Shown here: positions 1 through 64,000 of the stretch, one piece after another
How positions within the stretch are numbered: position 1 is the stretch's first letter
How the letters are laid out: each line of letters opens with the position of its first letter
The notes under the pieces: generated by a model
Told to the model about the DNA's origin: nothing
Seen by the model: the letters and a program-made list of their open reading frames with translations, nothing else
The model's database searches: none
Translations under genes and position numbers: made by a program
Sequence record: NC_024794.1
DNA length: 64,000 bases
Direction: 5' to 3' (one strand)
DNA from: Escherichia phage vB_EcoM_PhAPEC2

Positions 1-1
1 T

Positions 2-205
<204 letters not shown>

Positions 206-206
206 T

Positions 207-971
207 ATGGCAACTTATGATAAAAATCTTTTCGCCAAACTAGAAAATCGCGGTGGGTATTCTCAGACAAATGAGACCGAAATCCTCAATCCATTTGTCA
301 ATTTTAATAACTATGAGAATAGTCAGACATTAGCCGATGTTCTAGTGGCAGAAAGCATACAAATGCGCGGTATTGAGTGTTTTTATGTTCCACGTGAATA
401 TGTTGCCGTGGACCTTATCTTTGGTGAAGACCTTAAAAATAAATTTACTAAAGCATGGAAATTTGCTGCATATCTGAACTCTTTTGAAGGTTATGAAGGA
501 GCGAAATCGTTCTTCAGCAACTTCGGAATGCAAGTTCAAGACGAAGTTACATTATCTATTAACCCGGGTCTTTTCAAACACCAGGTCAACAATCAGGAGC
601 CTAAGGAAGGTGATTTAATATACTTCCCAATGGACAACAGTTTGTTTGAGATTAACTGGGTTGAACCATATGACCCATTCTATCAAGTAGGTAAAAATGC
701 GATTCGTAAAATTACTGCAGGCAAGTTTATTTACTCTGGCGAAGAAATCAATCCGGTGCTTCAGAAAAATGAAGGTATCAATATACCTGAATTTAGTGAC
801 TTGGAACTTAACCCTGTTAGAAATCTTGACGGTATCCATGACATTAATATCGATGAATATTCTGAAGTTGAGCAAATCAATTCAGAGGCAAGTGAATACG
901 TTGAACCGTACGTAGTAGTTAACAACCGTGGTAGACAAAATTCACCATTTGACGATGGGTTTATGAATTAA
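207..971 (+). CDS. 14: neck protein gp14
   Basis: 254 aa ORF; position and length match T4 gp14. Confidence 0.85.
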
Positions 972-994
972 TAAATAAATAAGATAAAGCAAAC

Positions 995-1012
995 ACCGGT
1001 CGAAAGGCCGGT
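995..1012 (+). other. GAAA-tetraloop hairpin between genes 14 and 15
   Basis: accggtc-gaaa-ggccggt, 7 bp stem with one G-U pair, immediately 5' of the gene 15 SD aggag. Confidence 0.4.
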
Positions 1013-1023
1013 TAGGAGAAATG

Positions 1024-1845
1024 ATGTTTGGCTATTTTTACAACTCGTCGTTCAGGCGATATATCACAATGATGGGCGATTTGTTTTCAAATATCCAAGT
1101 TAACCGTCAATTGTCTACAGGCAATAAATTAATTAGAGTTCCTATTACGTATGCATCTAAAGAGCACTTTATGATGAAACTTAATAAATGGACCTCTATA
1201 AACTCACAAGAAGATGTGGCTAAAGTCGAAACTATTCTACCACGTATAAATCTCCAAATGGTAGATTTCGTTTATAACCCAACGTTTAAAACGAATATAT
1301 TGAATAACTCTCTTTTGAGTAAATCGACTAAGGATATTGTAGACCAATACAACCCATCACCAATTAAAATGATTTTTGAACTGAGCATCTTTACTCGTTA
1401 TGAAGATGATATGTTCCAAATCGTCGAGCAAATTATTCCATATTTTCAGCCGCATTTTAATACGACTATGATTGAGCAATATGGGCAGGATATTCCATTT
1501 GAAAGGGATATTAAAGTCGTATGGATGGCAGCAGCAATGGATGAACAAATAGACGGTGATAATTTATCTCGTCGACGTTTAGAGTGGTCATTAACATTTG
1601 AAGTAAATGGATGGATGTATCCTCCGGTAGGCGCAGCTGAAGGCCTTATTAAAACGACTTATCTTGATTTTCATGCTAATGAACGAGACCTTCAAACAGC
1701 CGCCAGTGTTTTTGAATCAGTTGATACAGAAATTAAACCGAGAGACGTTGAAGCACAAGATTGGAATGGCGAAGTTGAACAAACTTATACTCATGATATT
1801 CCAATCCCGACTCCACCAACCCCTCCTGGTCCTAGAAAACAATAA
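1024..1845 (+). CDS. 15: tail sheath stabiliser / tail completion protein gp15
   Basis: N-terminus MFGYFYNSSFRRY matches remembered T4 gp15; second ATG (1024) has better SD spacing than track start 1021. Confidence 0.85.
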   Translation: MFGYFYNSSFRRYITMMGDLFSNIQVNRQLSTGNKLIRVPITYASKEHFMMKLNKWTSINSQEDVAKVETILPRINLQMVDFVYNPTFKTNILNNSLLSKSTKDIVDQYNPSPIKMIFELSIFTRYEDDMFQIVEQIIPYFQPHFNTTMIEQYGQDIPFERDIKVVWMAAAMDEQIDGDNLSRRRLEWSLTFEVNGWMYPPVGAAEGLIKTTYLDFHANERDLQTAASVFESVDTEIKPRDVEAQDWNGEVEQTYTHDIPIPTPPTPPGPRKQ

Positions 1846-1854
1846 GAGGTAAAT

Positions 1855-4171
<2,317 letters not shown>

Positions 4172-4198
4172 AAATAAAGCAAATTAAGAGGAATTAAA

Positions 4199-6181
4199 AT
4201 GGCACTTCTCTCTCCGGGCGTTGAGCTCAAAGAAACTACCGTACAGAGTACTGTAGTTAATAACTCCACTGGTACTGCTGCCCTGGCTGGAAAATTCCAA
4301 TGGGGACCGGCATTCCAGATTAAACAAATCACTGATGAAGTTGCATTAGTTGATATGTTTGGTACTCCTAATACGGATACAGCAGATTATTTCATGTCTG
4401 CTATGAACTTCCTTCAATATGGTAACGACCTTCGTGTTGTACGCGCAGTCGATCGTGATACTGCTAAGAACTCATCTCCTGTAGCAGGTAATATTGAATT
4501 CACAATCTCTGCCACTGGTAGTAACTATGCGGTTGGTGATAAAATTATCGTTAAGTATTTGACCGAAACTGTTGAAGCAGATGGTTATGTCACTTCAGTT
4601 GATGTCGATGGTAAAATTCTTAACATTTATATCCCAACTGGTAAAATTATTGCTAAAGCGAAAGAAATCGGCGAATATCCTGAATTAGGTTCTAACTGGA
4701 CCGCCGAAGTTGCCAGTTCTTCTTCTGGACTCTCTGGCGTTATTACAATTGGTTCTATCGTAACCGATTCTGGTATTCTGTTAACTGAAGTTGAAACTTC
4801 TGAAGAAGCTATTACTTCTCTAACTTTCCAAGAATCTATTAAAAAATATGGCGTCCCGGGCGTAGTTGCTCTTTATCCTGGTGAACTTGGCGACCAGCTC
4901 GAAATTGAAATCGTATCTAAAGCAGAATATGACAAAGGTGCTTCGGCCCAGTTAAAAATTTATCCTGACGGTGGCACTCGTGCATCTACTGCTAAAGCAA
5001 TCTTTGGGTACGGCCCACAGACTGATGACCAATATGCAATTATCGTTCGTCGCAACGACGCGGTAGTCCAGAGCGTAGTTCTTTCTACTAAACGTGGTGA
5101 ACGCGATATTTATGGTAGCAATATCTTCATTGATGATTTCTTTGCTAAAGGCGCAAGCAATTATATTTTCGCTACGGCACAAGGTTGGCCAAAAGGTTTC
5201 TCTGGTGTAATCAAACTGAATGGTGGCTTATCATCTAATGAAACGGTTGAAGCCGGTGATTTAATGGAAGCTTGGGATTTGTTTGCTGACCGTGAATCGG
5301 TTAATGCACAGTTGTTTATTGCTGGTTCTTGTGCTGGTGAATCTTTAGAAGTTGCTTCTACAGTTCAGAAACATGTTGTAGCAATTGGTGATTCTCGTCA
5401 AGATTGCTTGGTTCTTTGCTCACCGCCACGTGCAACTATAGTCGGTATTCCTGTTAATCGTGCAGTTGATAATCTGGTTGATTGGCGTACAGCGTCAGGA
5501 ACTTACACTGATAATAACTTTAATATAAGTTCTACTTATGCTGCTATTGATGGTAACTATAAATATCAATATGACAAATATAACGATGTGAATCGTTGGG
5601 TTCCATTAGCTGCTGATATCGCCGGTCTTTGTGCTCGAACAGACAATATTTCTCAGCCTTGGATGTCTCCAGCCGGTTATAACCGTGGACAAATTCTTAA
5701 CGTTATTAAGCTTGCAATTGAAACTCGTCAAGCACAAAGAGATCGTTTGTACCAGGAAGCTATTAACCCTGTTACTGGTACCGGTGGTGATGGATATGTT
5801 CTGTATGGTGATAAAACTGCCACTTCTGTTCCTTCGCCATTTGACCGTATTAACGTACGTCGTTTGTTTAACATGGTTAAAACGAACATTGGTTCGGCAT
5901 CCAAATACCGCCTATTTGAATTGAACAACGCGTTTACCCGTTCTTCTTTCCGTACAGAGACTTCTCAATATCTACAGGGTATTAAAGCTCTTGGTGGTGT
6001 ATATAACTTTAAAGTTGTTTGTGATACTACCAATAACACCCCAGCAGTTATCGACCGTAATGAATTTGTAGCTACTTTCTACTTACAACCTGCCCGCTCG
6101 ATAAATTATATTACGTTGAACTTTGTAGCAACAGCAACTGGCGCTGATTTCGACGAACTGATTGGTGCTGTAGGTGGCTAA
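4199..6181 (+). CDS. 18: tail sheath protein gp18
   Basis: 660 aa; position/length match T4 gp18. Confidence 0.9.
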   Translation: MALLSPGVELKETTVQSTVVNNSTGTAALAGKFQWGPAFQIKQITDEVALVDMFGTPNTDTADYFMSAMNFLQYGNDLRVVRAVDRDTAKNSSPVAGNIEFTISATGSNYAVGDKIIVKYLTETVEADGYVTSVDVDGKILNIYIPTGKIIAKAKEIGEYPELGSNWTAEVASSSSGLSGVITIGSIVTDSGILLTEVETSEEAITSLTFQESIKKYGVPGVVALYPGELGDQLEIEIVSKAEYDKGASAQLKIYPDGGTRASTAKAIFGYGPQTDDQYAIIVRRNDAVVQSVVLSTKRGERDIYGSNIFIDDFFAKGASNYIFATAQGWPKGFSGVIKLNGGLSSNETVEAGDLMEAWDLFADRESVNAQLFIAGSCAGESLEVASTVQKHVVAIGDSRQDCLVLCSPPRATIVGIPVNRAVDNLVDWRTASGTYTDNNFNISSTYAAIDGNYKYQYDKYNDVNRWVPLAADIAGLCARTDNISQPWMSPAGYNRGQILNVIKLAIETRQAQRDRLYQEAINPVTGTGGDGYVLYGDKTATSVPSPFDRINVRRLFNMVKTNIGSASKYRLFELNNAFTRSSFRTETSQYLQGIKALGGVYNFKVVCDTTNNTPAVIDRNEFVATFYLQPARSINYITLNFVATATGADFDELIGAVGG

Positions 6182-6192
6182 TAAGACGCCTG

Positions 6193-6276
6193 ATGGGCTA
6201 TTTCGGTAGCCCATATAAATATACTATATCGTTTAAAAATTAATTCTATGGGCATCCGGTTAATCCTAAGCCCATA
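6193..6276 (+). promoter_or_regulatory. gene 18-19 intergenic region: two ATGGGC/GCCCAT hairpins flanking a late promoter TATAAATA (6214-6221)
   Basis: Hairpin 6193-6214 (8 bp stem, loop tttcgg), TATAAATA 6214-6221, second hairpin 6247-6276 (7 bp stem); ATG 6294. Confidence 0.5.
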
Positions 6277-6293
6277 TTACTACAGAGGCTAAT

Positions 6294-6785
6294 ATGTTTG
6301 TAGATGACGTAACTCGTGCCTTCGAATCTGGTGATTTCGCTCGCCCTAACCTGTTCGAAGTAGAAATCTCTTATCTTGGGCAAAACTTTAGCTTCCAGTG
6401 TCGTGCTACGGCTCTTCCTGCTGCGATCGTTGAAAAGGTTCCTGTTTCTTATATGAACCGTAAAATTAACGTGGCCGGTGATCGTACATTCGATGATTGG
6501 ACTATTACAGTAATGAACGATGATGCTCATAGCATTCGTCAGAAATTTGTTGATTGGCAAGGTATTGCAGCAGGACAAGGTAATGAAATTACCGGTGGTA
6601 AACCTGCTGAATATAAAAAGTCTGCTATCGTTCGTCAATTTGCTCGTGATGCTAAAACAGTCACTAAAGAAGTTGAAATTGTCGGCTTGTGGCCTACTAA
6701 CGTTGGCGAAGTATCTCTTGACTGGGACAGCAATAACGAGATTGAAACGTTCGAAGTAACTCTTGCTCTTGATTGGTGGGAATAA
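6294..6785 (+). CDS. 19: tail tube protein gp19
   Basis: 163 aa; position/length match T4 gp19. Confidence 0.9.
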   Translation: MFVDDVTRAFESGDFARPNLFEVEISYLGQNFSFQCRATALPAAIVEKVPVSYMNRKINVAGDRTFDDWTITVMNDDAHSIRQKFVDWQGIAAGQGNEITGGKPAEYKKSAIVRQFARDAKTVTKEVEIVGLWPTNVGEVSLDWDSNNEIETFEVTLALDWWE

Positions 6786-6792
6786 TCTTGTT

Positions 6793-6806
6793 GGGGAGAA
6801 ATCCCC
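6793..6806 (+). other. GNRA-tetraloop hairpin after gene 19 (no U-tract)
   Basis: gggga-gaaa-tcccc, 8 nt after stop. Confidence 0.4.
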
Positions 6807-6833
6807 AGCTTCCCGTGATGACGGAGAAGTCCA

Positions 6834-6841
6834 TATAAATA
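6834..6841 (+). promoter_or_regulatory. T4-type late promoter for gene 20
   Basis: Exact TATAAATA ~28 nt upstream of ATG 6870. Confidence 0.6.
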
Positions 6842-6869
6842 TAACTATAATTCCCATTCGGAGAATACA

Positions 6870-8441
6870 ATGAAATTTAATATCTTAAGTTTGTTTGCTC
6901 CATGGGCAAAAATGGACGAACGTGATTACAAAGACCAAGAAAAAGAAAATTTAGAATCGATCACCTCACCAAAATTAGATGACGGCGCTAAAGAATACGA
7001 AGTATCTGAAAATGAAGCACAGCAAACATATAATGCTATGTTTCAGAGAATGTTCGGTAGTCAAGAACCAGGGCTCAAATCAACCCGTGAATTAATCGAT
7101 ACGTATCGAAATTTGATGACGAACTATGAAGTGGATAATGCAGTCTCTGAAATAGTTTCCGATGCTATTGTATATGAAGATGATACAGAAGTCGTTTCTA
7201 TAAATTTAGACAACACAAAATTTAGTCCAAATATAAAATCAATGGTGTTGGATGAATTTAACGAAGTGTTGAATCATTTATCTTTCCAACGTAAAGGTTC
7301 AGACCATTTTAGGCGTTGGTATGTAGATTCTCGAATTTTCTTCCATAAAATTATTGACCCTAAACGCCCTAAAGAAGGTATTAAAGAGCTTCGTCGTTTA
7401 GACCCACGTCAAGTTCAATATGTCCGTGAAGTTATTACAACCACTGAAGCCGGTGTTAAAATAGTCAAGGGTTATAAAGAATATTTCATTTATGACACAT
7501 CACACGAATCTTATGCTTGTGATGGACGCATATATGAAGCTGGCACAAAAATAAAAATCCCTAAAGCCGCGATTGTTTATGCCCATTCTGGTTTAGTCGA
7601 TTGTTGTGGTAAAAATATCATTGGTTATTTGCATCGGGCTATTAAGCCGGCGAACCAATTAAAACTTCTTGAAGACGCCGTCGTAATTTATCGTATTACT
7701 CGTGCTCCCGATCGTCGTGTATGGTACGTTGATACAGGTAATATGCCTTCAAGAAAAGCAGCAGAACATATGCAACATGTTATGAATACGATGAAAAACC
7801 GTATTGCATATGATGCTACTACAGGCAAGATTAAAAACCAGCAGCATATTATGTCGATGACCGAAGATTATTGGTTACAACGACGTGATGGTAAAGCAGT
7901 AACAGAAGTTGATACATTACCAGGTGCAGATAATACTGGAAATATGGAAGATGTACGTTGGTTCCGTAATGCGCTTTATATGGCTTTACGTATTCCTATT
8001 ACCCGTATTCCAAGTGACCAAGGTGGTATACAGTTTGATGCTGGTACTTCTATTACACGAGATGAATTGACATTTGGCAAATTTATTCGTGAGCTGCAAC
8101 ATAAATTTGAAGAGATATTCCTAGACCCGCTTAAAACCAATTTAATTCTTAAAGGAATTATTACAGAAGATGAGTGGAATGATGAAATAAATAATATTAA
8201 GATAAAATTTCATCGGGATAGTTATTTCTCGGAATTAAAGGATGCTGAGATTCTGGAGCGTCGCATTAATATGCTTCAGATGGCCGAACCATTTATTGGT
8301 AAATATATTTCTCACAGAACAGCTATGAAAGATATTCTTCAGATGTCTGACGAGGAAATTGAACAAGAGGCTAAGCAAATTGAAGAAGAGTCGAAAGAGG
8401 CTCGTTTCCAAGACCCCGACCAAGAACAAGAGGATTTTTAA
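6870..8441 (+). CDS. 20: portal vertex protein gp20
   Basis: 523 aa; position/length match T4 gp20. Confidence 0.9.
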
Positions 8442-8674
8442 TGGACGATTTAATTCAAGCTATTAAATCAAACGACCTCGTTGCTACTCGAAAGTTTTTT
8501 GAAAGTGCAATGGCAGAAAAAACGGTTCGTTTGATTGAAGCACGCAAAGCAGAAATCGCTTCTCAATTTTTGATTGAAGGCGAAGAACCTGAAGAAGAAG
8601 AAAAGAACGCTTCGGAAGACGACGCTGATGAAGGCGATGACGACGAAGACGAAGATGATGAGGACGATGAATAA
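8441..8674 (+). CDS. 67: prohead core protein gp67
   Basis: 77 aa with poly-acidic C-terminal tail; T4 order 20-67-68-21. Confidence 0.8.
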
Positions 8675-9099
8675 TGTATCTTATCCCTGAATCTTATGAA
8701 TTGGTACTCGAAAATGTCGAAGCACTTATTCCTGAAGCACAGGGCCGAATCGATGCATTGTCTTCTGCTCTCGATATTGACGATATAAATACTATTATCG
8801 AGAACATGCTTGAAACTGAAACGGATTTAGCTGTTGCAATGGCTTCCATTATTAATGAAGAACAGTTAAATGAGTTTATCGTTAAACATGTTTCTTCTCG
8901 TGGTGAAGTCACTCGCACTAAAGACCGTAAAACTCGTGAACGTAACGCGTTCCAAACAACTGGTCTTTCTAAAGCAAAACGTAGACAAATCGCTCGTAAG
9001 GTCGTTAAAGCTAAAAAAGCTAACCCTTCAGGCCAAGTTAAAGGCTTGCGTAAGCGTAAAAAAGCTCTTAAACGTCGTAAAGCATTAGGATTAAGCTAA
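8674..9099 (+). CDS. 68: prohead core protein gp68
   Basis: 141 aa, basic C-terminus; position/length as T4 gp68. Confidence 0.8.
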
Positions 9100-9740
9100 T
9101 GAATAAACCCGAGTTACTTATTGAAACTTGGGGTCAACCCGGTGAGATTATTGATGGCGTTCCAATGTTGGAATCTCATGATGGAAAAGATTCTGGCTTA
9201 AAACCAGGGCTTTATATAGAAGGTATTTTTCTTCAGGCAGAGGTTGTTAACCGAAATAAACGTTTATATCCTAAACGCGTTTTAGAAAAAGCGGTAAGTG
9301 ACTATATTAAAGAACAAGTCGCAACCAAACAAGCCCTTGGAGAATTAAACCATCCACCTCGTGCAAATGTTGACCCCATGCAAGCCGCTATCATTATTGA
9401 AGATATGTGGTGGAAAGGAAACGATGTATATGGACGTGCTAGAATTATTGAAGGCGACCATGGTCCCGGCGATAAATTAGCCGCTAATATACGAGCTGGT
9501 TGGATTCCAGGTGTTTCCTCTCGTGGTCTTGGTTCTTTAACCGACACCAATAAAGGGTACCGTATCGTGAACGAAGGATTTAAATTAACCGTCGGCGTAG
9601 ATGCCGTATGGGGACCTTCTGCTCCAGATGCTTGGGTTACTCCTAAACAAATATCAGAATCAGAAAATTCGGTGGAAATCACCAAAAACAGTGCTGACGA
9701 AGCATTTAAAGCTCTCGCAGAGAGTTTAAAAGCATTATAA
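9099..9740 (+). CDS. 21: prohead core protease gp21
   Basis: 213 aa; position/length match T4 gp21. Confidence 0.9.
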   Translation: MNKPELLIETWGQPGEIIDGVPMLESHDGKDSGLKPGLYIEGIFLQAEVVNRNKRLYPKRVLEKAVSDYIKEQVATKQALGELNHPPRANVDPMQAAIIIEDMWWKGNDVYGRARIIEGDHGPGDKLAANIRAGWIPGVSSRGLGSLTDTNKGYRIVNEGFKLTVGVDAVWGPSAPDAWVTPKQISESENSVEITKNSADEAFKALAESLKAL

Positions 9741-9743
9741 ATA
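9736..9743 (+). promoter_or_regulatory. T4-type late promoter for gene 22
   Basis: Exact TATAAATA overlapping gene 21 stop, ~31 nt upstream of ATG 9775. Confidence 0.6.
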
Positions 9744-9774
9744 ATAATGTAATCTTAAACCACAGGACACTAAA

Positions 9775-10587
9775 ATGATCAAAGAACAACTTTTGAAAGA
9801 AGCTCAGAACATCGAGACTTCAGTTGCTCTTAATAGTGTTTTCGAATCAGTAGAACTGTCTCCGGACGTTAAAGCTAATTTCAGCACTGTATTCGAAGCC
9901 ACCGTTAAGCAGGAAGCAGTCAAACTGGCTGAATCTCATATCAAAGCCATCGCCGAAAAGGCCGAAGAAGAAGTTGAAAAGGCTAAAGAAGATGCTGAAG
10001 AGAAAGCTGATAAAAAATTGACTGAACAAGCTTCTAAATTCCTAGACCATCTTGCAAAAGAATGGCTCGCAGAAAACCAAATCGCAGTTGATAAAGGCAT
10101 TAAAGCTGATTTGTTCGAATCCATGCTTGGTGGTCTGAAAGAACTGTTTGTTGAACATAACGTTGTTGTTCCAGAAGAATCTGTAGATGTTGTAGCAGAA
10201 ATGGAAGAAGAGCTGGCCGAACATAAAGAAGAAACCGCTCGTTTGTTCGAAGAAGTTACCAAACGTGATGCATATATCAATTACGTTCAGCGTGAAACCG
10301 CTATTAATGAAAGCGTAAAAGACCTGACTGAATCTCAGAAAGAAAAAGTTATTGGCCTGGTTGAAGGTATGGATTATTCTGACGCATTTGGTACTAAGTT
10401 AACTGCTATTGTAGAAATGGTTAAAGGTTCTACTAAAGAAGAAGCCGCTATTACCGAAAATATAAATACAGTTGACAATGACGCTGCCGGTCTTAATTTT
10501 GTTGCCGAAGCAGTTGACACTACCACAACTCAGGTAGAACAGAATTCTAATGTAAGTTTATATGCGAAAGTCGCATCTCGTTTCTAA
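9775..10587 (+). CDS. 22: prohead core scaffold protein gp22
   Basis: 270 aa, Glu/Lys/Ala-rich helical scaffold; position as T4 gp22. Confidence 0.9.
   Translation: MIKEQLLKEAQNIETSVALNSVFESVELSPDVKANFSTVFEATVKQEAVKLAESHIKAIAEKAEEEVEKAKEDAEEKADKKLTEQASKFLDHLAKEWLAENQIAVDKGIKADLFESMLGGLKELFVEHNVVVPEESVDVVAEMEEELAEHKEETARLFEEVTKRDAYINYVQRETAINESVKDLTESQKEKVIGLVEGMDYSDAFGTKLTAIVEMVKGSTKEEAAITENINTVDNDAAGLNFVAEAVDTTTTQVEQNSNVSLYAKVASRF
10461..10468 (+). promoter_or_regulatory. late promoter inside 3' end of gene 22, likely serving gene 23
   Basis: Exact TATAAATA ~135 nt upstream of gene 23 ATG; T4 gene 23 late promoter is known to lie within gene 22. Confidence 0.45.
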
Positions 10588-10604
10588 TTTAAAGGTTAAC
10601 ACAA

Positions 10605-12173
10605 ATGACTACTATCAAAACTAAAGCTCAGCTCGTAGACAAATGGAAAGAACTGCTGGAAGGTGAAGGCCTGCCGGAAATCGCTAATAGCAAGCAGGCT
10701 ATTATCGCTAAAATCTTCGAAAACCAGGAAAAAGATTTCGAAGTATCCCCTGAATATAAAGACGAGAAAATCGCTCAGGCATTTGGTTCTTTCTTGACCG
10801 AAGCTGAAATTGGTGGTGACCACGGTTATAACGCTCAGAACATCGCAGCAGGTCAAACCTCTGGTGCAGTAACCCAAATTGGGCCGGCAGTTATGGGTAT
10901 GGTTCGTCGTGCTATTCCTAATCTGATCGCTTTTGATATTTGTGGTGTTCAGCCTATGAACAGCCCTACCGGTCAGGTATTTGCTCTCCGTGCAGTATAT
11001 GGTAAAGACCCTATCGCTGCTGGCGCTAAAGAAGCTTTCCATCCGATGTATGCCCCAGACGCGATGTTCTCTGGACAGGGTGCTGCTAAGAAATTCCCAG
11101 CTCTGGCTGCCGACACTACTACTGTTGTAGGTGATATCTATACTCACTTCTTCCAAGAAACTGGTACTGTATATCTGCAAGCTTCTGCTGTCGTAACACT
11201 TGATTCTAGTGCGACTGATGCAGCTAAATTAGATGCCGAAGTTAAGAAACAAATGGAAGCTGGTGCACTGGTAGAAATCGCTGAAGGTATGGCTACTTCT
11301 ATCGCTGAACTCCAGGAAGGTTTCAATGGTTCTACCGATAATCCATGGAATGAAATGGGCTTCCGTATCGATAAACAAGTTATCGAAGCTAAATCTCGCC
11401 AGCTGAAAGCTGCTTACTCTATCGAATTAGCACAAGACCTCCGTGCAGTACACGGTATGGATGCTGATGCTGAACTGAGCGGTATTCTGGCTACAGAAAT
11501 TATGCTAGAAATCAACCGTGAAGTTGTTGATTGGATTAACTACTCGGCACAGGTTGGTAAATCTGGTATGACCCTGACTCCGGGTTCTAAAGCTGGCGTA
11601 TTTGACTTCCAGGACCCGATTGATATCCGTGGTGCTCGTTGGGCCGGTGAAAGCTTTAAATCTCTATTGTTCCAGATTGATAAAGAAGCAGTTGAAATTG
11701 CTCGTCAAACCGGTCGTGGTGAAGGTAACTTCATTATCGCTTCCCGTAACGTAGTTAACGTACTGGCTTCAGTTGATACTGGTATTTCTTACGCTGCACA
11801 GGGTCTGGCTTCTGGTTTTAATACCGACACTACTAAGTCTGTATTTGCAGGTGTACTTGGTGGTAAATACCGCGTATACATCGACCAGTATGCTAAACAG
11901 GATTACTTCACCGTTGGTTACAAAGGCGCTAACGAAATGGATGCAGGTATTTACTATGCTCCTTACGTTGCACTTACCCCACTGCGTGGTTCCGATCCTA
12001 AGAACTTCCAGCCGGTAATGGGCTTTAAAACTCGTTACGGTATCGGTGTTAACCCGTTTGCTGAAAGTTCCCTGCAGGCTCCAGGTGCTCGCATCCAGTC
12101 CGGTATGCCGTCTATCCTGAACAGCCTTGGTAAGAACGCTTACTTCCGCCGTGTATATGTAAAAGGCATCTAA
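10605..12173 (+). CDS. 23: major capsid protein gp23
   Basis: 522 aa; N-terminus MTTIKTKAQLVDKWKELLEGEGLPEIANSKQAIIAKIFENQEKDFEVSPEYKDEKIAQAFGSFLTEAEIGGDHGYNA matches remembered T4 gp23. Confidence 0.97.
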   Translation: MTTIKTKAQLVDKWKELLEGEGLPEIANSKQAIIAKIFENQEKDFEVSPEYKDEKIAQAFGSFLTEAEIGGDHGYNAQNIAAGQTSGAVTQIGPAVMGMVRRAIPNLIAFDICGVQPMNSPTGQVFALRAVYGKDPIAAGAKEAFHPMYAPDAMFSGQGAAKKFPALAADTTTVVGDIYTHFFQETGTVYLQASAVVTLDSSATDAAKLDAEVKKQMEAGALVEIAEGMATSIAELQEGFNGSTDNPWNEMGFRIDKQVIEAKSRQLKAAYSIELAQDLRAVHGMDADAELSGILATEIMLEINREVVDWINYSAQVGKSGMTLTPGSKAGVFDFQDPIDIRGARWAGESFKSLLFQIDKEAVEIARQTGRGEGNFIIASRNVVNVLASVDTGISYAAQGLASGFNTDTTKSVFAGVLGGKYRVYIDQYAKQDYFTVGYKGANEMDAGIYYAPYVALTPLRGSDPKNFQPVMGFKTRYGIGVNPFAESSLQAPGARIQSGMPSILNSLGKNAYFRRVYVKGI

Positions 12174-12197
12174 TCTTAATTGATTAAATCTTATTTT

Positions 12198-12227
12198 GGG
12201 AGACTTCGGTCTCCCATTTTTGGTTTT
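12198..12227 (+). terminator. intrinsic terminator after gene 23
   Basis: gggagac-ttcg-gtctccc followed by atttttggtttt. Confidence 0.75.
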
Positions 12228-12495
12228 ATTTCTGTGCAATTTCGATGTAAGTTTTCAAAATATTTTGCCAATTAGGCATACCTTCTTGGACATATGCTGG
12301 AGAACCGTCTTTGTTTTTGAATGATGCAAGTTTATCAGTGGCCCAATAACCTTTAGCTCGAGCTTCAGAATCAACTTTCATCCATACTTTGTTGAAGGCA
12401 TTACCATTAACTTTTGCACCATATTTTTCTACTAACTTAACTGCTTCAGCTTCCAGAACTTTTAAAGTATCTCGTAAGAAACGTGCTTTAGTCAT
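12226..12495 (-). CDS. hypothetical protein (89 aa), early gene on opposite strand between genes 23 and 24
   Basis: ORF with SD GGAG; early-type promoter 12526-12555 directly upstream; no recognisable motif. Confidence 0.65.
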   Translation of the reverse strand: MTKARFLRDTLKVLEAEAVKLVEKYGAKVNGNAFNKVWMKVDSEARAKGYWATDKLASFKNKDGSPAYVQEGMPNWQNILKTYIEIAQK

Positions 12496-12525
12496 TTTGT
12501 TTACTCCTCTGTAGTTGATAAGTCT

Positions 12526-12555
12526 ATAGTATCACATACCAAATACGTTGTAAAC
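12526..12555 (-). promoter_or_regulatory. T4 early-type promoter (GTTTACA-N17-TACTAT) for ORF 12226-12495
   Basis: Minus strand reads GTTTACAACGTATTTGGTATGTGATACTAT; same motif recurs at 6 other minus-strand gene starts. Confidence 0.6.
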
Positions 12556-12561
12556 AATCTT

Positions 12562-12569
12562 TATAAATA
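12562..12569 (+). promoter_or_regulatory. T4-type late promoter for gene 24
   Basis: Exact TATAAATA ~27 nt upstream of ATG 12597; divergent from the early promoter 7 nt away. Confidence 0.6.
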
Positions 12570-12596
12570 ATCTATATCACATAAGGAAAAAATGCA

Positions 12597-13880
12597 ATGA
12601 GTAAAATCCAAAAATTATTGCGTGAATCTACAACGTCTACTAGCAACTCAATTGGTCGCCCAAATCTCGTTGCTTTGACTCGCGCTACGACTAAATTAAT
12701 ATATTCTGACATTGTAGCAACACAAAGAACTAATCAACCTGTTGCTGCTTTTTATGGTATCAAATATCTTAACCCAGATAACGAATTCACATTTAAAACT
12801 GGTGCTACTTATGCGGGTGAAGTTGGATATGTAGACCGAGAAAAAATTACTGAGCTCACAGAAGAATCAAAAGTCACACTAAATAAAGGCGATTTTTTCA
12901 AATATAATAATATCGTCTATAAAGTGTTAGAAGATACACCATTTGCAGATATTCAAGAAAGTGATCTAGAATTAGCTCTTCAGATTGCAGTCGTTCATTT
13001 AAAGGTACGGTTATTTTCAGATGCAGCGGTAACAAGCAAATTTGAAAGCTCTGGTAGCGAAATTTCTGATGCAAGATTCCAGATTAATAAATGGCAAACT
13101 TCAGTCAAATCTCGTAAACTTAAAACCGGCCTCACGGTTGAATTAGCGCAAGATTTGGAAGCGAATGGATTTGATGCCCCTAACTTTTTAGAAGATTTGC
13201 TTGCTACTGAAATGGCTGATGAAATTAATAAAGATATTCTTCAGTCTTTAATTACTGTATCGAAACGTTATAAAGTTACTGGAATTACTGACACTGGATT
13301 TATTGACTTGAGCTATGCATCCGCTCCAGAAGCAGGTCGTTCATTATATCGAATGGTGTGTGAAATGGTATCACACATTCAAAAAGAGACAACTTATACT
13401 GCGACGTTTTGTGTAGCCTCAGCTCGTGCAGCTGCTATTCTTGCTGCTTCTGGTTGGTTAAAACATAAGCCAGAAGATGACAAGTATCTTTCACAAAATG
13501 CTTATGGATTCTTGGCAAATGGATTACCTCTTTACTGCGATACTAACAGTCCGTTAGATTATGTTATTGTGGGTGTTGTAGAAAATATCGGCGAAAAAGA
13601 AATTGTAGGGTCCATCTTTTATGCTCCATACACTGAAGGAGTAGATTTAGATGACCCGGAACATGTTGGTGCTTTTAAAGTTGTAGTTGATCCAGAAAGC
13701 TTGCAACCGTCTATCGGATTACTGGTTAGATATGCTTTATCAGCAAATCCTTACACAGTAGCAAAAGACGAAAAAGAAGCGAGAATAATTGATGGCGGGG
13801 ACATGGATAAAATGGCAGGACGTTCAGACTTGTCTGTTTTACTCGGTGTTAAATTGCCTAAAATTATTATAGATGAATAA
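12597..13880 (+). CDS. 24: capsid vertex protein gp24
   Basis: 427 aa, same length as T4 gp24; position after gene 23. Confidence 0.9.
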   Translation: MSKIQKLLRESTTSTSNSIGRPNLVALTRATTKLIYSDIVATQRTNQPVAAFYGIKYLNPDNEFTFKTGATYAGEVGYVDREKITELTEESKVTLNKGDFFKYNNIVYKVLEDTPFADIQESDLELALQIAVVHLKVRLFSDAAVTSKFESSGSEISDARFQINKWQTSVKSRKLKTGLTVELAQDLEANGFDAPNFLEDLLATEMADEINKDILQSLITVSKRYKVTGITDTGFIDLSYASAPEAGRSLYRMVCEMVSHIQKETTYTATFCVASARAAAILAASGWLKHKPEDDKYLSQNAYGFLANGLPLYCDTNSPLDYVIVGVVENIGEKEIVGSIFYAPYTEGVDLDDPEHVGAFKVVVDPESLQPSIGLLVRYALSANPYTVAKDEKEARIIDGGDMDKMAGRSDLSVLLGVKLPKIIIDE

Positions 13881-13882
13881 AC

Positions 13883-13911
13883 AAAAAAAAGGGACCGTAA
13901 GGTCCCTTTTT
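13883..13911. terminator. bidirectional terminator between gene 24 (+) and rnlB (-)
   Basis: A8-gggacc-gtaa-ggtccc-T5. Confidence 0.7.
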
Positions 13912-13913
13912 CG

Positions 13914-14912
13914 TTATGATACTAATTCAATCCATGCAGGACGCAGAACATCTTGCACCATTCGGACTAATTCTTTCTTAACAAGATTCGGATTATCAGA
14001 TGATGTTAATACAATACCTTCACGAGAAGTTTCTTCCAGAATATCTTGAACAGTTAATCCCATCACTTTGCCAAAATCTTTTGGCGTTACAGCCCCAATC
14101 TTAGAAATCACATTATTAACACGATTTAATGTAACATAACAAGCTAGAACATCAAGCAGGTTTTTGTCAATTTCTGTTAATGGAACCTGAGTTTTAATAG
14201 GCTTATCAGACTTTTTCTTTTCACTGAATTTAGAGTTCTTGCACTTAATAGCTACACGAGTACCGTTTGGCAGCCATTTAGGGAAACAGGGCTTCAGAAC
14301 ATAACCTTCTGCCGTATTATCGCCAATAACATTAGCATCAAATACACAATTATTTGCTTCTACAAGGTCTTCTGACGCAGTAGCATTATAAGCGGCTAAG
14401 ACAGAATCAAGGTCGTTTGGAATCATGATAAGAGAATCAAATGTTCCACGTCCAAGCATTGGTGCCATTTTAAAACCGAATTCATTACAGAAATCTTGCA
14501 TTTCGTAATCGGTCAAATACGTATTATCACCACTTTCTGTATTGATAAGGATATCGAACACATAAAAATCTTTTTCACCGTAGTCAACACCTTTCTGGAT
14601 TCCACCACCAGCGAATTCACCGAATACTTGATATGATACGGCTCGAGCTGTGTACATGAATTCCTGAACGGCTTTAATAGCTTTATCATACTTCTTGAGT
14701 ACGATTTCATAACCATAAAAATCTTCTGCTGGAAGAATAGGGCCTGTGCGCTTGGCGCATGTGACGTTGTCACGTTCAATTATTAACGAGAAGTTAGTCC
14801 CATGGATTTTCTCACGTGCTACCCAAACACCAGTAGTCAAACCATTAGTGTAGAGTTTTTCAATAAACTTAGAGTTGTAGTGGTTTTCAAGACTGCTGTA
14901 TTTCTTAAACAT
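13914..14912 (-). CDS. rnlB: RNA ligase 2 (RnlB)
   Basis: 332 aa; N-terminus [21 protein letters not shown]...[12 protein letters not shown] with ligase motif I KIHGTNF matches T4 Rnl2. Confidence 0.95.
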
Positions 14913-15003
14913 AAATCACCATTATAAATAATAATATCAAAATAATTAGCAGAGACTCTATCTCTGGCCCGATGTTTAATTTGAATGGATAGAACCTAGA
15001 TTC

Positions 15004-15030
15004 ATTATACCATCAAAAAATGTAAAGCAT
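15004..15030 (-). promoter_or_regulatory. MotA-dependent middle promoter for rnlB
   Basis: Minus strand ATGCTTTAC (MotA box) - 12 nt - TATAAT, ~90 nt upstream of rnlB ATG. Confidence 0.55.
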
Positions 15031-15031
15031 A

Positions 15032-15283
15032 TTAGAACTTGATTTCTATCCAATGACCATCGCGCTGGTCGTGATTAATTTTATACTGAAAGCCATTATC
15101 ACGTAACCACTGCCCGACTTGCTCGGTGATAGTTAAATCATTCTTTGACGGGTAGTACGTGAATTGTGTCTGACCTTTATCAGCGGCTTTCTCTGCCATC
15201 ACAGAGAAGTTAGTAATAAAATCTTTCAACAAATTGGCTTTAGTGGCCAGGGCCCTTTCTCTTAATTCCTGTGCAAAACTCAT
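15032..15283 (-). CDS. hypothetical protein (T4 24.2 position)
   Basis: 83 aa ORF between rnlB and hoc. Confidence 0.6.
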   Translation of the reverse strand: MSFAQELRERALATKANLLKDFITNFSVMAEKAADKGQTQFTYYPSKNDLTITEQVGQWLRDNGFQYKINHDQRDGHWIEIKF

Positions 15284-15480
15284 TTCTTCACCTTTTTGTT
15301 AATCAAACGTTTACGGTATACAACTTTTTCTTTTGCTTTAAACTTTGACCGAGCTGTCTCGGCTTTAGTCCATAATAATCCAACTTCTTTAGGTTGTAAA
15401 CCGATTTTTTGAGCAATTTCTACGAATGAAAATCCCGCCTCATGTAATGTATAAACTTCAACTTCAGCTCTCATAATCAA
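15280..15480 (-). CDS. hypothetical protein, possible helix-turn-helix (T4 24.3 position)
   Basis: 66 aa ORF; segment FSFVEIAQKIGLQPKEV is HTH-like. Confidence 0.55.
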   Translation of the reverse strand: MIMRAEVEVYTLHEAGFSFVEIAQKIGLQPKEVGLLWTKAETARSKFKAKEKVVYRKRLINKKVKK

Positions 15481-15540
15481 TCCCGTATTATTTGGTTTGT
15501 GCCATTATATACATCAATCTCAAGTTGTGTTTTGTATGCT

Positions 15541-15569
15541 TTAAAAACGAAGAAAGGGGCCGAAGCCCC
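15541..15569 (-). terminator. intrinsic terminator after hoc
   Basis: Minus strand GGGGC-TTCG-GCCCC then TTTCTTCGTTTTT. Confidence 0.6.
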
Positions 15570-15575
15570 TTACGT

Positions 15576-16706
15576 TTATGGATATGTATAGATGATACCA
15601 GTTTCCAAAGCAGTTTTATGGATGATGTATCCATTACGTGATTCTTGAACATCAACTTCTGGATAGTCTTTCATCATCTTCTGAAGAGTGTAACGATGCA
15701 GGTAGTATTTACTATCTGGATCTTCAGTTTTCCAATCTTTACCTTCTTCAGTCATTTTTTGGATTTCATCCATAACCCACCAACCGCACCAGATGTAAGC
15801 TGAAGTACGATGTGGAAGAGGATGAACATAAGGTAGTTCACCTTCTGGTTCCGGCGCAACTTTATCAGTCACTTGAACTTGACCTTCTGCTGTGATAGTT
15901 TTGCTATCATAATCAGTGGCAGTAACAGTTGCAGTAACTTCAATAGTTTGACTTCCAATAGATGATGTATCAACGGTGTATACATTAGTTGACCCTTCTA
16001 CAGGAGAAGAATCTTTCTTCCATGAATAAGTAATTTGTGCTTCTTCTGGTGCACCAGTAACATTGGCTGTAAATGTAGCCGAAGCATCTTGTTGAACGTT
16101 AATAGAAGGAGGAGTCAATGTAACCTGTGGATTCATTGTCTTCTTATTAACTGTTAATGATACTTCATTAGAAGTAACTGTTTTTGCGTCATAATCCGTT
16201 GCTGTTACTTGGGCTACGCATTTAATTCTTTTTACTCCACTTGTAGTTGGAGTGTAATTGAACGTAGCATTAGTTTCTCCACCAACCTGTGAATCATCTA
16301 CATACCATTGATAAGTAGCGTTTGCGCCTGATGGCTGCGAAGCTAAAGCGGCCGTAAATTGAACTGTGGTTCCAATTACTCCTGCTGGAGGACTATCAGG
16401 AGTTACTGCCAAAGTAGTCGTTTGTGTCTTGTTTTGAACTGTGATAGTCGTAGTAATTTCTGCTGTTTCAACGTCAGTATCAGGAATAGTATTTGTTGCA
16501 ACAACTTTAATTGTTTTTGTTCCAGCAGGTCCTTTTAACACATAATCAAAAGTTTCTGCCGATCCTACTTGAGGAGCATCGTCTACACTCCATGCATAGG
16601 TAATAGTTCCACCTCCAGTTTCACCACTGGGAGTAGCAGTAAACTGCTTAGTCTCATCTATAACTCCAGTAGGTGTTTTAGGAGTTATATCAACTGTAAA
16701 AGCCAT
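15576..16706 (-). CDS. hoc: Hoc, highly immunogenic outer capsid protein (Ig-like domains)
   Basis: 376 aa; near-identical to remembered T4 Hoc (MxFTVDITPKTPTGVIDETKQFTATPSG...). Confidence 0.95.
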   Translation of the reverse strand: MAFTVDITPKTPTGVIDETKQFTATPSGETGGGTITYAWSVDDAPQVGSAETFDYVLKGPAGTKTIKVVATNTIPDTDVETAEITTTITVQNKTQTTTLAVTPDSPPAGVIGTTVQFTAALASQPSGANATYQWYVDDSQVGGETNATFNYTPTTSGVKRIKCVAQVTATDYDAKTVTSNEVSLTVNKKTMNPQVTLTPPSINVQQDASATFTANVTGAPEEAQITYSWKKDSSPVEGSTNVYTVDTSSIGSQTIEVTATVTATDYDSKTITAEGQVQVTDKVAPEPEGELPYVHPLPHRTSAYIWCGWWVMDEIQKMTEEGKDWKTEDPDSKYYLHRYTLQKMMKDYPEVDVQESRNGYIIHKTALETGIIYTYP

Positions 16707-16715
16707 AAGTTATCC

Positions 16716-17384
16716 TTATTTTAATGTTACGAAAGAAGAATTACGAGTTTCACGAATTAGAACTGATCCATCGCGATTAATATAATAAATTAAGCTAAAT
16801 AATGTTTGGTGAGCAGAAGCATGCACAAAACTAGTTGGGCGAGATTTCCAATCTGGGGTTTCGGCTATCCATTGATAAATCCACCAAGGAACAGTAACAT
16901 ACCCTGGGCCTTTGCCTAATTTAATGAGTGTAGGACTAAAATTTTCAGGCAGAACAAAATTTACTTCTTTATTTACCTCTGTCTCAGGCTCTTTTTCAGA
17001 TTCAACAACCTGAGTAATTGCTTCTTCAAATTTATCATGGTCGAATTCTTTTTCTTGTTCGACAACTTCTAATACTTCAACTTGTTCTGTTGGAGAATCA
17101 AACAACAGAATAGCTTCTTCTTTAACTTCTTCGTTGGTGAAATTAACACCGTCCACATCATCTGCGGCAGTAATTAAATCGGTGATAGATAATCCATCAG
17201 TTTCAGGTAATGGTTCATCAGCCAGTGCGTTAAGAGCTTCTTCGATATCAATAACAATATTATCGAATGATTTTGTTTTCTTAACACTAATGCCAAATTG
17301 TTTCGCATATTCGAACAGTTTAGCTTTGGCTTCCTTTTTATCAGAAAGAGCACGTAACTCTTCAATATAGTCTTTATCGATCAT
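16716..17384 (-). CDS. inh: Inh, inhibitor of prohead protease
   Basis: 222 aa acidic protein at T4 inh position between hoc and uvsW. Confidence 0.75.
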   Translation of the reverse strand: MIDKDYIEELRALSDKKEAKAKLFEYAKQFGISVKKTKSFDNIVIDIEEALNALADEPLPETDGLSITDLITAADDVDGVNFTNEEVKEEAILLFDSPTEQVEVLEVVEQEKEFDHDKFEEAITQVVESEKEPETEVNKEVNFVLPENFSPTLIKLGKGPGYVTVPWWIYQWIAETPDWKSRPTSFVHASAHQTLFSLIYYINRDGSVLIRETRNSSFVTLK

Positions 17385-17397
17385 GGTATTTCCTCAT

Positions 17398-17405
17398 TAT
17401 AAATA
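17398..17405 (+). promoter_or_regulatory. T4-type late promoter for uvsW
   Basis: Exact TATAAATA ~29 nt upstream of ATG 17435. Confidence 0.6.
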
Positions 17406-17434
17406 TAACTATATTTATTACATGGTAATTTGAC

Positions 17435-18949
17435 ATGACTGACATTAAAGTACATTTTTATGATTTTAGTCACGTGCGCATTGAATGCGACGAAAGTACG
17501 TTTTACGAACTTCGTGACTTTTTTAGCTTTGAAGCTGACGGGTATAAATTTAACCCAAAATATCGCTATGGGAACTGGGATGGTAGAATTCGACTTTTAG
17601 ATTACAACCGTTTGTTACCATATGGACTTGTAGGACAAATAAAAAAGTTCTGTAACAATATGAGTTATTCCGTATGGATTGACCCTAAAATCTTTGAGAC
17701 TGAAGACCTTACCAGGGAAGATTTTGACGCATGGCTTTCTAAACAAGAGATTTATTCAGGCAACTCCAAAATAGAACCACATTGGTATCAAAAAGATGCA
17801 GTATACGAAGGACTAGTTAATCGTCGTCGAATTTTAAACCTTCCGACATCAGCAGGTAAATCACTAATCCAAGCACTTTTAGCTCGGTATTATCTAGAGA
17901 ACTATGAAGGTAAAATTCTCATTATCGTCCCTACAACAGCATTGACAACCCAGATGGCTAATGATTTTGTTGATTATCGCTTGTTTAGTCATTCGATGAT
18001 TAAGAAAATTGGTGGTGGTGCTGATAAAGCTGACAAATCTAAAAACGACGCTCCAATTATTGTTGGCACATGGCAAACGGTAGTTAAGCAGCCTAAAGAA
18101 TGGTTCTCTCAGTTCGGTATGATGATGAACGATGAATGCCACTTAGCAACAGGCAAAAGTATTTCTTCAATCATCTCAGGATTAAATAATTGCATGTTTA
18201 AATTCGGTTTATCTGGCTCATTAAGAGACGGAAAAGCCAATGTAATGCAGTACGTAGGTATGTTCGGCGAAATCTTCCGTCCTGTTAGCACGTCTAAATT
18301 AATGGAAGACGGACAGGTAACTGAGCTTAAGATTAATAGTATTTTCCTTCGTTATCCAGACGAATTCACTGTTAAATTAAAAGGTAAAACATACCAAGAA
18401 GAAGTTAAAATTATTACCGGACTAAAACGACGTACAAAGTGGATTGCTCAACTTTCAGTCAAATTGGCTAAGAAAGACGAGAACGCCTTTGTAATGTTTA
18501 AACACGTTACACACGGTAAAGAAATATTTGAAGCTATTAAAGAGCTTGGATACGAAAAAGTTTATTACGTATCAGGTGAAGTTGATACTGAAACACGTAA
18601 CGCGCTTAAAGTCATGGCAGAAAATGGTAAAGGCATTATTATTGTTGCATCATATGGAGTATTCTCTACTGGTATTTCAGTCAAGAATCTTCATCATGTT
18701 ATTTTTGCCCATGGTGTTAAATCAAAAATTATCGTACTTCAAACCGTAGGTCGTGTGCTTCGTAAGCATGGTTCTAAAGCTGTTGCTACAGTTTGGGATC
18801 TAATCGATGACGCAGGTGTAAAACCTAAATCATTAAATACTAAAAAGAAGTATACTCATCTTAATTACTTGTTAAAACACGGTATTGATCGTATCCAACG
18901 TTACGCTGATGAGAAATTTAACTATGTAATGAAAACAATTAATTTATAA
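17435..18949 (+). CDS. uvsW: UvsW RNA-DNA / DNA helicase
   Basis: 504 aa; SF2 helicase motifs (PTSAGKS, DECH); position as T4 uvsW. Confidence 0.9.
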   Translation: MTDIKVHFYDFSHVRIECDESTFYELRDFFSFEADGYKFNPKYRYGNWDGRIRLLDYNRLLPYGLVGQIKKFCNNMSYSVWIDPKIFETEDLTREDFDAWLSKQEIYSGNSKIEPHWYQKDAVYEGLVNRRRILNLPTSAGKSLIQALLARYYLENYEGKILIIVPTTALTTQMANDFVDYRLFSHSMIKKIGGGADKADKSKNDAPIIVGTWQTVVKQPKEWFSQFGMMMNDECHLATGKSISSIISGLNNCMFKFGLSGSLRDGKANVMQYVGMFGEIFRPVSTSKLMEDGQVTELKINSIFLRYPDEFTVKLKGKTYQEEVKIITGLKRRTKWIAQLSVKLAKKDENAFVMFKHVTHGKEIFEAIKELGYEKVYYVSGEVDTETRNALKVMAENGKGIIIVASYGVFSTGISVKNLHHVIFAHGVKSKIIVLQTVGRVLRKHGSKAVATVWDLIDDAGVKPKSLNTKKKYTHLNYLLKHGIDRIQRYADEKFNYVMKTINL

Positions 18950-18962
18950 GGGCTTCGGCCCT
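18949..18962 (+). other. UUCG-tetraloop hairpin after uvsW (no U-tract)
   Basis: agggc-ttcg-gccct, followed by SD of uvsW.1. Confidence 0.4.
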
Positions 18963-18974
18963 TAGGAGATAAAA

Positions 18975-19208
18975 ATGGTACTTGAATTTAAACAATTTTT
19001 ATACGAAGCATCTATTGACGAATTCATGGGTAAAATTGCTAATTGTCATACCTTAGAAGGGCTTGAAGAATTGGAAGCTTATTACAAGAAACGTATAAAA
19101 GAAACGGAATTAAAAGATACAGATGATATTTCTGTCAGGGATGCCTTAGCAGGTAAGCGTGCCGAACTTGAAGGGGACGATGATGAGGATGAGGAAGAAG
19201 ACTTCTAA
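18975..19208 (+). CDS. uvsW.1: UvsW.1 small acidic protein
   Basis: 77 aa, acidic C-terminal tail, directly after uvsW. Confidence 0.8.
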   Translation: MVLEFKQFLYEASIDEFMGKIANCHTLEGLEELEAYYKKRIKETELKDTDDISVRDALAGKRAELEGDDDEDEEEDF

Positions 19209-19210
19209 TT

Positions 19211-19245
19211 AAAAAAGGCCCGACCTTTTTGGAAGGGCCAAAAAC
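19211..19245. terminator. imperfect hairpin flanked by A/T runs between uvsW.1 (+) and small minus-strand gene
   Basis: aaaaaa-ggcccgacc-ttttt-ggaagggcc-aaaaa. Confidence 0.45.
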
Positions 19246-19267
19246 CATAGGCAAAAAAAAGGTAACA

Positions 19268-19435
19268 CTATAGTAAAAGTTGGGTTTCGTTCAATTGCTC
19301 TTCTGAACTTTCTGAAACCGGCAATTGTTGGACATAATTATAACAAGGACCAGGATGTGCTGGACCTTTGTCTGTTTCAACAACCAATGCAGAATCGATT
19401 GGAGTTTTACAGACAACACAAATCTTATCTGACAT
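19268..19435 (-). CDS. small hypothetical late protein (55 aa, CxxC ... C; T4 uvsY.-2 position), not in ORF track
   Basis: Hand translation MSDKICVVCKTPIDSALVVETDKGPAHPGPCYNYVQQLPVSESSEEQLNETQLLL; SD AGGAGG 5 nt before ATG; late promoter upstream. Confidence 0.6.
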   Translation of the reverse strand: MSDKICVVCKTPIDSALVVETDKGPAHPGPCYNYVQQLPVSESSEEQLNETQLLL

Positions 19436-19464
19436 GATTGCCTCCTAAGTTGAAATTACATATC

Positions 19465-19472
19465 TATTTATA
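19465..19472 (-). promoter_or_regulatory. T4-type late promoter for ORF 19268-19435
   Basis: Plus tatttata = minus TATAAATA, ~30 nt upstream of ATG 19435. Confidence 0.55.
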
Positions 19473-19692
19473 CCACTCGCATGCACATATCGATACCCAT
19501 ATCTTTTGTATAAAAATACTCGTCGATGTACCCGGCAAATTTTCCTTTAATATAAAGGACATCTTCACCACATGGGTGGTCGGCCAGGATACGAATATCC
19601 TGACGACGTAGACGATACTTTTCCATTAAGAATTTAATTTCAGTTTCAAATTCTTCATCATTATTAAAGGCATCTTCAATTGAGTACCGCAT
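19468..19692 (-). CDS. hypothetical protein (T4 uvsY.-1 position)
   Basis: 74 aa ORF immediately downstream of uvsY. Confidence 0.65.
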   Translation of the reverse strand: MRYSIEDAFNNDEEFETEIKFLMEKYRLRRQDIRILADHPCGEDVLYIKGKFAGYIDEYFYTKDMGIDMCMRVV

Positions 19693-20105
19693 TATTGCCC
19701 CGCTTCAAATTCACGCATATCCTGGATATGTTTAAGTGCAAAACTACGAGACTTAACTGCGTCAAGTGCACCACTACAGAACTCAAGTAAAATTCCCCAG
19801 TATTGTAAAGTAGTCTCTATTTTAAGCACATCTTTATCTGCAGCCAGGACAGTTTTCATTTCAGATTTCTCGTATCGGTCCATACTGAATTCATCACCAT
19901 CACCTCGTCCCGAGTAGTAGTCTAATCTTGCTTTTAGAGCAGTTTTCTTCTGAGTCTCTATACGCAACATTTCTTTACGAATAAATGAATGCTTACGTAG
20001 CCATTTGCTGTATAACTTAACATTATTCGCCGTCTCATATTGCAACTTTGTCGTATCAATAGCTAAGTCTGCGTCTAACTCTTCCTGTAAATCTTCCAGC
20101 TTCAT
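19692..20105 (-). CDS. uvsY: UvsY recombination mediator
   Basis: 137 aa from ATG 20105 (MKLEDLQEEL...) matches T4 UvsY; in-frame upstream ATG at 20186 would add 27 aa. Confidence 0.9.
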   Translation of the reverse strand: MKLEDLQEELDADLAIDTTKLQYETANNVKLYSKWLRKHSFIRKEMLRIETQKKTALKARLDYYSGRGDGDEFSMDRYEKSEMKTVLAADKDVLKIETTLQYWGILLEFCSGALDAVKSRSFALKHIQDMREFEAGQ

Positions 20106-20160
20106 AATATTCTCTCTTTTAACTAATAATCTCCCGGCTGTATCGGAAGGACCTAAAACC

Positions 20161-20187
20161 ATTATACACAGGTTGCCTTGAAGCATT
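20161..20187 (-). promoter_or_regulatory. MotA-dependent middle promoter upstream of uvsY (T4 ori(uvsY)/oriF-type)
   Basis: Minus strand AATGCTTCA (MotA box) - 12 nt - TATAAT, inside 3' end of gene 25. Confidence 0.6.
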
Positions 20188-20584
20188 ACACTCTATTGCT
20201 TGACGCTAACTGAAGTTTAATTTGTTCAATATCGTCAGGGTTGTCTACGACCGAAAATCTAATCTCTACTATAACCGTATAGTCGTCATATACTGGCGTT
20301 ACACTTACAGAAAGTTTGTCGATGCGCGGCTCATAGTTACGGACGGCTGCTTGGATATTACGCTCAATCGTATCGGCTGTAAGCGGTGTCATGTTCTCGA
20401 AAAGTTCATCAACCAAATCGCATCCAAATTCAGGGTCGAAGGGGCGTGAGCCTTTTCTAGTTGTCACTATGCCAAGAAGACTATTTTTAATAGAACGAAG
20501 TCCTACAGAACGAGCAACGTCCTTGTTCCAATCCATACGCATTTCTGGGTCGATATCTGAATAAAGTTTATTGATATTAGACAT
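20186..20584 (-). CDS. 25: baseplate wedge protein gp25
   Basis: 132 aa, same length as T4 gp25. Confidence 0.9.
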   Translation of the reverse strand: MSNINKLYSDIDPEMRMDWNKDVARSVGLRSIKNSLLGIVTTRKGSRPFDPEFGCDLVDELFENMTPLTADTIERNIQAAVRNYEPRIDKLSVSVTPVYDDYTVIVEIRFSVVDNPDDIEQIKLQLASSNRV

Positions 20585-21210
20585 TATAGTAACTCAAAGA
20601 ATTCTTTGAGGCCTCGTATTGTGTGAACGTGTGACGCCCCGCATTTGGGACATTTAATAGGGGTTGCCAGATAAATTGATGGCGATACCAAAAGATTTTT
20701 AATATTGATCATGTCATCTTCTGTTATAAGGCCGTAAAGGTCATTTATTTCTGCTTCAGTTAAATCTTCAACAGGGATGGACTCTCCATTGACAAAAACA
20801 GCCTCAATACATGAAGCAATCATTAATGCGATATTTTTATCATCGAATAATTTAGGTTGACGGAACTTAATTTTAATACCGCTGAACGAATACCAGGGAT
20901 CGGCCTGTTCATCCAATTGAGTGTGCAATAAATTCATATAGACTTGAAATGAATGCCCACAGGAACAATTCCAGGTGTGTTCTTGATTCACTTCACCTAA
21001 CGAATGTGCCCACAGATTTACCAACAATAGCTCGGCTTCTTGTTTAGTCAAGTTTTTAGCATTAGAGCAATTAGTGATAATATTGTTCACTGCTGATTCA
21101 ATAGTACCGGTAGCCCGCGCACCTATGAGTCCTAAATATTCTTTTAAAGTAAAGGCTCTACAATTCACTTCTTTATCGCCTAAACGTACGGTAAACGTAT
21201 ATTTGTACAT
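20584..21210 (-). CDS. 26: baseplate hub protein gp26
   Basis: 208 aa, same length as T4 gp26. Confidence 0.85.
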   Translation of the reverse strand: MYKYTFTVRLGDKEVNCRAFTLKEYLGLIGARATGTIESAVNNIITNCSNAKNLTKQEAELLLVNLWAHSLGEVNQEHTWNCSCGHSFQVYMNLLHTQLDEQADPWYSFSGIKIKFRQPKLFDDKNIALMIASCIEAVFVNGESIPVEDLTEAEINDLYGLITEDDMINIKNLLVSPSIYLATPIKCPKCGASHVHTIRGLKEFFELL

Positions 21211-21228
21211 GTTAACTCCTTTATTGTG

Positions 21229-21240
21229 TATTTATAAATA
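21229..21240. promoter_or_regulatory. overlapping divergent late promoters (TATTTATAAATA) for genes 26 (-) and 51 (+)
   Basis: Plus TATAAATA 21233-21240 (ATG 21258); minus TATAAATA = plus tatttata 21229-21236 (ATG 21210). Confidence 0.55.
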
Positions 21241-21257
21241 ATAGAAAAGGAGTAATT

Positions 21258-22010
21258 ATGGCTAATATAATTCGTTGTAAATTACCGGATGGTGTTCATC
21301 GTTTCAAGCCGTTCACCGTGGCGGATTATAGAGACTTTTTACTAGTTAGAAATGATATCGAACATCGTTCGCCGCAAGAACAAAAAGAAATAATTGCCGA
21401 TCTGATTGATGATTATTTTGGCGAGTACCCTAAAACATGGCAACCATTTATATTCCTGCAAGTTTTTGCAGGCTCTATAGGCAAAACAAAAGTTCCCGTT
21501 ATTTTCACTTGCCCTAAATGCTCTAAAGAAAAAACTGCACCATTTGAGATATATCAAAAAGAACTAGTCGAACCTGAACTTGATGTTGCTGGTATAAAAA
21601 TACGTTTTTCTTTCCCTGAAAAGTTTTATGACAATAAAGCATTAATGATAAGTGAAAACATAAAAGAAATATATTATAATGATGAATGGTACCCATGGAA
21701 TGATTTGACTGAAGAGAACCAAATCCAAGTAATAGAAGCAATAGACATTGACTCGCTCGAGAAGGTTATTGCTTCTATGAACCCTATTAATTTGACCCTT
21801 AGATTAGGTTGTTGTGAACGTCATGTTAAAACATATACTGATATCTTAGAGGTTTTTAAATTGTTAGTTAACCCTGATGAGATTTTTACATTCTATCAGA
21901 TAAACCATTCACTAGTAAAGAGTCAATACACATTGGATTCTATTATGCAAATGATTCCTGTTGAACGTGGTATTGCTTTAACATTAGTAGAAAAGGACCA
22001 TAAAAAATGA
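21258..22010 (+). CDS. 51: baseplate hub assembly protein gp51
   Basis: 250 aa; position/length as T4 gp51. Confidence 0.85.
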
Positions 22011-23179
22011 CAGTATTCCAACGTCCAGGATATCCTAACTTAAGCGTTAAATTATACCAAGATTATTCGGCTTGGCAAGAAAATAGATACGTTGAACTCG
22101 CAGCAACAATAACAACTTTAACCATGCGAGATTCGCTATACGGAAGAAATGAAGGGATTCTTCAATTTTATGACACTAAAAACATCCACACTAAAATGGA
22201 TGGTAGACAGATAGTCCAAATCTCTGTTTCAAATTCAAACACACCTCTCCAAGTTAGAACTCGAATTTACGGATGCAGACATTATTCTGTGTCTGTGGAC
22301 TCAAAAGGTGACAATATTATTGCAATTGAGCTTGGAACAATACATTCTATAGAGAACCTTAAATTTGGGCGACCATTCTTCCCAGACGCAGGAGAATCTA
22401 TACGTGAAATGTTAGGTGTCATATATAAAGACCGTACATTAATTACTCCGCCAATAAACACTATTAATGCTTATGTTCCTGATATTCCTTGGACAAGCAC
22501 ATTTGATGATTATTTGGCATATGTCAGAGAATTAGGACTTGCTACAGCGAGTGATAAGTTCGTATTCGTATGGCAAGATATTTTAGGCGTAAACATGATT
22601 GACTACGATACTCTTATTGGTCAGGAAGGCATTAAGATGATTGTAGGCGAGCCAAATACCGTAGGTCAGTATATTCAAGAGCTTGAGTATCCATTGGTAT
22701 GGGATTTCACCTGGATGACTAAAGCTAACCAATTTACAAGAGACCCTATTAAAAACGCCACGATATTCGCCCATTCATTTTTAGATACATCTATTCCGGT
22801 TATTGTTACAGGTGATGGTGATAACGCTATTGTTGTGTCAAGATCCGGTGGATATTCCGAAATGACCTATCGTAATGGATTTGAAGAAGCAAGTCGTCTT
22901 CAGACAATGGCTCAATATGACGGATATGCTAAATGCACTACTACAGGTAATTTTAACATAACGCCTGCTACTAAAATTATATTTGTTGACCAAAAGAACC
23001 AATTCAAATCTGAATTTTACGTAGATGAAGTTATTCATGAGTTATCAAATAACAACTCACAAACTCATCTATACATGTTTACCAACTCAATGGTGTTAGA
23101 ACCTGTTAACCCAGTTAAGGTTAAAAATGAACTTAAATCTGATTCTACCTCTAAAGAAAATAATTCTACCACAGTCTAA
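22007..23179 (+). CDS. 27: baseplate hub protein gp27
   Basis: 390 aa; position/length as T4 gp27. Confidence 0.9.
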
Positions 23180-23660
23180 TAAAAAGGTAATGATTCCCAA
23201 ATTAGGGCTCAAACATTACAATCTTTTAAAGGACGTTAAAGGTCCTGATGAAAACATGAAAATCTTAGCTGATTCTATTTGTAAAAATATGAGTCCAGCA
23301 GATTTTGATTTTGCATGTCTACACATATTGGAATTTAATAACAAACTTAAGTCTGAAGTTGAAAAAGATGGATTCACTTATAAACTAGATGACGTCTATG
23401 TATGCCAACGAACAGAATTCCAATTTCAAGGTAATACTTTTTATTTTAGACCCCCAGGCAAATTTGAACAATTCGCTACAATCAGTGAAATGCTATCAAA
23501 TTGCTTAATAAAAGTTAATGACGAAGAGAAAGAAATTTCTTTCCTTGAGATGCCTGCTTTTGTAATCAAATGGGCAGAAGACCTTTCGACAACTATTGCT
23601 ATTCCAGGCCCTAATGGCCCTATTAAGGGTATAGCAGAAATTATTGGATTGCTTGAATGA
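23127..23660 (+). CDS. 28: baseplate hub distal subunit gp28
   Basis: 177 aa, same length as T4 gp28; overlaps gene 27 end. Confidence 0.8.
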
Positions 23661-25429
23661 AACCTGAAGAAATGAAATCCATGCGTAGAAATAAGGTCAT
23701 TGCCGATAATAAACCACAAAAAGTAGCTGCAACAGCAGCTACCGATTCATTAGAAGCATTGAATAACATTTCATCAAAACTAGACGATGTCCAAGCCGCG
23801 TCTGAACTCACATCACAAAGTGTAGAAGATAAAGGCAATGGAATTATTGAATCAATTGGAGACTTAAAGAATTCGACAGATAATACTGCTGAAGGCACAG
23901 AGCTTATCGCAGAAGTTATTGAAAAACAAACTGAAGTCACTAAAAGTATAAACGAAGTTTCTAGTGCAATAAGCTCTAAGTTAGACAGATTAGCTACATT
24001 ATTAGAGCAAAAATTACAAACATCTACCGCTATTCAAAATACAGGAGGCACCTCTCTTGAAGTAATTGAGAACGCGATACCTGTTAAAGTGGTTGAGAAC
24101 GAAACTTCTGATGAGTTGTTTAAAGCATTACCTACACCTGAAAAGATTGATAATAAGCCAGACGAAGATTTCTTCCCGGTCCCGGTTCAAGAAAGTGCTA
24201 ATTCTACTTCCGATTCTAAAGGCGGAATTAGCTTTAAATTGAGCGATAAAATTGCAATGCTCACCAAAACAGTTCAAACCGGGTTTAATAAATCAATATC
24301 AATTTCAGACAGAATTGCTGGAATGCTTTTCAAATACACTATAACGGCTGCTATTGAAGCAGCAAAAATGGCCGCACTTATTCTTGGTATTGTTATCGGT
24401 ATTGATTTATTGATAGTCCATTTCAAATATTGGACAGACAAGTTCACTTCTGCCTGGGATTTATTTGATGAAAACTTTACTAAATTCTCCGACGAAGCTA
24501 AAGAGTGGGGTAAATTCTTAAGTGATATATTCACTTCTATTGACTCGATAAAACAATTGTGGGAAGCTGGAGACTGGGGTGGTTTAACCGTTGCTATTGT
24601 CAAAGGTGTAGGAACAGCATTAATGAACTTAGGTGAACTAATTCAATTAGGAATGGCTAAACTCTCCGCGTCTATATTGCGTGCTATAGGTTTTGGTGAT
24701 ACCGCGGACGAAATAGAAGGACGTGCTTTGGAAGGATTCCAAGAAACTACTGGGAACAAATTAAAGAAAGAAGACCAAGAGAAAGTCGCTAAATATCAAA
24801 TGAAGCGTGACGATGGGGAATTAGGAACCGTTTCTAAAGGTCTTGATATGTTACAGCGCGGCAAAACATTCGTTACTAACTGGGTTCGTGGTAATGACAA
24901 TAAAGAAGAGTTTAGTACAAGCGATGAGCGTGCTGCGGAATCAGCAAAATTAAAAGAGTTACCTGAAGAGGAGCGTAAAGAAGCGTATATAAAAGCTAAT
25001 GAAACTCGTGCGGCACTTGTTAGATTTGAGGATTATATCGATAAAATCGATATGACTAATCCGGAAAATGCTAAAAACGTCGAGAAGTCTTATGCTGATT
25101 TAAGTAAACTTATTAAAGACCCTGAACTTAATAAAACTCCTGTTGTTAAAAAGGAATTAGATGCTAGATTTGAAAAGCTAAATAATAAAATGGCTGAAGC
25201 CAAAAAGGCTCAGACAACAGTTAAGCCTGAATCTTCGTCTAAATCTCCGGAAGCAAAACAAGTTCAGTCAATAGAGAAAGGACGTGCTTCTGAATCTAAA
25301 CAACAGCAACCGGTAGCGGCGATTAGTAACACAAATAATGTCGTCAAAAAGAATACCGTAGTCCAGAATATGACCCCTGTAACAAGTACAACGGCTCCTG
25401 GAATTTTCCATGCCACCGGTGTTAATTAA
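23657..25429 (+). CDS. 29: tail tape measure / baseplate hub protein gp29
   Basis: 590 aa, same length as T4 gp29. Confidence 0.9.
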   Translation: MKPEEMKSMRRNKVIADNKPQKVAATAATDSLEALNNISSKLDDVQAASELTSQSVEDKGNGIIESIGDLKNSTDNTAEGTELIAEVIEKQTEVTKSINEVSSAISSKLDRLATLLEQKLQTSTAIQNTGGTSLEVIENAIPVKVVENETSDELFKALPTPEKIDNKPDEDFFPVPVQESANSTSDSKGGISFKLSDKIAMLTKTVQTGFNKSISISDRIAGMLFKYTITAAIEAAKMAALILGIVIGIDLLIVHFKYWTDKFTSAWDLFDENFTKFSDEAKEWGKFLSDIFTSIDSIKQLWEAGDWGGLTVAIVKGVGTALMNLGELIQLGMAKLSASILRAIGFGDTADEIEGRALEGFQETTGNKLKKEDQEKVAKYQMKRDDGELGTVSKGLDMLQRGKTFVTNWVRGNDNKEEFSTSDERAAESAKLKELPEEERKEAYIKANETRAALVRFEDYIDKIDMTNPENAKNVEKSYADLSKLIKDPELNKTPVVKKELDARFEKLNNKMAEAKKAQTTVKPESSSKSPEAKQVQSIEKGRASESKQQQPVAAISNTNNVVKKNTVVQNMTPVTSTTAPGIFHATGVN

Positions 25430-25437
25430 GGATTATT

Positions 25438-26547
25438 ATGATTAGTGTAAAAGAAATAGTAGTAGATGCAAAGGATTTAAATAAAGCAATCCCAGTCTCA
25501 GAAAGTGCTGGGCAAAGCACTAAAACCGAAACAACTACTAAAACTTATGTTGCTCAATTTCCTACAGGAAGAGCAGCCGGAAATGACTCCACAGGAGACT
25601 TCCAGGTAACAGACCTTTATAAGAATGGATTATTATTTACCGCGTACAATATGTCTGCACGCGATTCAGGATCCCTCAGGAATTTACGTCCAGCATACGC
25701 CGGGACTTCATCTAACGGTATCATATCAGATTTAACTGATAATGTGAAAGATGCAGTGACTAAATTCTCAAACGGATTGCTTCCTGCTGGAGCTAATAAA
25801 TCTACCATAAATAAAACTCCTGTTGCTAATATACTTTTGCCGCGTTCCAAATCTGACGTTGATACAACTTCACATCGTTTTAATGATATCGGTGATAGTC
25901 TTATTACTAAAGGTGGAGGTACTGCTACGGGTGTTTTAAGTAACATTGCTTCTACTGCAGTTTTTGGTGCATTAGATTCTATTACCCAAGGGCTTATGGC
26001 TGATAATAACGAACAGATTTATACGACTTCTCGTAGTATGTATGGTGGTGCCGAGAACCGTACTAAAGTCTTTACATGGGATTTAACTCCACGTTCAACT
26101 GAAGACCTTATGGCTATTATAAACATTTACCAGTATTTTAACTATTTCTCATATGGTGAGACCGGTAAATCACAGTACGCCCAAGAGATTAAAAGTTATT
26201 TAGACGAATGGTACCGTTCAACGTTTATTGAGCCTATGACACCAGACGATGCTGTAAAAAATAAGACATTGTTTGAAAAGATTACTGCGTCGTTAACAAA
26301 CGTATTAGTTGTAAGCAACCCTACGATTTGGATGGTTAAAAACTTTGGACACACATCTAAATTTGACGGGTTAACTGATGTATTTGGCCCATGTCAAATT
26401 CAAAGCGTACGTTTTGATAAAACTCCAAATGGACAATTTAATGGTCTCGCTGTTGCTCCTAACTTACCGTCAACATTTACGTTAGAGATAACAATGCGAG
26501 AAATTATTACATTAAACCGTTCTTCACTTTATGCGGGGACTTTCTAA
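25438..26547 (+). CDS. 48: baseplate tail tube cap gp48
   Basis: 369 aa; position as T4 gp48. Confidence 0.85.
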   Translation: MISVKEIVVDAKDLNKAIPVSESAGQSTKTETTTKTYVAQFPTGRAAGNDSTGDFQVTDLYKNGLLFTAYNMSARDSGSLRNLRPAYAGTSSNGIISDLTDNVKDAVTKFSNGLLPAGANKSTINKTPVANILLPRSKSDVDTTSHRFNDIGDSLITKGGGTATGVLSNIASTAVFGALDSITQGLMADNNEQIYTTSRSMYGGAENRTKVFTWDLTPRSTEDLMAIINIYQYFNYFSYGETGKSQYAQEIKSYLDEWYRSTFIEPMTPDDAVKNKTLFEKITASLTNVLVVSNPTIWMVKNFGHTSKFDGLTDVFGPCQIQSVRFDKTPNGQFNGLAVAPNLPSTFTLEITMREIITLNRSSLYAGTF

Positions 26548-27509
26548 TGTACTCTTTAGAAGAATTTAATAACCAAGCTATAAATGCAGATTTCCAACGA
26601 AACAATATGTTTAGTTGTGTATTTGCTACTACACCATCAACCAAATCGTCTTCACTAATTTCGTCAATTGGTAGTTTTGCTTATAATAACTTAGGGTTGG
26701 ATTCTGATTGGCTAGGATTGACTCAAGGTGATATCAATCAGGGCGTAACAACCCTGATTACAGCAGGAACACAGAAATTAATTCGAAAATCAGGTATAAG
26801 TAAATATCTGATTGGAGCAATGAGTCAACGTACGGTACAAAGCTTGTTAGGTGAGTTCACAGTAGGAGCTTATCTGATAGACTTCTTCAATATGGCATAT
26901 AATAATACAGGTTTAATGATTTATTCTGTAAAAATGCCTGAGAACCGATTATCTTATGAAACGGATTTCAACTATAACTCACCGAACATCCGAATTACCG
27001 GTCGTGAAATGGACCCGTTAGTAATAAGCTTTAGAATGGATTCTGAAGCATCTAACTTTAGAGCAATGCAAGACTGGGTAAACTCAGTCCAAGACCCTGT
27101 AACAGGTCTTCGTGCTTTACCACAAGACGTCGAAGCAGATATTCAGGTTAATTTACATGCACGAAATGGTTTACCACATACCGCTGTCATGTTCACCGGA
27201 TGTATTCCTGTTAGTGTCTCTTCTCCTGAGTTAACGTATGATGGTGATAATCAGATAACAGTTTTTGATGTAACATTTGCTTATCGCGTTATGCAATCAG
27301 GTGCTGTAAATAGACAGGCTGCTTTAGAATGGCTGGAATCAGGACTTATTAGTAGTGTTTCAGGAATGTTTGGAAATAATCAGAATGATTCTGGACTAGG
27401 AAGTGCAGTATCAAGACTTTCTAGATTAGGTGGGACTGCTGGTGGTGTGTCTAATATAAACACATTGACAGGTGTGGTGAATTCTGCGTCAAGAGTTTTA
27501 GGACTATAA
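26547..27509 (+). CDS. 54: baseplate tail tube initiator gp54
   Basis: 320 aa, same length as T4 gp54. Confidence 0.85.
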   Translation: MYSLEEFNNQAINADFQRNNMFSCVFATTPSTKSSSLISSIGSFAYNNLGLDSDWLGLTQGDINQGVTTLITAGTQKLIRKSGISKYLIGAMSQRTVQSLLGEFTVGAYLIDFFNMAYNNTGLMIYSVKMPENRLSYETDFNYNSPNIRITGREMDPLVISFRMDSEASNFRAMQDWVNSVQDPVTGLRALPQDVEADIQVNLHARNGLPHTAVMFTGCIPVSVSSPELTYDGDNQITVFDVTFAYRVMQSGAVNRQAALEWLESGLISSVSGMFGNNQNDSGLGSAVSRLSRLGGTAGGVSNINTLTGVVNSASRVLGL

Positions 27510-27536
27510 GAAAAAAGGGAGACGTTGTCTCCCTTT
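27510..27536. terminator. bidirectional terminator between gene 54 (+) and minus-strand ORF
   Basis: gaaaaaa-gggagac-gtt-gtctccc-ttt. Confidence 0.7.
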
Positions 27537-27542
27537 AGGGGT

Positions 27543-27836
27543 TTATTTACGGAATGAAAGGAATGCTGGTGCTCTGAATGGAGTATCATCTTTAGAGTAT
27601 TTAACTAATACGACCATTGGTACCTCTGTTTCTAAATGACCTGTCAATACACCGATAAAAATTTGATCAGTGTGCTCAGGGTCACGAAAGTTTTTAAGAG
27701 GTTCCATAGCAATATGGAATGCACCTGGGAATACTCGATTCAATTCGTCAATCACAGCTTCGTTAAAAGCATCATCCGCTGGGATAACATCTTCAACTAC
27801 TAGTTCTTGACCATTAAAGCGAAGCATAGATTTCAT
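27543..27836 (-). CDS. hypothetical protein (97 aa from first ATG after promoter; T4 alt.-x position)
   Basis: Track start 27908 is TTG and lies upstream of the promoter; ATG 27836 has SD GAGGAA. Confidence 0.6.
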   Translation of the reverse strand: MKSMLRFNGQELVVEDVIPADDAFNEAVIDELNRVFPGAFHIAMEPLKNFRDPEHTDQIFIGVLTGHLETEVPMVVLVKYSKDDTPFRAPAFLSFRK

Positions 27837-27865
27837 AACGTTTTCCTCATGTTGTTGATGGGATG

Positions 27866-27895
27866 ATAGTATCACACATCCATGTGTTTGTAAAC
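27866..27895 (-). promoter_or_regulatory. T4 early-type promoter (GTTTACA-N17-TACTAT)
   Basis: Minus strand GTTTACAAACACATGGATGTGTGATACTAT, overlapping alt stop. Confidence 0.55.
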
Positions 27896-29982
27896 TATCC
27901 TTGGACAAATTTAAACGGAACTGATTCTAAATCCATTAAAGATGCTAACAATTTCAATCCTTTAGGAGCACTAGTTTTTTCTACAAATGAGGAGAACGAT
28001 ACCGGCTCATCTGATTCGATTTCACCCGCCATAGCAACCACCTCGCCTGTTTCCATGAGAACATCGCCGTCGTAAATGACAGCTTCATCCAACTGGTCCG
28101 AGGACATGACTTCAGCTTGAATAAATTTAAGGTTGGATTCTAAACCTGCACCGGTGTCAGATGACGCATCTGTAATTTTATTTATCTGCAAGAGAATGCC
28201 TCTAGGCAAAATAATTTCTTGCTCATTAGGGTGATTACTCAACTGTCCTGGATAAATCACGTTAACTTTATGAGCGCCATCAATAGCCCATCCAACGTTA
28301 ACACGGATTTGTTCTGGTGCATGCATAGCTGTTCTTACTTGACTCGGAGAAATAGTAACACCTTCGTCATTATTATCAATGTTAAGCTCTTTGCGAACTT
28401 CTTCAGGAGCAAGTCCAAGGGCAACGTTCTCTTTAAACCCACCGAAAATAATAGGAGCTAGTGAAGTGGAAACATAGTTTCTGAAGTAGAATACCTTATT
28501 TTTAACCATTGCTTCGTAAATAGGCATTCTGATAGACTGAGCTCTATATAACGTTAGTCCTTCAGGTAAACGGTCTCCATTTAAAAACGCCGAATCAAGA
28601 CCATCAATAGCGCGTTTAACTTCATCTTCATCCGCAACATCATAAAAATCTGGTTTATAACGACCTAACAACATATTATTGATATCGGTATACGCAGAAG
28701 AGGCATATTCACGAATAGCTCGTTTTTCAGCAACAGAGTATTGTTTAGGGTCCCGATTCATTGTTATATTAAAGGTGCCTTTAGCCGATTCTCGTGCATA
28801 AGTATACATCACATTAGACAAGAACGCTGATTTACGTTGTTTCCAAGTTTTTTCAGATACTTCAGCTAAAACGTCGTCAGCCAGTTGGAAATTATCTCGT
28901 CTAAAATCTTCAAACCATTCGTCTTTAATAGAGTCTGCAATTTCATTTGCAGCTTCAACAAAAGCAGCTAATGCTTTAACAGATGTTGTTTTTTCAGTTT
29001 TAATTTTCTTAGCAAACTTTTCTAAAGTTGGTTTAATAACACTACCATAAGAAACTTCATCAGCAAATCTAAAGGATTCATCAATACGATTATAAATCTT
29101 ATTTTCGATATCAGCAACTAAAGTGCCTTTTGCTGTGGATGATGCTTGGGCTAGTACGATTTCATATGCTTCAGGAAGTAATTCGGCTGTAGCCGGGCCA
29201 CTAACTTCTTTAGCAGAATTTTCGTATTTCTGGAATAACTCACCTTCTTGGCGGTCAGCTTCTAAAGATTGGCTTGCGGCAATAGCGCGCCGAGAAATTT
29301 TAGTACGAGCAATAACAGGCTTATCTTTACGTTTTTCTTCTACAGCAGCAATAGAACCAGCGATAGCCGTTTCTTTGGTGACCTTTTCGCCAGTCTTTTT
29401 ACTCACATAAACTTCGCCAACATCAGAATCTACTTTCGTGTACAACTCTGTGTTAATGTTAGGGATGCCTTTAATATCTTCAATGTTGGCATTTTTACGA
29501 ACCATCATCACATAGGTGTGTTTACCTGTGAATTGATACATTGCAGACAATACTTTAAAACGACCACCGGTTTTAGTAGAAACTAAACGAGCAAGAAGAG
29601 TTTGAAGTTGTTGTCCGCGTCCTTTCAATTTCTTGGTAGGGAATCGGAACAGAACTGCATCCATACGAAGAGCTTTAACCTGTTCATATACCGTATTGAA
29701 AATGGTGTTGATTGCATCAATAGGAGCAGGACCAAGGCCATTTTTCAATTCAGCGAGATTACCCTTTTCAGACAGACTCATAATAACAACATGAGCGTAT
29801 TTGTCGCCAAGTTTAACTTGTTTTACAGCGTCGCCTTCGGAAAGGTAAGAGAATAAACGAACTACGATGTTTGTATCGATATCACCAATTTTCCAGACTT
29901 GTGGAACTTTAGCTTTAGGGTTCAAATTGACGACAGGAAGACTGCCTTCAGATTCAAACACTTCATTTAATTGTTCAGACAT
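27895..29982 (-). CDS. alt: Alt ADP-ribosyltransferase (packaged, modifies host RNA polymerase)
   Basis: 695 aa at T4 alt position between gene 54 and gene 30. Confidence 0.85.
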   Translation of the reverse strand: MSEQLNEVFESEGSLPVVNLNPKAKVPQVWKIGDIDTNIVVRLFSYLSEGDAVKQVKLGDKYAHVVIMSLSEKGNLAELKNGLGPAPIDAINTIFNTVYEQVKALRMDAVLFRFPTKKLKGRGQQLQTLLARLVSTKTGGRFKVLSAMYQFTGKHTYVMMVRKNANIEDIKGIPNINTELYTKVDSDVGEVYVSKKTGEKVTKETAIAGSIAAVEEKRKDKPVIARTKISRRAIAASQSLEADRQEGELFQKYENSAKEVSGPATAELLPEAYEIVLAQASSTAKGTLVADIENKIYNRIDESFRFADEVSYGSVIKPTLEKFAKKIKTEKTTSVKALAAFVEAANEIADSIKDEWFEDFRRDNFQLADDVLAEVSEKTWKQRKSAFLSNVMYTYARESAKGTFNITMNRDPKQYSVAEKRAIREYASSAYTDINNMLLGRYKPDFYDVADEDEVKRAIDGLDSAFLNGDRLPEGLTLYRAQSIRMPIYEAMVKNKVFYFRNYVSTSLAPIIFGGFKENVALGLAPEEVRKELNIDNNDEGVTISPSQVRTAMHAPEQIRVNVGWAIDGAHKVNVIYPGQLSNHPNEQEIILPRGILLQINKITDASSDTGAGLESNLKFIQAEVMSSDQLDEAVIYDGDVLMETGEVVAMAGEIESDEPVSFSSFVEKTSAPKGLKLLASLMDLESVPFKFVQG

Positions 29983-30015
29983 AGTGTTTTCCTTTTAGTA
30001 ATAATTTATATTTAT

Positions 30016-30038
30016 GCCAAAAAGAGCCCGAAGGCTCT
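30016..30038 (-). terminator. intrinsic terminator downstream of ORF 30038-30226
   Basis: Minus strand AGAGCC-TTCG-GGCTCT-TTTTTGG. Confidence 0.6.
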
Positions 30039-30226
30039 TAATCCACAATCGGGAGCAAAGTACGATAAACTTCAAAATTAGGGCCTTTTTCGTACCCATT
30101 AACGTTATCTACGAAAACCCGATACGAATTTTCATTAGGAAAATCTAATATAATCTGAGAGCAAGAGGTGGAAACATCTCCACCATCCTTCTTAGCTACA
30201 ATAACTGTTTCTAAATAAGCTTTCAT
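30038..30226 (-). CDS. hypothetical protein (62 aa)
   Basis: Track start is GTG; first ATG (30224-30226) overlaps gene 30 stop as TAATG. Confidence 0.55.
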   Translation of the reverse strand: MKAYLETVIVAKKDGGDVSTSCSQIILDFPNENSYRVFVDNVNGYEKGPNFEVYRTLLPIVD

Positions 30227-31719
30227 TATAAACCTGTCTGGGACCACGGTCCAAATACGTCTTCAAATGAATCCGCTTCTGTTTTATCAAAACGGAACCC
30301 TTTAATAATTGGAAGAAAAATACCTACAGTACCTTCACGGCCTTTAGAATGAACCCAACCGTTACATTCACAATCAGCGATACGTCCAATTAATTTACCT
30401 TCACGAGCTTCGGTCATTAATCGTTCACGGTCTAAATCATGACGCTCGTCTAAAGGAATAAGAACCTTTACACCATCAACTGTTTTATGAGTTGTATCTT
30501 TAAAACCTGAACCACAATCGGTTGTAATACGACGACAACGTGATACGAGTTCGACACCACCTAATTTGTTAGGGTCTTTAGAGTGTTCATAGTATCCTAC
30601 AACTTCTAAAGCGATATCAATAACTTCTTTAAATTTAATTAGGTTCTTAGAGCGTTTGTTTTCCCAATATGAATCACGGTTTTTAAGGATAATACCTTCA
30701 AGACCTTGGTCAACATATTTTTTATAAACCACTTTAGCTTCGTCAAGATTACGAACTAACTGATTTTCAATTGGCTCAATTCGCTTAAAGCCTTCAGCCA
30801 TATTTTCAAGAGCAGCAAAACGAACATCGTATTTCTGACCTTTAATTTTGCCATCAGAATAGACTTCATCTAAAGGAACATAGTCCCAGGCTTGAAGAAC
30901 CATACCTTCCGCTTCTTTAGGAGAAATAGTCCCTTGAAGAGATTTATTTGCTAAACCATTTGAAGTGCTACGGTCTGCAACTTGTACTTCTTCGGATTCT
31001 TCATTATCACCAAATAAGAACGACAGGTCATTTCCTGAGCTCACAGCCTTTTTAATATCAAATGAATGATAAACTAATTCACCGTCGATTAAAACCCCAT
31101 TAGGGTGTCTTTCACGAGCTTCTTTAGTCATTTCCATTAGTTCATCTGCTAATAGGGTAAGACCATGGTATTCATTACCAGCACGAGAAAAGAATTGAAC
31201 ACCAGCATCGCGAACTTCAGCGAAACAACGAGCACCATCGGCTTTTAATTGAGCAAATGCAGGCCATTTAATATTTTTAGTAATCAATTTCTCATCATAT
31301 GCAGATGCTAACATCTGTGGTTGCAATTGAATAAGTCCAGGCCACACCTTATTCGCGATAGACACTGAAGCACCTACTTCAAGGTCGCGCATCATTACAC
31401 GACGAAGGACTTCTACATCATCAGGTTTACCGTCAGCGATATAACCCATGAGCTCTTTAATTGCAGCATTACCAGTGAGTTTACGAGTGGCTAATGTGAA
31501 CTCAATAAAATCCAACATGTCATCTAATTCAAGAAGACCATATGCTTGAGACCTTTCACCTGGTCCTGGCCATTTCTTAATATAATACTGGATACCACGT
31601 GCATATGCTAAACGATACACACGTTCAAGTAATTTGTTGTCCTTATTTTTCTTAAGGATTTCTTGTTTTGTTTTAGTAGAACCGATCGCAGCTATTTGGT
31701 TTAAAATATCTAAAATCAT
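30226..31719 (-). CDS. 30: ATP-dependent DNA ligase gp30
   Basis: 497 aa; strong match to remembered T4 DNA ligase (MILxILN...GSTKxKQ, KADGARCFAEV adenylation motif). Confidence 0.95.
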   Translation of the reverse strand: MILDILNQIAAIGSTKTKQEILKKNKDNKLLERVYRLAYARGIQYYIKKWPGPGERSQAYGLLELDDMLDFIEFTLATRKLTGNAAIKELMGYIADGKPDDVEVLRRVMMRDLEVGASVSIANKVWPGLIQLQPQMLASAYDEKLITKNIKWPAFAQLKADGARCFAEVRDAGVQFFSRAGNEYHGLTLLADELMEMTKEARERHPNGVLIDGELVYHSFDIKKAVSSGNDLSFLFGDNEESEEVQVADRSTSNGLANKSLQGTISPKEAEGMVLQAWDYVPLDEVYSDGKIKGQKYDVRFAALENMAEGFKRIEPIENQLVRNLDEAKVVYKKYVDQGLEGIILKNRDSYWENKRSKNLIKFKEVIDIALEVVGYYEHSKDPNKLGGVELVSRCRRITTDCGSGFKDTTHKTVDGVKVLIPLDERHDLDRERLMTEAREGKLIGRIADCECNGWVHSKGREGTVGIFLPIIKGFRFDKTEADSFEDVFGPWSQTGL

Positions 31720-31985
31720 TTGATGTCCTCGATTTTGGTTACGGTTCTATTATAAGCCACTTCATCTAGAAGCGATTTCAGCGTTTTCTGATAAGTGGTA
31801 ATCCATTTACCGAGCCCTTCAACATAATATTCTGAAATGTAGATGAACCCTTGTTCAACACACTCTTTAAATATTTCTGCGTCTTTTACTGAACGAAACA
31901 ATGGCCAGTCTCGAAAGAACATGTTAACGTGACCGTAGTCACGTGTGGTATTTTTGCCATCTGTAATATCATGAACTACAAACAT
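31716..31985 (-). CDS. hypothetical protein (T4 30.1 position)
   Basis: 89 aa ORF overlapping gene 30 start. Confidence 0.6.
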   Translation of the reverse strand: MFVVHDITDGKNTTRDYGHVNMFFRDWPLFRSVKDAEIFKECVEQGFIYISEYYVEGLGKWITTYQKTLKSLLDEVAYNRTVTKIEDIK

Positions 31986-31994
31986 AATTAACCC

Positions 31995-32819
31995 TTAACA
32001 ATTTATAGACCAAGTCCATTTAGACGAATCTAAAGGAAAGTTTTGAATCGTCCACCACGGCTGCATATCAGTTGGTCCTGGGGTTCGCCAGGTATATGGA
32101 GTACGTGTTGTCGAGGGGCCACCAATTTGATTAGGCCATGCGCCTGGACTTGTTGCACCAGATTCTTTAAGCAAATCCGCCAATCGTTTTAAAAGGTCTT
32201 CACGATCTGAATCTGAATTATGCTCTGGTGGAACCAAACGAGATTCAATATCATCCCACGTGTGTACACGTTGTGCAGTACGAGGAATGGCATCACGTTC
32301 ACCACGAGCCAACCAATAAATCGGTACATTAAGAATTTCTGCCGCATGGTCACAGTGATGAGCTAAATCGTCAACATAACAAATCACGTTATATTTTGTT
32401 TTAGCTAGTTCGAATAATTGTTCCTTTGAAGAATCATGACCACACATCATTACTTCAGAGAAAGCGCCTGGGAACAAAGCATTCAAATTAAATTGTCTAT
32501 TCAATCGAGCATCAATTGAATCACCTAGCGCCGTCACGGCTACAAAATTATAGTCTTCTTTTAGTTTATTGATAACTCGAAGAGCATCCGAATAAGGCGC
32601 TAAGTAACGAATAAAATCAGAGCGATTATATTTTTCTATTAATTGTTTACCAAGGTTATCGTCGGTATTGAACAGTTTACCAGGAGAAATAAATTTTTCG
32701 TCCTGAATCATTTTTAAAATATGTTCTAATGGAAGGTTATATTTTTGGGCAAAATAAGGAAGTCCAGATTGCCAGCTTAAACATACACCATCAATATCAG
32801 TCAAAATAGTAGGCTTCAT
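31995..32819 (-). CDS. HAD-superfamily phosphatase / 5'-nucleotidase-like protein (T4 30.2 position)
   Basis: 274 aa; N-terminal LTDIDGV resembles HAD motif I. Confidence 0.6.
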   Translation of the reverse strand: MKPTILTDIDGVCLSWQSGLPYFAQKYNLPLEHILKMIQDEKFISPGKLFNTDDNLGKQLIEKYNRSDFIRYLAPYSDALRVINKLKEDYNFVAVTALGDSIDARLNRQFNLNALFPGAFSEVMMCGHDSSKEQLFELAKTKYNVICYVDDLAHHCDHAAEILNVPIYWLARGERDAIPRTAQRVHTWDDIESRLVPPEHNSDSDREDLLKRLADLLKESGATSPGAWPNQIGGPSTTRTPYTWRTPGPTDMQPWWTIQNFPLDSSKWTWSINC

Positions 32820-33283
32820 AAAGAATCTCTTAATAGGTTTAACACATCAATAAATTCAGCTTCAGTTAGTATTGTATCATCTTTTGTTAGACCACTAGCC
32901 ATGCTGTGCTTCAAAATTTTTCCTTTAGAGGCTTGTAAGGCATCACGAAACCCCTTGTTTTGGATCGCGGCTTCAAAATATGCATTTGTGTATAATTCTT
33001 TCCACGCTTCGGAGTATCTTGAAAATGGAACTCCTAACCAGAAGAGAGTCCCGCGGTCCTGAGCTCTTGCATAAGACCTTCCAGCTTGCTGTGCAGCCAA
33101 TCCAGACAACCCAAATATACGTCTTTGTTGTTCAACATTTTTCACCTTACATCCTTGGAGAAATCCTTCAAGACCTCCGAATTGAATACCATCCATAACA
33201 AAAGGCCATTGAGCAAAGTTACTTAATGCACATGACGGCCACTTGAAATTACTTCTTATTTCTAATTCAGACATCTTTAACAC
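32816..33283 (-). CDS. NADAR-like (YbiA/DUF1768-type) protein (T4 30.3 position)
   Basis: 155 aa; LSNFAQWPFVMDG...LEGFLQGCK resembles remembered E. coli YbiA FSNFAAWPIKVDG...SEHYFQAQK. Confidence 0.5.
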   Translation of the reverse strand: MLKMSELEIRSNFKWPSCALSNFAQWPFVMDGIQFGGLEGFLQGCKVKNVEQQRRIFGLSGLAAQQAGRSYARAQDRGTLFWLGVPFSRYSEAWKELYTNAYFEAAIQNKGFRDALQASKGKILKHSMASGLTKDDTILTEAEFIDVLNLLRDSL

Positions 33284-33485
33284 TTATAATTTCAACATCA
33301 GCCCAATGGCCGTATCCTGGTATACGATCTTCGATAGATAAATTTCTGTCATTTTTAGGCATTTTAATTGACGTAACGTATGGTTCTAAACGGTTTTCTG
33401 CATAATATGGAAAAACGTCCGTCACACGATAAGTAACTTCAATCATTTCTGTACCAAACAATTTCTGGATTAATTTTTTAAGCAT
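33267..33485 (-). CDS. hypothetical protein
   Basis: 72 aa ORF in tight operon. Confidence 0.5.
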   Translation of the reverse strand: MLKKLIQKLFGTEMIEVTYRVTDVFPYYAENRLEPYVTSIKMPKNDRNLSIEDRIPGYGHWADVEIISVKDV

Positions 33486-33489
33486 TTTA

Positions 33490-33777
33490 TTAGAACCTCA
33501 TCTGAAAGCCATGTGATTTAACATTACCGCCGCCAATATCAGAAATGTTAATTTCACTTGCAATCGAAGGATCGATGTCAATTTCACGATTAAGTTTAGT
33601 GATAGCTAAAGTATCATGCCCATTTACTGTACGAAACTCCAAAGGACATACTACGTTGACGTAGTGTTTAATTGACTCGCTAGTAGGTTGCAAATGGGCT
33701 GGAAGGTCTTTAGGTGCTTTAGAGAAAACAACTTCACAAAAGTTTTTGCGGGTATCAAAATAAGTGGTCATAAACAT
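33490..33777 (-). CDS. hypothetical protein
   Basis: 95 aa ORF in tight operon. Confidence 0.55.
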   Translation of the reverse strand: MFMTTYFDTRKNFCEVVFSKAPKDLPAHLQPTSESIKHYVNVVCPLEFRTVNGHDTLAITKLNREIDIDPSIASEINISDIGGGNVKSHGFQMRF

Positions 33778-33818
33778 AATATTTTCCTCAATTGGGAGCC
33801 GAAGCCTCCATTTTAAGA

Positions 33819-34247
33819 TTAGATATCGAATTCGTTAAGAACTACATCAAAGATTGCTTCGAGATGTTCAGGTTTAGCTCGGTTACTCAGGATATGACGA
33901 ATCCAAGTTTTAACCAGAAGTTTACGATTAACACCGTTCCAGCAAGGATGAGTACCTAAATCACGTTGACGGAAATCGTCATCTAATGCAATTTTGAAGT
34001 TGGAACCTTCCATCGTGATTGAAACCGTGATGCCATTTTCAAATCGCATATAAACGTAATTAGGAGTCATATACTGCTCAATTTCGCATACTGAACCGTT
34101 ATTATGCTTCCATAAGCAAATCGTATCGATAGAACCAGCGATACCGTTAGAAACATATTTGCGTTCGAAGTTGGTGTAGTTCATTTTATTCTCCAGATGT
34201 TTAAGTTGTTTGTTGGTACAGGTATATAATAACATATCCTGTACCAA
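33819..34247 (-). CDS. hypothetical protein
   Basis: 142 aa ORF. Confidence 0.6.
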   Translation of the reverse strand: MVQDMLLYTCTNKQLKHLENKMNYTNFERKYVSNGIAGSIDTICLWKHNNGSVCEIEQYMTPNYVYMRFENGITVSITMEGSNFKIALDDDFRQRDLGTHPCWNGVNRKLLVKTWIRHILSNRAKPEHLEAIFDVVLNEFDI

Positions 34248-34258
34248 AGTAAACTGGT

Positions 34259-34627
34259 TTATGCAACTTTAATCCAATTGTCTAAATTTAAAACACCTTT
34301 GGCTTTCATTTTTTCGATCAGGTTATCTGCTGTAATGCGTCCATTTTGATACCATGTAACATCTTCAGAGTAACCAGTTTCTTCATCAACATATGTTTCT
34401 GAACGAATTTTACCGGTAATAATAGTTTTTAATTCGTATGTGTCACCTGTGAAAAAGTTTGCTAACACAATTTTCCAAGAGAAATCATTTGAAGGGCCTT
34501 CAGGGGTCATACAACCTACGAACTCAAATTGCTCTTTGTATAACATCCACTGGAATTCTTTAATTTCGATAGCTTTATAACCGTCGTGGTCTTTACATTT
34601 GATGTATGAGTTCAGATTGATTTTCAT
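34259..34627 (-). CDS. hypothetical protein
   Basis: 122 aa ORF with SD GGAGA and early promoter upstream. Confidence 0.6.
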   Translation of the reverse strand: MKINLNSYIKCKDHDGYKAIEIKEFQWMLYKEQFEFVGCMTPEGPSNDFSWKIVLANFFTGDTYELKTIITGKIRSETYVDEETGYSEDVTWYQNGRITADNLIEKMKAKGVLNLDNWIKVA

Positions 34628-34668
34628 TTTATTCTCCGGTTGTTTTATTGATTAGGTGGTACAAGTCT

Positions 34669-34697
34669 ATAGTAACACATCCTACAGGAGAGTAAAC
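34669..34697 (-). promoter_or_regulatory. T4 early-type promoter (GTTTACT-N16-TACTAT)
   Basis: Minus strand GTTTACTCTCCTGTAGGATGTGTTACTAT. Confidence 0.55.
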
Positions 34698-34714
34698 ATC
34701 TTTTTAAACTTTTT

Positions 34715-34751
34715 CTGCCCTAAACGCACAAAAGGGAGACCGAAGTCTCCC
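34715..34751 (-). terminator. intrinsic terminator after small basic ORF
   Basis: Minus strand GGGAGAC-TTCG-GTCTCCC-TTTTGTG. Confidence 0.7.
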
Positions 34752-34756
34752 TAAAA

Positions 34757-34936
34757 TTATGCAACAACCTTTCCAAAACGAGAAGCATCATCTCGAAGAA
34801 CTGCACGTGCTCTGCGCATGATCTTCTCAACTGTTTGATTAATACGAGAGTTCGACCCACGCTTGTATCCAGCGCGTTTAGAGGTACCATCAACTTTCTT
34901 TTCAACTGCTTTCTTTGCTTTAGCTTGTTTTGCCAT
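34757..34936 (-). CDS. small basic hypothetical protein (59 aa), not in ORF track
   Basis: Hand translation MAKQAKAKKAVEKKVDGTSKRAGYKRGSNSRINQTVEKIMRRARAVLRDDASRFGKVVA; stop directly followed by terminator; track ORF 34720-34905 runs through that hairpin. Confidence 0.55.
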   Translation of the reverse strand: MAKQAKAKKAVEKKVDGTSKRAGYKRGSNSRINQTVEKIMRRARAVLRDDASRFGKVVA

Positions 34937-35199
34937 TATAAATTCTCTTTAAATGAAAATGCAGGACTTATTGACATTGCCTGCGCAAGCCCTCAAGGGG
35001 AACATAGGTTTTGGATATTTAACGACAGGATAACCATAAACCCGTCATCATACCAACCACGACTTAGACAGATAACCTTTTTCTGACGCGTGATAGTACA
35101 AAATACATTCAAGAGGTACACCGTAAAACTGTCGGGGTCTTAAAACTATAATGATTCGCAAATCATTAATCAGACAGTTCGACGGCTCCTCGATTTAAC

Positions 35200-35448
35200 T
35201 TACTTCAGGGTAATAACAAAATGACGTACTGCTTTACGAGCCGCAGAAGCCAAAGGCTTAGCATATTTCAGTTCATCTTTTGCTTCCAGTTCAGAGGCCA
35301 ATACAGCTTGGGCAGGGTTCAGATGTTTGAAATAACGCAGGATTTCCAATGCTTCGGCTTCAACATCAATAGATGCACCGTAGTTTTCGTGACCATTATT
35401 CCATGCGTTTCGTTGCAGTTCAAGAGCGTGTTGTAATTGTTTAATCAT
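35200..35448 (-). CDS. rIII: rIII lysis-inhibition accessory protein
   Basis: 82 aa, same length and position (downstream of gene 31) as T4 rIII. Confidence 0.85.
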   Translation of the reverse strand: MIKQLQHALELQRNAWNNGHENYGASIDVEAEALEILRYFKHLNPAQAVLASELEAKDELKYAKPLASAARKAVRHFVITLK

Positions 35449-35572
35449 TTTAAATTCTCAATTCGAGATAATATTTAGTAGCCACGTTCGTCTGAATTTC
35501 ACCTTCTTTCGACAAGTCTCTCAGTTGTAGGCTACCGCTTAGAAGAGTGTTCTCTTCATATAGTTATTTATA

Positions 35573-35905
35573 TCACTTATAAAGACACGGAATAGCTTTA
35601 TAGTGGCATGTTACGAATTTCTGTTTAATTTCTTTAGGTTGTTTAAGTCCCAAAGCCACAAATGGATGTGGAACATTTCGAATTTGTCCAACTGGTAGTG
35701 GAGTCAAATCACCGACTTCAACAAAACCTTCAGGAACATCAGGACCTACAGAATGAACTACACATAGTTCAGGAACTTCACCTTGAACACGTTTACCAAT
35801 CACAAGTCCTGATTCGGTAACTTCTTCATCACCTGCTTGAGCGGGTTCAGAAACCAGAATGACATATTCACCAACAGCACGAATTGGGAGTTGTACTTCA
35901 GACAT
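35573..35905 (-). CDS. 31: gp31 co-chaperonin (GroES analogue)
   Basis: 110 aa; matches remembered T4 gp31 ([29 protein letters not shown]...). Confidence 0.95.
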
Positions 35906-35935
35906 CTTATTTCCTTGTTGTTTGACGATAGATTA

Positions 35936-35961
35936 ATAATACCATACTATTCGTAAAGCAT
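35936..35961 (-). promoter_or_regulatory. candidate MotA-dependent middle promoter for gene 31
   Basis: Minus strand ATGCTTTAC - 11 nt - TATTAT. Confidence 0.4.
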
Positions 35962-35962
35962 A

Positions 35963-36271
35963 TTACATAAGAAGCAAACGTTCTACCGGAGTACCATCAA
36001 CAGAAATTACTTTATCAAGGCGGAAAGAACGCCACTGACCTAACTCGGTATCGAATGCTCTAACTGATTCACGAGGTTCATAACGAACTTCTGTTGCCGG
36101 ATTGTTATTTTCATATTTGACTTCAAGTTCATCGCGCGAAGCAAACATAGTGCGTACCTCGCCGTTAGCCTTTTCAAATACAACACAATGAACGCCTACA
36201 GACAGAATAGTTTTAATACGTTCACGAAGAACCATAGTTTCTTGTTCAGTTAAAATCATATTATTCACCAC
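35963..36271 (-). CDS. hypothetical protein (T4 31.1 position)
   Basis: 102 aa ORF between cd and gene 31. Confidence 0.6.
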   Translation of the reverse strand: MVNNMILTEQETMVLRERIKTILSVGVHCVVFEKANGEVRTMFASRDELEVKYENNNPATEVRYEPRESVRAFDTELGQWRSFRLDKVISVDGTPVERLLLM

Positions 36272-36842
36272 AAAAGTTTCGGATTTGTTCCCAATTCAGA
36301 GAACGAAGATTATTACGAGAGTACTGAATTACTTCAATACCAGCTTGTTTTAGAATGTCTGCCCAATTTTCAGGAGACCGGTCATATAATTCTGCATATA
36401 CAACCTTTTTAATACCTGACTGTGTAATAGCTTTAGTGCAATCAGGACATGGAGAAAGCGTCGTATACAACGTAGCACCTTCAATAGAATTACCTTTACG
36501 AGCTGCAAACAAAATTGCATTCAATTCCGCATGGATTTCATTATTAGCAGACCATGCACTATGAGCGGCCCGATGTTCTTTAGCCAAAACAAAATTATCC
36601 ACCCGTCCAAATGCTGTAGTGCCTTCTTTATGCCCAGCAACGATGACCGGGCTTGGTTTATTCTTCAACCAACCGTTTTCGGATGCATGTTCGCAACAGT
36701 TTGTACCACCTGAAGGAGAGCCATTATAACCTGTAGAAATAATGCGTCCATCTTTTTCAATGACGGCACCAACTTTCCATGAACAACATTTTGATTCTTG
36801 AGAAATCAGATATGCAATCTGAAGGTATGTGCTAGCTTTCAT
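36261..36842 (-). CDS. cd: dCMP deaminase
   Basis: 193 aa; zinc-binding HAE...PCxxC deaminase motifs; same length as T4 Cd. Confidence 0.92.
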   Translation of the reverse strand: MKASTYLQIAYLISQESKCCSWKVGAVIEKDGRIISTGYNGSPSGGTNCCEHASENGWLKNKPSPVIVAGHKEGTTAFGRVDNFVLAKEHRAAHSAWSANNEIHAELNAILFAARKGNSIEGATLYTTLSPCPDCTKAITQSGIKKVVYAELYDRSPENWADILKQAGIEVIQYSRNNLRSLNWEQIRNFCGE

Positions 36843-37834
36843 TATTGAACCTTATTAATATAAGTTAACAGCTCTTTAGTTTGTTCCCAACTGATGCACG
36901 CATCGGTAATGGAAACGCCATAGGACATATTATCAGAAATTTTTTGATTTCCTTCATGTAGGAATGATTCTATCATAATTCCTTTGACCAAATCATTAGC
37001 TGCTAAATTTTTACCAATACCAATTTGATTGCTATAATGCCCATCAGCGTTTGCATGGCTACAGTCAACCATTACATAATGATTCAGACCTACTGCCCTT
37101 GCTTTGTTAGAAGCTTCTTGAATATCAGAAGAATGATAGTTCGGGCCGTTGGTCCCGCCACGCAATACGATATGCGTATTCTGATTACCTTCAGCTTCAA
37201 CAATGCCTACAGTACCATCGACGTCCATACCCATATACCGATGAGGCCAGGCGGCACTATACATCGCGTCTGTAGCTACTTTAATAGAACCATTGGTTGC
37301 GTTCTTGAAGCCTACGCACATCGGTAGACCTGAAGCAATTTCACGATGTGTCTGACTTTCAGTCGTACGGGCGCCAATAGCAACCCATGAGAAAATACCA
37401 GAAAGATACTTAATCGTGAATGGGTCTAATACTTCAGTTGCTAATGGAAGTCCCATACGTAGAAGTTTACGACACAATGTTCGTGCAACTATAAGACCGT
37501 GGTTCATATCAAAACTTCCGTCAAGATATGGATCATTTACAAGACCTTTCCAACCTACGGTAGTTCGAGGCTTTTCAAAATAAACGCGCATCACTAACAG
37601 AACATTAGGAAGACGAGTTTGAAGTTCAGCCAGACGTTTGCCGTATTCAACAGCAGCAATAGGGTCATGAATTGAACAAGGACCTACAACAATAAGTTTG
37701 CGTGGGTCTTCACCATTCATAATCGAATTAACTTGTTCGCGATGAGAAGCCACTTGTGATGCGTAAGCTTCCGACAAAGGAATAATCTCAGCCAGTTCTT
37801 TTGGAGAAATAAGTTTTCCGACGACAGGTAACAT
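36842..37834 (-). CDS. 3-deoxy-7-phosphoheptulonate (DAHP) synthase, class I-alpha AroG/AroF-like
   Basis: 330 aa; GPCSIHD, KPRTTVGWKGL, IGARTTESQ, DCSHAN, ESFLHEGNQ, SITDAC align with remembered E. coli AroG; TAATG overlap with cd. Confidence 0.85.
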   Translation of the reverse strand: MLPVVGKLISPKELAEIIPLSEAYASQVASHREQVNSIMNGEDPRKLIVVGPCSIHDPIAAVEYGKRLAELQTRLPNVLLVMRVYFEKPRTTVGWKGLVNDPYLDGSFDMNHGLIVARTLCRKLLRMGLPLATEVLDPFTIKYLSGIFSWVAIGARTTESQTHREIASGLPMCVGFKNATNGSIKVATDAMYSAAWPHRYMGMDVDGTVGIVEAEGNQNTHIVLRGGTNGPNYHSSDIQEASNKARAVGLNHYVMVDCSHANADGHYSNQIGIGKNLAANDLVKGIMIESFLHEGNQKISDNMSYGVSITDACISWEQTKELLTYINKVQ

Positions 37835-37954
37835 AACAATCCTTAGGAGATATAAACAGATTCTGATTCAACAATACCTTTAACCGGATTAGACAGGCTA
37901 AGTTGGTAGTGCTCAGATTTATGACCATTCTCGATAGTAATTAGATAGCTCTCA

Positions 37955-38191
37955 TTATAGTGTTCCATATACTCGAGTTGCTTCAACAAGACCATCACTG
38001 CCTAATTTAAGATTAGTAATTTGGTCACCATCTTTAGGATTAACGATTATGAGAAAAGAACGTGGAGATTCTTGAATAACTCGTAATGTTGCATCCTGGA
38101 AACGTTCAGATACTTTATTAATCAAAGTCTGAGCGAACTCTTTTACTTTAACATGAAATTCTTGAAGCGTGATAGGTTTTTCACTTAACAT
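37955..38191 (-). CDS. hypothetical protein
   Basis: 78 aa ORF; SD GAGGAA; early promoter upstream. Confidence 0.6.
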   Translation of the reverse strand: MLSEKPITLQEFHVKVKEFAQTLINKVSERFQDATLRVIQESPRSFLIIVNPKDGDQITNLKLGSDGLVEATRVYGTL

Positions 38192-38220
38192 TCTGTTTTC
38201 CTCATTGTGTTGGTAGAGTC

Positions 38221-38250
38221 ATAGTATCACAACTCCACCATGTTGTAAAC
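38221..38250 (-). promoter_or_regulatory. T4 early-type promoter (GTTTACA-N17-TACTAT)
   Basis: Minus strand GTTTACAACATGGTGGAGTTGTGATACTAT. Confidence 0.55.
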
Positions 38251-38252
38251 CA

Positions 38253-38528
38253 TTAAATTGCTTTGCATTCAATTTTTTGTGTACCGAAATTGATATCACA
38301 TTGGATAACTAAATCGCCGTCAAGATCAAATACCACGATGACGTGTGCAGACCCAGGGAGAAGAGTAATAGCAATAGAGTCTACTTGGCCTGGGAGCAAA
38401 GCATTGAGTACATGAGTTACTTGAGCATGAACTCTGAGTTCGGCCGCATTATCAAGCACTTCAAACATATTATTAGCAATAATCTGACTGAAGACTACCT
38501 TTACAATTTCAGAATAAGTTGGGAACAT
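38253..38528 (-). CDS. hypothetical protein
   Basis: 91 aa ORF. Confidence 0.55.
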   Translation of the reverse strand: MFPTYSEIVKVVFSQIIANNMFEVLDNAAELRVHAQVTHVLNALLPGQVDSIAITLLPGSAHVIVVFDLDGDLVIQCDINFGTQKIECKAI

Positions 38529-38535
38529 AATTACC

Positions 38536-38760
38536 TCAGTGCACAGTATTTACTTTAACTCGAACAACAAATCGCTCGGTCGGTTCACCTACAGGAACAA
38601 ACTCTACATGATATTCACCTTTGTAACGAGTATTCAGATCATTACGAATTTCGGTAAGCTTGTTGATTAATGTAGAACTCATATTAAGTCCCACTAGTTT
38701 ACGAAGCATTTTGTATGCTTCATCTTCGATTTCATGATGTTTATCGTACATAGTTTTCAT
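38536..38760 (-). CDS. hypothetical protein
   Basis: 74 aa ORF. Confidence 0.55.
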   Translation of the reverse strand: MKTMYDKHHEIEDEAYKMLRKLVGLNMSSTLINKLTEIRNDLNTRYKGEYHVEFVPVGEPTERFVVRVKVNTVH

Positions 38761-38931
38761 TTAACCATTCAATTGCCTGGTCAACGTTATCAAATATACC
38801 GCCGTCCAAACGTTCTTCATGCTCATAGTCCAGCACATCAATACCGAACTGTCCATTTACTAAAGGCCAGGCTACAAACAAATATTCTTTATGCTGTTCG
38901 ATGGCCTCAATCACTTCATATAATCGTTTCA

Positions 38932-38932
<1 letters not shown>
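38741..38932 (-). CDS. hypothetical protein
   Basis: 63 aa ORF overlapping neighbours. Confidence 0.5.
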
Positions 38933-40018
<1,086 letters not shown>

Positions 40019-40019
<1 letters not shown>

Positions 40020-40318
40020 TATTTTATTCCTAAGAAAGTTTCAAGAATACGAATGTTATGCTCGCGCCGGTCTTTATTAATTTCAGCAACGTTTTTATTA
40101 ATTGACGTACTTCTAACGTTTGAAGAAATAAATTTAATCATATGACTTTTGAGTTGTTGCAAATCCAACCCTTTTTCTTTAGCAGCTTTACGAAGAGCTT
40201 TACCTGCTTCATCTAGTGCCTTTGCTGCATCTTTATCATAATTGCCAAGTGACATTCCACGGCAGATATCAATATACTCATCCGACCGTTTGATGTAATT
40301 CTCTAGTAATGTTTTCAT
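40019..40318 (-). CDS. hypothetical protein
   Basis: 99 aa ORF. Confidence 0.55.
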
Positions 40319-40375
40319 TTAGATTTCCTCAATTATCCATAGGAGCATTATACTCTGCTCCCGAGAGTTTGTAAA

Positions 40376-40600
40376 CTATTTTACTAAAGATTCAATATAC
40401 TCATGAAGAGCTTTAGTCGCTACTGCCCACTTATTCTGATATTCATTTTTCAGATTAGCACGAGACTGAACTAACAAGCGGTCATTAGTAGGAGGCAAAG
40501 ATTCTAATCGTTGAATCTGGCGCCCATAAATCATAGCCGCCATTTCAGATTCATAGATAAGCCCTTTAATATATTCATGTTGTTCTTTAGTCATTGGCAT
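40376..40600 (-). CDS. hypothetical protein
   Basis: 74 aa ORF. Confidence 0.55.
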   Translation of the reverse strand: MPMTKEQHEYIKGLIYESEMAAMIYGRQIQRLESLPPTNDRLLVQSRANLKNEYQNKWAVATKALHEYIESLVK

Positions 40601-40881
40601 TTTTCCTCTTTTAAACCACTACGATAATAACATAACATAGTCTTCTGGTCATGTACATATCTTTTTACGTCGTTTAACCAGATACGAAATTCTTGAGAGT
40701 CTTCAAATGGCATTCCAACCCATGGATTACCATCAATAACCTTTACTTGCCATTTCTGGTTATATTCAACAATAGATTCAGGCCATGACGGATGTAAAGT
40801 TTCTTTAGGGCTTAAGGGCACATCCTGGGCACATCCAGCCAAAATGCCAATAGATAATACAACTGCGGTTAATTTAATCAT
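40591..40881 (-). CDS. outer-membrane spanin lipoprotein (Rz1-like; T4 pseT.2 equivalent)
   Basis: 96 aa; signal peptide with lipobox LAGC; overlaps i-spanin gene. Confidence 0.7.
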   Translation of the reverse strand: MIKLTAVVLSIGILAGCAQDVPLSPKETLHPSWPESIVEYNQKWQVKVIDGNPWVGMPFEDSQEFRIWLNDVKRYVHDQKTMLCYYRSGLKEEKCQ

Positions 40882-41234
40882 TCTGAGAGCTTCCTGAGGT
40901 CTTCTGCAAAGGAATCGAAGGACTTGTTGATTTGTTTTTCGACCAATCCTGGTTTACTTGCCACCACGTTCTTCTTCTTCGAATCCTTACGGAGCTTTTC
41001 ATTTTCGGCCTTAAGTTGGTCAACTAAAACACGGTTCTTATAAGTCATTTCTTCGATTGACCGATATTGAACCTTGAAGTCGTCTAATACTTTAGCATTG
41101 TTTTTAGCGGTCTCTTTGACAGAAGCTAATTCAGTATTCAACGAATCAACTTTGTTGTTTAAGACAACTATTGTTACCGTAGAAACTAGAGCAAAAGCTG
41201 CTACTATAGCATAAATCGGATTTACTTTAAGCAT
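40878..41234 (-). CDS. inner-membrane spanin (Rz-like; T4 pseT.3 equivalent)
   Basis: 118 aa; N-terminal transmembrane segment then charged coiled-coil region. Confidence 0.7.
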   Translation of the reverse strand: MLKVNPIYAIVAAFALVSTVTIVVLNNKVDSLNTELASVKETAKNNAKVLDDFKVQYRSIEEMTYKNRVLVDQLKAENEKLRKDSKKKNVVASKPGLVEKQINKSFDSFAEDLRKLSE

Positions 41235-41722
41235 GTTTTAATAATCTCAATGATTTCATCTCGGGATAATCCATTGATAAGAACGGTTTTCAAACCATCA
41301 CACTGGATTTTGTACGATTCAAACAATACACACAACTCTTCTGCTGTATGATACGGACTTGAAATTCCGAGGCGGTTGAATTTGTCGGTAAGAGGGTCGC
41401 AAATAATGTAGAATTTTATACCTGCGATATGTACGTTTGGTTGACTAATATTAATGAACACATTAGCGTCATATTTAGTCAAATTGTTTTGAAGAAATTC
41501 TACCATGGCATTAACTGCTTCCGGCATTGCTTCACGTTTCTCTTCAGCGTATCGGGTGGAATACTCTTTTTGTTTTACTTTCTTTTTAAGATTTTTGGCC
41601 AGTGTAACACGTAGGTCAGTAAGATAACCAACTGGACGTCCTTTCTTAAAGACCCGGATTCCGTCAGTTGTATCTCCAAAAGCGGTTACGACCATATCGT
41701 TAGTAATCAATTGCATATTCAT
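41222..41722 (-). CDS. alc: Alc, inhibitor of host transcription
   Basis: 166 aa from ATG 41722 (SD GAGGAG, downstream of early promoter); alternative ATG 41785 overlaps rnlA stop. Confidence 0.7.
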   Translation of the reverse strand: MNMQLITNDMVVTAFGDTTDGIRVFKKGRPVGYLTDLRVTLAKNLKKKVKQKEYSTRYAEEKREAMPEAVNAMVEFLQNNLTKYDANVFINISQPNVHIAGIKFYIICDPLTDKFNRLGISSPYHTAEELCVLFESYKIQCDGLKTVLINGLSRDEIIEIIKTCLK

Positions 41723-41752
41723 AATTTTCTCCTCGTGTTGTTGATAAAAGCC

Positions 41753-41782
41753 ATAGTAGCACCTTCCTTGGTGTTTGTAAAC
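41753..41782 (-). promoter_or_regulatory. T4 early-type promoter (GTTTACA-N17-TACTAT) for alc
   Basis: Minus strand GTTTACAAACACCAAGGAAGGTGCTACTAT. Confidence 0.55.
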
Positions 41783-41784
41783 CA

Positions 41785-42918
<1,134 letters not shown>

Positions 42919-42936
42919 TCAGTTAGTTTTTTTTAA

Positions 42937-42966
42937 ATTGTACCACAATCCTTGTGGTGTGTAAAC
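42937..42966 (-). promoter_or_regulatory. candidate early promoter for rnlA (GTTTAC ... TACAAT)
   Basis: -35 GTTTAC with weaker -10 TACAAT; small hairpin ccacaa-tcc-ttgtgg in spacer. Confidence 0.3.
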
Positions 42967-43376
42967 TACTTTTTCTTATGTTGGATATTCCAAGGCGGGT
43001 TGAACTTTTTGATAAAAAGCGGTTCTTCAAGGTCCATTGTTGCGATGGTCATTGAACCAAGTTCGTTGGTGACTGAAAGGTCAAAACATTGGCGGGCCCA
43101 GAATTCAACCTTTTTTCCTTGCATTAAGGCATCCAAAATCATAAGTGATTTTCTTGAATCTGAAGTCTGGTCTTTTCGATTTATGGCTGTTCGATAATAG
43201 TTAATGCGTTTCTTTAAATTCTTGGTTTTACCAATATACACAAGTTCGTCATCTATAGCAATAGCGTATATGACATTTTTCTTATTAGGGACATCAACTG
43301 TTTTAATTGTTGCATCTTCTAATAGCTCCAATTCTGTATATTTAATAAAGGAATATTCGGCGGCAATATCTTTCAT
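42966..43376 (-). CDS. denA: endonuclease II (GIY-YIG)
   Basis: 136 aa, same length as T4 DenA; GIY-YIG-like VIYAIAIDDELVYIGKT. Confidence 0.9.
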   Translation of the reverse strand: MKDIAAEYSFIKYTELELLEDATIKTVDVPNKKNVIYAIAIDDELVYIGKTKNLKKRINYYRTAINRKDQTSDSRKSLMILDALMQGKKVEFWARQCFDLSVTNELGSMTIATMDLEEPLFIKKFNPPWNIQHKKK

Positions 43377-43384
43377 AATAAAGT

Positions 43385-43398
43385 GGGACCGAAGTCCC
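43385..43398 (-). terminator. tetraloop hairpin between nrdB and denA
   Basis: gggac-cgaa-gtccc. Confidence 0.45.
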
Positions 43399-43402
43399 GT
43401 CC

Positions 43403-44581
43403 TTAGAAATATTTTTTGTATGAATTGATTACATTTTGGTCTACATCATTATCAATTTGTGCGACAAGATAAGAACTGATTTCAACTTCCTGAGGAGCTG
43501 CTTGAACTAAATCAGAGTTCAGATATTCACGAATCCAAGGATACGGATGCTTGGTCGGAGCATCAGTGATTGGGCATGGCAAACCACACTGTTTCATACG
43601 AGACACAGTCAAGTAATCAACAAAAGCACACATACTCTGTGTATTGATACCCGGACATGTACCGTCTTTAAAGAGGTGTGCAGCCCATTCCTTCTCTTGT
43701 CTATTTACTTCCATAAAAATGTCAACTGCTTCTTGTTCACATTCTTTAGCAATTTGAACCCACTCATCACCATCGGTACCGGACTGAAGTTGACGGATAA
43801 TGTACTGAGTACCCTTGAGGTGGAGTTGTTCGTCACGAGCGATGAACTTCATAATCTTTGCATTACCTTCCATGATTTCCATGTTCTTATGGAAGTTGAA
43901 AGTACATGCAAAAGATACATAAAAACGAATAGCTTCTAAGGCGTTAATAACGTGTAAGCAGAGATAAAGAGACTTCATTAATGCACGTTTACATTCTTCC
44001 AAATGCATAAGACTATTTGAATATGCATCCAAATCATATTCATTTTCGGAAAAACATTTAAAAATTTCTTTAGCATTTTCCCATTCACGTGTTTTAACTA
44101 GAACATCATCATAATATTTGCCGATTGATTCCGCACGTTTCATAATTGCTTCATCTAATACAATCTCATCAAATACCTTCGATGGATCAGTATAAAGATT
44201 TCGCATAATATGAGTATATGAACGAGAGTGAATAGTTTCACTGAATGTCCATGTAGCAACCCATGTATCTAATGAAGGGTCAGAAATCAGTGCCATAAGT
44301 ACCGCAGATGGGGCCCTGCCTTGGATAGAATCTAATAATGATTGATACTTAAGGTTGTTTGTAAAGATGTCCTGTTGGAACTGAGGAAGCTTATTGAACT
44401 GCGCAGAGTCCAACATCAAGTTTACCTCTTCAGGGCGCCAGAAAAATGACAATTGCTTTTCGGTCAAATCTTCAAAAACTTTATGGCGTTGAATATCATA
44501 ACGCGCAATACCAAGACCTGAACCAAAAAACATAGGTTCTTTTAAAACATCGACTTGTTGTGTGTTAAAAACGGTACTCAT
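43403..44581 (-). CDS. nrdB: ribonucleotide reductase beta subunit (NrdB), uninterrupted
   Basis: 392 aa continuous ORF with diiron ligand motifs; no intron. Confidence 0.93.
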   Translation of the reverse strand: MSTVFNTQQVDVLKEPMFFGSGLGIARYDIQRHKVFEDLTEKQLSFFWRPEEVNLMLDSAQFNKLPQFQQDIFTNNLKYQSLLDSIQGRAPSAVLMALISDPSLDTWVATWTFSETIHSRSYTHIMRNLYTDPSKVFDEIVLDEAIMKRAESIGKYYDDVLVKTREWENAKEIFKCFSENEYDLDAYSNSLMHLEECKRALMKSLYLCLHVINALEAIRFYVSFACTFNFHKNMEIMEGNAKIMKFIARDEQLHLKGTQYIIRQLQSGTDGDEWVQIAKECEQEAVDIFMEVNRQEKEWAAHLFKDGTCPGINTQSMCAFVDYLTVSRMKQCGLPCPITDAPTKHPYPWIREYLNSDLVQAAPQEVEISSYLVAQIDNDVDQNVINSYKKYF

Positions 44582-44635
44582 TATATTTTCTCACTTAGTT
44601 TTAACTCATCCATGAGTAAATTATAATCAAAAGTC

Positions 44636-46891
44636 TTAAAGCTTACAAGCAGAGCAATCTTCAGCTTTAGGTGTTTCTAATTCATAGTCATCTGTACCTG
44701 ACCCATCACGAGTGTTATGATAGTAGAGATTTTTTCCGCCAAAGTACCAGAAGTAAAGCAGATCGTCAAGCATTACTGACATTGGCACTTTACCTTTCTC
44801 AAAGACTGAAGGGTCGTAGTATGTATTAGCAGAAGCAGATTGGCACACCCATTTTAACATGATAACAACTTGTGTCAGATAAGGCTTATTACCTTTCTTA
44901 GCGAGTTTCCACGCATAGTCATAAAGACCCATGTTGTGTTCAATATTAGGAACTACTTGACGGAAATTACCTTCTTTAGATTCTTTAATACTTACTGGGC
45001 CACGAGGTGGTTCAATACCATTTGTGCTATTTGAGACCTGGCTGCTTGATTCGCATGGCATGAGAGCACTGAGTGTACTGTTACGGATCCCGTGTTCTTT
45101 AAGTTCGGCTCGTAGTTCTTCCCAGTCACAGACATAGTTCGGGGCTGCGATTTGGTCAATCTTTTTATTGTACCAGTCGATAGGTAATTCGCCTCTAGAC
45201 CATTTAGTGTCTGAATAATACTCGCAACGTCCTTTTTCTTTGGCAAGTTTGATTGACGCTTTGATAAGGCCATATTGTAATCTCTCAAACAATTCATGAG
45301 TCAAATCGTTAGCATCTTCGTATGAAGCAAAGTTAGAAGCCAACCAGGCTGCATAGTTAGTAACACCAACACCTAGGTTTCGACGCTTTTTAGCTTTTAA
45401 AGCTTCTGGAACCGGATAGTCTTGATAGTCTAACAAGTTATCAAGTGCACGTACTTGCACTTCAGCAAGTTCATTAATTTTATCTTGGTCTTGCCAATCA
45501 AATTTATCAAGAACAAAAGCAGAAAGAGTGCATAAACCAATTTCAGCATCAGGACCATTCACATCATTAGTTGGAATAGCGATTTCACAACATAAGTTAC
45601 TCTGACGAATTGGAGCTTTTTCACGAATAAATGGAGTGTAGTTATTCGTGTTATCAACAAACTGTGGATAAATTCGAGCAGTGCCAGAACGTTCAGTCAT
45701 GAACAATTCAAAGAGTTCTAGTGCTTTGATTCTTTTCTTTCTGATTGTTGGGTCTTTTTCAGCTTTCTCATAAAGCTCACGGAATTTATCTTGATCTTCA
45801 AAGAATGAGTAATATAGTTCGCCTGACATTTCGTGAGGGCTAAATAAAGTAATATAATCATTTTTACCAAGGCGTTCCATCATAAGGTCATTAATCTGAA
45901 TTCCGTAGTCCATATGTCGAATACGGTTTTCATCCACACCTTTGTTATTTTTCAGAACTAATAGGTTCTCTACTTCTAAGTGCCACATCGGATAATACGC
46001 TGTAGCAGCACCGCCGCGAATACCACCTTGAGAACAAGATTTTACTGCAGTTTGGAAATGTTTCCAGAATGGAATAACACCTGTATGTCGAACTTCACCC
46101 ATACCGATCTTAGAACCTTCTGCACGAAGCATGCCAACGTTGATACCGATACCAGCTCGTTTAGAAATATATTCGATAATTGATGCTGAAGTTTTGTTAA
46201 TAGATTTTAACGAATCACCGGCTTCAATAACTACACAACTAGAGAACTGGCGAGTCGGAGTACGAGCACCTGCCATAATTGGAGTAGGCAATGAAACTTG
46301 ATGAGTAGAAACGGCATCATAAAAACGAATAATATGTTTCAAACGGTCACGAGTTTCGTCTTGATGTAAAGCCATACCAATAGCCATGATAGCAAACTGT
46401 GGAGTTTCATAAATCTTCCCAGTTGTTTTATCTTTAACTAGATATTTTTCTTTAAGCTGCATAGCACCAGCATAAGTCAGGTCAAAGTCTCGTTCGTGTT
46501 TAATCTGTGAATCGAGATAAATGATTTCTTCTGCTGAATATTGAGACAACAACTCAGGGTCATATTTGCCTTCATTAACACAATAAGAAATATGGTCGAT
46601 AAAAGCAGGAGGTTCAAACTGACCATACACATCTTTACGAAGTGCAAACATTAGCCCTTTGGCGGCGACATACTGATAATCAGGTTCTTCGACAGAAATC
46701 GAGTTAGCTGCAACTTTAATACAAATCTTCTGGATATCTTTGGTGCTCATCCCATCGACAAGATGGGTCTTAATTTCTTCGTACAATTCATATGGGTCAA
46801 TTTGTGTTCCTTCACATTGCCAAGTTAAGACTTGAATAATTTTCTGTGCATCAAAATTTTGGGATACACCACTGCTCTTAGTTACTTGCAT
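44636..46891 (-). CDS. nrdA: ribonucleotide reductase alpha subunit (NrdA)
   Basis: 751 aa; ATP-cone N-terminus; class Ia RNR. Confidence 0.93.
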   Translation of the reverse strand: MQVTKSSGVSQNFDAQKIIQVLTWQCEGTQIDPYELYEEIKTHLVDGMSTKDIQKICIKVAANSISVEEPDYQYVAAKGLMFALRKDVYGQFEPPAFIDHISYCVNEGKYDPELLSQYSAEEIIYLDSQIKHERDFDLTYAGAMQLKEKYLVKDKTTGKIYETPQFAIMAIGMALHQDETRDRLKHIIRFYDAVSTHQVSLPTPIMAGARTPTRQFSSCVVIEAGDSLKSINKTSASIIEYISKRAGIGINVGMLRAEGSKIGMGEVRHTGVIPFWKHFQTAVKSCSQGGIRGGAATAYYPMWHLEVENLLVLKNNKGVDENRIRHMDYGIQINDLMMERLGKNDYITLFSPHEMSGELYYSFFEDQDKFRELYEKAEKDPTIRKKRIKALELFELFMTERSGTARIYPQFVDNTNNYTPFIREKAPIRQSNLCCEIAIPTNDVNGPDAEIGLCTLSAFVLDKFDWQDQDKINELAEVQVRALDNLLDYQDYPVPEALKAKKRRNLGVGVTNYAAWLASNFASYEDANDLTHELFERLQYGLIKASIKLAKEKGRCEYYSDTKWSRGELPIDWYNKKIDQIAAPNYVCDWEELRAELKEHGIRNSTLSALMPCESSSQVSNSTNGIEPPRGPVSIKESKEGNFRQVVPNIEHNMGLYDYAWKLAKKGNKPYLTQVVIMLKWVCQSASANTYYDPSVFEKGKVPMSVMLDDLLYFWYFGGKNLYYHNTRDGSGTDDYELETPKAEDCSACKL

Positions 46892-46926
46892 ATATTCCTC
46901 AGTATAGGTTGATAGACATTACTCCA

Positions 46927-46980
46927 AACGGGATAGTATTTATCCCGTTAATTTATTATACACTTTTAAACTGAAGCGTT
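46927..46980 (-). promoter_or_regulatory. nrdA upstream region: near-consensus MotA box / TATAAT plus 9-bp-stem hairpin in the leader
   Basis: Minus AACGCTTCA - 11 nt - TATAAT (46955-46980); hairpin aacgggata-gtatt-tatcccgtt 46927-46949. Confidence 0.4.
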
Positions 46981-47233
46981 AATTATTCTTAGCAATAATT
47001 TCTTTATATTCTTTAGGAGTCAAGACCGTGATATCGAAATAAACTAATGGTTCTTTTTCTATACCGAATCCGCCACAGAATTCACGATATTCATAAATTC
47101 GTTCATGTGAATAACAAATGAATCGTTCACCTTTAACTGTGATTTCACTATTCGGTGAAGGGATATCTAGTTCGGTAGGATTTTTCATTTCAAAAATTGT
47201 GGTGCCATATGAATTAATAAAACGTAAAATCAT
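46979..47233 (-). CDS. hypothetical protein (between td and nrdA)
   Basis: 84 aa ORF. Confidence 0.6.
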   Translation of the reverse strand: MILRFINSYGTTIFEMKNPTELDIPSPNSEITVKGERFICYSHERIYEYREFCGGFGIEKEPLVYFDITVLTPKEYKEIIAKNN

Positions 47234-48094
47234 TTATACCGCCATTTTAGCTTTGATAGTTGGATGAGATTCGTAATTTTTAAGAACGAAATCAGAATGT
47301 GTCATCGTTCCAGTAACCCAGTCCATTTGGATTTTTGTAGGCCAATTCTCAAAATTACTAGGCCAATTAATTTCAAGAGAACACAACTCTTTAGGTTCAC
47401 GACGAAGAACTTCTTTGCATTGTTCTACATGATTGCTGTAGATATGCGTGTTGCCGCCTGAGAACACTAAATCACCCGGGATAAGGTTACACATCTTCGC
47501 TACAATATGCGTCAAGGCAGCGTACGAGGCAATGTTGAACGGCAGGCCCAAGAAAACATCTACACTGCGTTGATACCATTGTAAATCAAGATGCCCATTA
47601 CGCACATTAAATTGATAGAACATATGGCAAGGAGGAAGAGCCATTTGGTCAATTTCGGCAGGGTTCCATGCAGAAACAATTTGACGACGATCATTAGGAA
47701 GAGCTTTAATGCGGTCGATAGTTTTGACCAATTGGTCTACACCGCCAAAATCACGCCATTGCTTACCATAAATAGGACCAAGTTCACCACTATGATATCC
47801 AAGGTCTTTGGCCTGATTTTCATAGTTGTCGTCCCAAATAGTTTTACCTTCAATTAGACTACCATGAGTACGAATACGCAAATCATTAACATTGGTAGAA
47901 CCAGACATGAACCACAGTAACTCGGCAATACAAGCTTTCCATGCTAATTTCTTAGTTGTTACCGCAGGGAATCCTTTAGTCAGATCCCAACGTAATTTAG
48001 TTCCGAACAGGGCAATAGTGCCGGTACCTGTACGGTCGTCTGTTTCATAACCATTTTCTAGGATATCATTAATCAGGTATTGGTATTGTTTCAT
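47234..48094 (-). CDS. td: thymidylate synthase, uninterrupted
   Basis: 286 aa (same as spliced T4 Td); PPCH and QRSxDxxLGxPFNIASYA motifs; continuous ORF. Confidence 0.95.
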   Translation of the reverse strand: MKQYQYLINDILENGYETDDRTGTGTIALFGTKLRWDLTKGFPAVTTKKLAWKACIAELLWFMSGSTNVNDLRIRTHGSLIEGKTIWDDNYENQAKDLGYHSGELGPIYGKQWRDFGGVDQLVKTIDRIKALPNDRRQIVSAWNPAEIDQMALPPCHMFYQFNVRNGHLDLQWYQRSVDVFLGLPFNIASYAALTHIVAKMCNLIPGDLVFSGGNTHIYSNHVEQCKEVLRREPKELCSLEINWPSNFENWPTKIQMDWVTGTMTHSDFVLKNYESHPTIKAKMAV

Positions 48095-48678
48095 TTATAT
48101 ACACTCTCAGTAATTTCGGTGAGTTCATCGATTCTGTAGTAATGAGATTCTACCATAGAACGTTGAAGCATAATATCCTGGACGAAATCTTTATCAAGTT
48201 GAACATCGGAATTAACACGACATTTCTTAATGATTTTAGTCATCACAATTTCATCGGCATAAGGCAGTGCTTGTTTTAATAAAGCAGGACCGCCGATAAT
48301 AGATACATCAACATGTTCAGTAGAAAGTTTAAACGGTACATCAGTTGAAGGGCTAAACAGGTTAATTTCACCACCTGTTACCAAGGTAATAAATTCAGAT
48401 TGGGTGATATAGAACCGTGCAAGTTCATCAGTTTTAGTCCTAGGCAGTTTTCTGGCCATATCAGTGACAACCACATGAGTACGATCTGGGAGTAGACGAG
48501 GTAATGATGCAAAAGTCTTAGCACCCATAACCATTACAGTGTTTTTAGTGCGAGCAACAAAGTTACTCATATCTTGTTTGATATGCTTCCATGGAAGTCC
48601 ATCACCTAATCCAAAAGCATATTCCAGTTTATCATCAACTGTTTTAGACGGTGCGCATGCGAATACTAATTTAAGCAT
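48091..48678 (-). CDS. frd: dihydrofolate reductase
   Basis: 195 aa; AFGLGDGLPW motif; overlaps td start. Confidence 0.93.
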   Translation of the reverse strand: MLKLVFACAPSKTVDDKLEYAFGLGDGLPWKHIKQDMSNFVARTKNTVMVMGAKTFASLPRLLPDRTHVVVTDMARKLPRTKTDELARFYITQSEFITLVTGGEINLFSPSTDVPFKLSTEHVDVSIIGGPALLKQALPYADEIVMTKIIKKCRVNSDVQLDKDFVQDIMLQRSMVESHYYRIDELTEITESVYK

Positions 48679-48680
48679 TT

Positions 48681-48929
48681 TTATTTCCTCAGATTTTTCT
48701 TAACAACTTTCCAATCAGCTTTAAATGATTCAACATCAGAGTGGTGAATCCAGAATCCTGCACTTTCACCATCTTCGTAGAGTGGACATCCATCACATTC
48801 TTCGTTCCAACCCATTTCACGTAAAGCTTCTTCGGCTTGTTCAAGGAGTTCAGCATCTTTACCAACGACGTTGAAGTACCATTTACCTCTAACTTCAGAA
48901 TCTTTGATGCTCTGGCGTTGCAATCTCAT
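48681..48929 (-). CDS. hypothetical protein (T4 frd.1 position)
   Basis: Track start 48944 is GTG; first ATG 48929 has SD AGGAGA. Confidence 0.55.
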   Translation of the reverse strand: MRLQRQSIKDSEVRGKWYFNVVGKDAELLEQAEEALREMGWNEECDGCPLYEDGESAGFWIHHSDVESFKADWKVVKKNLRK

Positions 48930-48952
48930 TTTATTCTCCTTCACTTTTATTT

Positions 48953-48980
48953 GATAGGGCTACTATAACATAGCCCTATC
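48953..48980. other. perfect 10-bp-stem hairpin between the frd.2- and frd.1-position ORFs
   Basis: gatagggcta-ctataaca-tagccctatc. Confidence 0.5.
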
Positions 48981-48990
48981 TTGTTATAAA

Positions 48991-49383
48991 CTACTTTTTA
49001 AAAGTTTTTTGCAAAAGTTCGATGATTTCGTCGACGTTGGTTTCATCTACGATACAATGGATTTTTGTTACACCTAAAGTTATACCTTCGTTAGAAGGTT
49101 GAGGCTTTACTAAATCTACCTCAATAAAGTATTTGAACTCGTCAGGATAAATCTCAAAATAAGTTTCAATTTCACCACCGGCAGAACATACAGTACCATC
49201 TTCCATAGTTACACTTACTACGTTTGACGTATCGCTATCATAATCAGGTTCCATTCCATTTACAACAAAACTAGGCCCGTGGAGTTCAATCAATTTTAAC
49301 ATCTTAGCGTTATTGTGCGGTGCTTCTTGAACAAAGTCATCTTTAAATAAAGGGTTAATGATATAAGATTTTCCGATTTCCAT
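48991..49383 (-). CDS. hypothetical protein (T4 frd.2 position)
   Basis: 130 aa ORF with early promoter upstream. Confidence 0.6.
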   Translation of the reverse strand: MEIGKSYIINPLFKDDFVQEAPHNNAKMLKLIELHGPSFVVNGMEPDYDSDTSNVVSVTMEDGTVCSAGGEIETYFEIYPDEFKYFIEVDLVKPQPSNEGITLGVTKIHCIVDETNVDEIIELLQKTFKK

Positions 49384-49411
49384 TTTGATTTCCTCATTTG
49401 TTGATAAGTCT

Positions 49412-49440
49412 ATAGTATCATGTTTAAAGGAAAAGTAAAC
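49412..49440 (-). promoter_or_regulatory. T4 early-type promoter (GTTTACT-N16-TACTAT)
   Basis: Minus strand GTTTACTTTTCCTTTAAACATGATACTAT. Confidence 0.55.
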
Positions 49441-49454
49441 AACTTTTTCGGCAA

Positions 49455-49489
49455 TTTACAGATACTCAAAAGGGAGACCGAAGTCTCCC
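49455..49489 (-). terminator. intrinsic terminator after gene 32
   Basis: Minus strand GGGAGAC-TTCG-GTCTCCC-TTTTGAG. Confidence 0.75.
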
Positions 49490-49495
49490 GATTTA

Positions 49496-50398
49496 TTATA
49501 GACCAGCTAACAGATCATCGAGGTCACCATCATCAGAGGATGAGGTAGAGCTCATGAAGTCGTCTTCAGTTTTTGCAGAACTAAAGGCTTCCATGTCTTT
49601 ATCAAAATCGTCAAGGTCAGAAGCAACTTTATCTGCAACAGAAGCTGCGGCAGCTGCTGCACCACCAAGAGCGGCAGTACCAAGAACCTTAGCGAAAGAT
49701 TCATTTAATTTTTCAAAGGATTTGAACTGGTCTTTAGCCGTCAAAGTAGTAAGATCTACCATCTGGTCATATAGTTCTTTCTGGAATGCTTCGTCATTAA
49801 TACGAGGAATTTCAGATTGACCCAAGAATTTAGATTCATCATAGTTGCTAAAACCGGAAACCTGCTTAGCTTTCAGAACGAAGTTAGCACCTTCAAACGG
49901 ACAAGTAACATCAACTGGAGTTTCACCCATTTCGGTATCAACTGCAATCATTGCATTGATTTTGTCCCAAATCTTTTTACCGAAACGATATTTAAATACT
50001 TTACCTTCGTTATCTGGAGCTTGAGGGTCTTTAACAACCAGAATATTAGCCCAATAAGAAGTTTTACGTTTCAGTTGAGAATATTCAGCTTTGTTGGTAT
50101 TGTACAGGTCATTTTTACTAATGTACTGACATACAGGACAAGAGTCATAATCACCATGTGTAGAAGAGCAATTTTCAATATACCATTTACCATTTTTCTT
50201 GAAACCGTGGTTAACAAGAATTGCAAATGGTAGTGCATCATCAGTTTTTGCTGGCAAGAAACGAATTACCGCTTGACCATTACCTGATGCATCTAGCTTC
50301 AGCTTCCATTCGCCTTTATCTTCTGAAGAGAAACCTTTGTTACCATTCAGTTTAGCCATTTGAGCAGCGAGGTCAGCAGTAGATTTACGTTTAAACAT
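49496..50398 (-). CDS. 32: single-stranded DNA-binding protein gp32
   Basis: 300 aa; near-identical to remembered T4 gp32 ([36 protein letters not shown]...). Confidence 0.97.
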
Positions 50399-50401
50399 GG
50401 A

Positions 50402-50496
50402 TTATTACCTTTTATTTAGATTATTTAATTTATTTAATTTATTTACAGTTGGTTGCTACGACACTTATACCTCGTAGCTGGTATAATTTATTTATA
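50402..50496 (-). promoter_or_regulatory. gene 32 leader: late promoter, stem-loop and AU-rich UUAAAU repeats (translational operator-like)
   Basis: Minus TATAAATA = plus 50489-50496; hairpin gctacga/tcgtagc 50455-50478; repeated tttaattta 50421-50446. Confidence 0.55.
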
Positions 50497-50525
50497 AAGT
50501 AATTTTAACACACAAGAAATAAAGC

Positions 50526-51179
50526 TTAATACTTACATGATTTGATTGTTTCTATGAACAATTTCTTAGCAGCATTTCCATCGATTTGAAGTATTTTTCG
50601 ATATGCCTTTAATTTGGTAGAATAATTTTGCCAGACTAAGTTATCGGTGAGTTCGTCGTGCTTATCTATAATATTCAAAAATGAGTCCAACAATAAGAAA
50701 GTCTCAAATGAAATTATATTGCTTTGTAGCAATTTAAATATGTAGCTCGACTGAACTTTATTATTATAATCAAATATCTCTTGAAGCGCACTAACTTCAA
50801 CTTTCTTACTGAAATAGTAGATGTTACGTACATCTTCAGCAAACGTCTCCTTGGCTTGTTTGAGACGTCCAATATATTCCCTATAGAAAACTAATGCATC
50901 AGCGTCTGATATCTCACCAATCCATGCGTCTTGGTTAGCAACTAAGTTGCTTATGAATATCAAGGTGAGTTCCTTCAATTTATATTTCTCTGATAGTTTT
51001 TCAAAGAAATATTTATCTCGGCGTTTTTGATACGCATTATCCGAAACACGCATGCACCAGTTATATTTGATTACGTCATACCGACCATTAAAATGTTGTT
51101 TGCACATCAAGTATAGTTTGTATACCGATTTTCCGTTAATATAACGTTCTCCATCAGGAGGCATGCGTATTTTAATCAT
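50526..51179 (-). CDS. 59: gp59 helicase loader
   Basis: 217 aa, same length/position as T4 gp59. Confidence 0.9.
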   Translation of the reverse strand: MIKIRMPPDGERYINGKSVYKLYLMCKQHFNGRYDVIKYNWCMRVSDNAYQKRRDKYFFEKLSEKYKLKELTLIFISNLVANQDAWIGEISDADALVFYREYIGRLKQAKETFAEDVRNIYYFSKKVEVSALQEIFDYNNKVQSSYIFKLLQSNIISFETFLLLDSFLNIIDKHDELTDNLVWQNYSTKLKAYRKILQIDGNAAKKLFIETIKSCKY

Positions 51180-51514
51180 AATAAGAAATCTAACGTATTA
51201 GTTTTTTCACCACGAGCAACTGATGGGCGAAGCATGTTTTCGTCAATTGCTTCGCTTGTAATTTTTTCAACAATTCCTGTAGGAATAAATTTAGCAAATT
51301 GTGTTTCTGGAATAGAATTTTCTTCCAAGAAAGCAGTTGTTGCTTCTAAATAAGACATACCAAATTGTTCAACCATGGATTCGATAATGAATCCGTTTTC
51401 TTGTCGGTCAAGCAATTTAGCGATATCATCTTTATCGTGTTTTACTGCTAATTCTTGTTCAGATAAACCGGCCTCATCAACCGGTTTAATATCACTTAGT
51501 GAAAACTGTGTCAT
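51176..51514 (-). CDS. 33: gp33 late-transcription co-activator
   Basis: 112 aa, same length/position as T4 gp33. Confidence 0.88.
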   Translation of the reverse strand: MTQFSLSDIKPVDEAGLSEQELAVKHDKDDIAKLLDRQENGFIIESMVEQFGMSYLEATTAFLEENSIPETQFAKFIPTGIVEKITSEAIDENMLRPSVARGEKTNTLDFLL

Positions 51515-51761
51515 AAAGCTCGACTACCTCTTCGTTTTCAGCTTCAAATTGATCACGAGCGTCTTTATGATAAAGAGCTAACAAACGATTAAACATTTTT
51601 CCATCGACACCAAGCTCTTCTTTAGCACGAGTACGAATGTCTTTAATCAGTTCATTATAACCAGAAATTTTAAGTTTGTTATCGGAAGCTTCCTTGACTA
51701 GTTTAGCCAGTTCTTCACCATGCACATCTTGATTAAATTCAACTGCTTCTTTCTTAGCCAT
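51492..51761 (-). CDS. dsbA: DsbA double-stranded DNA-binding protein
   Basis: 89 aa from ATG 51761 (MAKKEAVEF...) matches T4 DsbA length/N-terminus; track start 51779 would overlap rnh. Confidence 0.8.
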   Translation of the reverse strand: MAKKEAVEFNQDVHGEELAKLVKEASDNKLKISGYNELIKDIRTRAKEELGVDGKMFNRLLALYHKDARDQFEAENEEVVELYDTVFTK

Positions 51762-51768
51762 GTTTACC

Positions 51769-52686
51769 TCAGAATTCATTAATTACACTTGTTAATTTAG
51801 AAAGACCAGATTTTACAAAATATGAATAAATCTTGCCTTTAGGTTGTTGTTTATACGAGTTATAATACTCTATAATGGTTGAAGCAATATTATCAGGGAT
51901 ATAATCAAAATCAATGAGAACCAAATTTTCTTGGTACCGTTTATATTCTTCTGCACTTAATAATACTTCAGCTTGAGAACGATCATTGGCAATTGCTTCA
52001 ATGATCGTTGTTTTCATGCTTGGAGTTCGTTCGCCTTCAACTCGAGTAAACCAGAAATCACCACGAACTCGAACAGACGCAACACCATCTTTACGGTCGC
52101 CTTTAAGAATTTTAGTCATGCAATCAATTTCGGCAGAACCATTCTTAATTTTAACCCATTTTTTCTGTGGTGGTGACCACTGTTTAACGTTAGGATATTT
52201 GTGTAATTGTGTAAAGTCACCATCTGATGCAACAATACATACCTTATGTCCAGCTAATGACAAATATTTAGTTAATACACCGATATGGTCATCCGCTTCA
52301 TATTTGTCAATATCCATTACAACGTATGGCATGTATTTCTTAATCTCATCAACAACTTGACGGAGCGCAGTAAAATATCCTTCCCAATCCCACTTTGAAG
52401 CTTCACGATCGGTTTTGCGATTTTTCTTGTAATAGTAAGCAAAGTCACGACGCCAATAACCTGAAGTAGCATTATCCATACACAATACAAATTTTGTATA
52501 GCCTTGCTTACGGAACATCACTACGTTTTTACGAATTGAATTCAAGATTACATGGCGAACCATCGGAACAGTAATTTTATCGCCGTCTTCAAAGTTGTTT
52601 AATGCGGCGGCCAATGCAATGTTACTAAAGTCGGCAAGTGCAATACCTTCTTTGTAATCTTCATCCAACATCATTTCTAAATCCAT
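51769..52686 (-). CDS. rnh: RNase H (5'-3' exonuclease / FEN)
   Basis: 305 aa, same length/position as T4 RNase H. Confidence 0.9.
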   Translation of the reverse strand: MDLEMMLDEDYKEGIALADFSNIALAAALNNFEDGDKITVPMVRHVILNSIRKNVVMFRKQGYTKFVLCMDNATSGYWRRDFAYYYKKNRKTDREASKWDWEGYFTALRQVVDEIKKYMPYVVMDIDKYEADDHIGVLTKYLSLAGHKVCIVASDGDFTQLHKYPNVKQWSPPQKKWVKIKNGSAEIDCMTKILKGDRKDGVASVRVRGDFWFTRVEGERTPSMKTTIIEAIANDRSQAEVLLSAEEYKRYQENLVLIDFDYIPDNIASTIIEYYNSYKQQPKGKIYSYFVKSGLSKLTSVINEF

Positions 52687-52719
52687 ATGAACCTCTTGTT
52701 CAGTTAGTCAACTTGGACT

Positions 52720-52749
52720 ATAGTAACATACTAGTTCGAAAGCGTAAAT
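52720..52749 (-). promoter_or_regulatory. candidate early promoter for rnh (ATTTAC-N18-TACTAT)
   Basis: -10 TACTAT with variant -35. Confidence 0.3.
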
Positions 52750-52764
52750 AGTCTTTTACTCATT

Positions 52765-52772
52765 TATAAATA
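52765..52772 (+). promoter_or_regulatory. T4-type late promoter for gene 34
   Basis: Exact TATAAATA ~34 nt upstream of ATG 52807, SD aagagg. Confidence 0.6.
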
Positions 52773-52806
52773 GTAAAATAGAACACATAATGATAAGAGG
52801 ACTACC

Positions 52807-55800
52807 ATGGTTGACATCAAACGTAAGTTCAGGGCCGAAGATGGTCTTGACGCAGGCGGTGATAAGATAGTTAACGTTGCGCTTGCTGACCGCACAGTTG
52901 GCACCGATGGCGTGAACGTTGACTTTTTGGTGCAAGAAAACACCGTACAGAATTATGACGATACGCGCGCGTATACAAAAGATTTTATTGTTCTTTATGA
53001 TAATCGTTTTTATCAAGCTTTAAGTGATATTCCAGCTCCGGCAGGCCCTTTCTCTTTGGCTAAATGGAAGGCAACTCGTACAGATGCAGAATGGATTACA
53101 GTTCAAGGCGGAGATTTCCAATTATCAGTAGGTAACTCTATTGCGGTTGATACTTCAGCTGGCACTGATATTAATTTCACTTTGCCTCAAAATCCTTTAG
53201 ATGGCGATACAGTTATTTTGTCTGATATTGGCGGTAGAGTAGGCTATGTAAAAGTTCAAATTACTGCAGCGGCTCAAAGTATTGTAGACTTTAGAGGACA
53301 ACAGGTTCGTTCAGTTTTAATGACGCACCCAAAATCTAAAATGGTCTTCATTTTTAGCAACCGCCTATGGCAAATGTATGTTTCCGATTACGAACGTAAT
53401 GCAGTCACAGTAACTCCTGCCACGCCATATCAAGCGCAACCTAATGATTTTATCATTCGACGTTTTACATCAGCCGCTCCTATTAATATTACATTGCCTC
53501 GTAATGCTAATAATGGCGATATTATTAATTTAGTGGATTTAGACAAATTAAACCCATTATATCACACAATTGTCAAAACTTACGATGAAACAACTTCTAT
53601 ACGAGAAGCTGGTGTTCATGTAGCAGAAGGACGTAATACTGCGGAAGCATTCTTTGTTTATGATTCTGCCAATAGTTTATGGCGTGTTTGGGAAGGTGAC
53701 CAGAAATCTCGTTTACGTATAGTTCGTAATGATACTGATTTACGCCCTAATGAAGAAGTTCTTGTTTTTGGAACTAATAATGATACAATCTCGACGGTAA
53801 ATCTTACTTTGCCTACAGATATTTTGTCTGGCGATACTGTTAAAATATCGTTGAATTATATGCGTAAAGGGCAAACTGTAAAAATTAAAGCTGCTGAAGG
53901 CGATACAATTGCTAGCAGTATTTCTTTATTACAGTTCCCAAAACGTTCGGAGTATCCACCTGATGCACAATGGGTTTCTGTTAGTGAGCTGGAATTTAAT
54001 GGTGATACTTCGTATGTACCTGTACTTGAGTTAGCTTATATAGAAGATTATTCATCTGAAACAAAATATTGGGTAGTTCAACAAAACACCGTAACCGTTG
54101 AACGAGTCGATGCATCGAGCAATACAACTCGAGCTCGTTTAGGTGTTATTGCTCTTGCTTCTCAAGCGCAAGCAAATGTTGATTTAGAAAATGCTCCTGG
54201 TAAAGAACTGGCTATTACTCCGGAAACATTAGCAAATCGTACAGCAACTGAAACTCGTCGTGGTATTGCTCGTATTGCAACAACTGCACAAGTTAACCAG
54301 AATACCGATTTTGCATTCCAAGACGACTTGATTATTTCTCCTAAGAAATTGAACGAACGTACAGCAACTGAAACCCGTAGAGGTGTTGCTGAAGTTGCAA
54401 CTCAGGCTGAAACTAATGCTGGAACAGATGACACCACTATTATTACTCCTAAGAAATTGGATGCCCGTCAAGGTTCTGAAGTTTTATCTGGTATTGTAAA
54501 ATACACATCTACGACTGGTACTACAGCTGCTACTATTCGTGGTAATGCTGGGACTAATGTTTATAACAAAGCCGTAGATAATTTAACTATTTCTCCAAAG
54601 GCCCTTGACCAATATAAAGCTACCCCTACTCAGCAGGGTGCAGTAATTCTTGCTATTGAAAGTGAAGTTATCGCCGGCGAATCACAAGCCGGTTGGGCTA
54701 ATGCTGTAGTGACCCCTGAAACTCTGCATAAGAAAACTTCTACTGATGGACGTATTGGTTTAATTGAAATTGCTACGCAAGCAGAAACTAATGATGGGAC
54801 CGATTATACACGTGCAGTAACGCCTAAGACATTAAATGATAGGAGAGCGACGGAAGGATTATCCGGCATAGCCGAAATTGCTACGCAAGTTGAATTTGAT
54901 ACTGGAACTGATGATACTCGTATCTCGACTCCACTGAAAATTAAAACTCATTTTGATTCTTCTGACCGTACCAGTGTTAATTCTGATTCCGGACTTATTG
55001 AAGAAGGAACCTTGTGGAACCATTATACTCTTGATATTTCTAAAGCAAATGAAACACAACGTGGTACACTTCGCGTAGCGACCCAGGCAGAATCTAATGC
55101 AGGAACTTTAGATGATGTTCTTATTACTCCTAAAAAGCTTTTAGGGACTAAGTCCACTGAAACGTCTGAAGGCGTAATTAAGGTTGCTACTCAGGCTGAA
55201 ACTGTAACAGGAACTTCTGCTAATACTGCTGTATCACCTAAGAATTTAAAATGGATTGTTCAATCAGAACCATCATGGACTGCTACTACGGCAATTCGTG
55301 GATTCGTTAAAACTTCATCTGGTTCTATTACATTTGTTGGTAATGATACAGTTGGTTCAACACAATCTTTAGAATCATATGAGAAAAATAGCTATGCGGT
55401 ATCACCATATGAATTAAACCGTGTACTTGCTAACTACTTACCGTTGAAAGCTAAAGCAGCTGATAGTAATTTGTTAGATGGTCTAGATTCTCTTCAGTTC
55501 ATCCGTAGAGACATCGACCAGACGGTTAATGGTTCTTTAAGTCTTACTAAACAGACCAACCTGAGTGCTCCTTTAGTATCTACAAGCACTGCTTCTTTTG
55601 GTTCCGAAGCATCTGTTACTCGTAGATTAACTCTTAATGACTCTAGCGGTTCCGAAATAGTTTTCACTAAAGGAACCCAATCTCTTAGTAATAAAGAGAA
55701 TTTCGTTGTTAGAGCATGGGGTAATAGCGCTACAGATGGTGCCCGTGATACAGTATTTGAAGCGGGTGATGAAACCGGATACCATTTCTATTCTCAGCGC

Positions 55801-56640
55801 GCTGCTGATAATAGAGTATCATTTAATATTAATGGAACACTTTATTCAACAGGTATTGTTTCTACAAATGGATTAAATGTTACAGGTGTTTCTACCTTTA
55901 CAGGGCCTATTAGTGCTACAGGCGAAATTGTTTCTAGTTCTCCTATTGCATTCAGAGCTATTAACGGTAACTACGGTGTTATGCTTTATAACGCTGGTAA
56001 CAGTTCTTATATTGCATTAACTAACTCAGGTGACCAGACCGGGACGTTTAATAACTTACGCCCGATCACGATTAACAACGCAACAGGCTTAGTTCGTCTT
56101 GACAATGGTGTTCAAATCACAAGTGGTGCAACAATAACTACCGGTGGGTTAACTGTAAATAACAGAATTATTTCTAACGGCGTTAAAACTGCCACTGTTT
56201 ATACCGATAAACCAACAGCTTCTACTGTAGGTTTTTGGTCTATTGACATTAACGATTCTGCTGTATATAGCCAATTCCCTGGATACTGGACGCGTGATAA
56301 CAAAGGTAACCGTGACCAAGAAATTAAATATCCTGGTACTTTGACTCAATTCGGTAATAGCTTAGATTCACTTTATCAGGATTGGATTTGTTATCCTACA
56401 GGTGCAAATGGTGGTAGCATTCGATATACTCGTACCTGGCAGAAAAATAAAGATGCTTGGACTTCATTTGCAATGGTATTTGATAGTGGCAACCCACCTT
56501 CACCTAGCGATGTCGGTGCTATCCCATCTGATAATGCTGTTATTGGAAACCTTACTATTCGAGACTTCTTACAATTAGGAAATGTGAGAATTGTTCCAGA
56601 CCCGGTTAACAAAACAGTTAAATTTATATGGGTTGAATAA
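52807..56640 (+). CDS. 34: long tail fibre proximal subunit gp34
   Basis: 1277 aa; position as T4 gp34. Confidence 0.92.
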   Translation: MVDIKRKFRAEDGLDAGGDKIVNVALADRTVGTDGVNVDFLVQENTVQNYDDTRAYTKDFIVLYDNRFYQALSDIPAPAGPFSLAKWKATRTDAEWITVQGGDFQLSVGNSIAVDTSAGTDINFTLPQNPLDGDTVILSDIGGRVGYVKVQITAAAQSIVDFRGQQVRSVLMTHPKSKMVFIFSNRLWQMYVSDYERNAVTVTPATPYQAQPNDFIIRRFTSAAPINITLPRNANNGDIINLVDLDKLNPLYHTIVKTYDETTSIREAGVHVAEGRNTAEAFFVYDSANSLWRVWEGDQKSRLRIVRNDTDLRPNEEVLVFGTNNDTISTVNLTLPTDILSGDTVKISLNYMRKGQTVKIKAAEGDTIASSISLLQFPKRSEYPPDAQWVSVSELEFNGDTSYVPVLELAYIEDYSSETKYWVVQQNTVTVERVDASSNTTRARLGVIALASQAQANVDLENAPGKELAITPETLANRTATETRRGIARIATTAQVNQNTDFAFQDDLIISPKKLNERTATETRRGVAEVATQAETNAGTDDTTIITPKKLDARQGSEVLSGIVKYTSTTGTTAATIRGNAGTNVYNKAVDNLTISPKALDQYKATPTQQGAVILAIESEVIAGESQAGWANAVVTPETLHKKTSTDGRIGLIEIATQAETNDGTDYTRAVTPKTLNDRRATEGLSGIAEIATQVEFDTGTDDTRISTPLKIKTHFDSSDRTSVNSDSGLIEEGTLWNHYTLDISKANETQRGTLRVATQAESNAGTLDDVLITPKKLLGTKSTETSEGVIKVATQAETVTGTSANTAVSPKNLKWIVQSEPSWTATTAIRGFVKTSSGSITFVGNDTVGSTQSLESYEKNSYAVSPYELNRVLANYLPLKAKAADSNLLDGLDSLQFIRRDIDQTVNGSLSLTKQTNLSAPLVSTSTASFGSEASVTRRLTLNDSSGSEIVFTKGTQSLSNKENFVVRAWGNSATDGARDTVFEAGDETGYHFYSQRAADNRVSFNINGTLYSTGIVSTNGLNVTGVSTFTGPISATGEIVSSSPIAFRAINGNYGVMLYNAGNSSYIALTNSGDQTGTFNNLRPITINNATGLVRLDNGVQITSGATITTGGLTVNNRIISNGVKTATVYTDKPTASTVGFWSIDINDSAVYSQFPGYWTRDNKGNRDQEIKYPGTLTQFGNSLDSLYQDWICYPTGANGGSIRYTRTWQKNKDAWTSFAMVFDSGNPPSPSDVGAIPSDNAVIGNLTIRDFLQLGNVRIVPDPVNKTVKFIWVE
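54214..55250 (+). repeat. in-frame ~120-nt tandem repeats within gene 34
   Basis: cgtacagcaactgaaac[t/c]cgt...gttgct recurs at 54238 and 54358; protein motif ATQAETNxGTDDTxI(T/S)PKKL about 7 times. Confidence 0.7.
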
Positions 56641-56648
56641 GAGGTTAT

Positions 56649-57773
56649 ATGGAAAAATTTATGGCAAGGTTTGGACAGGGATACGTCCAAACGCCGTTTT
56701 TATCGGAAAGCAATTCAGTTAGATTTAAGCTAAGTATAGCGGGTTCATGCCCGCTTTCAACAACTAATCCGTATATTTTGTTCCAAAACGAGCCTTTAGG
56801 GTTGCAGTCTTTTGGTATTGGACTAAATGTTAGGGTGATAAATCCGGAAAATGGAACTATAGTTGATAGTAAATTATACAATTTTGCGCCTACAAATAAT
56901 GCAACTTCAGCTGCATTTATTTCGTTTGTTAATACATACGCAGATAATTTCATTTTCGCATTTATTTCTAATAACAAATTTAATTTGCCACCGGAAATAA
57001 TTGAATGGTTTAAAGCTGCTGGGAGTTCAGTTATACCGTCAATTGAAGTTGCTAGTCTTGTTGATATTTCATATTCAGCGTTTTATGTTTCAGGTAAAAA
57101 TACTATTGCATTAGAACACATAAAATACAGTAATAAGAAAACAATTTCTGATTACGCAACTCCATTAGATATTGTATATGACTCTATTGCTGATATAGGT
57201 GCTACCGGCTATCCTAGACGTACATATGAAGCTCTAGAAACGTTTTTATCTCCTGTTGGAGGAACTAACAATGAAATAAAAAGGATGCCTACGTCATCCC
57301 TTGTTACTCCTATCGCAAACTATGGATTAAAGCCTACAGATTTTCTTTATTTGAAATTTCAATTAATGGCTGATGAAGAATTATTAGAGGAAGGAACCAC
57401 AAGACTTTCAATTCGTTTCTTTAAGTCTCCATCTAGCTCTCCTATATCATCTAAAGATATAAACTTTGATGGAACTGCCGGGGAGTGGAAGCTATATGAA
57501 GAATACGTTGAAATACCAGCTGAAGCTGATGGCTTTACAGTATATTGTTACCGTACGGCCTCAGTCGGTCAAGGTGGACTAAGAAATGTTATTTTCACTG
57601 AAGTATCATGTAACGGAAGTATAGCAAAACCCGCTGAGTTTGGTATAAATGGTATTCGTGTTAATTATATTGATGAATCGTTAACCGGTAATGATATAAT
57701 GGACTTGCCTACTCAGTTATCTAACGACACAGGTAAGGTATTTGGGCAGGAATTTAAAGAGTACACAGAATAA
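56649..57773 (+). CDS. 35: long tail fibre hinge connector gp35
   Basis: 374 aa; position as T4 gp35. Confidence 0.88.
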   Translation: MEKFMARFGQGYVQTPFLSESNSVRFKLSIAGSCPLSTTNPYILFQNEPLGLQSFGIGLNVRVINPENGTIVDSKLYNFAPTNNATSAAFISFVNTYADNFIFAFISNNKFNLPPEIIEWFKAAGSSVIPSIEVASLVDISYSAFYVSGKNTIALEHIKYSNKKTISDYATPLDIVYDSIADIGATGYPRRTYEALETFLSPVGGTNNEIKRMPTSSLVTPIANYGLKPTDFLYLKFQLMADEELLEEGTTRLSIRFFKSPSSSPISSKDINFDGTAGEWKLYEEYVEIPAEADGFTVYCYRTASVGQGGLRNVIFTEVSCNGSIAKPAEFGINGIRVNYIDESLTGNDIMDLPTQLSNDTGKVFGQEFKEYTE

Positions 57774-57774
57774 A

Positions 57775-57794
57775 GGAGACTTCGGTCTCCTTTT
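57775..57794 (+). terminator. intrinsic terminator after gene 35
   Basis: ggagac-ttcg-gtctcc-tttt. Confidence 0.7.
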
Positions 57795-57798
57795 CGCG

Positions 57799-57806
57799 TA
57801 TAAATA
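57799..57806 (+). promoter_or_regulatory. T4-type late promoter for gene 36
   Basis: Exact TATAAATA ~26 nt upstream of ATG 57833, SD aaggaga. Confidence 0.6.
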
Positions 57807-57832
57807 CTTTAATATTAATAAGGAGACACGAA

Positions 57833-58489
57833 ATGGCCGATTTAAAAGCCGGAAGTACAGTTGGTGGTTCCGTCATATGGCATCAAGGCAATTTTCCTTT
57901 AATGCCAGCTGGCGATGACATCCTATATAAAACATTTAAATTATACACCGAATATAACAAGCCAAAAGCGGCTGATAACGATTTCGTATCTAAAGCAAAT
58001 GGTGGGGCATATCTCAAAAAGGTAATCTTTAACGAAGGTATTGCAGTCAAAACAGCAGATGACCAAACGAATGGTATTTTTTCTGGTGGTGGTGACGCCG
58101 CGACATTCGACCAAACAAACATGGATATTGTTTCGTGGTATGGTGTTGGGTTTAAATCATCTCAAGGTACAGGTGAAAGAACTGTTGTAATTGATACTCG
58201 CACCGGTAATATAAGTTCTAAAGGTGTTATTGAAGCATCTCAATTCAGAGCCACAACGTTAGCACCTTTAAATAATTACGACCTTACTCGCAAAGATTAT
58301 GTTGATAGTCAAATAAATACAGTTAATGCTAATGCAAACAGTCGTGTACTCCTTTCAGGAGATACGATGACCGGGGCGCTAACCGCCCCAAACTTTTTCT
58401 CACAGAATCCTGCATCTCAACCCTCGCATGTTCCACGATTTGACCAAATTGTTATTAAGGATTCTGTTCAAGATTTCGGCTATTATTAA
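57833..58489 (+). CDS. 36: long tail fibre distal connector gp36
   Basis: 218 aa; position as T4 gp36. Confidence 0.88.
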   Translation: MADLKAGSTVGGSVIWHQGNFPLMPAGDDILYKTFKLYTEYNKPKAADNDFVSKANGGAYLKKVIFNEGIAVKTADDQTNGIFSGGGDAATFDQTNMDIVSWYGVGFKSSQGTGERTVVIDTRTGNISSKGVIEASQFRATTLAPLNNYDLTRKDYVDSQINTVNANANSRVLLSGDTMTGALTAPNFFSQNPASQPSHVPRFDQIVIKDSVQDFGYY

Positions 58490-58497
58490 GAGGACTT

Positions 58498-61400
58498 ATG
58501 GCTACTTTAAAACAAATACAATTTAAAAGAAGCAAAACTGCAGGAGCACGTCCTGCCGCTTCAGTATTAGCCGAAGGTGAATTGGCTATAAACTTAAAAG
58601 ACCGTGTACTTTTTACTAAAGATGACCAAGGAAATATTATTGATCTGGGTTTTGCTAAAGGCGGTAGTATTGACGGGAATGTTATTCATACAGGCAATTA
58701 TAACCAAACTGGCGATTATACTTTAAATGGCACCTTCACTCAGACAGGTAATTTTAATTTAACCGGTATTGCTCGAGTAACTCGTGATATTATTGCCGCT
58801 GGGCAGATTATGACTGAAGGCGGAGAACTTATTACAAAAAGTTCAGGTACAGCGCATGTTCGTTTTTTCGATGGCAATAGTCGCGAACGTGGAATCATTT
58901 ATGCCCCGGCTAATGATGGATTAACTACACAAGTACTTAATATCAGGGTTCAAGACTACGCCGCTGGTAGCGAAAGCACTTATGCATTTTCAGGCAGTGG
59001 CCTATTTACTTCACCTGAAGTATCAGCATGGAAATCTATGTCAACTCCTCAGATTTTGACTGACAAAGTCATTACAGACGGGAAGAAGACAGGCGATTAT
59101 GATATCTATTCATTATCAAATAACACTCCAATGGCAGAAGGCGAAACGGCTATTAACCACCTCCGTGTTATGCGAAATGCTGTAGGAGCAGGTATTTTCC
59201 ACGAAGTTAATGTTAATGACGGAATAACCTGGTATTCCGGAGATGGACTTGACACTTATCTTTGGTCGTTTAACTGGGCCGGTGGATTGAAAGCCGGTCA
59301 TTCTATTTCTGTAGGTCTTCCAGGTGGCCCCAAAGGATATTCTGAATTAGGAACGGCCTCAATTGTTCTTGGGGATAATGATACCGGGCTAAAATGGCAT
59401 CAGGACGGATATTTCTATACAGTAAACAACGGAACAAAAACTTTCATCTATGGTCCAGGAGAAACGCAAAGCCTTAGAAAAATGGTTATGGCTTATTCTC
59501 CAGATGGGCTTCTTATGACAACGCCGCCGACAGAAAACTATGCTTTGGCTACTGTTGTTACTTACCATGATAATAATGCGTATGGTGACGGTCAAACTCT
59601 TTTAGGATATTATCAAGGCGGTAACTATCATCATTATTTCCGCGGCAAGGGTACCACAAACATTAATACTCATGGCGGTTTGTTAGTTACTCCAGGTAAT
59701 ATTGATGTTATTGGCGGTTCTGTTAATATAGATGGTAGAAATAATTCTTCTACACTAATGTTTAGAGGCAACACAACAGGATACAGCTCGGTTGATAATA
59801 TGGATATTAAAGTTTGGGGTAATACGTTTGTTGATCCAAGCGGAGGTATCCGTAAAAACATTATGGAAATTTCTGATGCAACTAGCTGGATGAGCTATAT
59901 TCAAAGACTTACTACTGGCGAAGTAGAAATGAACGTTAATGGTTCATTTGAATCATCTGGTGTTACTGCTGGAGATAGAGGAGTTCACACAACAGGTGAA
60001 ATTTCATCTGGAGCAGTGAATGCTCTTCGTATTTGGAACGCAGATTATGGAGCCATTTTTAGACGTTCAGAAGGAAGTCTTCATATTATTCCAACTGCTT
60101 ATGGCGAAGGCAAAGATGGCGATATCGGTCCACTTCGCCCGTTTAGTATGGCTTTAGATACCGGTAAAGTTACTATTCCAGATTTACAATCAAGTTACAA
60201 TACGTTCGCTGCGAACGGCTATATTAAATTTGTTGGCCATGGTGCAGGCGCAGGTGGATATGATATTCAATATGCCCAAGCGGCTCCTATTTTCCAAGAA
60301 ATTGATGATGCTGAGGTAAGCAAATATTATCCTATTGTTAAGCAGAAATTTTTACAAGGAAAAGCAGTTTGGTCTTTAGGTACTGAAATTAATTCAGGTA
60401 CATTCGTGATACACCATATCAAAGAAGACGGGACTCAAGCTCATACATCAAGATTTAATGCTGACGGTACAGTTAATTTCCCTGATAATGTTCAGGTTGG
60501 TGGCGGTGAAGCTACTATTGCTCGAAATGGTAATATCTTCTCCAACATTTGGAACGTATTTACCTCTGCTGGTGATATAACCAACATTCATGATGCCATT
60601 GCCTCCCGTGTGGCTAAAGAAGGCGACACGATGACAGGTAAGTTGAGTATTAATGCCCCAGACGATGCTTTAGTATTAAATGCTCCTAGTGCAACTAACT
60701 CATCTCATATTCGTTCGACTGTCGCTGGAGCAAATAGCTGGTTCATAGGTAAAGGTGGAGTGTCAGACACCGTATCTTTTTATAACTATAAGTCCCAGAC
60801 AGGTATAGATATATCAGCAGAAGGTAATATTTCATTTAACCCACAATCGGGTAACCTGGTCAGCATGAGCCAGAACCGTATGTATGTTAACGGCGAAAGA
60901 TGGGTGGCCACAAACCAAGGTGCAATTAATGTGCAATACGGCGTTGAAGCTCCAGTATTTGTTAACTTAGGCGAGTTAAATGGTAACGTATACTATCCAT
61001 TGATAAAGGGTCGAAGCTCTTCCACCGGATATGGTTACCTAAGTAGTGTTGAGCTTGGCCAATTACGTACAGGTGACAATAACTGGGGTATTGGTTGTAT
61101 AATTGTTCGCTCGGCTGAAAATACACCAGAACAAGGACATCCGGCAGCAGTATACCAGTTTGACGCTAGAGGTAACTTTAGTGCTCCAGCCGGGGTTTAT
61201 TCGAACGTTAATATGGGCATTGGCACTATTCCTGTATGGGGTGGTCCATCTCTTGCAATCGGTGACAATGATACTGGATTTGTATGGGAAGCAGACGGTA
61301 TTTTCAACGCATATGCAAACGGCCAAGGTGTGTTTAGTTTTAGACCTGGTTTAGCTCAGACATTCGGTAATGTTAACTTCCACTGTAATGCAGGTATGTA

Positions 61401-61761
61401 TGTTCGTGATAACATTGATGTTAACGACGTTTATATTCGTTCTGATATTCGTTGTAAGTCGGAAATTAAGCTTATTAAGAACGCTCAAGAGAAATCTAAA
61501 CTATTGGGCGGTTATACTTATCTGCTTAAAAACTCTGTTACAGACGAAGTTAAACCGTCCGCAGGTTTAATTGCTCAGGAAGTTCAAGAAGTATTACCTG
61601 AACTTGTTTCTGAAGATAAAGAGACCGGACTGCTTCGTTTGAACTATAACGGTATTATCGGTTTAAATACTGCTACTATCAACGAGCATACTGACGAAAT
61701 CAAGGAATTGAAATCTGAAATTGCTGAATTGAAAGCATTAATTAAATCATTGATAAAATAA
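58498..61761 (+). CDS. 37: long tail fibre distal subunit gp37
   Basis: 1087 aa after gp36; C-terminal chaperone-like domain. Confidence 0.9.
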   Translation: MATLKQIQFKRSKTAGARPAASVLAEGELAINLKDRVLFTKDDQGNIIDLGFAKGGSIDGNVIHTGNYNQTGDYTLNGTFTQTGNFNLTGIARVTRDIIAAGQIMTEGGELITKSSGTAHVRFFDGNSRERGIIYAPANDGLTTQVLNIRVQDYAAGSESTYAFSGSGLFTSPEVSAWKSMSTPQILTDKVITDGKKTGDYDIYSLSNNTPMAEGETAINHLRVMRNAVGAGIFHEVNVNDGITWYSGDGLDTYLWSFNWAGGLKAGHSISVGLPGGPKGYSELGTASIVLGDNDTGLKWHQDGYFYTVNNGTKTFIYGPGETQSLRKMVMAYSPDGLLMTTPPTENYALATVVTYHDNNAYGDGQTLLGYYQGGNYHHYFRGKGTTNINTHGGLLVTPGNIDVIGGSVNIDGRNNSSTLMFRGNTTGYSSVDNMDIKVWGNTFVDPSGGIRKNIMEISDATSWMSYIQRLTTGEVEMNVNGSFESSGVTAGDRGVHTTGEISSGAVNALRIWNADYGAIFRRSEGSLHIIPTAYGEGKDGDIGPLRPFSMALDTGKVTIPDLQSSYNTFAANGYIKFVGHGAGAGGYDIQYAQAAPIFQEIDDAEVSKYYPIVKQKFLQGKAVWSLGTEINSGTFVIHHIKEDGTQAHTSRFNADGTVNFPDNVQVGGGEATIARNGNIFSNIWNVFTSAGDITNIHDAIASRVAKEGDTMTGKLSINAPDDALVLNAPSATNSSHIRSTVAGANSWFIGKGGVSDTVSFYNYKSQTGIDISAEGNISFNPQSGNLVSMSQNRMYVNGERWVATNQGAINVQYGVEAPVFVNLGELNGNVYYPLIKGRSSSTGYGYLSSVELGQLRTGDNNWGIGCIIVRSAENTPEQGHPAAVYQFDARGNFSAPAGVYSNVNMGIGTIPVWGGPSLAIGDNDTGFVWEADGIFNAYANGQGVFSFRPGLAQTFGNVNFHCNAGMYVRDNIDVNDVYIRSDIRCKSEIKLIKNAQEKSKLLGGYTYLLKNSVTDEVKPSAGLIAQEVQEVLPELVSEDKETGLLRLNYNGIIGLNTATINEHTDEIKELKSEIAELKALIKSLIK
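61441..61758 (+). other. C-terminal intramolecular chaperone (peptidase S74-like) domain of gp37
   Basis: SDIRCK (Ser-Lys dyad context), conserved GLIAQEVQEVLPELV, terminal coiled coil. Confidence 0.6.
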
Positions 61762-61766
61762 TAAAA

Positions 61767-61780
61767 GGGCCTTCGGGCCC
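61767..61780 (+). other. UUCG-tetraloop hairpin between genes 37 and 38 (no U-tract)
   Basis: gggcc-ttcg-ggccc, then SD ggagg. Confidence 0.45.
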
Positions 61781-61791
61781 TGGAGGTTTAT

Positions 61792-62580
61792 ATGGCAGTA
61801 GTAGGAATCCCTGGTTGGATTGGGACCTCAGCCGTTGCTGAAACGGGTCAAAGATGGATGACGGCTGCTTCAAGGGAACTTCGTTTAGGAAACCCTTCAT
61901 GGATGTCCCAATTCGCGGGCCGTTCAAGAGAAATAATTCATACACTCGGTGCAGACCATAACTTTAACGGACAATGGTTCCGTGACCGTTGCTTTGAAGC
62001 TGGCGGCGCTCCTATAGTGTTTAATATCACTGGAGATTTAGTATCATATTCTAAAGATGTTCCATTGTTCTTTATGTACGGTGATACTCCTAATGAATAT
62101 GTTACTTTGAATATTCATGGTGGTGTTCATATGTGGGGACGTGGCGGTAATGGCGGGACCCGTGTTTGGGTAGCAGGTACAAATGGGGGCGATGTAATTC
62201 AAAACGACATTGGAGGCAGACTCCGTATTTGGAACTATGGTGTTATAGCTTCAGGTGGTGGCGGCGGCGCCGGATGTGCTTCAAATAACTCTTGGGTTGC
62301 AGCGGGTACGGCAGGCGGCGGTGGTGGCAGACCATTTGGATTAGGCGGTACTAATGGCGCAGTAATGCCAGGTGGCGACGCTAGTTATACCAGCCCTGGT
62401 GGTGGCGGTAGCTTTGCCGGTCAGTGGGGCGGCGGCGGTGGCGGTGATGCTGGTGGTGGCGGTGGTGGCGCTTACGGTCGAAACGTTACATACGGCTCGC
62501 CGGGCGCTGCTGGCAGAGCAGTATTCGGAAGTTCACCGACATGGGGTGCTACAGGCACAATCTACGGCTCCTGGATTTAA
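61792..62580 (+). CDS. 38: T2-type tail fibre adhesin gp38 with glycine-rich motifs
   Basis: 262 aa; several poly-Gly motifs ([43 protein letters not shown]) separating short segments. Confidence 0.8.
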
Positions 62581-62598
62581 ACGATAATACCTCTCAAT

Positions 62599-62606
62599 TA
62601 TAAATA
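62599..62606 (+). promoter_or_regulatory. T4-type late promoter for holin gene t
   Basis: Exact TATAAATA ~20 nt upstream of ATG 62626; SD gggaggt. Confidence 0.6.
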
Positions 62607-62625
62607 TTGATAAATGGGAGGTAAT

Positions 62626-63285
62626 ATGGCAGCACCAAAAGTATCATTTTCGCCTAGTGATATTTTATTTGGGTTGCTAGACCGCATTTTCAAAGATAAC
62701 GCCACTGGAAATATTCTTATTTCAAGAGTTGCTGTTGTAGTTCTTTTGTTCCTAATGGCACTAATATGGTACAAAGGGAATATTTTTATGGATTATTACG
62801 TGAGGTCGAAATATGATACTTACACAGAAGTAATTCAAAAAGAAAGAAATACACGATTTGAATCTGCGGCTTTAGAACAACTACAAATAGTCCACGTCAC
62901 ATCAAGGGCGGATTTTAGTTCGGTGTATTCTTTCAGACCTAAAAATCTAAATTATTTCGTCGACCTTATTGCGTATGAAGGTAAGTTACCTAGCACAGTA
63001 ACTGAAAAATCTATGGGAGGATTTCCTGTTGATAAAACGACAGCAGAATATTCGGTCCATTTAAGTGGACTTCACTTTACTTCTAAAACAGATTTTGCTT
63101 TCTTACCTACCAAATCAAAAACTCCGGAACTGGCGTATATGTATAGTTGTCCTTACTTCAATTTGGATAACATATATGCGGGAACTGTTTCTATGTATTG
63201 GTATAAGGGGTCGGATGTGTTAAATGAAGAACGCTTGGCTGCAATATGCAACCAAGCAGCAAGGATATTAGGGCGGGCTAAATAA
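62626..63285 (+). CDS. t: holin T
   Basis: 219 aa from ATG 62626 (MAAPKVSFSPSDILFG...), close match to remembered T4 holin; track start 62614 is too close to the promoter. Confidence 0.93.
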   Translation: MAAPKVSFSPSDILFGLLDRIFKDNATGNILISRVAVVVLLFLMALIWYKGNIFMDYYVRSKYDTYTEVIQKERNTRFESAALEQLQIVHVTSRADFSSVYSFRPKNLNYFVDLIAYEGKLPSTVTEKSMGGFPVDKTTAEYSVHLSGLHFTSKTDFAFLPTKSKTPELAYMYSCPYFNLDNIYAGTVSMYWYKGSDVLNEERLAAICNQAARILGRAK

Positions 63286-63558
63286 TTAGTTGTTAGAATA
63301 CATCGTCAAATGGCGATAAATATTTTCAAAACCTTCATTGAATTCACTAATCAGTGTTTTCTTTTCTTCGGCAGTTAAATTTGTAATTAGTTTTCTGAAC
63401 GAATTCTGATTTAGCTGCCGACCATCTTTTTTAATTCCAATCTCATTCAAGAATCCTATGAAATTTGCTCGGTCTTCAACAATATCTTCCCTAGAGAATT
63501 TAATCAAAATAGAAGCAACAGTAATAATTTCACGTACAATTTCAATATCTTTATTCAT
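63286..63558 (-). CDS. asiA: AsiA anti-sigma-70 factor
   Basis: 90 aa; matches remembered T4 AsiA (MNKxIxxVREIITVASILIKFSREDIVExRANFI). Confidence 0.95.
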   Translation of the reverse strand: MNKDIEIVREIITVASILIKFSREDIVEDRANFIGFLNEIGIKKDGRQLNQNSFRKLITNLTAEEKKTLISEFNEGFENIYRHLTMYSNN

Positions 63559-63592
63559 AACGTTTTATTCATTCCATTTGGTTGATACGAGT

Positions 63593-63622
63593 ATAGTACC
63601 ATTATCAGTGTTGATTGTAAAC
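63593..63622 (-). promoter_or_regulatory. T4 early-type promoter (GTTTACA-N17-TACTAT) for asiA
   Basis: Minus strand GTTTACAATCAACACTGATAATGGTACTAT, ~35 nt upstream of asiA ATG. Confidence 0.55.
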
Positions 63623-63766
63623 AGCTTTTTCTACACTTTTAACGTAATCAGTGTAGTCTTCCTGTTCATACGAGTGTAAGGCCAAGAATGTGGCTAATAG
63701 TTCATTATAGACTAAAGCCTCACGCTCACGTTCTGCCTCTACTACGTTCTGAAGATTATGGCTCAT
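63605..63766 (-). CDS. hypothetical small acidic protein (53 aa from ATG 63766)
   Basis: ATG with SD AAGGAA; track start 63820 overlaps next ORF. Confidence 0.5.
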   Translation of the reverse strand: MSHNLQNVVEAEREREALVYNELLATFLALHSYEQEDYTDYVKSVEKAVYNQH

Positions 63767-63767
63767 A

Positions 63768-64000
63768 TCATTCCTTATAACTATCAATGTAGTCCTGTAT
63801 GTCAAAGAATGACATTTCATATTCTAGGACATTAAGAGCCCGTTCTTCAGTATAGTCAGAACCAAATACGATAGTGATTTCACCAGGCTTCATATGATTG
63901 AAATCGACACTAAAAGGAATACGAGAACATACTTCGTCTGCCATATCTGCAACAACACTACGATACACTTCTCGGTTAACCTGATAAAGCTCTGCGAGTT
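63768..64000 (-). CDS. hypothetical acidic protein, 5' end beyond window (T4 arn position)
   Basis: Frame stays open to the window edge; stop TGA 63768-63770; T4 order is t-asiA-arn. Confidence 0.4.
   Translation of the reverse strand, partial: LAELYQVNREVYRSVVADMADEVCSRIPFSVDFNHMKPGEITIVFGSDYTEERALNVLEYEMSFFDIQDYIDSYKE

Follow-up and report, generated by a model that had tools for sequence, protein, structure and literature searches.

The counter-defence function of gene 30.3 of T-even phages was described by Johannesman et al. (2025), who traced the T4/T2 gene through recombination mapping and gave it the name adfN (anti-DarT factor NADAR) (PMC11825919). It was shown that T4 and T2 lose plaquing on DarTG1 hosts upon deletion of adfN, that ectopic AdfN rescues RB69 on these hosts, and that ADP-ribose is removed from DarT1-modified DNA by purified AdfN and not by its E36A variant (PMC11825919). 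AdfN was found to be necessary and sufficient for DarTG1 resistance in T-even phages with no effect on DarTG2, and the E36A and K43A exchanges each weaken the T4 enzyme (PMC11825919). Concerning the substrate, T4 gp30.3 hydrolyses guanine-ADPr, not thymidine-ADPr (PMC11125620), and cytidine-ADPr is not removed by it (PMC12945103). The third catalytic position distinguishes branches of the family: the phage gp30.3 branch has His there, YbiA-type proteins have Glu and DarG1-type ones Asp (PMC11125620, PMC11543638). In uninfected cells DarT1 is not neutralised by T4 AdfN, and the phages T5 and Bas25 were barely helped by it (PMC11825919, PMC11125620). T4-type AdfN thus reaches its full effect during T-even infection only; the simple picture of a free-standing antitoxin is incomplete, and it seems that an extra T-even factor is required. 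One detail of this literature concerns the protein length: the methods of the Toxins 2024 paper give the construct "T4 phage NADAR (gp30.3)" as residues 1-208, compared with 152 residues in the T4 record, the larger figure being due to a tag on the construct, to another homolog or to a misprint (PMC11125620).

The window, i.e., the whole 64,000-nucleotide stretch of Escherichia phage vB_EcoM_PhAPEC2 (NC_024794.1) analysed here, very probably carries a functional adfN allele in a Mosigvirus background, the product of which is predicted to be a minimal, stand-alone glycohydrolase of the NADAR fold acting against DarTG1. By sequence comparison the window phage is an RB69-like T-even phage of the genus Mosigvirus: a stretch of 25 kb around adfN shares 97.4% identity with Shigella phage Shf125875 (Mosigvirus), and RB69 is ~95% identical to the window over a sub-stretch of 6 kb. 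The assignment is based on orthology, fold, intact catalytic residues, an intact C-terminus and purifying selection; for enzymatic activity and counter-defence phenotype it relies on published work with the T4 protein, which is 97% identical, and by analogy the window allele is expected to act like T4 AdfN.

On the minus strand, positions 32816..33283 hold an open reading frame of 155 aa when counted from a GTG codon, and the motif "SNFA-WP-DG", by which the original prediction had recognised it, corresponds to LSNFAQWPFVMDG in this frame. The protein matches the Pfam family PF08010 (Phage_30_3, "Bacteriophage protein GP30.3") with 230.9 bits and E=5.1e-69 over the full model (1-138), the gathering cut-off being 36 bits, and it also matches phrog_652; NCBIfam contains no model for it. 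T4 gp30.3 and the window protein share 148 of 152 residues (97%), the four differences from T4 being K11R, E89P, I120V and M125I, none of which is at a catalytic position. The gene is present in 672 phage records, with at least 80% DNA identity in all but one, and its dN/dS compared with T4 is 0.045 and therefore indicates strong purifying selection. The Pfam score, the number of phage records and the dN/dS value argue against a chance frame. Together with the gene order lig-30.1-30.2-30.3-30.4-30.6-30.7-30.8, which is common to the window, T4 and RB69, the similarity identifies the frame as the ortholog of T4 gene 30.3 (adfN). The gene predicted originally is thus real, while its extent of 155 aa needs correction to 152 aa: translation almost certainly begins at the ATG at 33274, since MSELEIRS, with which every ortholog opens (the annotated genes of T4 and Shf125875 among them), corresponds to this codon, and since no other start agrees with the residue numbers in the literature (E36, K43). 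The positions of the gene and of its landmarks are collected in Table 1.

Table 1. Features of the adfN locus with their positions in the window and the evidence used for each.
Feature	Position	Strand	Evidence
adfN (T4 gene 30.3 ortholog), predicted stand-alone NADAR-fold DNA ADP-ribosylglycohydrolase, 152 aa + stop	32816..33274	-	orthology, fold
Overlap of gene 30.4 end and adfN start codon, 8 nt, ATGTCTGA	33267..33274	-	ORF coordinates, sequence; same arrangement in T4 record
E36 codon GAA, catalytic glutamate	33167..33169	-	sequence; invariant in A2; corresponds to E43 of the Phytophthora NADAR structure
K43 codon AAG, catalytic phosphate-coordinating lysine	33146..33148	-	sequence; invariant in A2
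H123 codon CAC, marks the phage gp30.3 NADAR branch	32906..32908	-	sequence; invariant in A2
C-terminal alpha-helix, residues 138-151, intact; sequence ends ...EAEFIDVLNLLRDSL	32822..32863	-	AF2 model; DNA alignment
ATGA, adfN stop overlapping the gene 30.2 start codon	32816..32819	-	ORF coordinates, alignment

The compact overlapping arrangement 30.4-30.3-30.2 of the window equals that of T4. The 8-nt overlap suggests translational coupling of 30.4 and adfN, and in all 11 Tevenvirinae-like viral contigs that contain full-length 30.3 and downstream DNA the start of 30.2 coincides exactly with the 30.3 end, so that the three genes are probably arranged for coupled translation. A consensus scan around adfN returned 21 promoter-like hits compared with 18.8 in shuffled sequence and 3 terminator-like hits compared with 3.7, i.e., no excess of either. 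T4 also has an internal out-of-frame ORF, 30.3' (75 aa), which was considered as a conserved second product; in the window (33034-33138, minus strand) a stop codon ends it after 34 aa, which argues against 30.3' being a conserved coding sequence.

The proposal that the protein belongs to the NADAR family had been derived from a short motif only, and it was borne out by fold, profile relationship and catalytic residues. At the level of sequence searches the outcome is divided: the window protein alone does not match Pfam NADAR (PF08719) at E<=1, and a single-sequence search of the PDB sequences gave no match at E<=10, whereas 31 of the 75 gp30.3-family members in the family alignment A2, which reaches down to ~35% identity, match PF08719 individually (best E=1.5e-7). 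The profile of A2 matches E. coli YbiA (2B3W) with E=0.0077, exactly over the N-terminal SNFA...E...Q..KF segment. The link from gp30.3 to NADAR, as far as sequences are concerned, is a transitive one that needs profiles or structure, and not a direct one. With A2 as input, AlphaFold2 gave a model that is confident over its whole length (pLDDT 93.3, pTM 0.89), and the structure comparison proposed at the outset returned a NADAR fold, with YbiA at E=3.6e-5 and 8bau at a probability of 1.00 in a Foldseek search against the PDB. The residues E36 and K43 of the window protein align with the E...K of YbiA; the catalytic Glu/Lys pair of NADARs (E43/K50 in PnNADAR, E88/K95 in E. coli C7) is present as E36/K43 and invariant in the 75 homologs. 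H123 likewise shows no variation in A2 or among 13 close viral loci. The conserved Glu in the last strand that is the hallmark of YbiA-type proteins is absent, its position being taken by this His.

The T4 genes surrounding adfN in the window are alt, gene 30 (DNA ligase), 30.1 (DUF3045), 30.2, 30.4, 30.6, 30.7 (PF06919), 30.8 (PF06019), gene 31 (Cpn10-like) and cd (dCMP deaminase). Eleven window proteins were compared by tblastn with 80 viral loci encoding adfN homologs, and clustering was applied to 1,527 ORFs that neighbour the gene in 66 distant loci (<50% identity). Within the 80 loci, alt, the ligase gene, 30.2 and 30.4 accompany adfN in T4-like phages only. Neither the tblastn comparison of the 80 loci nor the clustering of the 66 distant ones yielded a conserved partner gene outside T4-like synteny, the largest real cluster comprising 8 loci. 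Therefore, neither a writer/eraser relationship with alt nor a cofactor role of 30.2 gains support from the neighbourhood.

Gene 30.2 (31995-32819, minus strand) encodes a protein of 274 aa that belongs to phrog_420 and is weakly HAD-phosphatase-like, its HAD_2 match (E=0.02) lying below the cut-off. In each examined T4-like locus with full-length 30.3 and downstream DNA, the start of 30.2 overlaps the stop of adfN. The HAD-like gp30.2 might be the T-even helper of AdfN, in which case the real counter-defence module would be the unit 30.3-30.2 and not AdfN by itself. This is regarded as unlikely. Gene 30.2 is absent beside most distant adfN homologs, and the pairing may thus be plain synteny.

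As an alternative to an action on DNA, the protein could act on small soluble molecules, such as free ADP-ribose derivatives, immune signals or intermediates of the riboflavin pathway, and so be a metabolic, salvage or signal-quenching enzyme. Such a role would agree with the fold shared with YbiA. However, the gp30.3 branch has His where YbiA-type proteins have Glu (PMC11125620), no NAD-salvage gene adjoining adfN was found in the window, and no recurrent gene family stands beside the 66 distant loci, whose neighbours were clustered and not individually annotated. Furthermore, ADP-ribosylated DNA is a direct substrate of the T4 ortholog, whose deletion phenotype is specific for DarTG1 (PMC11825919). 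A soluble substrate is very unlikely on these grounds, and nucleotide salvage, which had been named as an alternative to counter-defence in the original prediction, found no support. The anti-DarTG proposal itself agrees with the experiments on the 97%-identical T4 ortholog (PMC11825919, PMC11125620), with the restriction that it holds for DarTG1 (guanine) only and does not extend to DarTG2 (thymidine).

The original prediction further placed an alt gene at 27895-29982, about 3 kb away, and combined it with the NADAR-like gene into a pair of writer and possible eraser. The gene is real, the ORF at 27895-29982 matching ADPrib_exo_Tox with E=5.8e-28 and ending 2.8 kb from adfN, and it had already been remarked that T4-like phages have NADAR and ADP-ribosyltransferase genes together in their early regions (PMC9503650). 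It could accordingly be supposed that AdfN serves as eraser for the ADP-ribosyltransferases of the phage, i.e., Alt or ModA/ModB, tuning or reversing the modification of host proteins or RNA. The targets differ, however: according to a note in the T4 record, Alt is a virion-borne ADP-ribosyltransferase acting on host RNA polymerase, a protein substrate, while the activities reported for T4 AdfN concern guanine-ADPr in nucleic acid (PMC11125620, PMC12945103). Moreover, only T4-like loci, which account for 2 of the 66 distant ones, have alt within 6 kb of the homolog, and between window and T4 the amino acid identity is 43% for alt compared with 97% for adfN, so that the two do not co-evolve. 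As distant homologs have no conserved neighbour and the two genes diverge so differently, the proximity of alt reflects inherited gene order and provides no evidence for a functional pair; a role of AdfN as eraser for these enzymes is considered most improbable.

The predicted anti-DarTG1 enzyme depends on an intact allele, and here the comparison with RB69 is informative. It was reported that insertion of a T at gene position 411 of RB69 30.3 removes the last 15 residues, i.e., the C-terminal helix, and yields a DarTG1-sensitive phage (PMC11825919). In a three-way DNA alignment this extra T, just upstream of the C-terminal helix that full activity requires, is present in RB69 only and thus missing from the window. 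Among 596 records matched by a 62-nt probe spanning the insertion, only two, both of RB69, matched at 100%, so that the defect is private to RB69. After removal of the T, only three residues (S2P, R51H and R52S), none of them catalytic, separate the RB69 translation from the window protein. In the window allele all invariant family residues are kept and the frame of 152 aa is complete. RB69 chimeras that regained only the 3' part of 30.3 became DarTG1-resistant (PMC11825919), and such a functional chimera, combining an RB69-type 5' part with an intact 3' part, would essentially be the window allele. That the gene is present but non-functional in the window phage is hardly credible: the close relative RB69 does carry an inactive allele (PMC11825919) and public data contain several gp30.3 fragments that are truncated or frameshifted, but the window frame is complete, lacks the insertion confined to RB69 records among the 596, retains every invariant residue and gives a confident model over its full length.

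Truncated gp30.3 entries were observed for the phages SV76, UGJNEcP4 and vB_Eco_NR1 (P0007, P0015 and P0017) and additionally in P0004-P0006 and P0013. In P0017 the 30.3' frame is joined to the C-terminus of 30.3, implying a frameshift. These entries may represent further natural loss-of-function alleles of adfN or artefacts of sequencing or gene calling.

The region from 27895 to 36842 is mosaic with respect to T4. The products of 30.3, 30.6, 30.7 and 31 show 95-97% protein identity at a dS of 0.5-0.7, and those of the interleaved genes alt, 30, 30.1, 30.2, 30.4, 30.8 and cd show 43-72% identity at a saturated dS of 1.6-2.8. This suggests that 30.3, 30.6, 30.7 and 31 were subject to a later, gene-sized exchange between lineages of Mosigvirus and Tequatrovirus or to unusual synonymous constraint. 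Recombination is plausible because adfN moved between T2/T4 and RB69 in laboratory co-infections (PMC11825919). T4 gene 30.5 is missing at 33485-33490, where 30.4 is directly followed by 30.6 as in RB69. Directly downstream of the dCMP deaminase gene, where T4 has cd.1, the minus strand (36842-37834) encodes an AroF/G/H-type 3-deoxy-7-phosphoheptulonate (DAHP) synthase of 330 aa, matched by Pfam DAHP_synth_1 with E=4e-75 and by NCBIfam with E=1e-136, which is also annotated in Shf125875. DAHP synthase catalyses the first step in the synthesis of aromatic amino acids and is here encoded by a lytic phage. Scans of the whole window for tRNA genes and Rfam families found nothing.

Taking AdfN as an anti-DarTG1 glycohydrolase, its action in the window phage may be pictured as follows. 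The protein would probably be made early in infection. DarT1 of the host would attach ADP-ribose to the N2 amino group of guanine in single-stranded phage DNA and thereby block replication. AdfN would cut the N-glycosidic bond, with E36, K43 and H123 serving in catalysis, and restore the unmodified guanine. The phage would thus bring along an orphan equivalent of the DarG1 antitoxin activity, enabling replication in hosts that carry DarTG1.

The anti-DarTG1 role of gp30.3/AdfN is already published, and no new mechanism is presented here. As the closest public genomes label the gene "hypothetical protein", it can now be named adfN, DNA ADP-ribosylglycohydrolase and anti-DarTG1 factor. It is predicted that the window phage, unlike RB69, should form plaques on DarTG1-carrying hosts, which is useful for matching phages to hosts with known defence repertoires.

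Compared with the known systems, the window protein is closest to T4 gp30.3/AdfN (PMC11825919), with which it shares, beyond the high identity, the length, the residues E36/K43/H123, the C-terminal helix and flanking genes with the same overlaps. It differs from T4 AdfN by the four substitutions, which are conservative or of surface type, and T4 AdfN derives from a Tequatrovirus, whereas the window allele comes from a Mosigvirus. RB69 has the same genus-level backbone but a naturally inactive allele in place of the intact one. E. coli YbiA (2B3W) and the Phytophthora NADAR (8BAU) share the fold, but they show only 18-20% identity and carry Glu where the phage protein has H123. YbiA has a role connected with riboflavin, and YbiA-type and NADAR-type enzymes also remove cytidine-ADPr, which the T4 phage NADAR does not (PMC12945103). 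The NADAR protein DarG1 (Geobacter lovleyi 8BAT, E. coli C7) adjoins a DarT toxin, whereas AdfN is an orphan: the neighbours of adfN, such as 30.4 and the HAD-like 30.2, gave no match to a DarT domain, and the gene is thus not a member of a DarTG1 toxin-antitoxin pair. DarG1 carries N-terminal additions and AdfN consists of the core domain only (PMC12945103), the third catalytic position is Asp in DarG1 and His in AdfN, and T4 AdfN is unable to neutralise DarT1 when cells are uninfected (PMC11825919, PMC11125620).

What the first reader, a model, noticed from the sequence alone, without database searches (positions are those of the whole stretch)
36842..37834. Phage-encoded AroG-type DAHP synthase inside the nucleotide-metabolism early operon
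A full-length class I-alpha DAHP synthase sits between cd and the small ORFs preceding pseT, where I do not recall T4 having such a gene. All the AroG-type signature motifs I checked are present, so it looks catalytically competent, and its AT-rich composition matches the phage. Its stop overlaps the cd start (TAATG), which suggests co-expression with early nucleotide-metabolism genes. DAHP synthase is the first committed step of the shikimate pathway; a phage copy could keep chorismate/aromatic supply going or escape Phe/Tyr/Trp feedback. Whether this is already described in related phages I cannot tell without a search.
Basis: partly seen in the sequence, partly recalled or inferred. Interest (0 to 1): 0.78.

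Follow-up and report, generated by a model that had tools for sequence, protein, structure and literature searches.

The report
Phage DAHP synthase lacking feedback site
This T4-like phage really does carry an intact gene for the first enzyme of aromatic amino-acid synthesis; the gene is already annotated in over 200 phage genomes, but its feedback-inhibition pocket has been systematically rewritten, so it probably runs unchecked during infection.

Summary
Window 36842..37834 (minus strand) encodes a 330-aa type I-alpha DAHP synthase, and its TAA stop overlaps the cd ATG (TAATG). All metal, PEP and KPRTT residues are intact. The AlphaFold model (pLDDT 91) superposes on solved DAHP synthases at TM 0.95.

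It is not new as an object. An identical protein is in GenBank, 211 phage records carry a homolog, PHROGs has a family for it (phrog_5045), and two papers mention it in passing. I found no experimental work.

What I add:
- The 25 T4-like phage copies form a clade with 200/200 bootstrap support, only about 50% identical to host AroF/G/H.
- The only six clade-diagnostic substitutions in the whole protein all lie in the allosteric element: P150I, Q151K, D155G, S180P, F209Y, T223A (AroG numbering). The N-terminal Asp6/Asp7 segment is also missing.
- Three of them hit positions of published feedback-resistant alleles: AroG P150L, AroG S180F and yeast Aro4 Q166K.
- The gene lies on a 1.1-kb cassette flanked by a 13-nt direct repeat. 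The cassette is absent from RB69.

Best reading: a naturally feedback-insensitive DAHP synthase that keeps the shikimate pathway open during infection. This is inferred, not shown.

The parts
36842..37834 (-). DAHP synthase CDS (330 aa, type I-alpha, phrog_5045)
   Evidence: AlphaFold model pLDDT 91; Foldseek TM 0.95 to solved DAH7PS structures.
37840..37844 (-). Shine-Dalgarno-like AAGGA, 5 nt upstream of the DAHPS ATG
   Evidence: Read directly from the sequence.
36840..36844 (-). TAATG: the DAHPS stop overlaps the cd start by one base
   Evidence: Read directly from the sequence.
37397..37426 (-). Codons for residues 137-146 (DPFTIKYLSG), the alpha3 helix of the former inhibitor pocket. It carries I141 (AroG P150), K142 (AroG Q151 = Aro4 Q166) and G146 (AroG D155).
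   Evidence: These residues are invariant in 24-25 of 25 phage copies, against P 88/98, Q 98/98 and D 96/98 in bacteria.
37322..37324 (-). Codon for P171 (AroG S180, the Ser that binds the inhibitor main chain)
   Evidence: P in 25/25 phage copies, S in 96/98 bacterial. S180F is a published feedback-resistant allele (PMC9529685).
37193..37237 (-). Codons for residues 200-214 (beta6a/beta6b regulatory hairpin), with Y200 (AroG F209) and A214 (AroG T223)
   Evidence: Y in 25/25 against F in 98/98; A in 25/25 against T in 98/98.
36846..37945 (.). 1,100-bp cassette (DAHPS plus the small ORF) absent from phage RB69, whose flanks are 96% identical
   Evidence: blastn of window against RB69; RB69 annotation shows cd abutting cd.2.
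36833..36845 (-). Right copy of the 13-nt direct repeat, ATAATGAAAGCTA (DAHPS end / cd start)
37946..37958 (-). Left copy of the 13-nt direct repeat, ATAATGAGAGCTA (cd.2 stop plus a vestige of the cd start)
   Evidence: RB69 has a single copy at its cd.2/cd junction.
37843..37968 (-). 41-aa ORF (phrog_15876), a relic of the C-terminal half of a foreign cd.2-type gene, carried in with the cassette
   Evidence: It is 51% identical (E=1e-6) to the C-terminus of the cd.2-like protein of Kanagawavirus CIP9, against E=0.06 to the window's own cd.2.
36261..36842 (-). cd (dCMP deaminase), translationally coupled downstream gene, probably imported together with DAHPS
   Evidence: The cd protein is 83.5% identical to CIP9 and 80.1% to the Klebsiella phage, against 71.5% to T4. 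gp31 and pseT group with T4 instead.
38221..38249 (-). Sigma-70-like promoter candidate (TTTACA-17-TACTAT with TG) in the only sizeable intergenic gap upstream, between cd.3 and cd.2
   Evidence: It is a consensus match only, and the count of such matches is not above chance.
40347..40375 (-). Strongest sigma-70-like promoter candidate upstream (TTTACA-17-TATAAT, 11 of 12 matches)
   Evidence: No terminator-like site lies on the minus strand between here and 35400.

Best explanation
The gene encodes a catalytically active type I-alpha DAHP synthase (PEP + erythrose-4-phosphate -> DAHP). In a clade of T4-like phages of Enterobacterales, this enzyme has lost the aromatic-amino-acid feedback site of its cellular relatives. 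It is transcribed with the pseT-cd-31 block and translationally coupled to cd. It would then feed carbon into the host's shikimate pathway whatever the Phe/Tyr/Trp levels, at a time when host DAHP synthases are feedback-inhibited and can no longer be resynthesised. That would sustain chorismate supply for aromatic amino acids and possibly for chorismate-derived cofactors such as folate. Shown here: identity, intact active site, fold, clade structure, purifying selection, rewriting of the pocket, and the cassette structure. Inferred: enzymatic activity, insensitivity to inhibitors, expression timing, and the benefit to the phage.
For: Identity: TIGR00034 428 bits (cut-off 173) and PRK12755 455 bits (cut-off 343). 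The best solved relative is E. coli AroF 6AGM, E=7e-105. The model has pLDDT 91 and TM 0.95 to DAH7PS crystal structures, with the beta6a/beta6b hairpin present.

Active site: C61, H268, E302, D326, R92, K97, A164, R165, K186, R234 and KPRTT are conserved in 25/25 phage copies.

Selection: dN/dS between genera is 0.14-0.23 with dS saturated.

Allosteric site: only six positions in the whole alignment are fixed differently between 25 phage and 98 bacterial sequences. They are P150I, Q151K, D155G, S180P, F209Y and T223A. Five of the six lie in my a-priori 20-site pocket list (P=2.8e-6). Four of the six lie in the independently published 9-site inhibitor list (P=3.8e-6). The Asp6/Asp7 N-terminal segment is absent in 25/25.

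Published mutant data: AroG P150L is completely Phe-resistant. S180F and F209A/S are resistant. Q151 and S180 bind the inhibitor main chain (PMC9529685). Aro4 Q166K is listed as feedback-resistant (PMC5879953), and Aro4 Q166 aligns with AroG Q151 and phage K142. [quoted passage not shown]

Independent case: Aeromonas phage HJ05 carries a separately acquired homolog that keeps all catalytic residues but has A150, H151, P155, P180 and V209.

Demand: the window's long ORFs contain F 4.36%, Y 4.06% and W 1.40%. That is higher in Phe and Tyr than the E. coli proteome as I recall it (about 3.9, 2.8 and 1.5%).

Expression context: an SD is present, the stop overlaps the cd start, and there is no same-strand terminator-like site.
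Against: No enzyme assay, transcript or proteome data was found for any phage copy.

The gene is dispensable. RB69 and about 10 other Mosigvirus records lack the cassette, and T4 has never had it, so any benefit is conditional.

The rewritten pocket is more conserved in phages than in bacteria (mean entropy 0.34 against 0.73; residues 131-170 score 0.00-0.20). Simple loss of a site would be expected to relax constraint, so the pocket may have acquired a new role.

The phage substitutions are not identical to the characterised alleles (I rather than L at position 150; P rather than F at 180). Only Q->K matches exactly, and that allele was described in yeast.

D146, L179 and G178 of the pocket are retained.

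The 98 'bacterial' sequences are just the best-scoring hits of one word-indexed search, not a full sample. The details of AroF N8K and N-terminal truncation come from my memory; only the title of that paper was seen.
Confidence: 0.62

Rival explanations
1. The pocket has not been lost but retuned. The enzyme would be allosterically controlled by a different small molecule relevant to phage development, for example a nucleotide or a folate- or chorismate-derived metabolite, or by a phage or host protein partner.
For: The six diagnostic substitutions are fixed in 24-25 of 25 copies across genera only 56-77% identical. The alpha3/loop region (residues 131-170) is almost invariant in phages (entropy 0.00-0.20) and is more constrained than in bacteria. 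The change Q->K adds a positive charge and D155->G removes a negative one, which would suit an anionic ligand. The neighbouring, translationally coupled cd is itself an allosteric enzyme regulated by dCTP and hm-dCTP, according to the RB69 record's annotation note.
Against: There is no direct evidence for any ligand. Conservation could equally reflect structural compensation at the dimer interface after loss of the N-terminal segment, or locking of the active conformation. The independent HJ05 copy uses different residues (H151, P155, V209), which argues for loss rather than a shared new specificity.
Confidence: 0.13
2. It is an ordinary feedback-regulated isozyme, most likely Tyr-sensitive like AroF. 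It would simply raise DAHP synthase dosage after host gene expression is shut off.
For: The closest E. coli paralog is AroF (51% identity). The protein scores above the PRK12755 cut-off. Gly at the AroG-S211 position is the Tyr-type residue. D146, P147 (as in AroF), L179 and G178 are retained.
Against: Q151, S180, F209 and D155 are each 96-100% conserved in the 98 bacterial enzymes, and all four are replaced, together with P150 and the N-terminal cap. Single substitutions at three of these positions abolish inhibition in the characterised enzymes.
Confidence: 0.15
3. The protein is a passenger with little or no function in this phage. It would be a hitch-hiking cassette kept by linkage to cd, or a protein that moonlights in something unrelated to DAHP synthesis.
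For: There is presence/absence polymorphism within Mosigvirus. The gene lies in a hyperplastic region full of small ORFs of unknown function. Within Mosigvirus there are 10 or fewer substitutions, so dN/dS there is uninformative (0.3-1.8).
Against: The reading frame is intact and every catalytic residue is kept in 25/25 copies across at least six genera. Inter-genus dN/dS is 0.14-0.23. Codon composition is fully ameliorated to the phage (GC3 0.29). DAHPS divergence tracks that of the essential neighbours. About 138 of roughly 149 Mosigvirus-level records retain it. There is no match to defence-system models.
Confidence: 0.08

Closest known systems
E. coli AroF (Tyr-sensitive DAHP synthase, PDB 6AGM), with AroG and AroH (type I-alpha)
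   Same: Same fold (TM 0.95 to AroG and N. meningitidis structures). Same metal site (Cys-His-Glu-Asp). Same PEP and E4P motifs (KPRTT, GARTTESQ). The beta6a/beta6b hairpin is retained. Sequence identity is 51%, 47% and 44% to AroF, AroG and AroH.
   Different: The phage protein is 8-10 residues shorter at the N-terminus and lacks the Asp/Asn 6-7 cap. Inhibitor-contact residues Q151, S180, F209, D155 and P150 are replaced by K, P, Y, G and I. Two short C-terminal deletions are present. It scores below the AroG-specific and AroH-specific model cut-offs. It forms a separate clade (200/200 bootstrap) that is not nested in enterobacterial isozymes.
Engineered or selected feedback-resistant DAHP synthases (AroG P150L, S180F, F209S, D146N; AroF P148L; yeast Aro4 Q166K, K229L; N-terminally engineered AroG)
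   Same: The same positions are hit (150, 151, 180, 209 and the N-terminus). The Q->K change is identical to Aro4 Q166K.
   Different: These are laboratory single mutants. The phage enzyme combines five or six changes plus the N-terminal truncation, fixed by natural selection across genera. D146 is unchanged. The phenotype of the phage enzyme has not been measured.
phrog_5045, the 'phospho-2-dehydro-3-deoxyheptonate aldolase' of T4-like phages (e.g. HX01, APCEc01, Shf125875, phiC120, Kanagawavirus KLB31/CIP9, Klebsiella, Serratia X20 and Proteus PM2 phages)
   Same: The window protein is a member (E=3e-182, full length). Identical proteins exist in phages TU01 and AV115. The gene order pseT ... 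DAHPS ... cd ... 31 is the same.
   Different: Nothing substantive. In this Mosigvirus lineage the gene lies on a 1.1-kb cassette with a cd.2 relic and 13-nt flanking repeats.
Classical phage auxiliary metabolic genes (e.g. T4 td/frd/nrd nucleotide genes; cyanophage psbA, talC)
   Same: A host-type metabolic enzyme encoded in a lytic phage, at a flux-controlling step, and expressed with early genes.
   Different: It targets amino-acid and chorismate supply rather than nucleotides or photosynthesis. The apparent adaptation is removal of allosteric control rather than a change in catalysis.

Membership tests
Type I-alpha DAHP synthase (AroF/G/H family, TIGR00034 / PF00793) | Profile score above the curated cut-off | tested here: met
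   TIGR00034 427.9 bits against 173.2; PRK12755 455.3 against 343; PF00793 252.6 against 25.5.
Type I-alpha DAHP synthase (AroF/G/H family, TIGR00034 / PF00793) | Metal ligands Cys61, His268, Glu302, Asp326 (AroG numbering) | tested here: met
   Window residues C53, H260, E289, D311. Conserved in 25/25 phage copies and 98/98 bacterial.
Type I-alpha DAHP synthase (AroF/G/H family, TIGR00034 / PF00793) | PEP and E4P binding residues (R92, K97, A164, R165, K186, R234; KPRTT motif) | tested here: met
   All are present and invariant.
Type I-alpha DAHP synthase (AroF/G/H family, TIGR00034 / PF00793) | (beta/alpha)8 barrel with the beta6a/beta6b insertion | tested here: met
   Model pLDDT 91, with strands 198-203 and 209-214. 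Foldseek TM 0.95, rmsd 1.8 A to 4HSO, 8E0U and 1KFL.
Type I-alpha DAHP synthase (AroF/G/H family, TIGR00034 / PF00793) | N-terminal extension plus the aromatic-amino-acid inhibitor pocket (Q151, S180, F209, D155, P150, D/N6-7) | tested here: not met
   K142, P171, Y200, G146 and I141 replace them, and the residues equivalent to 1-9 are absent. This is a regulatory feature, not a catalytic one.
Type I-alpha DAHP synthase (AroF/G/H family, TIGR00034 / PF00793) | Catalyses PEP + E4P -> DAHP | not testable with these tools
   Needs an enzyme assay or complementation of an aroFGH mutant.
AroG, Phe-sensitive isozyme (NCBIfam NF006723 equivalog) | Score above the equivalog cut-off | tested here: not met
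   363.4 bits against a cut-off of 568. Ser211 is replaced by Gly.
AroH, Trp-sensitive isozyme (NCBIfam NF009396) | Score above the subfamily cut-off | tested here: not met
   386.9 bits against a cut-off of 463.
Phage DAHP synthase family phrog_5045 | Full-length match to the PHROG profile, in a phage genome | tested here: met
   E=2.8e-182, residues 1-330 on profile positions 8-337 of 341. 211 phage records carry a homolog.
Auxiliary metabolic gene (AMG) | A host-type metabolic gene flanked on both sides by bona fide viral genes | tested here: met
   pseT and the cd.x ORFs lie upstream; cd, 31.1, gene 31 and rIII lie downstream.
Auxiliary metabolic gene (AMG) | Expressed during infection and alters host metabolism | not tested
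   No transcriptome, proteome or metabolome data was found. Only an SD, translational coupling and the absence of a terminator are seen.

The most novel reading that the evidence does not exclude
T4-like phages carry a naturally evolved, multiply 'de-regulated' DAHP synthase. Its former Phe/Tyr pocket is not merely broken but rebuilt and held under strong constraint. That could lock the enzyme permanently on, or make it answer to a phage-relevant effector, which would tie shikimate, chorismate and folate supply to phage DNA synthesis. This would be a case of a virus editing the allosteric wiring of a host enzyme rather than its chemistry. It would also provide a ready-made feedback-resistant enzyme for metabolic engineering.
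Probability: 0.55. Interest if true: 0.55.

Novelty: already known. Interest (0 to 1): 0.4.

Why it matters
The gene itself is already catalogued, so finding it is not a discovery. What could matter is the pattern inside it.

- The only substitutions that separate the phage clade from cellular enzymes are the ones that metabolic engineers introduce to abolish feedback inhibition.
- If biochemistry confirms this, it is a clean example of a phage AMG whose adaptive change is removal or rewiring of allosteric control at the gate of a pathway.
- It gives a concrete, testable reason why some T4-like phages carry the gene: infection in environments rich in aromatic amino acids, such as the gut, where host DAHP synthases are shut down.
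- Natural isogenic comparators already exist, namely RB69-type phages with the cassette precisely deleted.
- It offers a natural feedback-resistant type I-alpha enzyme for production of aromatic compounds.

Tried and rejected
- **Recent capture from the enterobacterial host: rejected.** Identity to AroF, AroG and AroH is 51%, 47% and 44%. The phage clade is a 200/200 bootstrap bipartition, roughly equidistant (about 0.75) from all bacterial hits. GC3 is 0.29.
- **Recent sweep between phage genera: rejected.** DAHPS identity (77/68/67/58%) tracks cd (79/77/69/62%).
- **KDO8P synthase (same Pfam family): not supported.** No KdsA model appears among the NCBIfam hits, and the I-alpha-specific models score far above their cut-offs.
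- **Link to a defence or anti-defence system:** no PADLOC match.
- **Structured RNA or intron in the region:** Rfam found nothing in the whole window at gathering thresholds. It also found nothing at E<=0.1 in 43300-45800.
- **Other 'phage' homologs as independent cases: mostly discarded.** CAKLQH020000056.1 is a bacterial contig with cob genes. OR851216.1 is 91% identical to AroH, so it is host DNA. MT837410 and MT838377 are unverified 5-7 kb virome scaffolds. Only Aeromonas phage HJ05 was kept.
- **Selection within Mosigvirus: uninformative.** There are 10 or fewer differences per pair.
- **Promoter scan: no enrichment.** 18 sites were found against 17.4 expected, so the named sites are candidates only.
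- **First tree attempt:** the Biopython run timed out and was redone with a numpy neighbour-joining script.
- **Literature:** ten full-text searches found no biochemical or genetic study of a phage DAHP synthase. The details of the AroF N8K and N-terminal truncation work (Jossek et al. 2001) could not be read; only the title was seen in reference lists.
Full report
**1. Observation**

It occupies window 36842..37834 on the minus strand, has an ATG start and encodes 330 aa. Read on the minus strand, an AAGGA Shine-Dalgarno lies 5 nt before the ATG. The TAA stop shares its last A with the ATG of the next gene, giving TAATG at 36840-36844.

The downstream gene is dCMP deaminase (cd, 36261..36842). 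The upstream genes are small T4-type ORFs (cd.2, cd.3 and cd.4 homologues) and polynucleotide kinase pseT (38932..39831).

GC content is 0.411 against 0.382 for the window. GC3 is 0.294, against 0.259 for cd and 0.334 for pseT. The gene is therefore fully adapted to phage composition.

**2. Identity**

The protein matches Pfam DAHP_synth_1 at E=4e-75. It matches the NCBIfam aroFGH equivalog TIGR00034 at 428 bits (cut-off 173) and PRK12755 at 455 bits (cut-off 343). It falls below the AroG-specific cut-off (363 against 568) and the AroH-specific cut-off (387 against 463).

The best solved relative is E. coli AroF, PDB 6AGM, at E=7e-105. Identity to authentic K-12 AroF, AroG and AroH is 51%, 47% and 44%.

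The metal ligands and PEP/E4P residues are all present. In AroG numbering these are C61, H268, E302, D326, R92, K97, A164, R165, K186, R234 and the KPRTT motif. They are invariant in all 25 phage-clade sequences examined.

An AlphaFold2 model has pLDDT 91 and pTM 0.91. It superposes on crystal structures of N. meningitidis and E. coli DAH7PS at TM 0.95 and rmsd 1.8 A. So the protein is a type I-alpha DAHP synthase with an intact active site. 'AroG-type' is correct only at that class level.

**3. Is it already known?**

Yes.
- PHROGs holds a family for it: phrog_5045, 'phospho-2-dehydro-3-deoxyheptonate aldolase', category moron/AMG, E=3e-182.
- A tblastn search of 50,697 phage records finds 211 records with a full-length homolog. 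Of these, 138 are at 95% identity or more, and the proteins of phages TU01 and AV115 are 100% identical.
- Many records name it DAHP synthase, AroG or aroF.
- The window is from a Mosigvirus (RB69-like) phage.
- Two papers mention the gene in passing as a putative AMG. These are PMC11845039 (Kanagawavirus KLB31) and PMC8022965 (phiC120).
- Ten full-text searches found no biochemical or genetic characterisation.

**4. Distribution and evolution**

The gene occupies the same slot (pseT ... DAHPS ... cd ... 31) in several lineages:
- Kanagawavirus CIP9, 77% identity;
- a Klebsiella phage, 68%;
- Winklervirus X20, 67%;
- Bragavirus PM2, 58%;
- metagenomic T4-like contigs.

A T4-species phage (RB55) has the unrelated cd.1 there instead.

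I aligned the window protein, E. coli AroF/G/H and the 120 best database hits. In a neighbour-joining tree of that alignment, the 25 phage copies form a bipartition in 200 of 200 bootstraps. They are about equally distant (Kimura distance about 0.75) from all bacterial sequences. This rules out recent capture from the host.

Between genera, dN/dS is 0.14-0.23 with saturated dS. DAHPS identity tracks that of neighbouring core enzymes. Both indicate long residence under purifying selection.

**5. The cassette**

RB69, the type Mosigvirus, lacks the gene: cd abuts cd.2. blastn shows window 35400-36845 and 37946-39900 are 96% identical to RB69, while 36846-37945 (1,100 bp) is missing from it.

The missing segment is bounded by an imperfect 13-nt direct repeat, ATAATGA(G/A)AGCTA, at 37946-37958 and 36833-36845. 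RB69 has a single copy, at its cd.2-stop/cd-start junction.

Besides DAHPS, the segment holds a 41-aa ORF (37843..37968, phrog_15876). This ORF resembles the C-terminal half of the cd.2-like protein of CIP9 (E=1e-6) and of the Klebsiella phage (E=5e-5). It does not resemble the window's own cd.2 (E=0.06).

The window's cd is also closer to CIP9 (83.5%) and the Klebsiella phage (80.1%) than to T4 (71.5%). gp31 (97% to T4) and pseT (75% to T4) show the opposite pattern, and RB69 shares this cd type.

The simplest history has two steps. First, a [cd.2 fragment-DAHPS-cd] module was imported from a Kanagawavirus-like phage. Second, some lineages lost the 1.1 kb by recombination between the repeats. 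Eleven records have the uninterrupted junction, against about 138 with the cassette. This history is an inference.

**6. The allosteric site (the new result)**

In cellular type I-alpha enzymes, Phe, Tyr or Trp binds about 20 A from the active site. [quoted passage not shown]

I compared the 25 phage sequences with the 98 bacterial ones. Exactly six columns in the whole protein are fixed differently, with at least 92% agreement in phage and at least 88% in bacteria:

| AroG position | Bacteria | Phage clade |
|---|---|---|
| P150 | P 88/98 | I 24/25 |
| Q151 | Q 98/98 | K 24/25 |
| D155 | D 96/98 | G 24/25 |
| S180 | S 96/98 | P 25/25 |
| F209 | F 98/98 | Y 25/25 |
| T223 | T 98/98 | A 25/25 |

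All six lie in that regulatory element. Five of the six fall in my a-priori list of 20 pocket positions (hypergeometric P=2.8e-6). Four of the six fall in the independently published nine-residue inhibitor-site list (P=3.8e-6).

In addition, all 25 phage proteins lack the first 8-10 residues, including the Asp/Asn at positions 6-7 that is D, N or E in all 98 bacterial sequences. The phage proteins have 48-52 residues before Cys61, against 58-95 in bacteria. A longer reading frame is impossible in the window.

Published mutants at these positions:
- AroG P150L is completely Phe-resistant.
- AroG S180F and F209A/S are resistant.
- Q151 and S180 hydrogen-bond the inhibitor main chain.
- Yeast Aro4 Q166K is listed as a feedback-resistant allele. 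I verified against the 1HFB and 1GG1 chain numbering that Aro4 Q166 corresponds to AroG Q151 and phage K142.

The one credible independent phage acquisition is Aeromonas phage HJ05, with a homolog about 37% identical. It also keeps all catalytic residues but has A150, H151, P155, P180 and V209.

**7. Interpretation**

The most likely reading is a constitutively active DAHP synthase that ignores aromatic amino-acid feedback. After infection, host transcription stops and the host isozymes remain feedback-inhibited wherever aromatic amino acids are plentiful. A deregulated phage enzyme would keep DAHP, and hence chorismate, flowing.

Demand is plausible. The window's long ORFs contain 4.4% Phe and 4.1% Tyr, more than I recall for E. 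coli. Chorismate also feeds folate, which the neighbouring td, frd and cd pathway consumes. The folate link is speculation.

One observation does not fit simple loss. The rewritten pocket is more constrained in phages than in bacteria, with entropy 0.34 against 0.73, and residues 131-170 are almost invariant. This suggests either structural locking of the active state or a new effector, and I keep the latter as a rival. Activity, inhibitor insensitivity, expression and benefit to the phage are all inferred, not shown.

**8. Expression context**

No terminator-like site lies on the minus strand between 35400 and 41000. Sigma-70-like candidates lie at 40375..40347 (11 of 12 matches) and in the cd.3/cd.2 gap at 38249..38221. 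However, promoter-like hits are no more frequent than in shuffled sequence. A MotA-box-like pattern is enriched in the window (18 matches against 6.4 expected), with one match inside pseT at 39215-39239.

Co-transcription with pseT, cd and gene 31, and translational coupling to cd, are therefore likely. 'Nucleotide-metabolism operon' overstates the coherence of this block, which also contains alc, rnlA, spanins and gene 31.

**9. Verdict**

This is a real, correctly identified and already catalogued phage AMG, so its novelty as an object is low. The added value is a specific, testable prediction of natural feedback resistance or allosteric rewiring. Natural deletion variants are available as comparators. 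I score interest as moderate (0.4).

Noticed in passing
window 37843-37968 (-): A 41-aa ORF (phrog_15876) between cd.2 and DAHPS looks like a relic of the C-terminal half of a second, foreign cd.2-type gene. It is closest to Kanagawavirus CIP9 and Klebsiella-phage cd.2 proteins. It overlaps the 3' end of the resident cd.2 in another frame.
   Followed up: yes
window 36833-36845 and 37946-37958; L009 (RB69) 7243-7255: A 13-nt imperfect direct repeat, ATAATGA(G/A)AGCTA, flanks the 1.1-kb DAHPS cassette. RB69, mar005P1, JK36, JK42, moha and ECO111 5-P have a single copy and no cassette. These are natural precise-deletion (or empty-site) variants.
   Followed up: yes
window 36261-36842 (-); L009 6674-7255: The Mosigvirus cd protein groups with Kanagawavirus and Klebsiella-phage cd (80-84%) rather than T4 cd (71.5%), unlike the flanking gp31 and pseT, which indicates mosaic exchange. 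In the RB69 record, the cd reading frame appears frameshifted near the C-terminus (…ADILKPSWY* against …ADILKQAGIEV…), which explains its shorter annotation. This could be real or a sequencing error.
   Followed up: partly
L010 (Aeromonas phage HJ05) 4899-6062 and 6196-6546: An unrelated 79-kb Aeromonas phage carries a divergent 387-aa DAHP synthase homolog annotated as hypothetical. Its catalytic residues are intact and its allosteric residues are replaced. It lies immediately upstream of a gene with an Acb2/Tad1 hairpin domain (anti-CBASS/Thoeris sponge family), near a methyltransferase and an Asn-synthase-like gene.
   Followed up: partly
GenBank records CAKLQH020000056.1 (L011), OR851216.1 (L022), MT837410.1 (L020), MT838377.1 (L021): Several records in the phage collection that hit DAHPS are probably not phage. 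The 'Acinetobacter phage MD-2021a' contig carries a cobalamin operon. The 'Salmonella phage S.Kent 1-2-1' contig encodes a protein 91% identical to E. coli AroH. Two gut-virome scaffolds are flagged UNVERIFIED.
   Followed up: partly
annotations under window 36261-39831 in related records: Mis-annotations are propagated in relatives. cd is labelled 'ribD riboflavin biosynthesis protein' and pseT 'zeta toxin' or 'AAA family ATPase' in the O157 typing phages and phi25-307. 31.1 and 31.2 are labelled 'tail fiber protein'. DAHPS is labelled 'hypothetical protein' in many records and 'Tyr-sensitive', which the pocket residues do not support.
   Followed up: no
window 43403-44581 (-) vs L019 (JK45) 43402-45671: nrdB is a single uninterrupted 392-aa ORF in the window. 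In the close relative JK45 it is split by an inserted 'intron-like DNA endonuclease' gene. Rfam finds no intron-like RNA in the window. JK45 is filed under Tequatrovirus in its record, although this region is 97.7% identical to the Mosigvirus-type window.
   Followed up: partly
whole window, e.g. 35936-35960 (-), 39215-39239 (-): The T4 middle-promoter-like pattern TGCTTNA-N10-14-TANNNT occurs 18 times against 6.4 expected (0 of 100 shuffles reach 18). Sixteen of the 18 are on the minus strand, including one just upstream of gene 31.
   Followed up: no

Follow-up and report, generated by a model that had tools for sequence, protein, structure and literature searches.

The gp37-gp38 structure of phage S16 (PDB 6F45) was reportedly described by Dunne et al. 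in 2018, a study cited in PMC7917993 and PMC12032242. S16 binds OmpC of Salmonella. Passages of PMC7917993 that cite the S16 work state that S16 gp37 cleaves off its own last 113 residues at DLNVS^SDRRIKK, that the surface on which gp38 docks is exposed only once this chaperone has left, and that the N-terminal domain of gp38 carries Trp "prongs." The same article predicts a DVYIR^SD... cut for the fPS phages and aligns the DVYIR pentapeptide with the S16 cleavage site. Processing of gp37 is reported for T2 and T6 as well as for S16, the latter in the passages just cited. The gp38 adhesins are defined, after Trojet 2011, by five glycine-rich motifs (GRMs), four hypervariable segments (HVSs), and a conserved C-terminal motif; the gp38 domain names used here are taken from PMC12032242.

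Our analysis of 64,000 nucleotides of DNA from Escherichia phage vB_EcoM_PhAPEC2 (NC_024794.1; this whole stretch is referred to as the window) indicates that the locus of genes 37 and 38 is, with high probability, the distal long tail fiber tip module of a T-even phage of the T2/S16 type. The homologies, the motifs, and the gene order of the module are seen directly in the window. Genes are arranged 34-35-36-37-38-t-asiA, the order also found in T2, T6, JS98, and S16, and gene 38 lies directly 3' of gene 37 and 5' of the holin gene t, as it does in T2, T6, RB51, JS98, S16, and PP01. The module and both of its exact proteins are already present in the databases and literature, and publications on T2, S16, and the fPS phages describe the mechanism of the tip. 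In a database comparison, gp37 and gp38 were both exact matches to annotated vB_EcoM_PhAPEC2 proteins, the gene 37 product being identical to YP_009056826.1. The phage itself is a member of Mosigvirus. Coordinates of the individual features are listed in Table 1.

Table 1. Features of the gene 37-38 locus and its flanks in the PhAPEC2 window (nucleotide positions in the window unless amino acid positions are given)
Feature	Position	Strand	Basis
Late-promoter box TATAAATA 5' of gene 36	57799..57806	+	Pattern search
Gene 37, long tail fiber distal subunit, 1087 aa, 116.7-kDa precursor	58498..61761	+	ORF list
DVYIR, gp37 aa 977-981, predicted new C terminus of mature gp37 (105.0 kDa)	61426..61440	+	
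Intramolecular chaperone, Peptidase_S74 domain, gp37 aa 982-1087, 106 aa, 11.8 kDa	61441..61758	+	Pfam, 6F45_A
SDIRCK, gp37 aa 982-987	61441-61458	+	
Candidate catalytic Ser982	61441-61443	+	Start of S74 domain
Candidate catalytic Lys987	61456-61458	+	SDIRCK motif
Heptad-repeat helix, gp37 aa ~1059-1087	61672-61758	+	Heptad count
Intercistronic C(UUCG)G-type hairpin AGGGCCTTCGGGCCCT	61766..61781	+	RNAfold, -12.3 kcal/mol
Gene 38 Shine-Dalgarno sequence GGAGG	61782-61786	+	
Gene 38, 262 aa, 26.3 kDa	61792..62580	+	ORF list, Pfam, PHROG
gp38 N-terminal attachment domain, aa 1-42, Trp9/Trp22/Trp37	61792..61917	+	Pfam Gp38_N PF21721, E=8e-21
gp38 linker and conserved beta-helix segment, aa 43-115	61918..62136	+	Aligns to 9V85, 6F45_D
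gp38 specificity domain, JS98-type allele	62137..62505	+	Adhesin alignments
gp38 GRM1	aa 116-122		Segment map
gp38 HVS1	aa 123-154		Segment map
gp38 GRM2	aa 155-159		Segment map
gp38 HVS2	aa 160-174		Segment map
gp38 GRM3	aa 175-186		Segment map
gp38 HVS3	aa 187-212		Segment map
gp38 GRM4	aa 213-226		Segment map
gp38 HVS4	aa 227-238		Segment map
gp38 GRM5 and conserved C terminus, aa 239-262, then stop codon	62506..62580	+	Alignments
Late-promoter box TATAAATA 5' of holin gene t, marking the 3' boundary of the module	62599..62606	+	Pattern search

Nearly the whole of gp37 (aa 1-1085) matches PHROG 1699, "long tail fiber protein distal subunit" (E=0). The original prediction had assigned its C terminus to an S74-like segment of about 106 residues containing SDIRCK, and this assignment is upheld with exact coordinates. 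Peptidase_S74 (PF13884) matches aa 982 to 1037 over profile positions 1-57 of 58, at 45.6 bits (E=8.5e-12) against a Pfam gathering cut-off of 22 bits. All 106 residues of this fragment can be aligned with the S16 gp37 chaperone (PDB 6F45_A, residues 93-204; E=2.2e-22), and the alignment reaches the very end of that chaperone. Among phage structures, this S16 homolog was the only one matched directly by sequence; the conserved G(L/V)IAQEV..LPE motif also gave a weak match to 7DC3, the ICA domain of metazoan MYRF. The Ser-Lys motif that had been proposed is found as S982/K987 (Ser-x4-Lys), with the Ser being the first residue of the domain. In the alignment, SDxRxK follows (D/N)VY(I/V)R in the window, ST2, JS98, T2, T6, and RB51, and the region aligns with the cleaved site of S16, NVS^SDRRIK. 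The dyad motif itself reads SDIRCK in the window, SDRRIK in S16, SDIRLK in T2, SDSRLK in T6, and SDIRVK in RB51; position 986 is thus Cys here and Leu, Val, or Ile in relatives, with the exception of JS98 and ST2, which both harbor SDIRCK. The predicted cut, DVYIR^SDIRCK between R981 and S982, would decrease the mass of gp37 from 116.7 to 105.0 kDa, and by analogy the DVYIR end would then form a flat trimeric tip for the docking of gp38. A C-terminal coiled coil, also part of the original prediction, fits at the level of sequence because 7/8 a/d heptad positions are hydrophobic, in the best register, in the last 29 residues of gp37, ATINEHTDEIKELKSEIAELKALIKSLIK.

In gp38, aa 1 to 42 match Gp38_N (PF21721; 74.2 bits) and aa 47 to 262 match GP38 (PF05268; 267.6 bits, E=1e-79), with the Pfam cut-off being 25 bits for each family. 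The protein also matches PHROG 2056, "tail fiber protein; host specificity" (E=1e-106), and is homologous to PDB 9V85, in which GFP is fused to PP01 gp38 (E=7e-77), and, over aa 8 to 262, to S16 gp38 (6F45_D; E=3e-48). Residues W9, W22, and W37 are invariant in 10/10 aligned adhesins, and aa 43 to 115 are 77 to 98% identical to their counterparts in all E. coli phage adhesins of the panel but that of T2. Runs of Gly occur at aa 155-159, 175-179, 203-206, 213-218, and 221-226. Two alignments, one of 10 and one of 11 sequences, reveal five GRMs with invariant Gly columns that alternate with four HVSs and are accompanied by a conserved C-terminal motif; this is the published architecture and agrees with the earlier description of a 262-residue product whose poly-Gly motifs separate variable segments. 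At position 216, within GRM4, the window has Gly, while 10/10 aligned relatives have Asn. Glycine makes up 26% of gp38 overall and 37% of aa 116 to 262, and it is because of this Gly-rich protein that the local G+C content rises to 0.52 at gene 38 versus ~0.38 around it. Three open reading frames that overlap gene 38, one on the + strand (62372-62587) and two on the - strand (61742-61945 and 62044-62202), were rejected as by-products of Gly-codon-rich sequence.

The homologies suggest the following course of events. gp37 would be synthesized as a 116.7-kDa precursor, the last 106 residues of which would constitute a Peptidase_S74-type intramolecular chaperone with a C-terminal coiled coil. This chaperone would align three chains and template the folding of the trimeric fiber end. 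Once the trimer has folded, the Ser982/Lys987 dyad would cleave between Arg981 and Ser982, and the chaperone would be released. The bared ...DVYIR tip would take up one gp38 (26.3 kDa) via the N-terminal domain of the latter, with its Trp9, Trp22, and Trp37. The GRMs of gp38 may stack as a polyglycine-II sandwich, with the four HVSs presented as distal loops that would touch a host outer-membrane protein. We infer cleavage, the gp37-gp38 stoichiometry, and the location in the virion from T2 and S16, and homology to the solved structures points to the folds of both proteins.

Two other readings would change this picture. If the locus were of the T4 type, gp38 would assist assembly as a nonstructural chaperone without becoming part of the virion, and receptor binding would fall to the C-terminal end of gp37 itself. 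GenBank indeed labels the gp38 proteins of PhAPEC2, JS98, Bp7, and OLB35 "distal long tail fiber assembly catalyst/chaperone," but the name was carried over from T4, with no analysis behind it. A BLASTP comparison of the window gp38 with T4 gp38 gave an E value of 2.3 and no meaningful alignment, and T4 gp38 matches no Pfam family, whereas the window gp38 has hits to the adhesin families as well as to two adhesins of solved structure. The ends of the gp37 proteins differ in the same manner: that of T4 contains Collar and Phage_fiber domains and no S74 domain, whereas that of the window contains S74 and neither T4 domain. We therefore regard a T4-type locus as extremely unlikely, and the proposal that gp38 is a T2/K3/Ox2-type adhesin and not a T4 chaperone is well founded. 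This confirms the description of gp38 as a receptor-recognizing adhesin in RefSeq and UniProt; the GenBank label on PhAPEC2 gp38 and on many homologs is derived from T4. It is also very improbable, though slightly less so, that cleavage does not take place, in which case the S74-like domain would stay in place as a permanent C-terminal knob of gp37, and gp38 would either attach at another place or fail to bind. The unusual Cys986 could be taken in this sense, but the same SDIRCK is common to JS98 and ST2, and Ser982, Lys987, and the DVYIR/SD.R.K context match T2, T6, and S16, the phages whose gp37 is reported as processed. Moreover, the attachment domain of gp38 is intact with its three Trp residues, and the docking surface for gp38 in S16 is, according to the passages cited above, accessible only upon chaperone release.

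The hairpin AGGGCCTTCGGGCCCT sits between the stop codon of gene 37 and the Shine-Dalgarno sequence of gene 38, and no T-run follows it on the + strand; on the - strand it is terminator-like by score. An equivalent stem, with compensating base-pair changes, is present in JS98, T2, T6, RB51, EAWsc9, FL33, and S16. The late-promoter pattern TATAAATA has 18 matches in the window versus 7.5 expected. As the pattern search found no such box between 57806 and 62599, the one 5' of gene 36 is the sole late-promoter box between gene 36 and gene t, and genes 36, 37, and 38 are therefore probably cotranscribed from it. Downstream, the holin gene t matches Pfam Phage_holin_T (E=5e-89); its start is most likely the ATG at 62626 (219 aa), to which the annotated start of AlbertHofmann gene t corresponds, and its end is at 63285. 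No Rfam or tRNA match was obtained when the entire window was scanned, and a sigma-70 promoter scan of the window returned 18 sites versus 14.7 expected, which is the background level.

The gene 37-38 locus is a recombination mosaic: a single foreign segment, the gp38 specificity cassette (~62070-62500), interrupts the Mosigvirus backbone. On either side of the cassette (61380-61600 and from ~62520 onward), the DNA of AlbertHofmann/Bas47 is 100% identical to the window, and the N-terminal part of Bas47 gp38 is 98% identical to that of the window. The cassette itself is of the JS98 type, with 91% amino acid identity to JS98 and EAWsc9. Its closest counterparts are those of JS98, TH40, EAWsc9, MN01, TH44, vB_YenM_P8, and vB_EcoM_RZ (91% identity at the amino acid level and 85 to 91% at the nucleotide level), and the type occurs in ~7 of >750 gp38-bearing phage records. 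Because the closest carriers belong to Dhakavirus and Gaprivervirus, the cassette has moved horizontally. Its bounds, with flanks 100% identical to those of sister phages, define a natural swap site that could be used for changing host range.

Which receptor the JS98-type cassette recognizes can be approached through its relatives. OmpF has been mapped as the receptor for RB51, Bas38, Bas46, Bas47, FL31/33/34, RB69, and K20, and in a 2026 receptor screen preprint, 5/5 gp38-carrying Mosigvirus phages use OmpF. The specificity domain of the window is 67% identical to those of the OmpF binders Bas47, FL33, and RB51 and 66 to 67% identical to those of the OmpF-binding group, with all four HVSs differing, and 43 to 51% identical to those of T2 (FadL), T6 (Tsx), LHE83 (OmpA), and PP01 and S16 (OmpC). 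In every segment of gp38, the nearest mapped relatives are OmpF binders. As the nearest receptor-mapped relatives of the cassette bind OmpF, we consider OmpF the most likely single candidate, as a tentative guess with a chance a little below one in two. In RB51, the Gln of HVS3 is required for OmpF binding, and a single Q206L substitution switches the receptor from OmpF to OmpW; the window retains Gln at this position (...AGQW..., compared with ...TSQF... in RB51). Since one HVS3 substitution suffices for such a switch, a specificity-domain identity of 67% says little about the receptor.

The prospects are balanced evenly for the module being as described here with a cassette that binds OmpA, OmpC, Tsx, FadL, OmpW, LamB, or an unmapped surface molecule in place of OmpF. 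One-third of the residues in the specificity domain differ from those of the OmpF binders, with the differences concentrated in HVS1 to HVS4, and the single-residue switch to OmpW points in the same direction. Receptor class is not strictly tied to phylogeny, as OmpA binders fall into two clades that lie far apart; LHE83, which belongs to Dhakavirus as JS98 does, has OmpA as its receptor, although the LHE83 cassette shares only 51% identity with that of the window, and the candidacy of LHE83 as a carrier of the JS98 cassette was rejected on that ground. Against another receptor stand the OmpF-binding relatives in every segment, the retained Gln of HVS3, and published trees in which closely related gp38 proteins usually have the same receptor. 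We assign a low likelihood to the further idea that the JS98-type cassette might recognize a receptor or porin loop variant beyond the mapped Tsx, OmpA, OmpF, OmpC, FadL, and OmpW, and that the Asn216-to-Gly change in GRM4, found only in PhAPEC2, might alter the polyglycine core. We found no mapped receptor in the literature for PhAPEC2 or the JS98-type adhesins (JS98, TH40/TH44, MN01, EAWsc9, vB_YenM_P8, and vB_EcoM_RZ), and the table of the 2026 receptor screen contains no phage with a JS98-type allele. The JS98-type allele would be a cheap target for receptor mapping.

The PhAPEC2 module leaves the understanding of T-even adsorption unchanged, and its value is practical, not conceptual. Compared with S16, it shares a gp37 chaperone, predicted here to autocleave as that of S16 does, with SDxRxK at the cut, the whole S16 chaperone being spanned by the window fragment, a gp38 with an N-terminal Trp attachment domain, a beta-helix, and a polyglycine-rich specificity domain, and the order 37-38-t with an intercistronic hairpin of the same kind. 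It differs from S16 in the length of gp37 (749 aa in S16 versus 1087 aa), in the residues before the cut (DLNVS versus DVYIR), and in the specificity domain of gp38, which is 43% identical. gp37 and gp38 of T2 give the same Pfam domains as those of the window, with T2 gp37 scoring 59 bits for S74 as a positive control; the cut sites are almost identical (NVYIR^SDIRLK and DVYIR^SDIRCK), and gp38 is 262 aa in both. In contrast, T2 gp37 is 1341 aa long, its gp38 is ~50% identical to that of the window, N-terminal part included, and its receptor is FadL. The gp38 of JS98 is 94% identical overall to that of the window, and the chaperone starts with SDIRCK in both; the JS98-type carriers, however, belong to other genera (Dhakavirus and Gaprivervirus) and have N216 where the window has G216. 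AlbertHofmann/Bas47 belongs to the same species as the window phage, Mosigvirus phapec2, but the specificity domain of Bas47 and other OmpF-binding adhesins is only 67% identical, and the four HVSs all differ. Finally, gp37 resembles the endosialidase-type Peptidase S74 chaperones (K1F endoNF, the T5 L-shaped fiber, and GA-1 gp12) and the MYRF ICA in its Pfam family and in the Ser-Lys dyad that opens the domain, and it shares with the S74 chaperones a C-terminal position after a trimeric fiber. The client in the window is a T-even fiber tip, and not a tailspike or a transcription factor.

Judged by ORF calling, Pfam and PHROGs, a standard T-even long-tail-fiber locus occupies the plus strand over the final 11 kb of the window. 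The feature studied begins precisely at the first base of the gp37 Ser982 codon (61441) and ends with the gene 38 stop codon (62580). Exact-sequence look-up returned YP_009056826.1 for gp37, the distal subunit of the long tail fiber, and YP_009056827.1 for gp38, the adhesin, with NCBI and UniProt entries from vB_EcoM_PhAPEC2, the type phage of Mosigvirus phapec2. The backbone is consistent with this identity, with Mosigvirus genomes 95-97% identical to positions 30000-50000. ST2 was the best backbone match among the phage genomes compared (96.7%); its record is wrongly classified as Guernseyvirinae; Kagunavirus.

Features of the long-tail-fiber locus and segments of gp38 (GRM, glycine-rich motif; HVS, hypervariable segment)
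Feature	Position	Strand	Remark
Gene 34	52807-56640	+	
Gene 35	56649-57773	+	
Gene 36	57833-58489	+	
Gene 37	58498-61761	+	1087 aa
Gene 38	61792-62580	+	262 aa
Holin t	62626-63285	+	likely start ATG 62626
90-aa ORF	63286-63558	minus	occupies site of asiA in related phages
GRM1	gp38 aa 116-122		
HVS1	gp38 aa 123-154		
GRM2	gp38 aa 155-159		
HVS2	gp38 aa 160-174		
GRM3	gp38 aa 175-186		
HVS3	gp38 aa 187-212		
GRM4	gp38 aa 213-226		
HVS4	gp38 aa 227-238		
GRM5 and C-terminus	gp38 aa 239-262		

The original prediction placed an S74-like Ser-Lys motif (SDIRCK) and a coiled coil in a terminal gp37 segment of about 106 aa. The motif lies at aa 982-987, the stretch beginning with Ser982 is 106 aa long, hydrophobic residues fill 7 of the 8 a/d heptad positions in the final 29 residues, and aa 982-1037 match Pfam Peptidase_S74 ("chaperone of endosialidase") at 45.6 bits (cut-off, 22). 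The gp37 end is an S74 homolog with a Ser-Lys dyad. The full 106-aa fragment aligns end to end with residues 93-204 of PDB 6F45 chain A (E = 2.2e-22), the gp37 construct of Salmonella phage S16; human MYRF gave a weak match, in its autoproteolytic ICA domain. The motif (D/N)VY(I/V)R|S-D-x-R-x-K is conserved when the window gp37 is aligned with its counterparts from ST2, JS98, T2, T6, RB51 and S16. The last 113 residues of S16 gp37 are autocleaved at DLNVS^SDRRIKK after trimerization, exposing the gp38 docking surface, and a cut at DVYIR^SD is predicted for fPS phages (PMC7917993); DVYIR is identical in the window gp37. On the basis of the S74 homology, the conserved motif, the S16 site and the fPS prediction, we infer cleavage of gp37, with a predicted cut between R981 and S982, which would convert the 116.7-kDa protein to 105.0 kDa and release an 11.8-kDa chaperone.

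Elsewhere in the fiber, gp37 aa 453-550 (59854-60147) match Pfam Gp34_trimer (PF21446; 29.4 bits versus 27), and the proximal and distal half-fibers therefore have a common trimerization module. Unexpectedly for a phage fiber hinge, gp35 aa 58-131 (56820-57041) match the interleukin-like EMT inducer/FAM3-type domain ILEI (PF15711; E = 6.5e-7), at a score barely above the gathering cut-off (30.2 bits versus 27).

As predicted, gp38 contains several poly-Gly motifs, namely five runs of 4 to 6 Gly, and aa 116-262 are 37% Gly, which accounts for a local G+C peak. Pfam assigns aa 1-42 to Gp38_N and aa 47-262 to GP38 (E = 1.3e-79), and PHROGs classes the protein as "tail fiber protein; host specificity." Clear homologs among solved structures were 9V85 (E = 7e-77), identified by tblastn as PP01 gp38 fused to GFP, and S16 gp38, 6F45_D (aa 8-262; E = 3e-48). 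Alignments of 10-11 adhesins showed W9, W22, W37 and the glycine motifs to be invariant and the four intervening blocks to be variable, as the prediction held, and the published scheme of five GRM and four HVS maps onto the protein. Residue 216 (62437-62439), in GRM4, is Gly (GGT), giving an uninterrupted GGGGGG, and is Asn in 10/10 aligned relatives, whose motif is GGGNGGD (AAT codon in JS98). This change needs two nucleotide substitutions, making a simple sequencing error unlikely.

Over the gp38 specificity domain (aa 113-246), identity to the window was 91% for JS98 and EAWsc9, 51% for LHE83 (OmpA) and PP01 (OmpC), 49% for T2 (FadL) and T6 (Tsx), and 43% for S16 (OmpC). The nearest receptor-mapped adhesins were those of Bas47, FL33 and RB51 (66-67%), which published receptor mapping assigns to OmpF. 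OmpF was also used by 5/5 gp38-bearing Mosigvirus phages in a 2026 receptor screen, and the window gp38 keeps a Gln at the position of RB51 Q206. These points make OmpF the best single guess for the PhAPEC2 receptor. It is a weak one, because the single substitution Q206L is enough to move RB51 from OmpF to OmpW, OmpA-binding adhesins split into two distant clades, and the literature yielded a mapped receptor for no JS98-type adhesin, JS98 and EAWsc9 included.

In a sliding 60-nt identity scan of positions 60300-63300 against ST2, AlbertHofmann (Bas47) and JS98, the window was 100% identical to ST2 from 60300 to ~61940 (gp37 end and gp38 attachment domain) and to AlbertHofmann at 61380-61600 and from ~62520 onward (gp38 C-terminus and holin t). 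The mosaic is sharp: at ~62070-62500, the specificity cassette, the window departs from both. ST2, although nearest in backbone, has a T6-like cassette, whereas that of the window is JS98-type. The best cassette matches (85-91% nucleotide identity) were JS98 (Dhakavirus), EAWsc9 (Gaprivervirus), TH40/TH44, MN01, vB_YenM_P8 and vB_EcoM_RZ, and just 7 records covered at least 80% of it. No record exceeds ~91%, so the donor lineage is not sampled. The mosaic is the textbook pattern of gp38 cassette swaps, which published work attributes to recombination at or near conserved GRMs.

T4-type late-promoter boxes (TATAAATA) precede genes 34, 36 and t (the last at 62599-62606), and a pattern search of the window found none ahead of gene 38; genes 36-37-38 therefore probably form a single late transcript. 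The longest holin t ORF is 62614-63285, and its ATG falls within a Shine-Dalgarno-like GGGAGG; the start annotated in relatives, and an N-terminus resembling that of T4 (MAAPK...), correspond to ATG 62626 (219 aa). The stop codon of gene 37 and the Shine-Dalgarno sequence of gene 38 flank a hairpin with a C(UUCG)G tetraloop, AGGGCCTTCGGGCCCT (61766-61781; -12.3 kcal/mol), which matched no Rfam family. A corresponding stem recurs in seven other T-even phages (JS98, T2, T6, RB51, EAWsc9, FL33 and S16), where changes in one arm are compensated in the other (GGGGC/GCCCC, GAGGGC/GCCCTC and GAGCC/GGCTC). The pattern points to a conserved RNA element, which may serve stability, processing or translational coupling.

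In the GenBank records of JS98 and many others, T2-type adhesins are labeled "distal long tail fiber assembly catalyst/chaperone," a T4-derived name that is functionally wrong for this family. T4-type identity is very unlikely for the window gp38, which has adhesin Pfam domains and no similarity to T4 gp38 (BLASTP E = 2.3); T4 gp38 itself had no Pfam match. At its end, T4 gp37 carries Collar and Phage_fiber domains, where the window gp37 has S74. Both the mechanism and the sequences of the tip module are already known, and nothing is novel at either level. Our results confirm the original observation and support the original interpretation of the module as T2-type rather than T4-type: T2 gp37 and gp38, used as a control, returned the same three Pfam domains as the window proteins.
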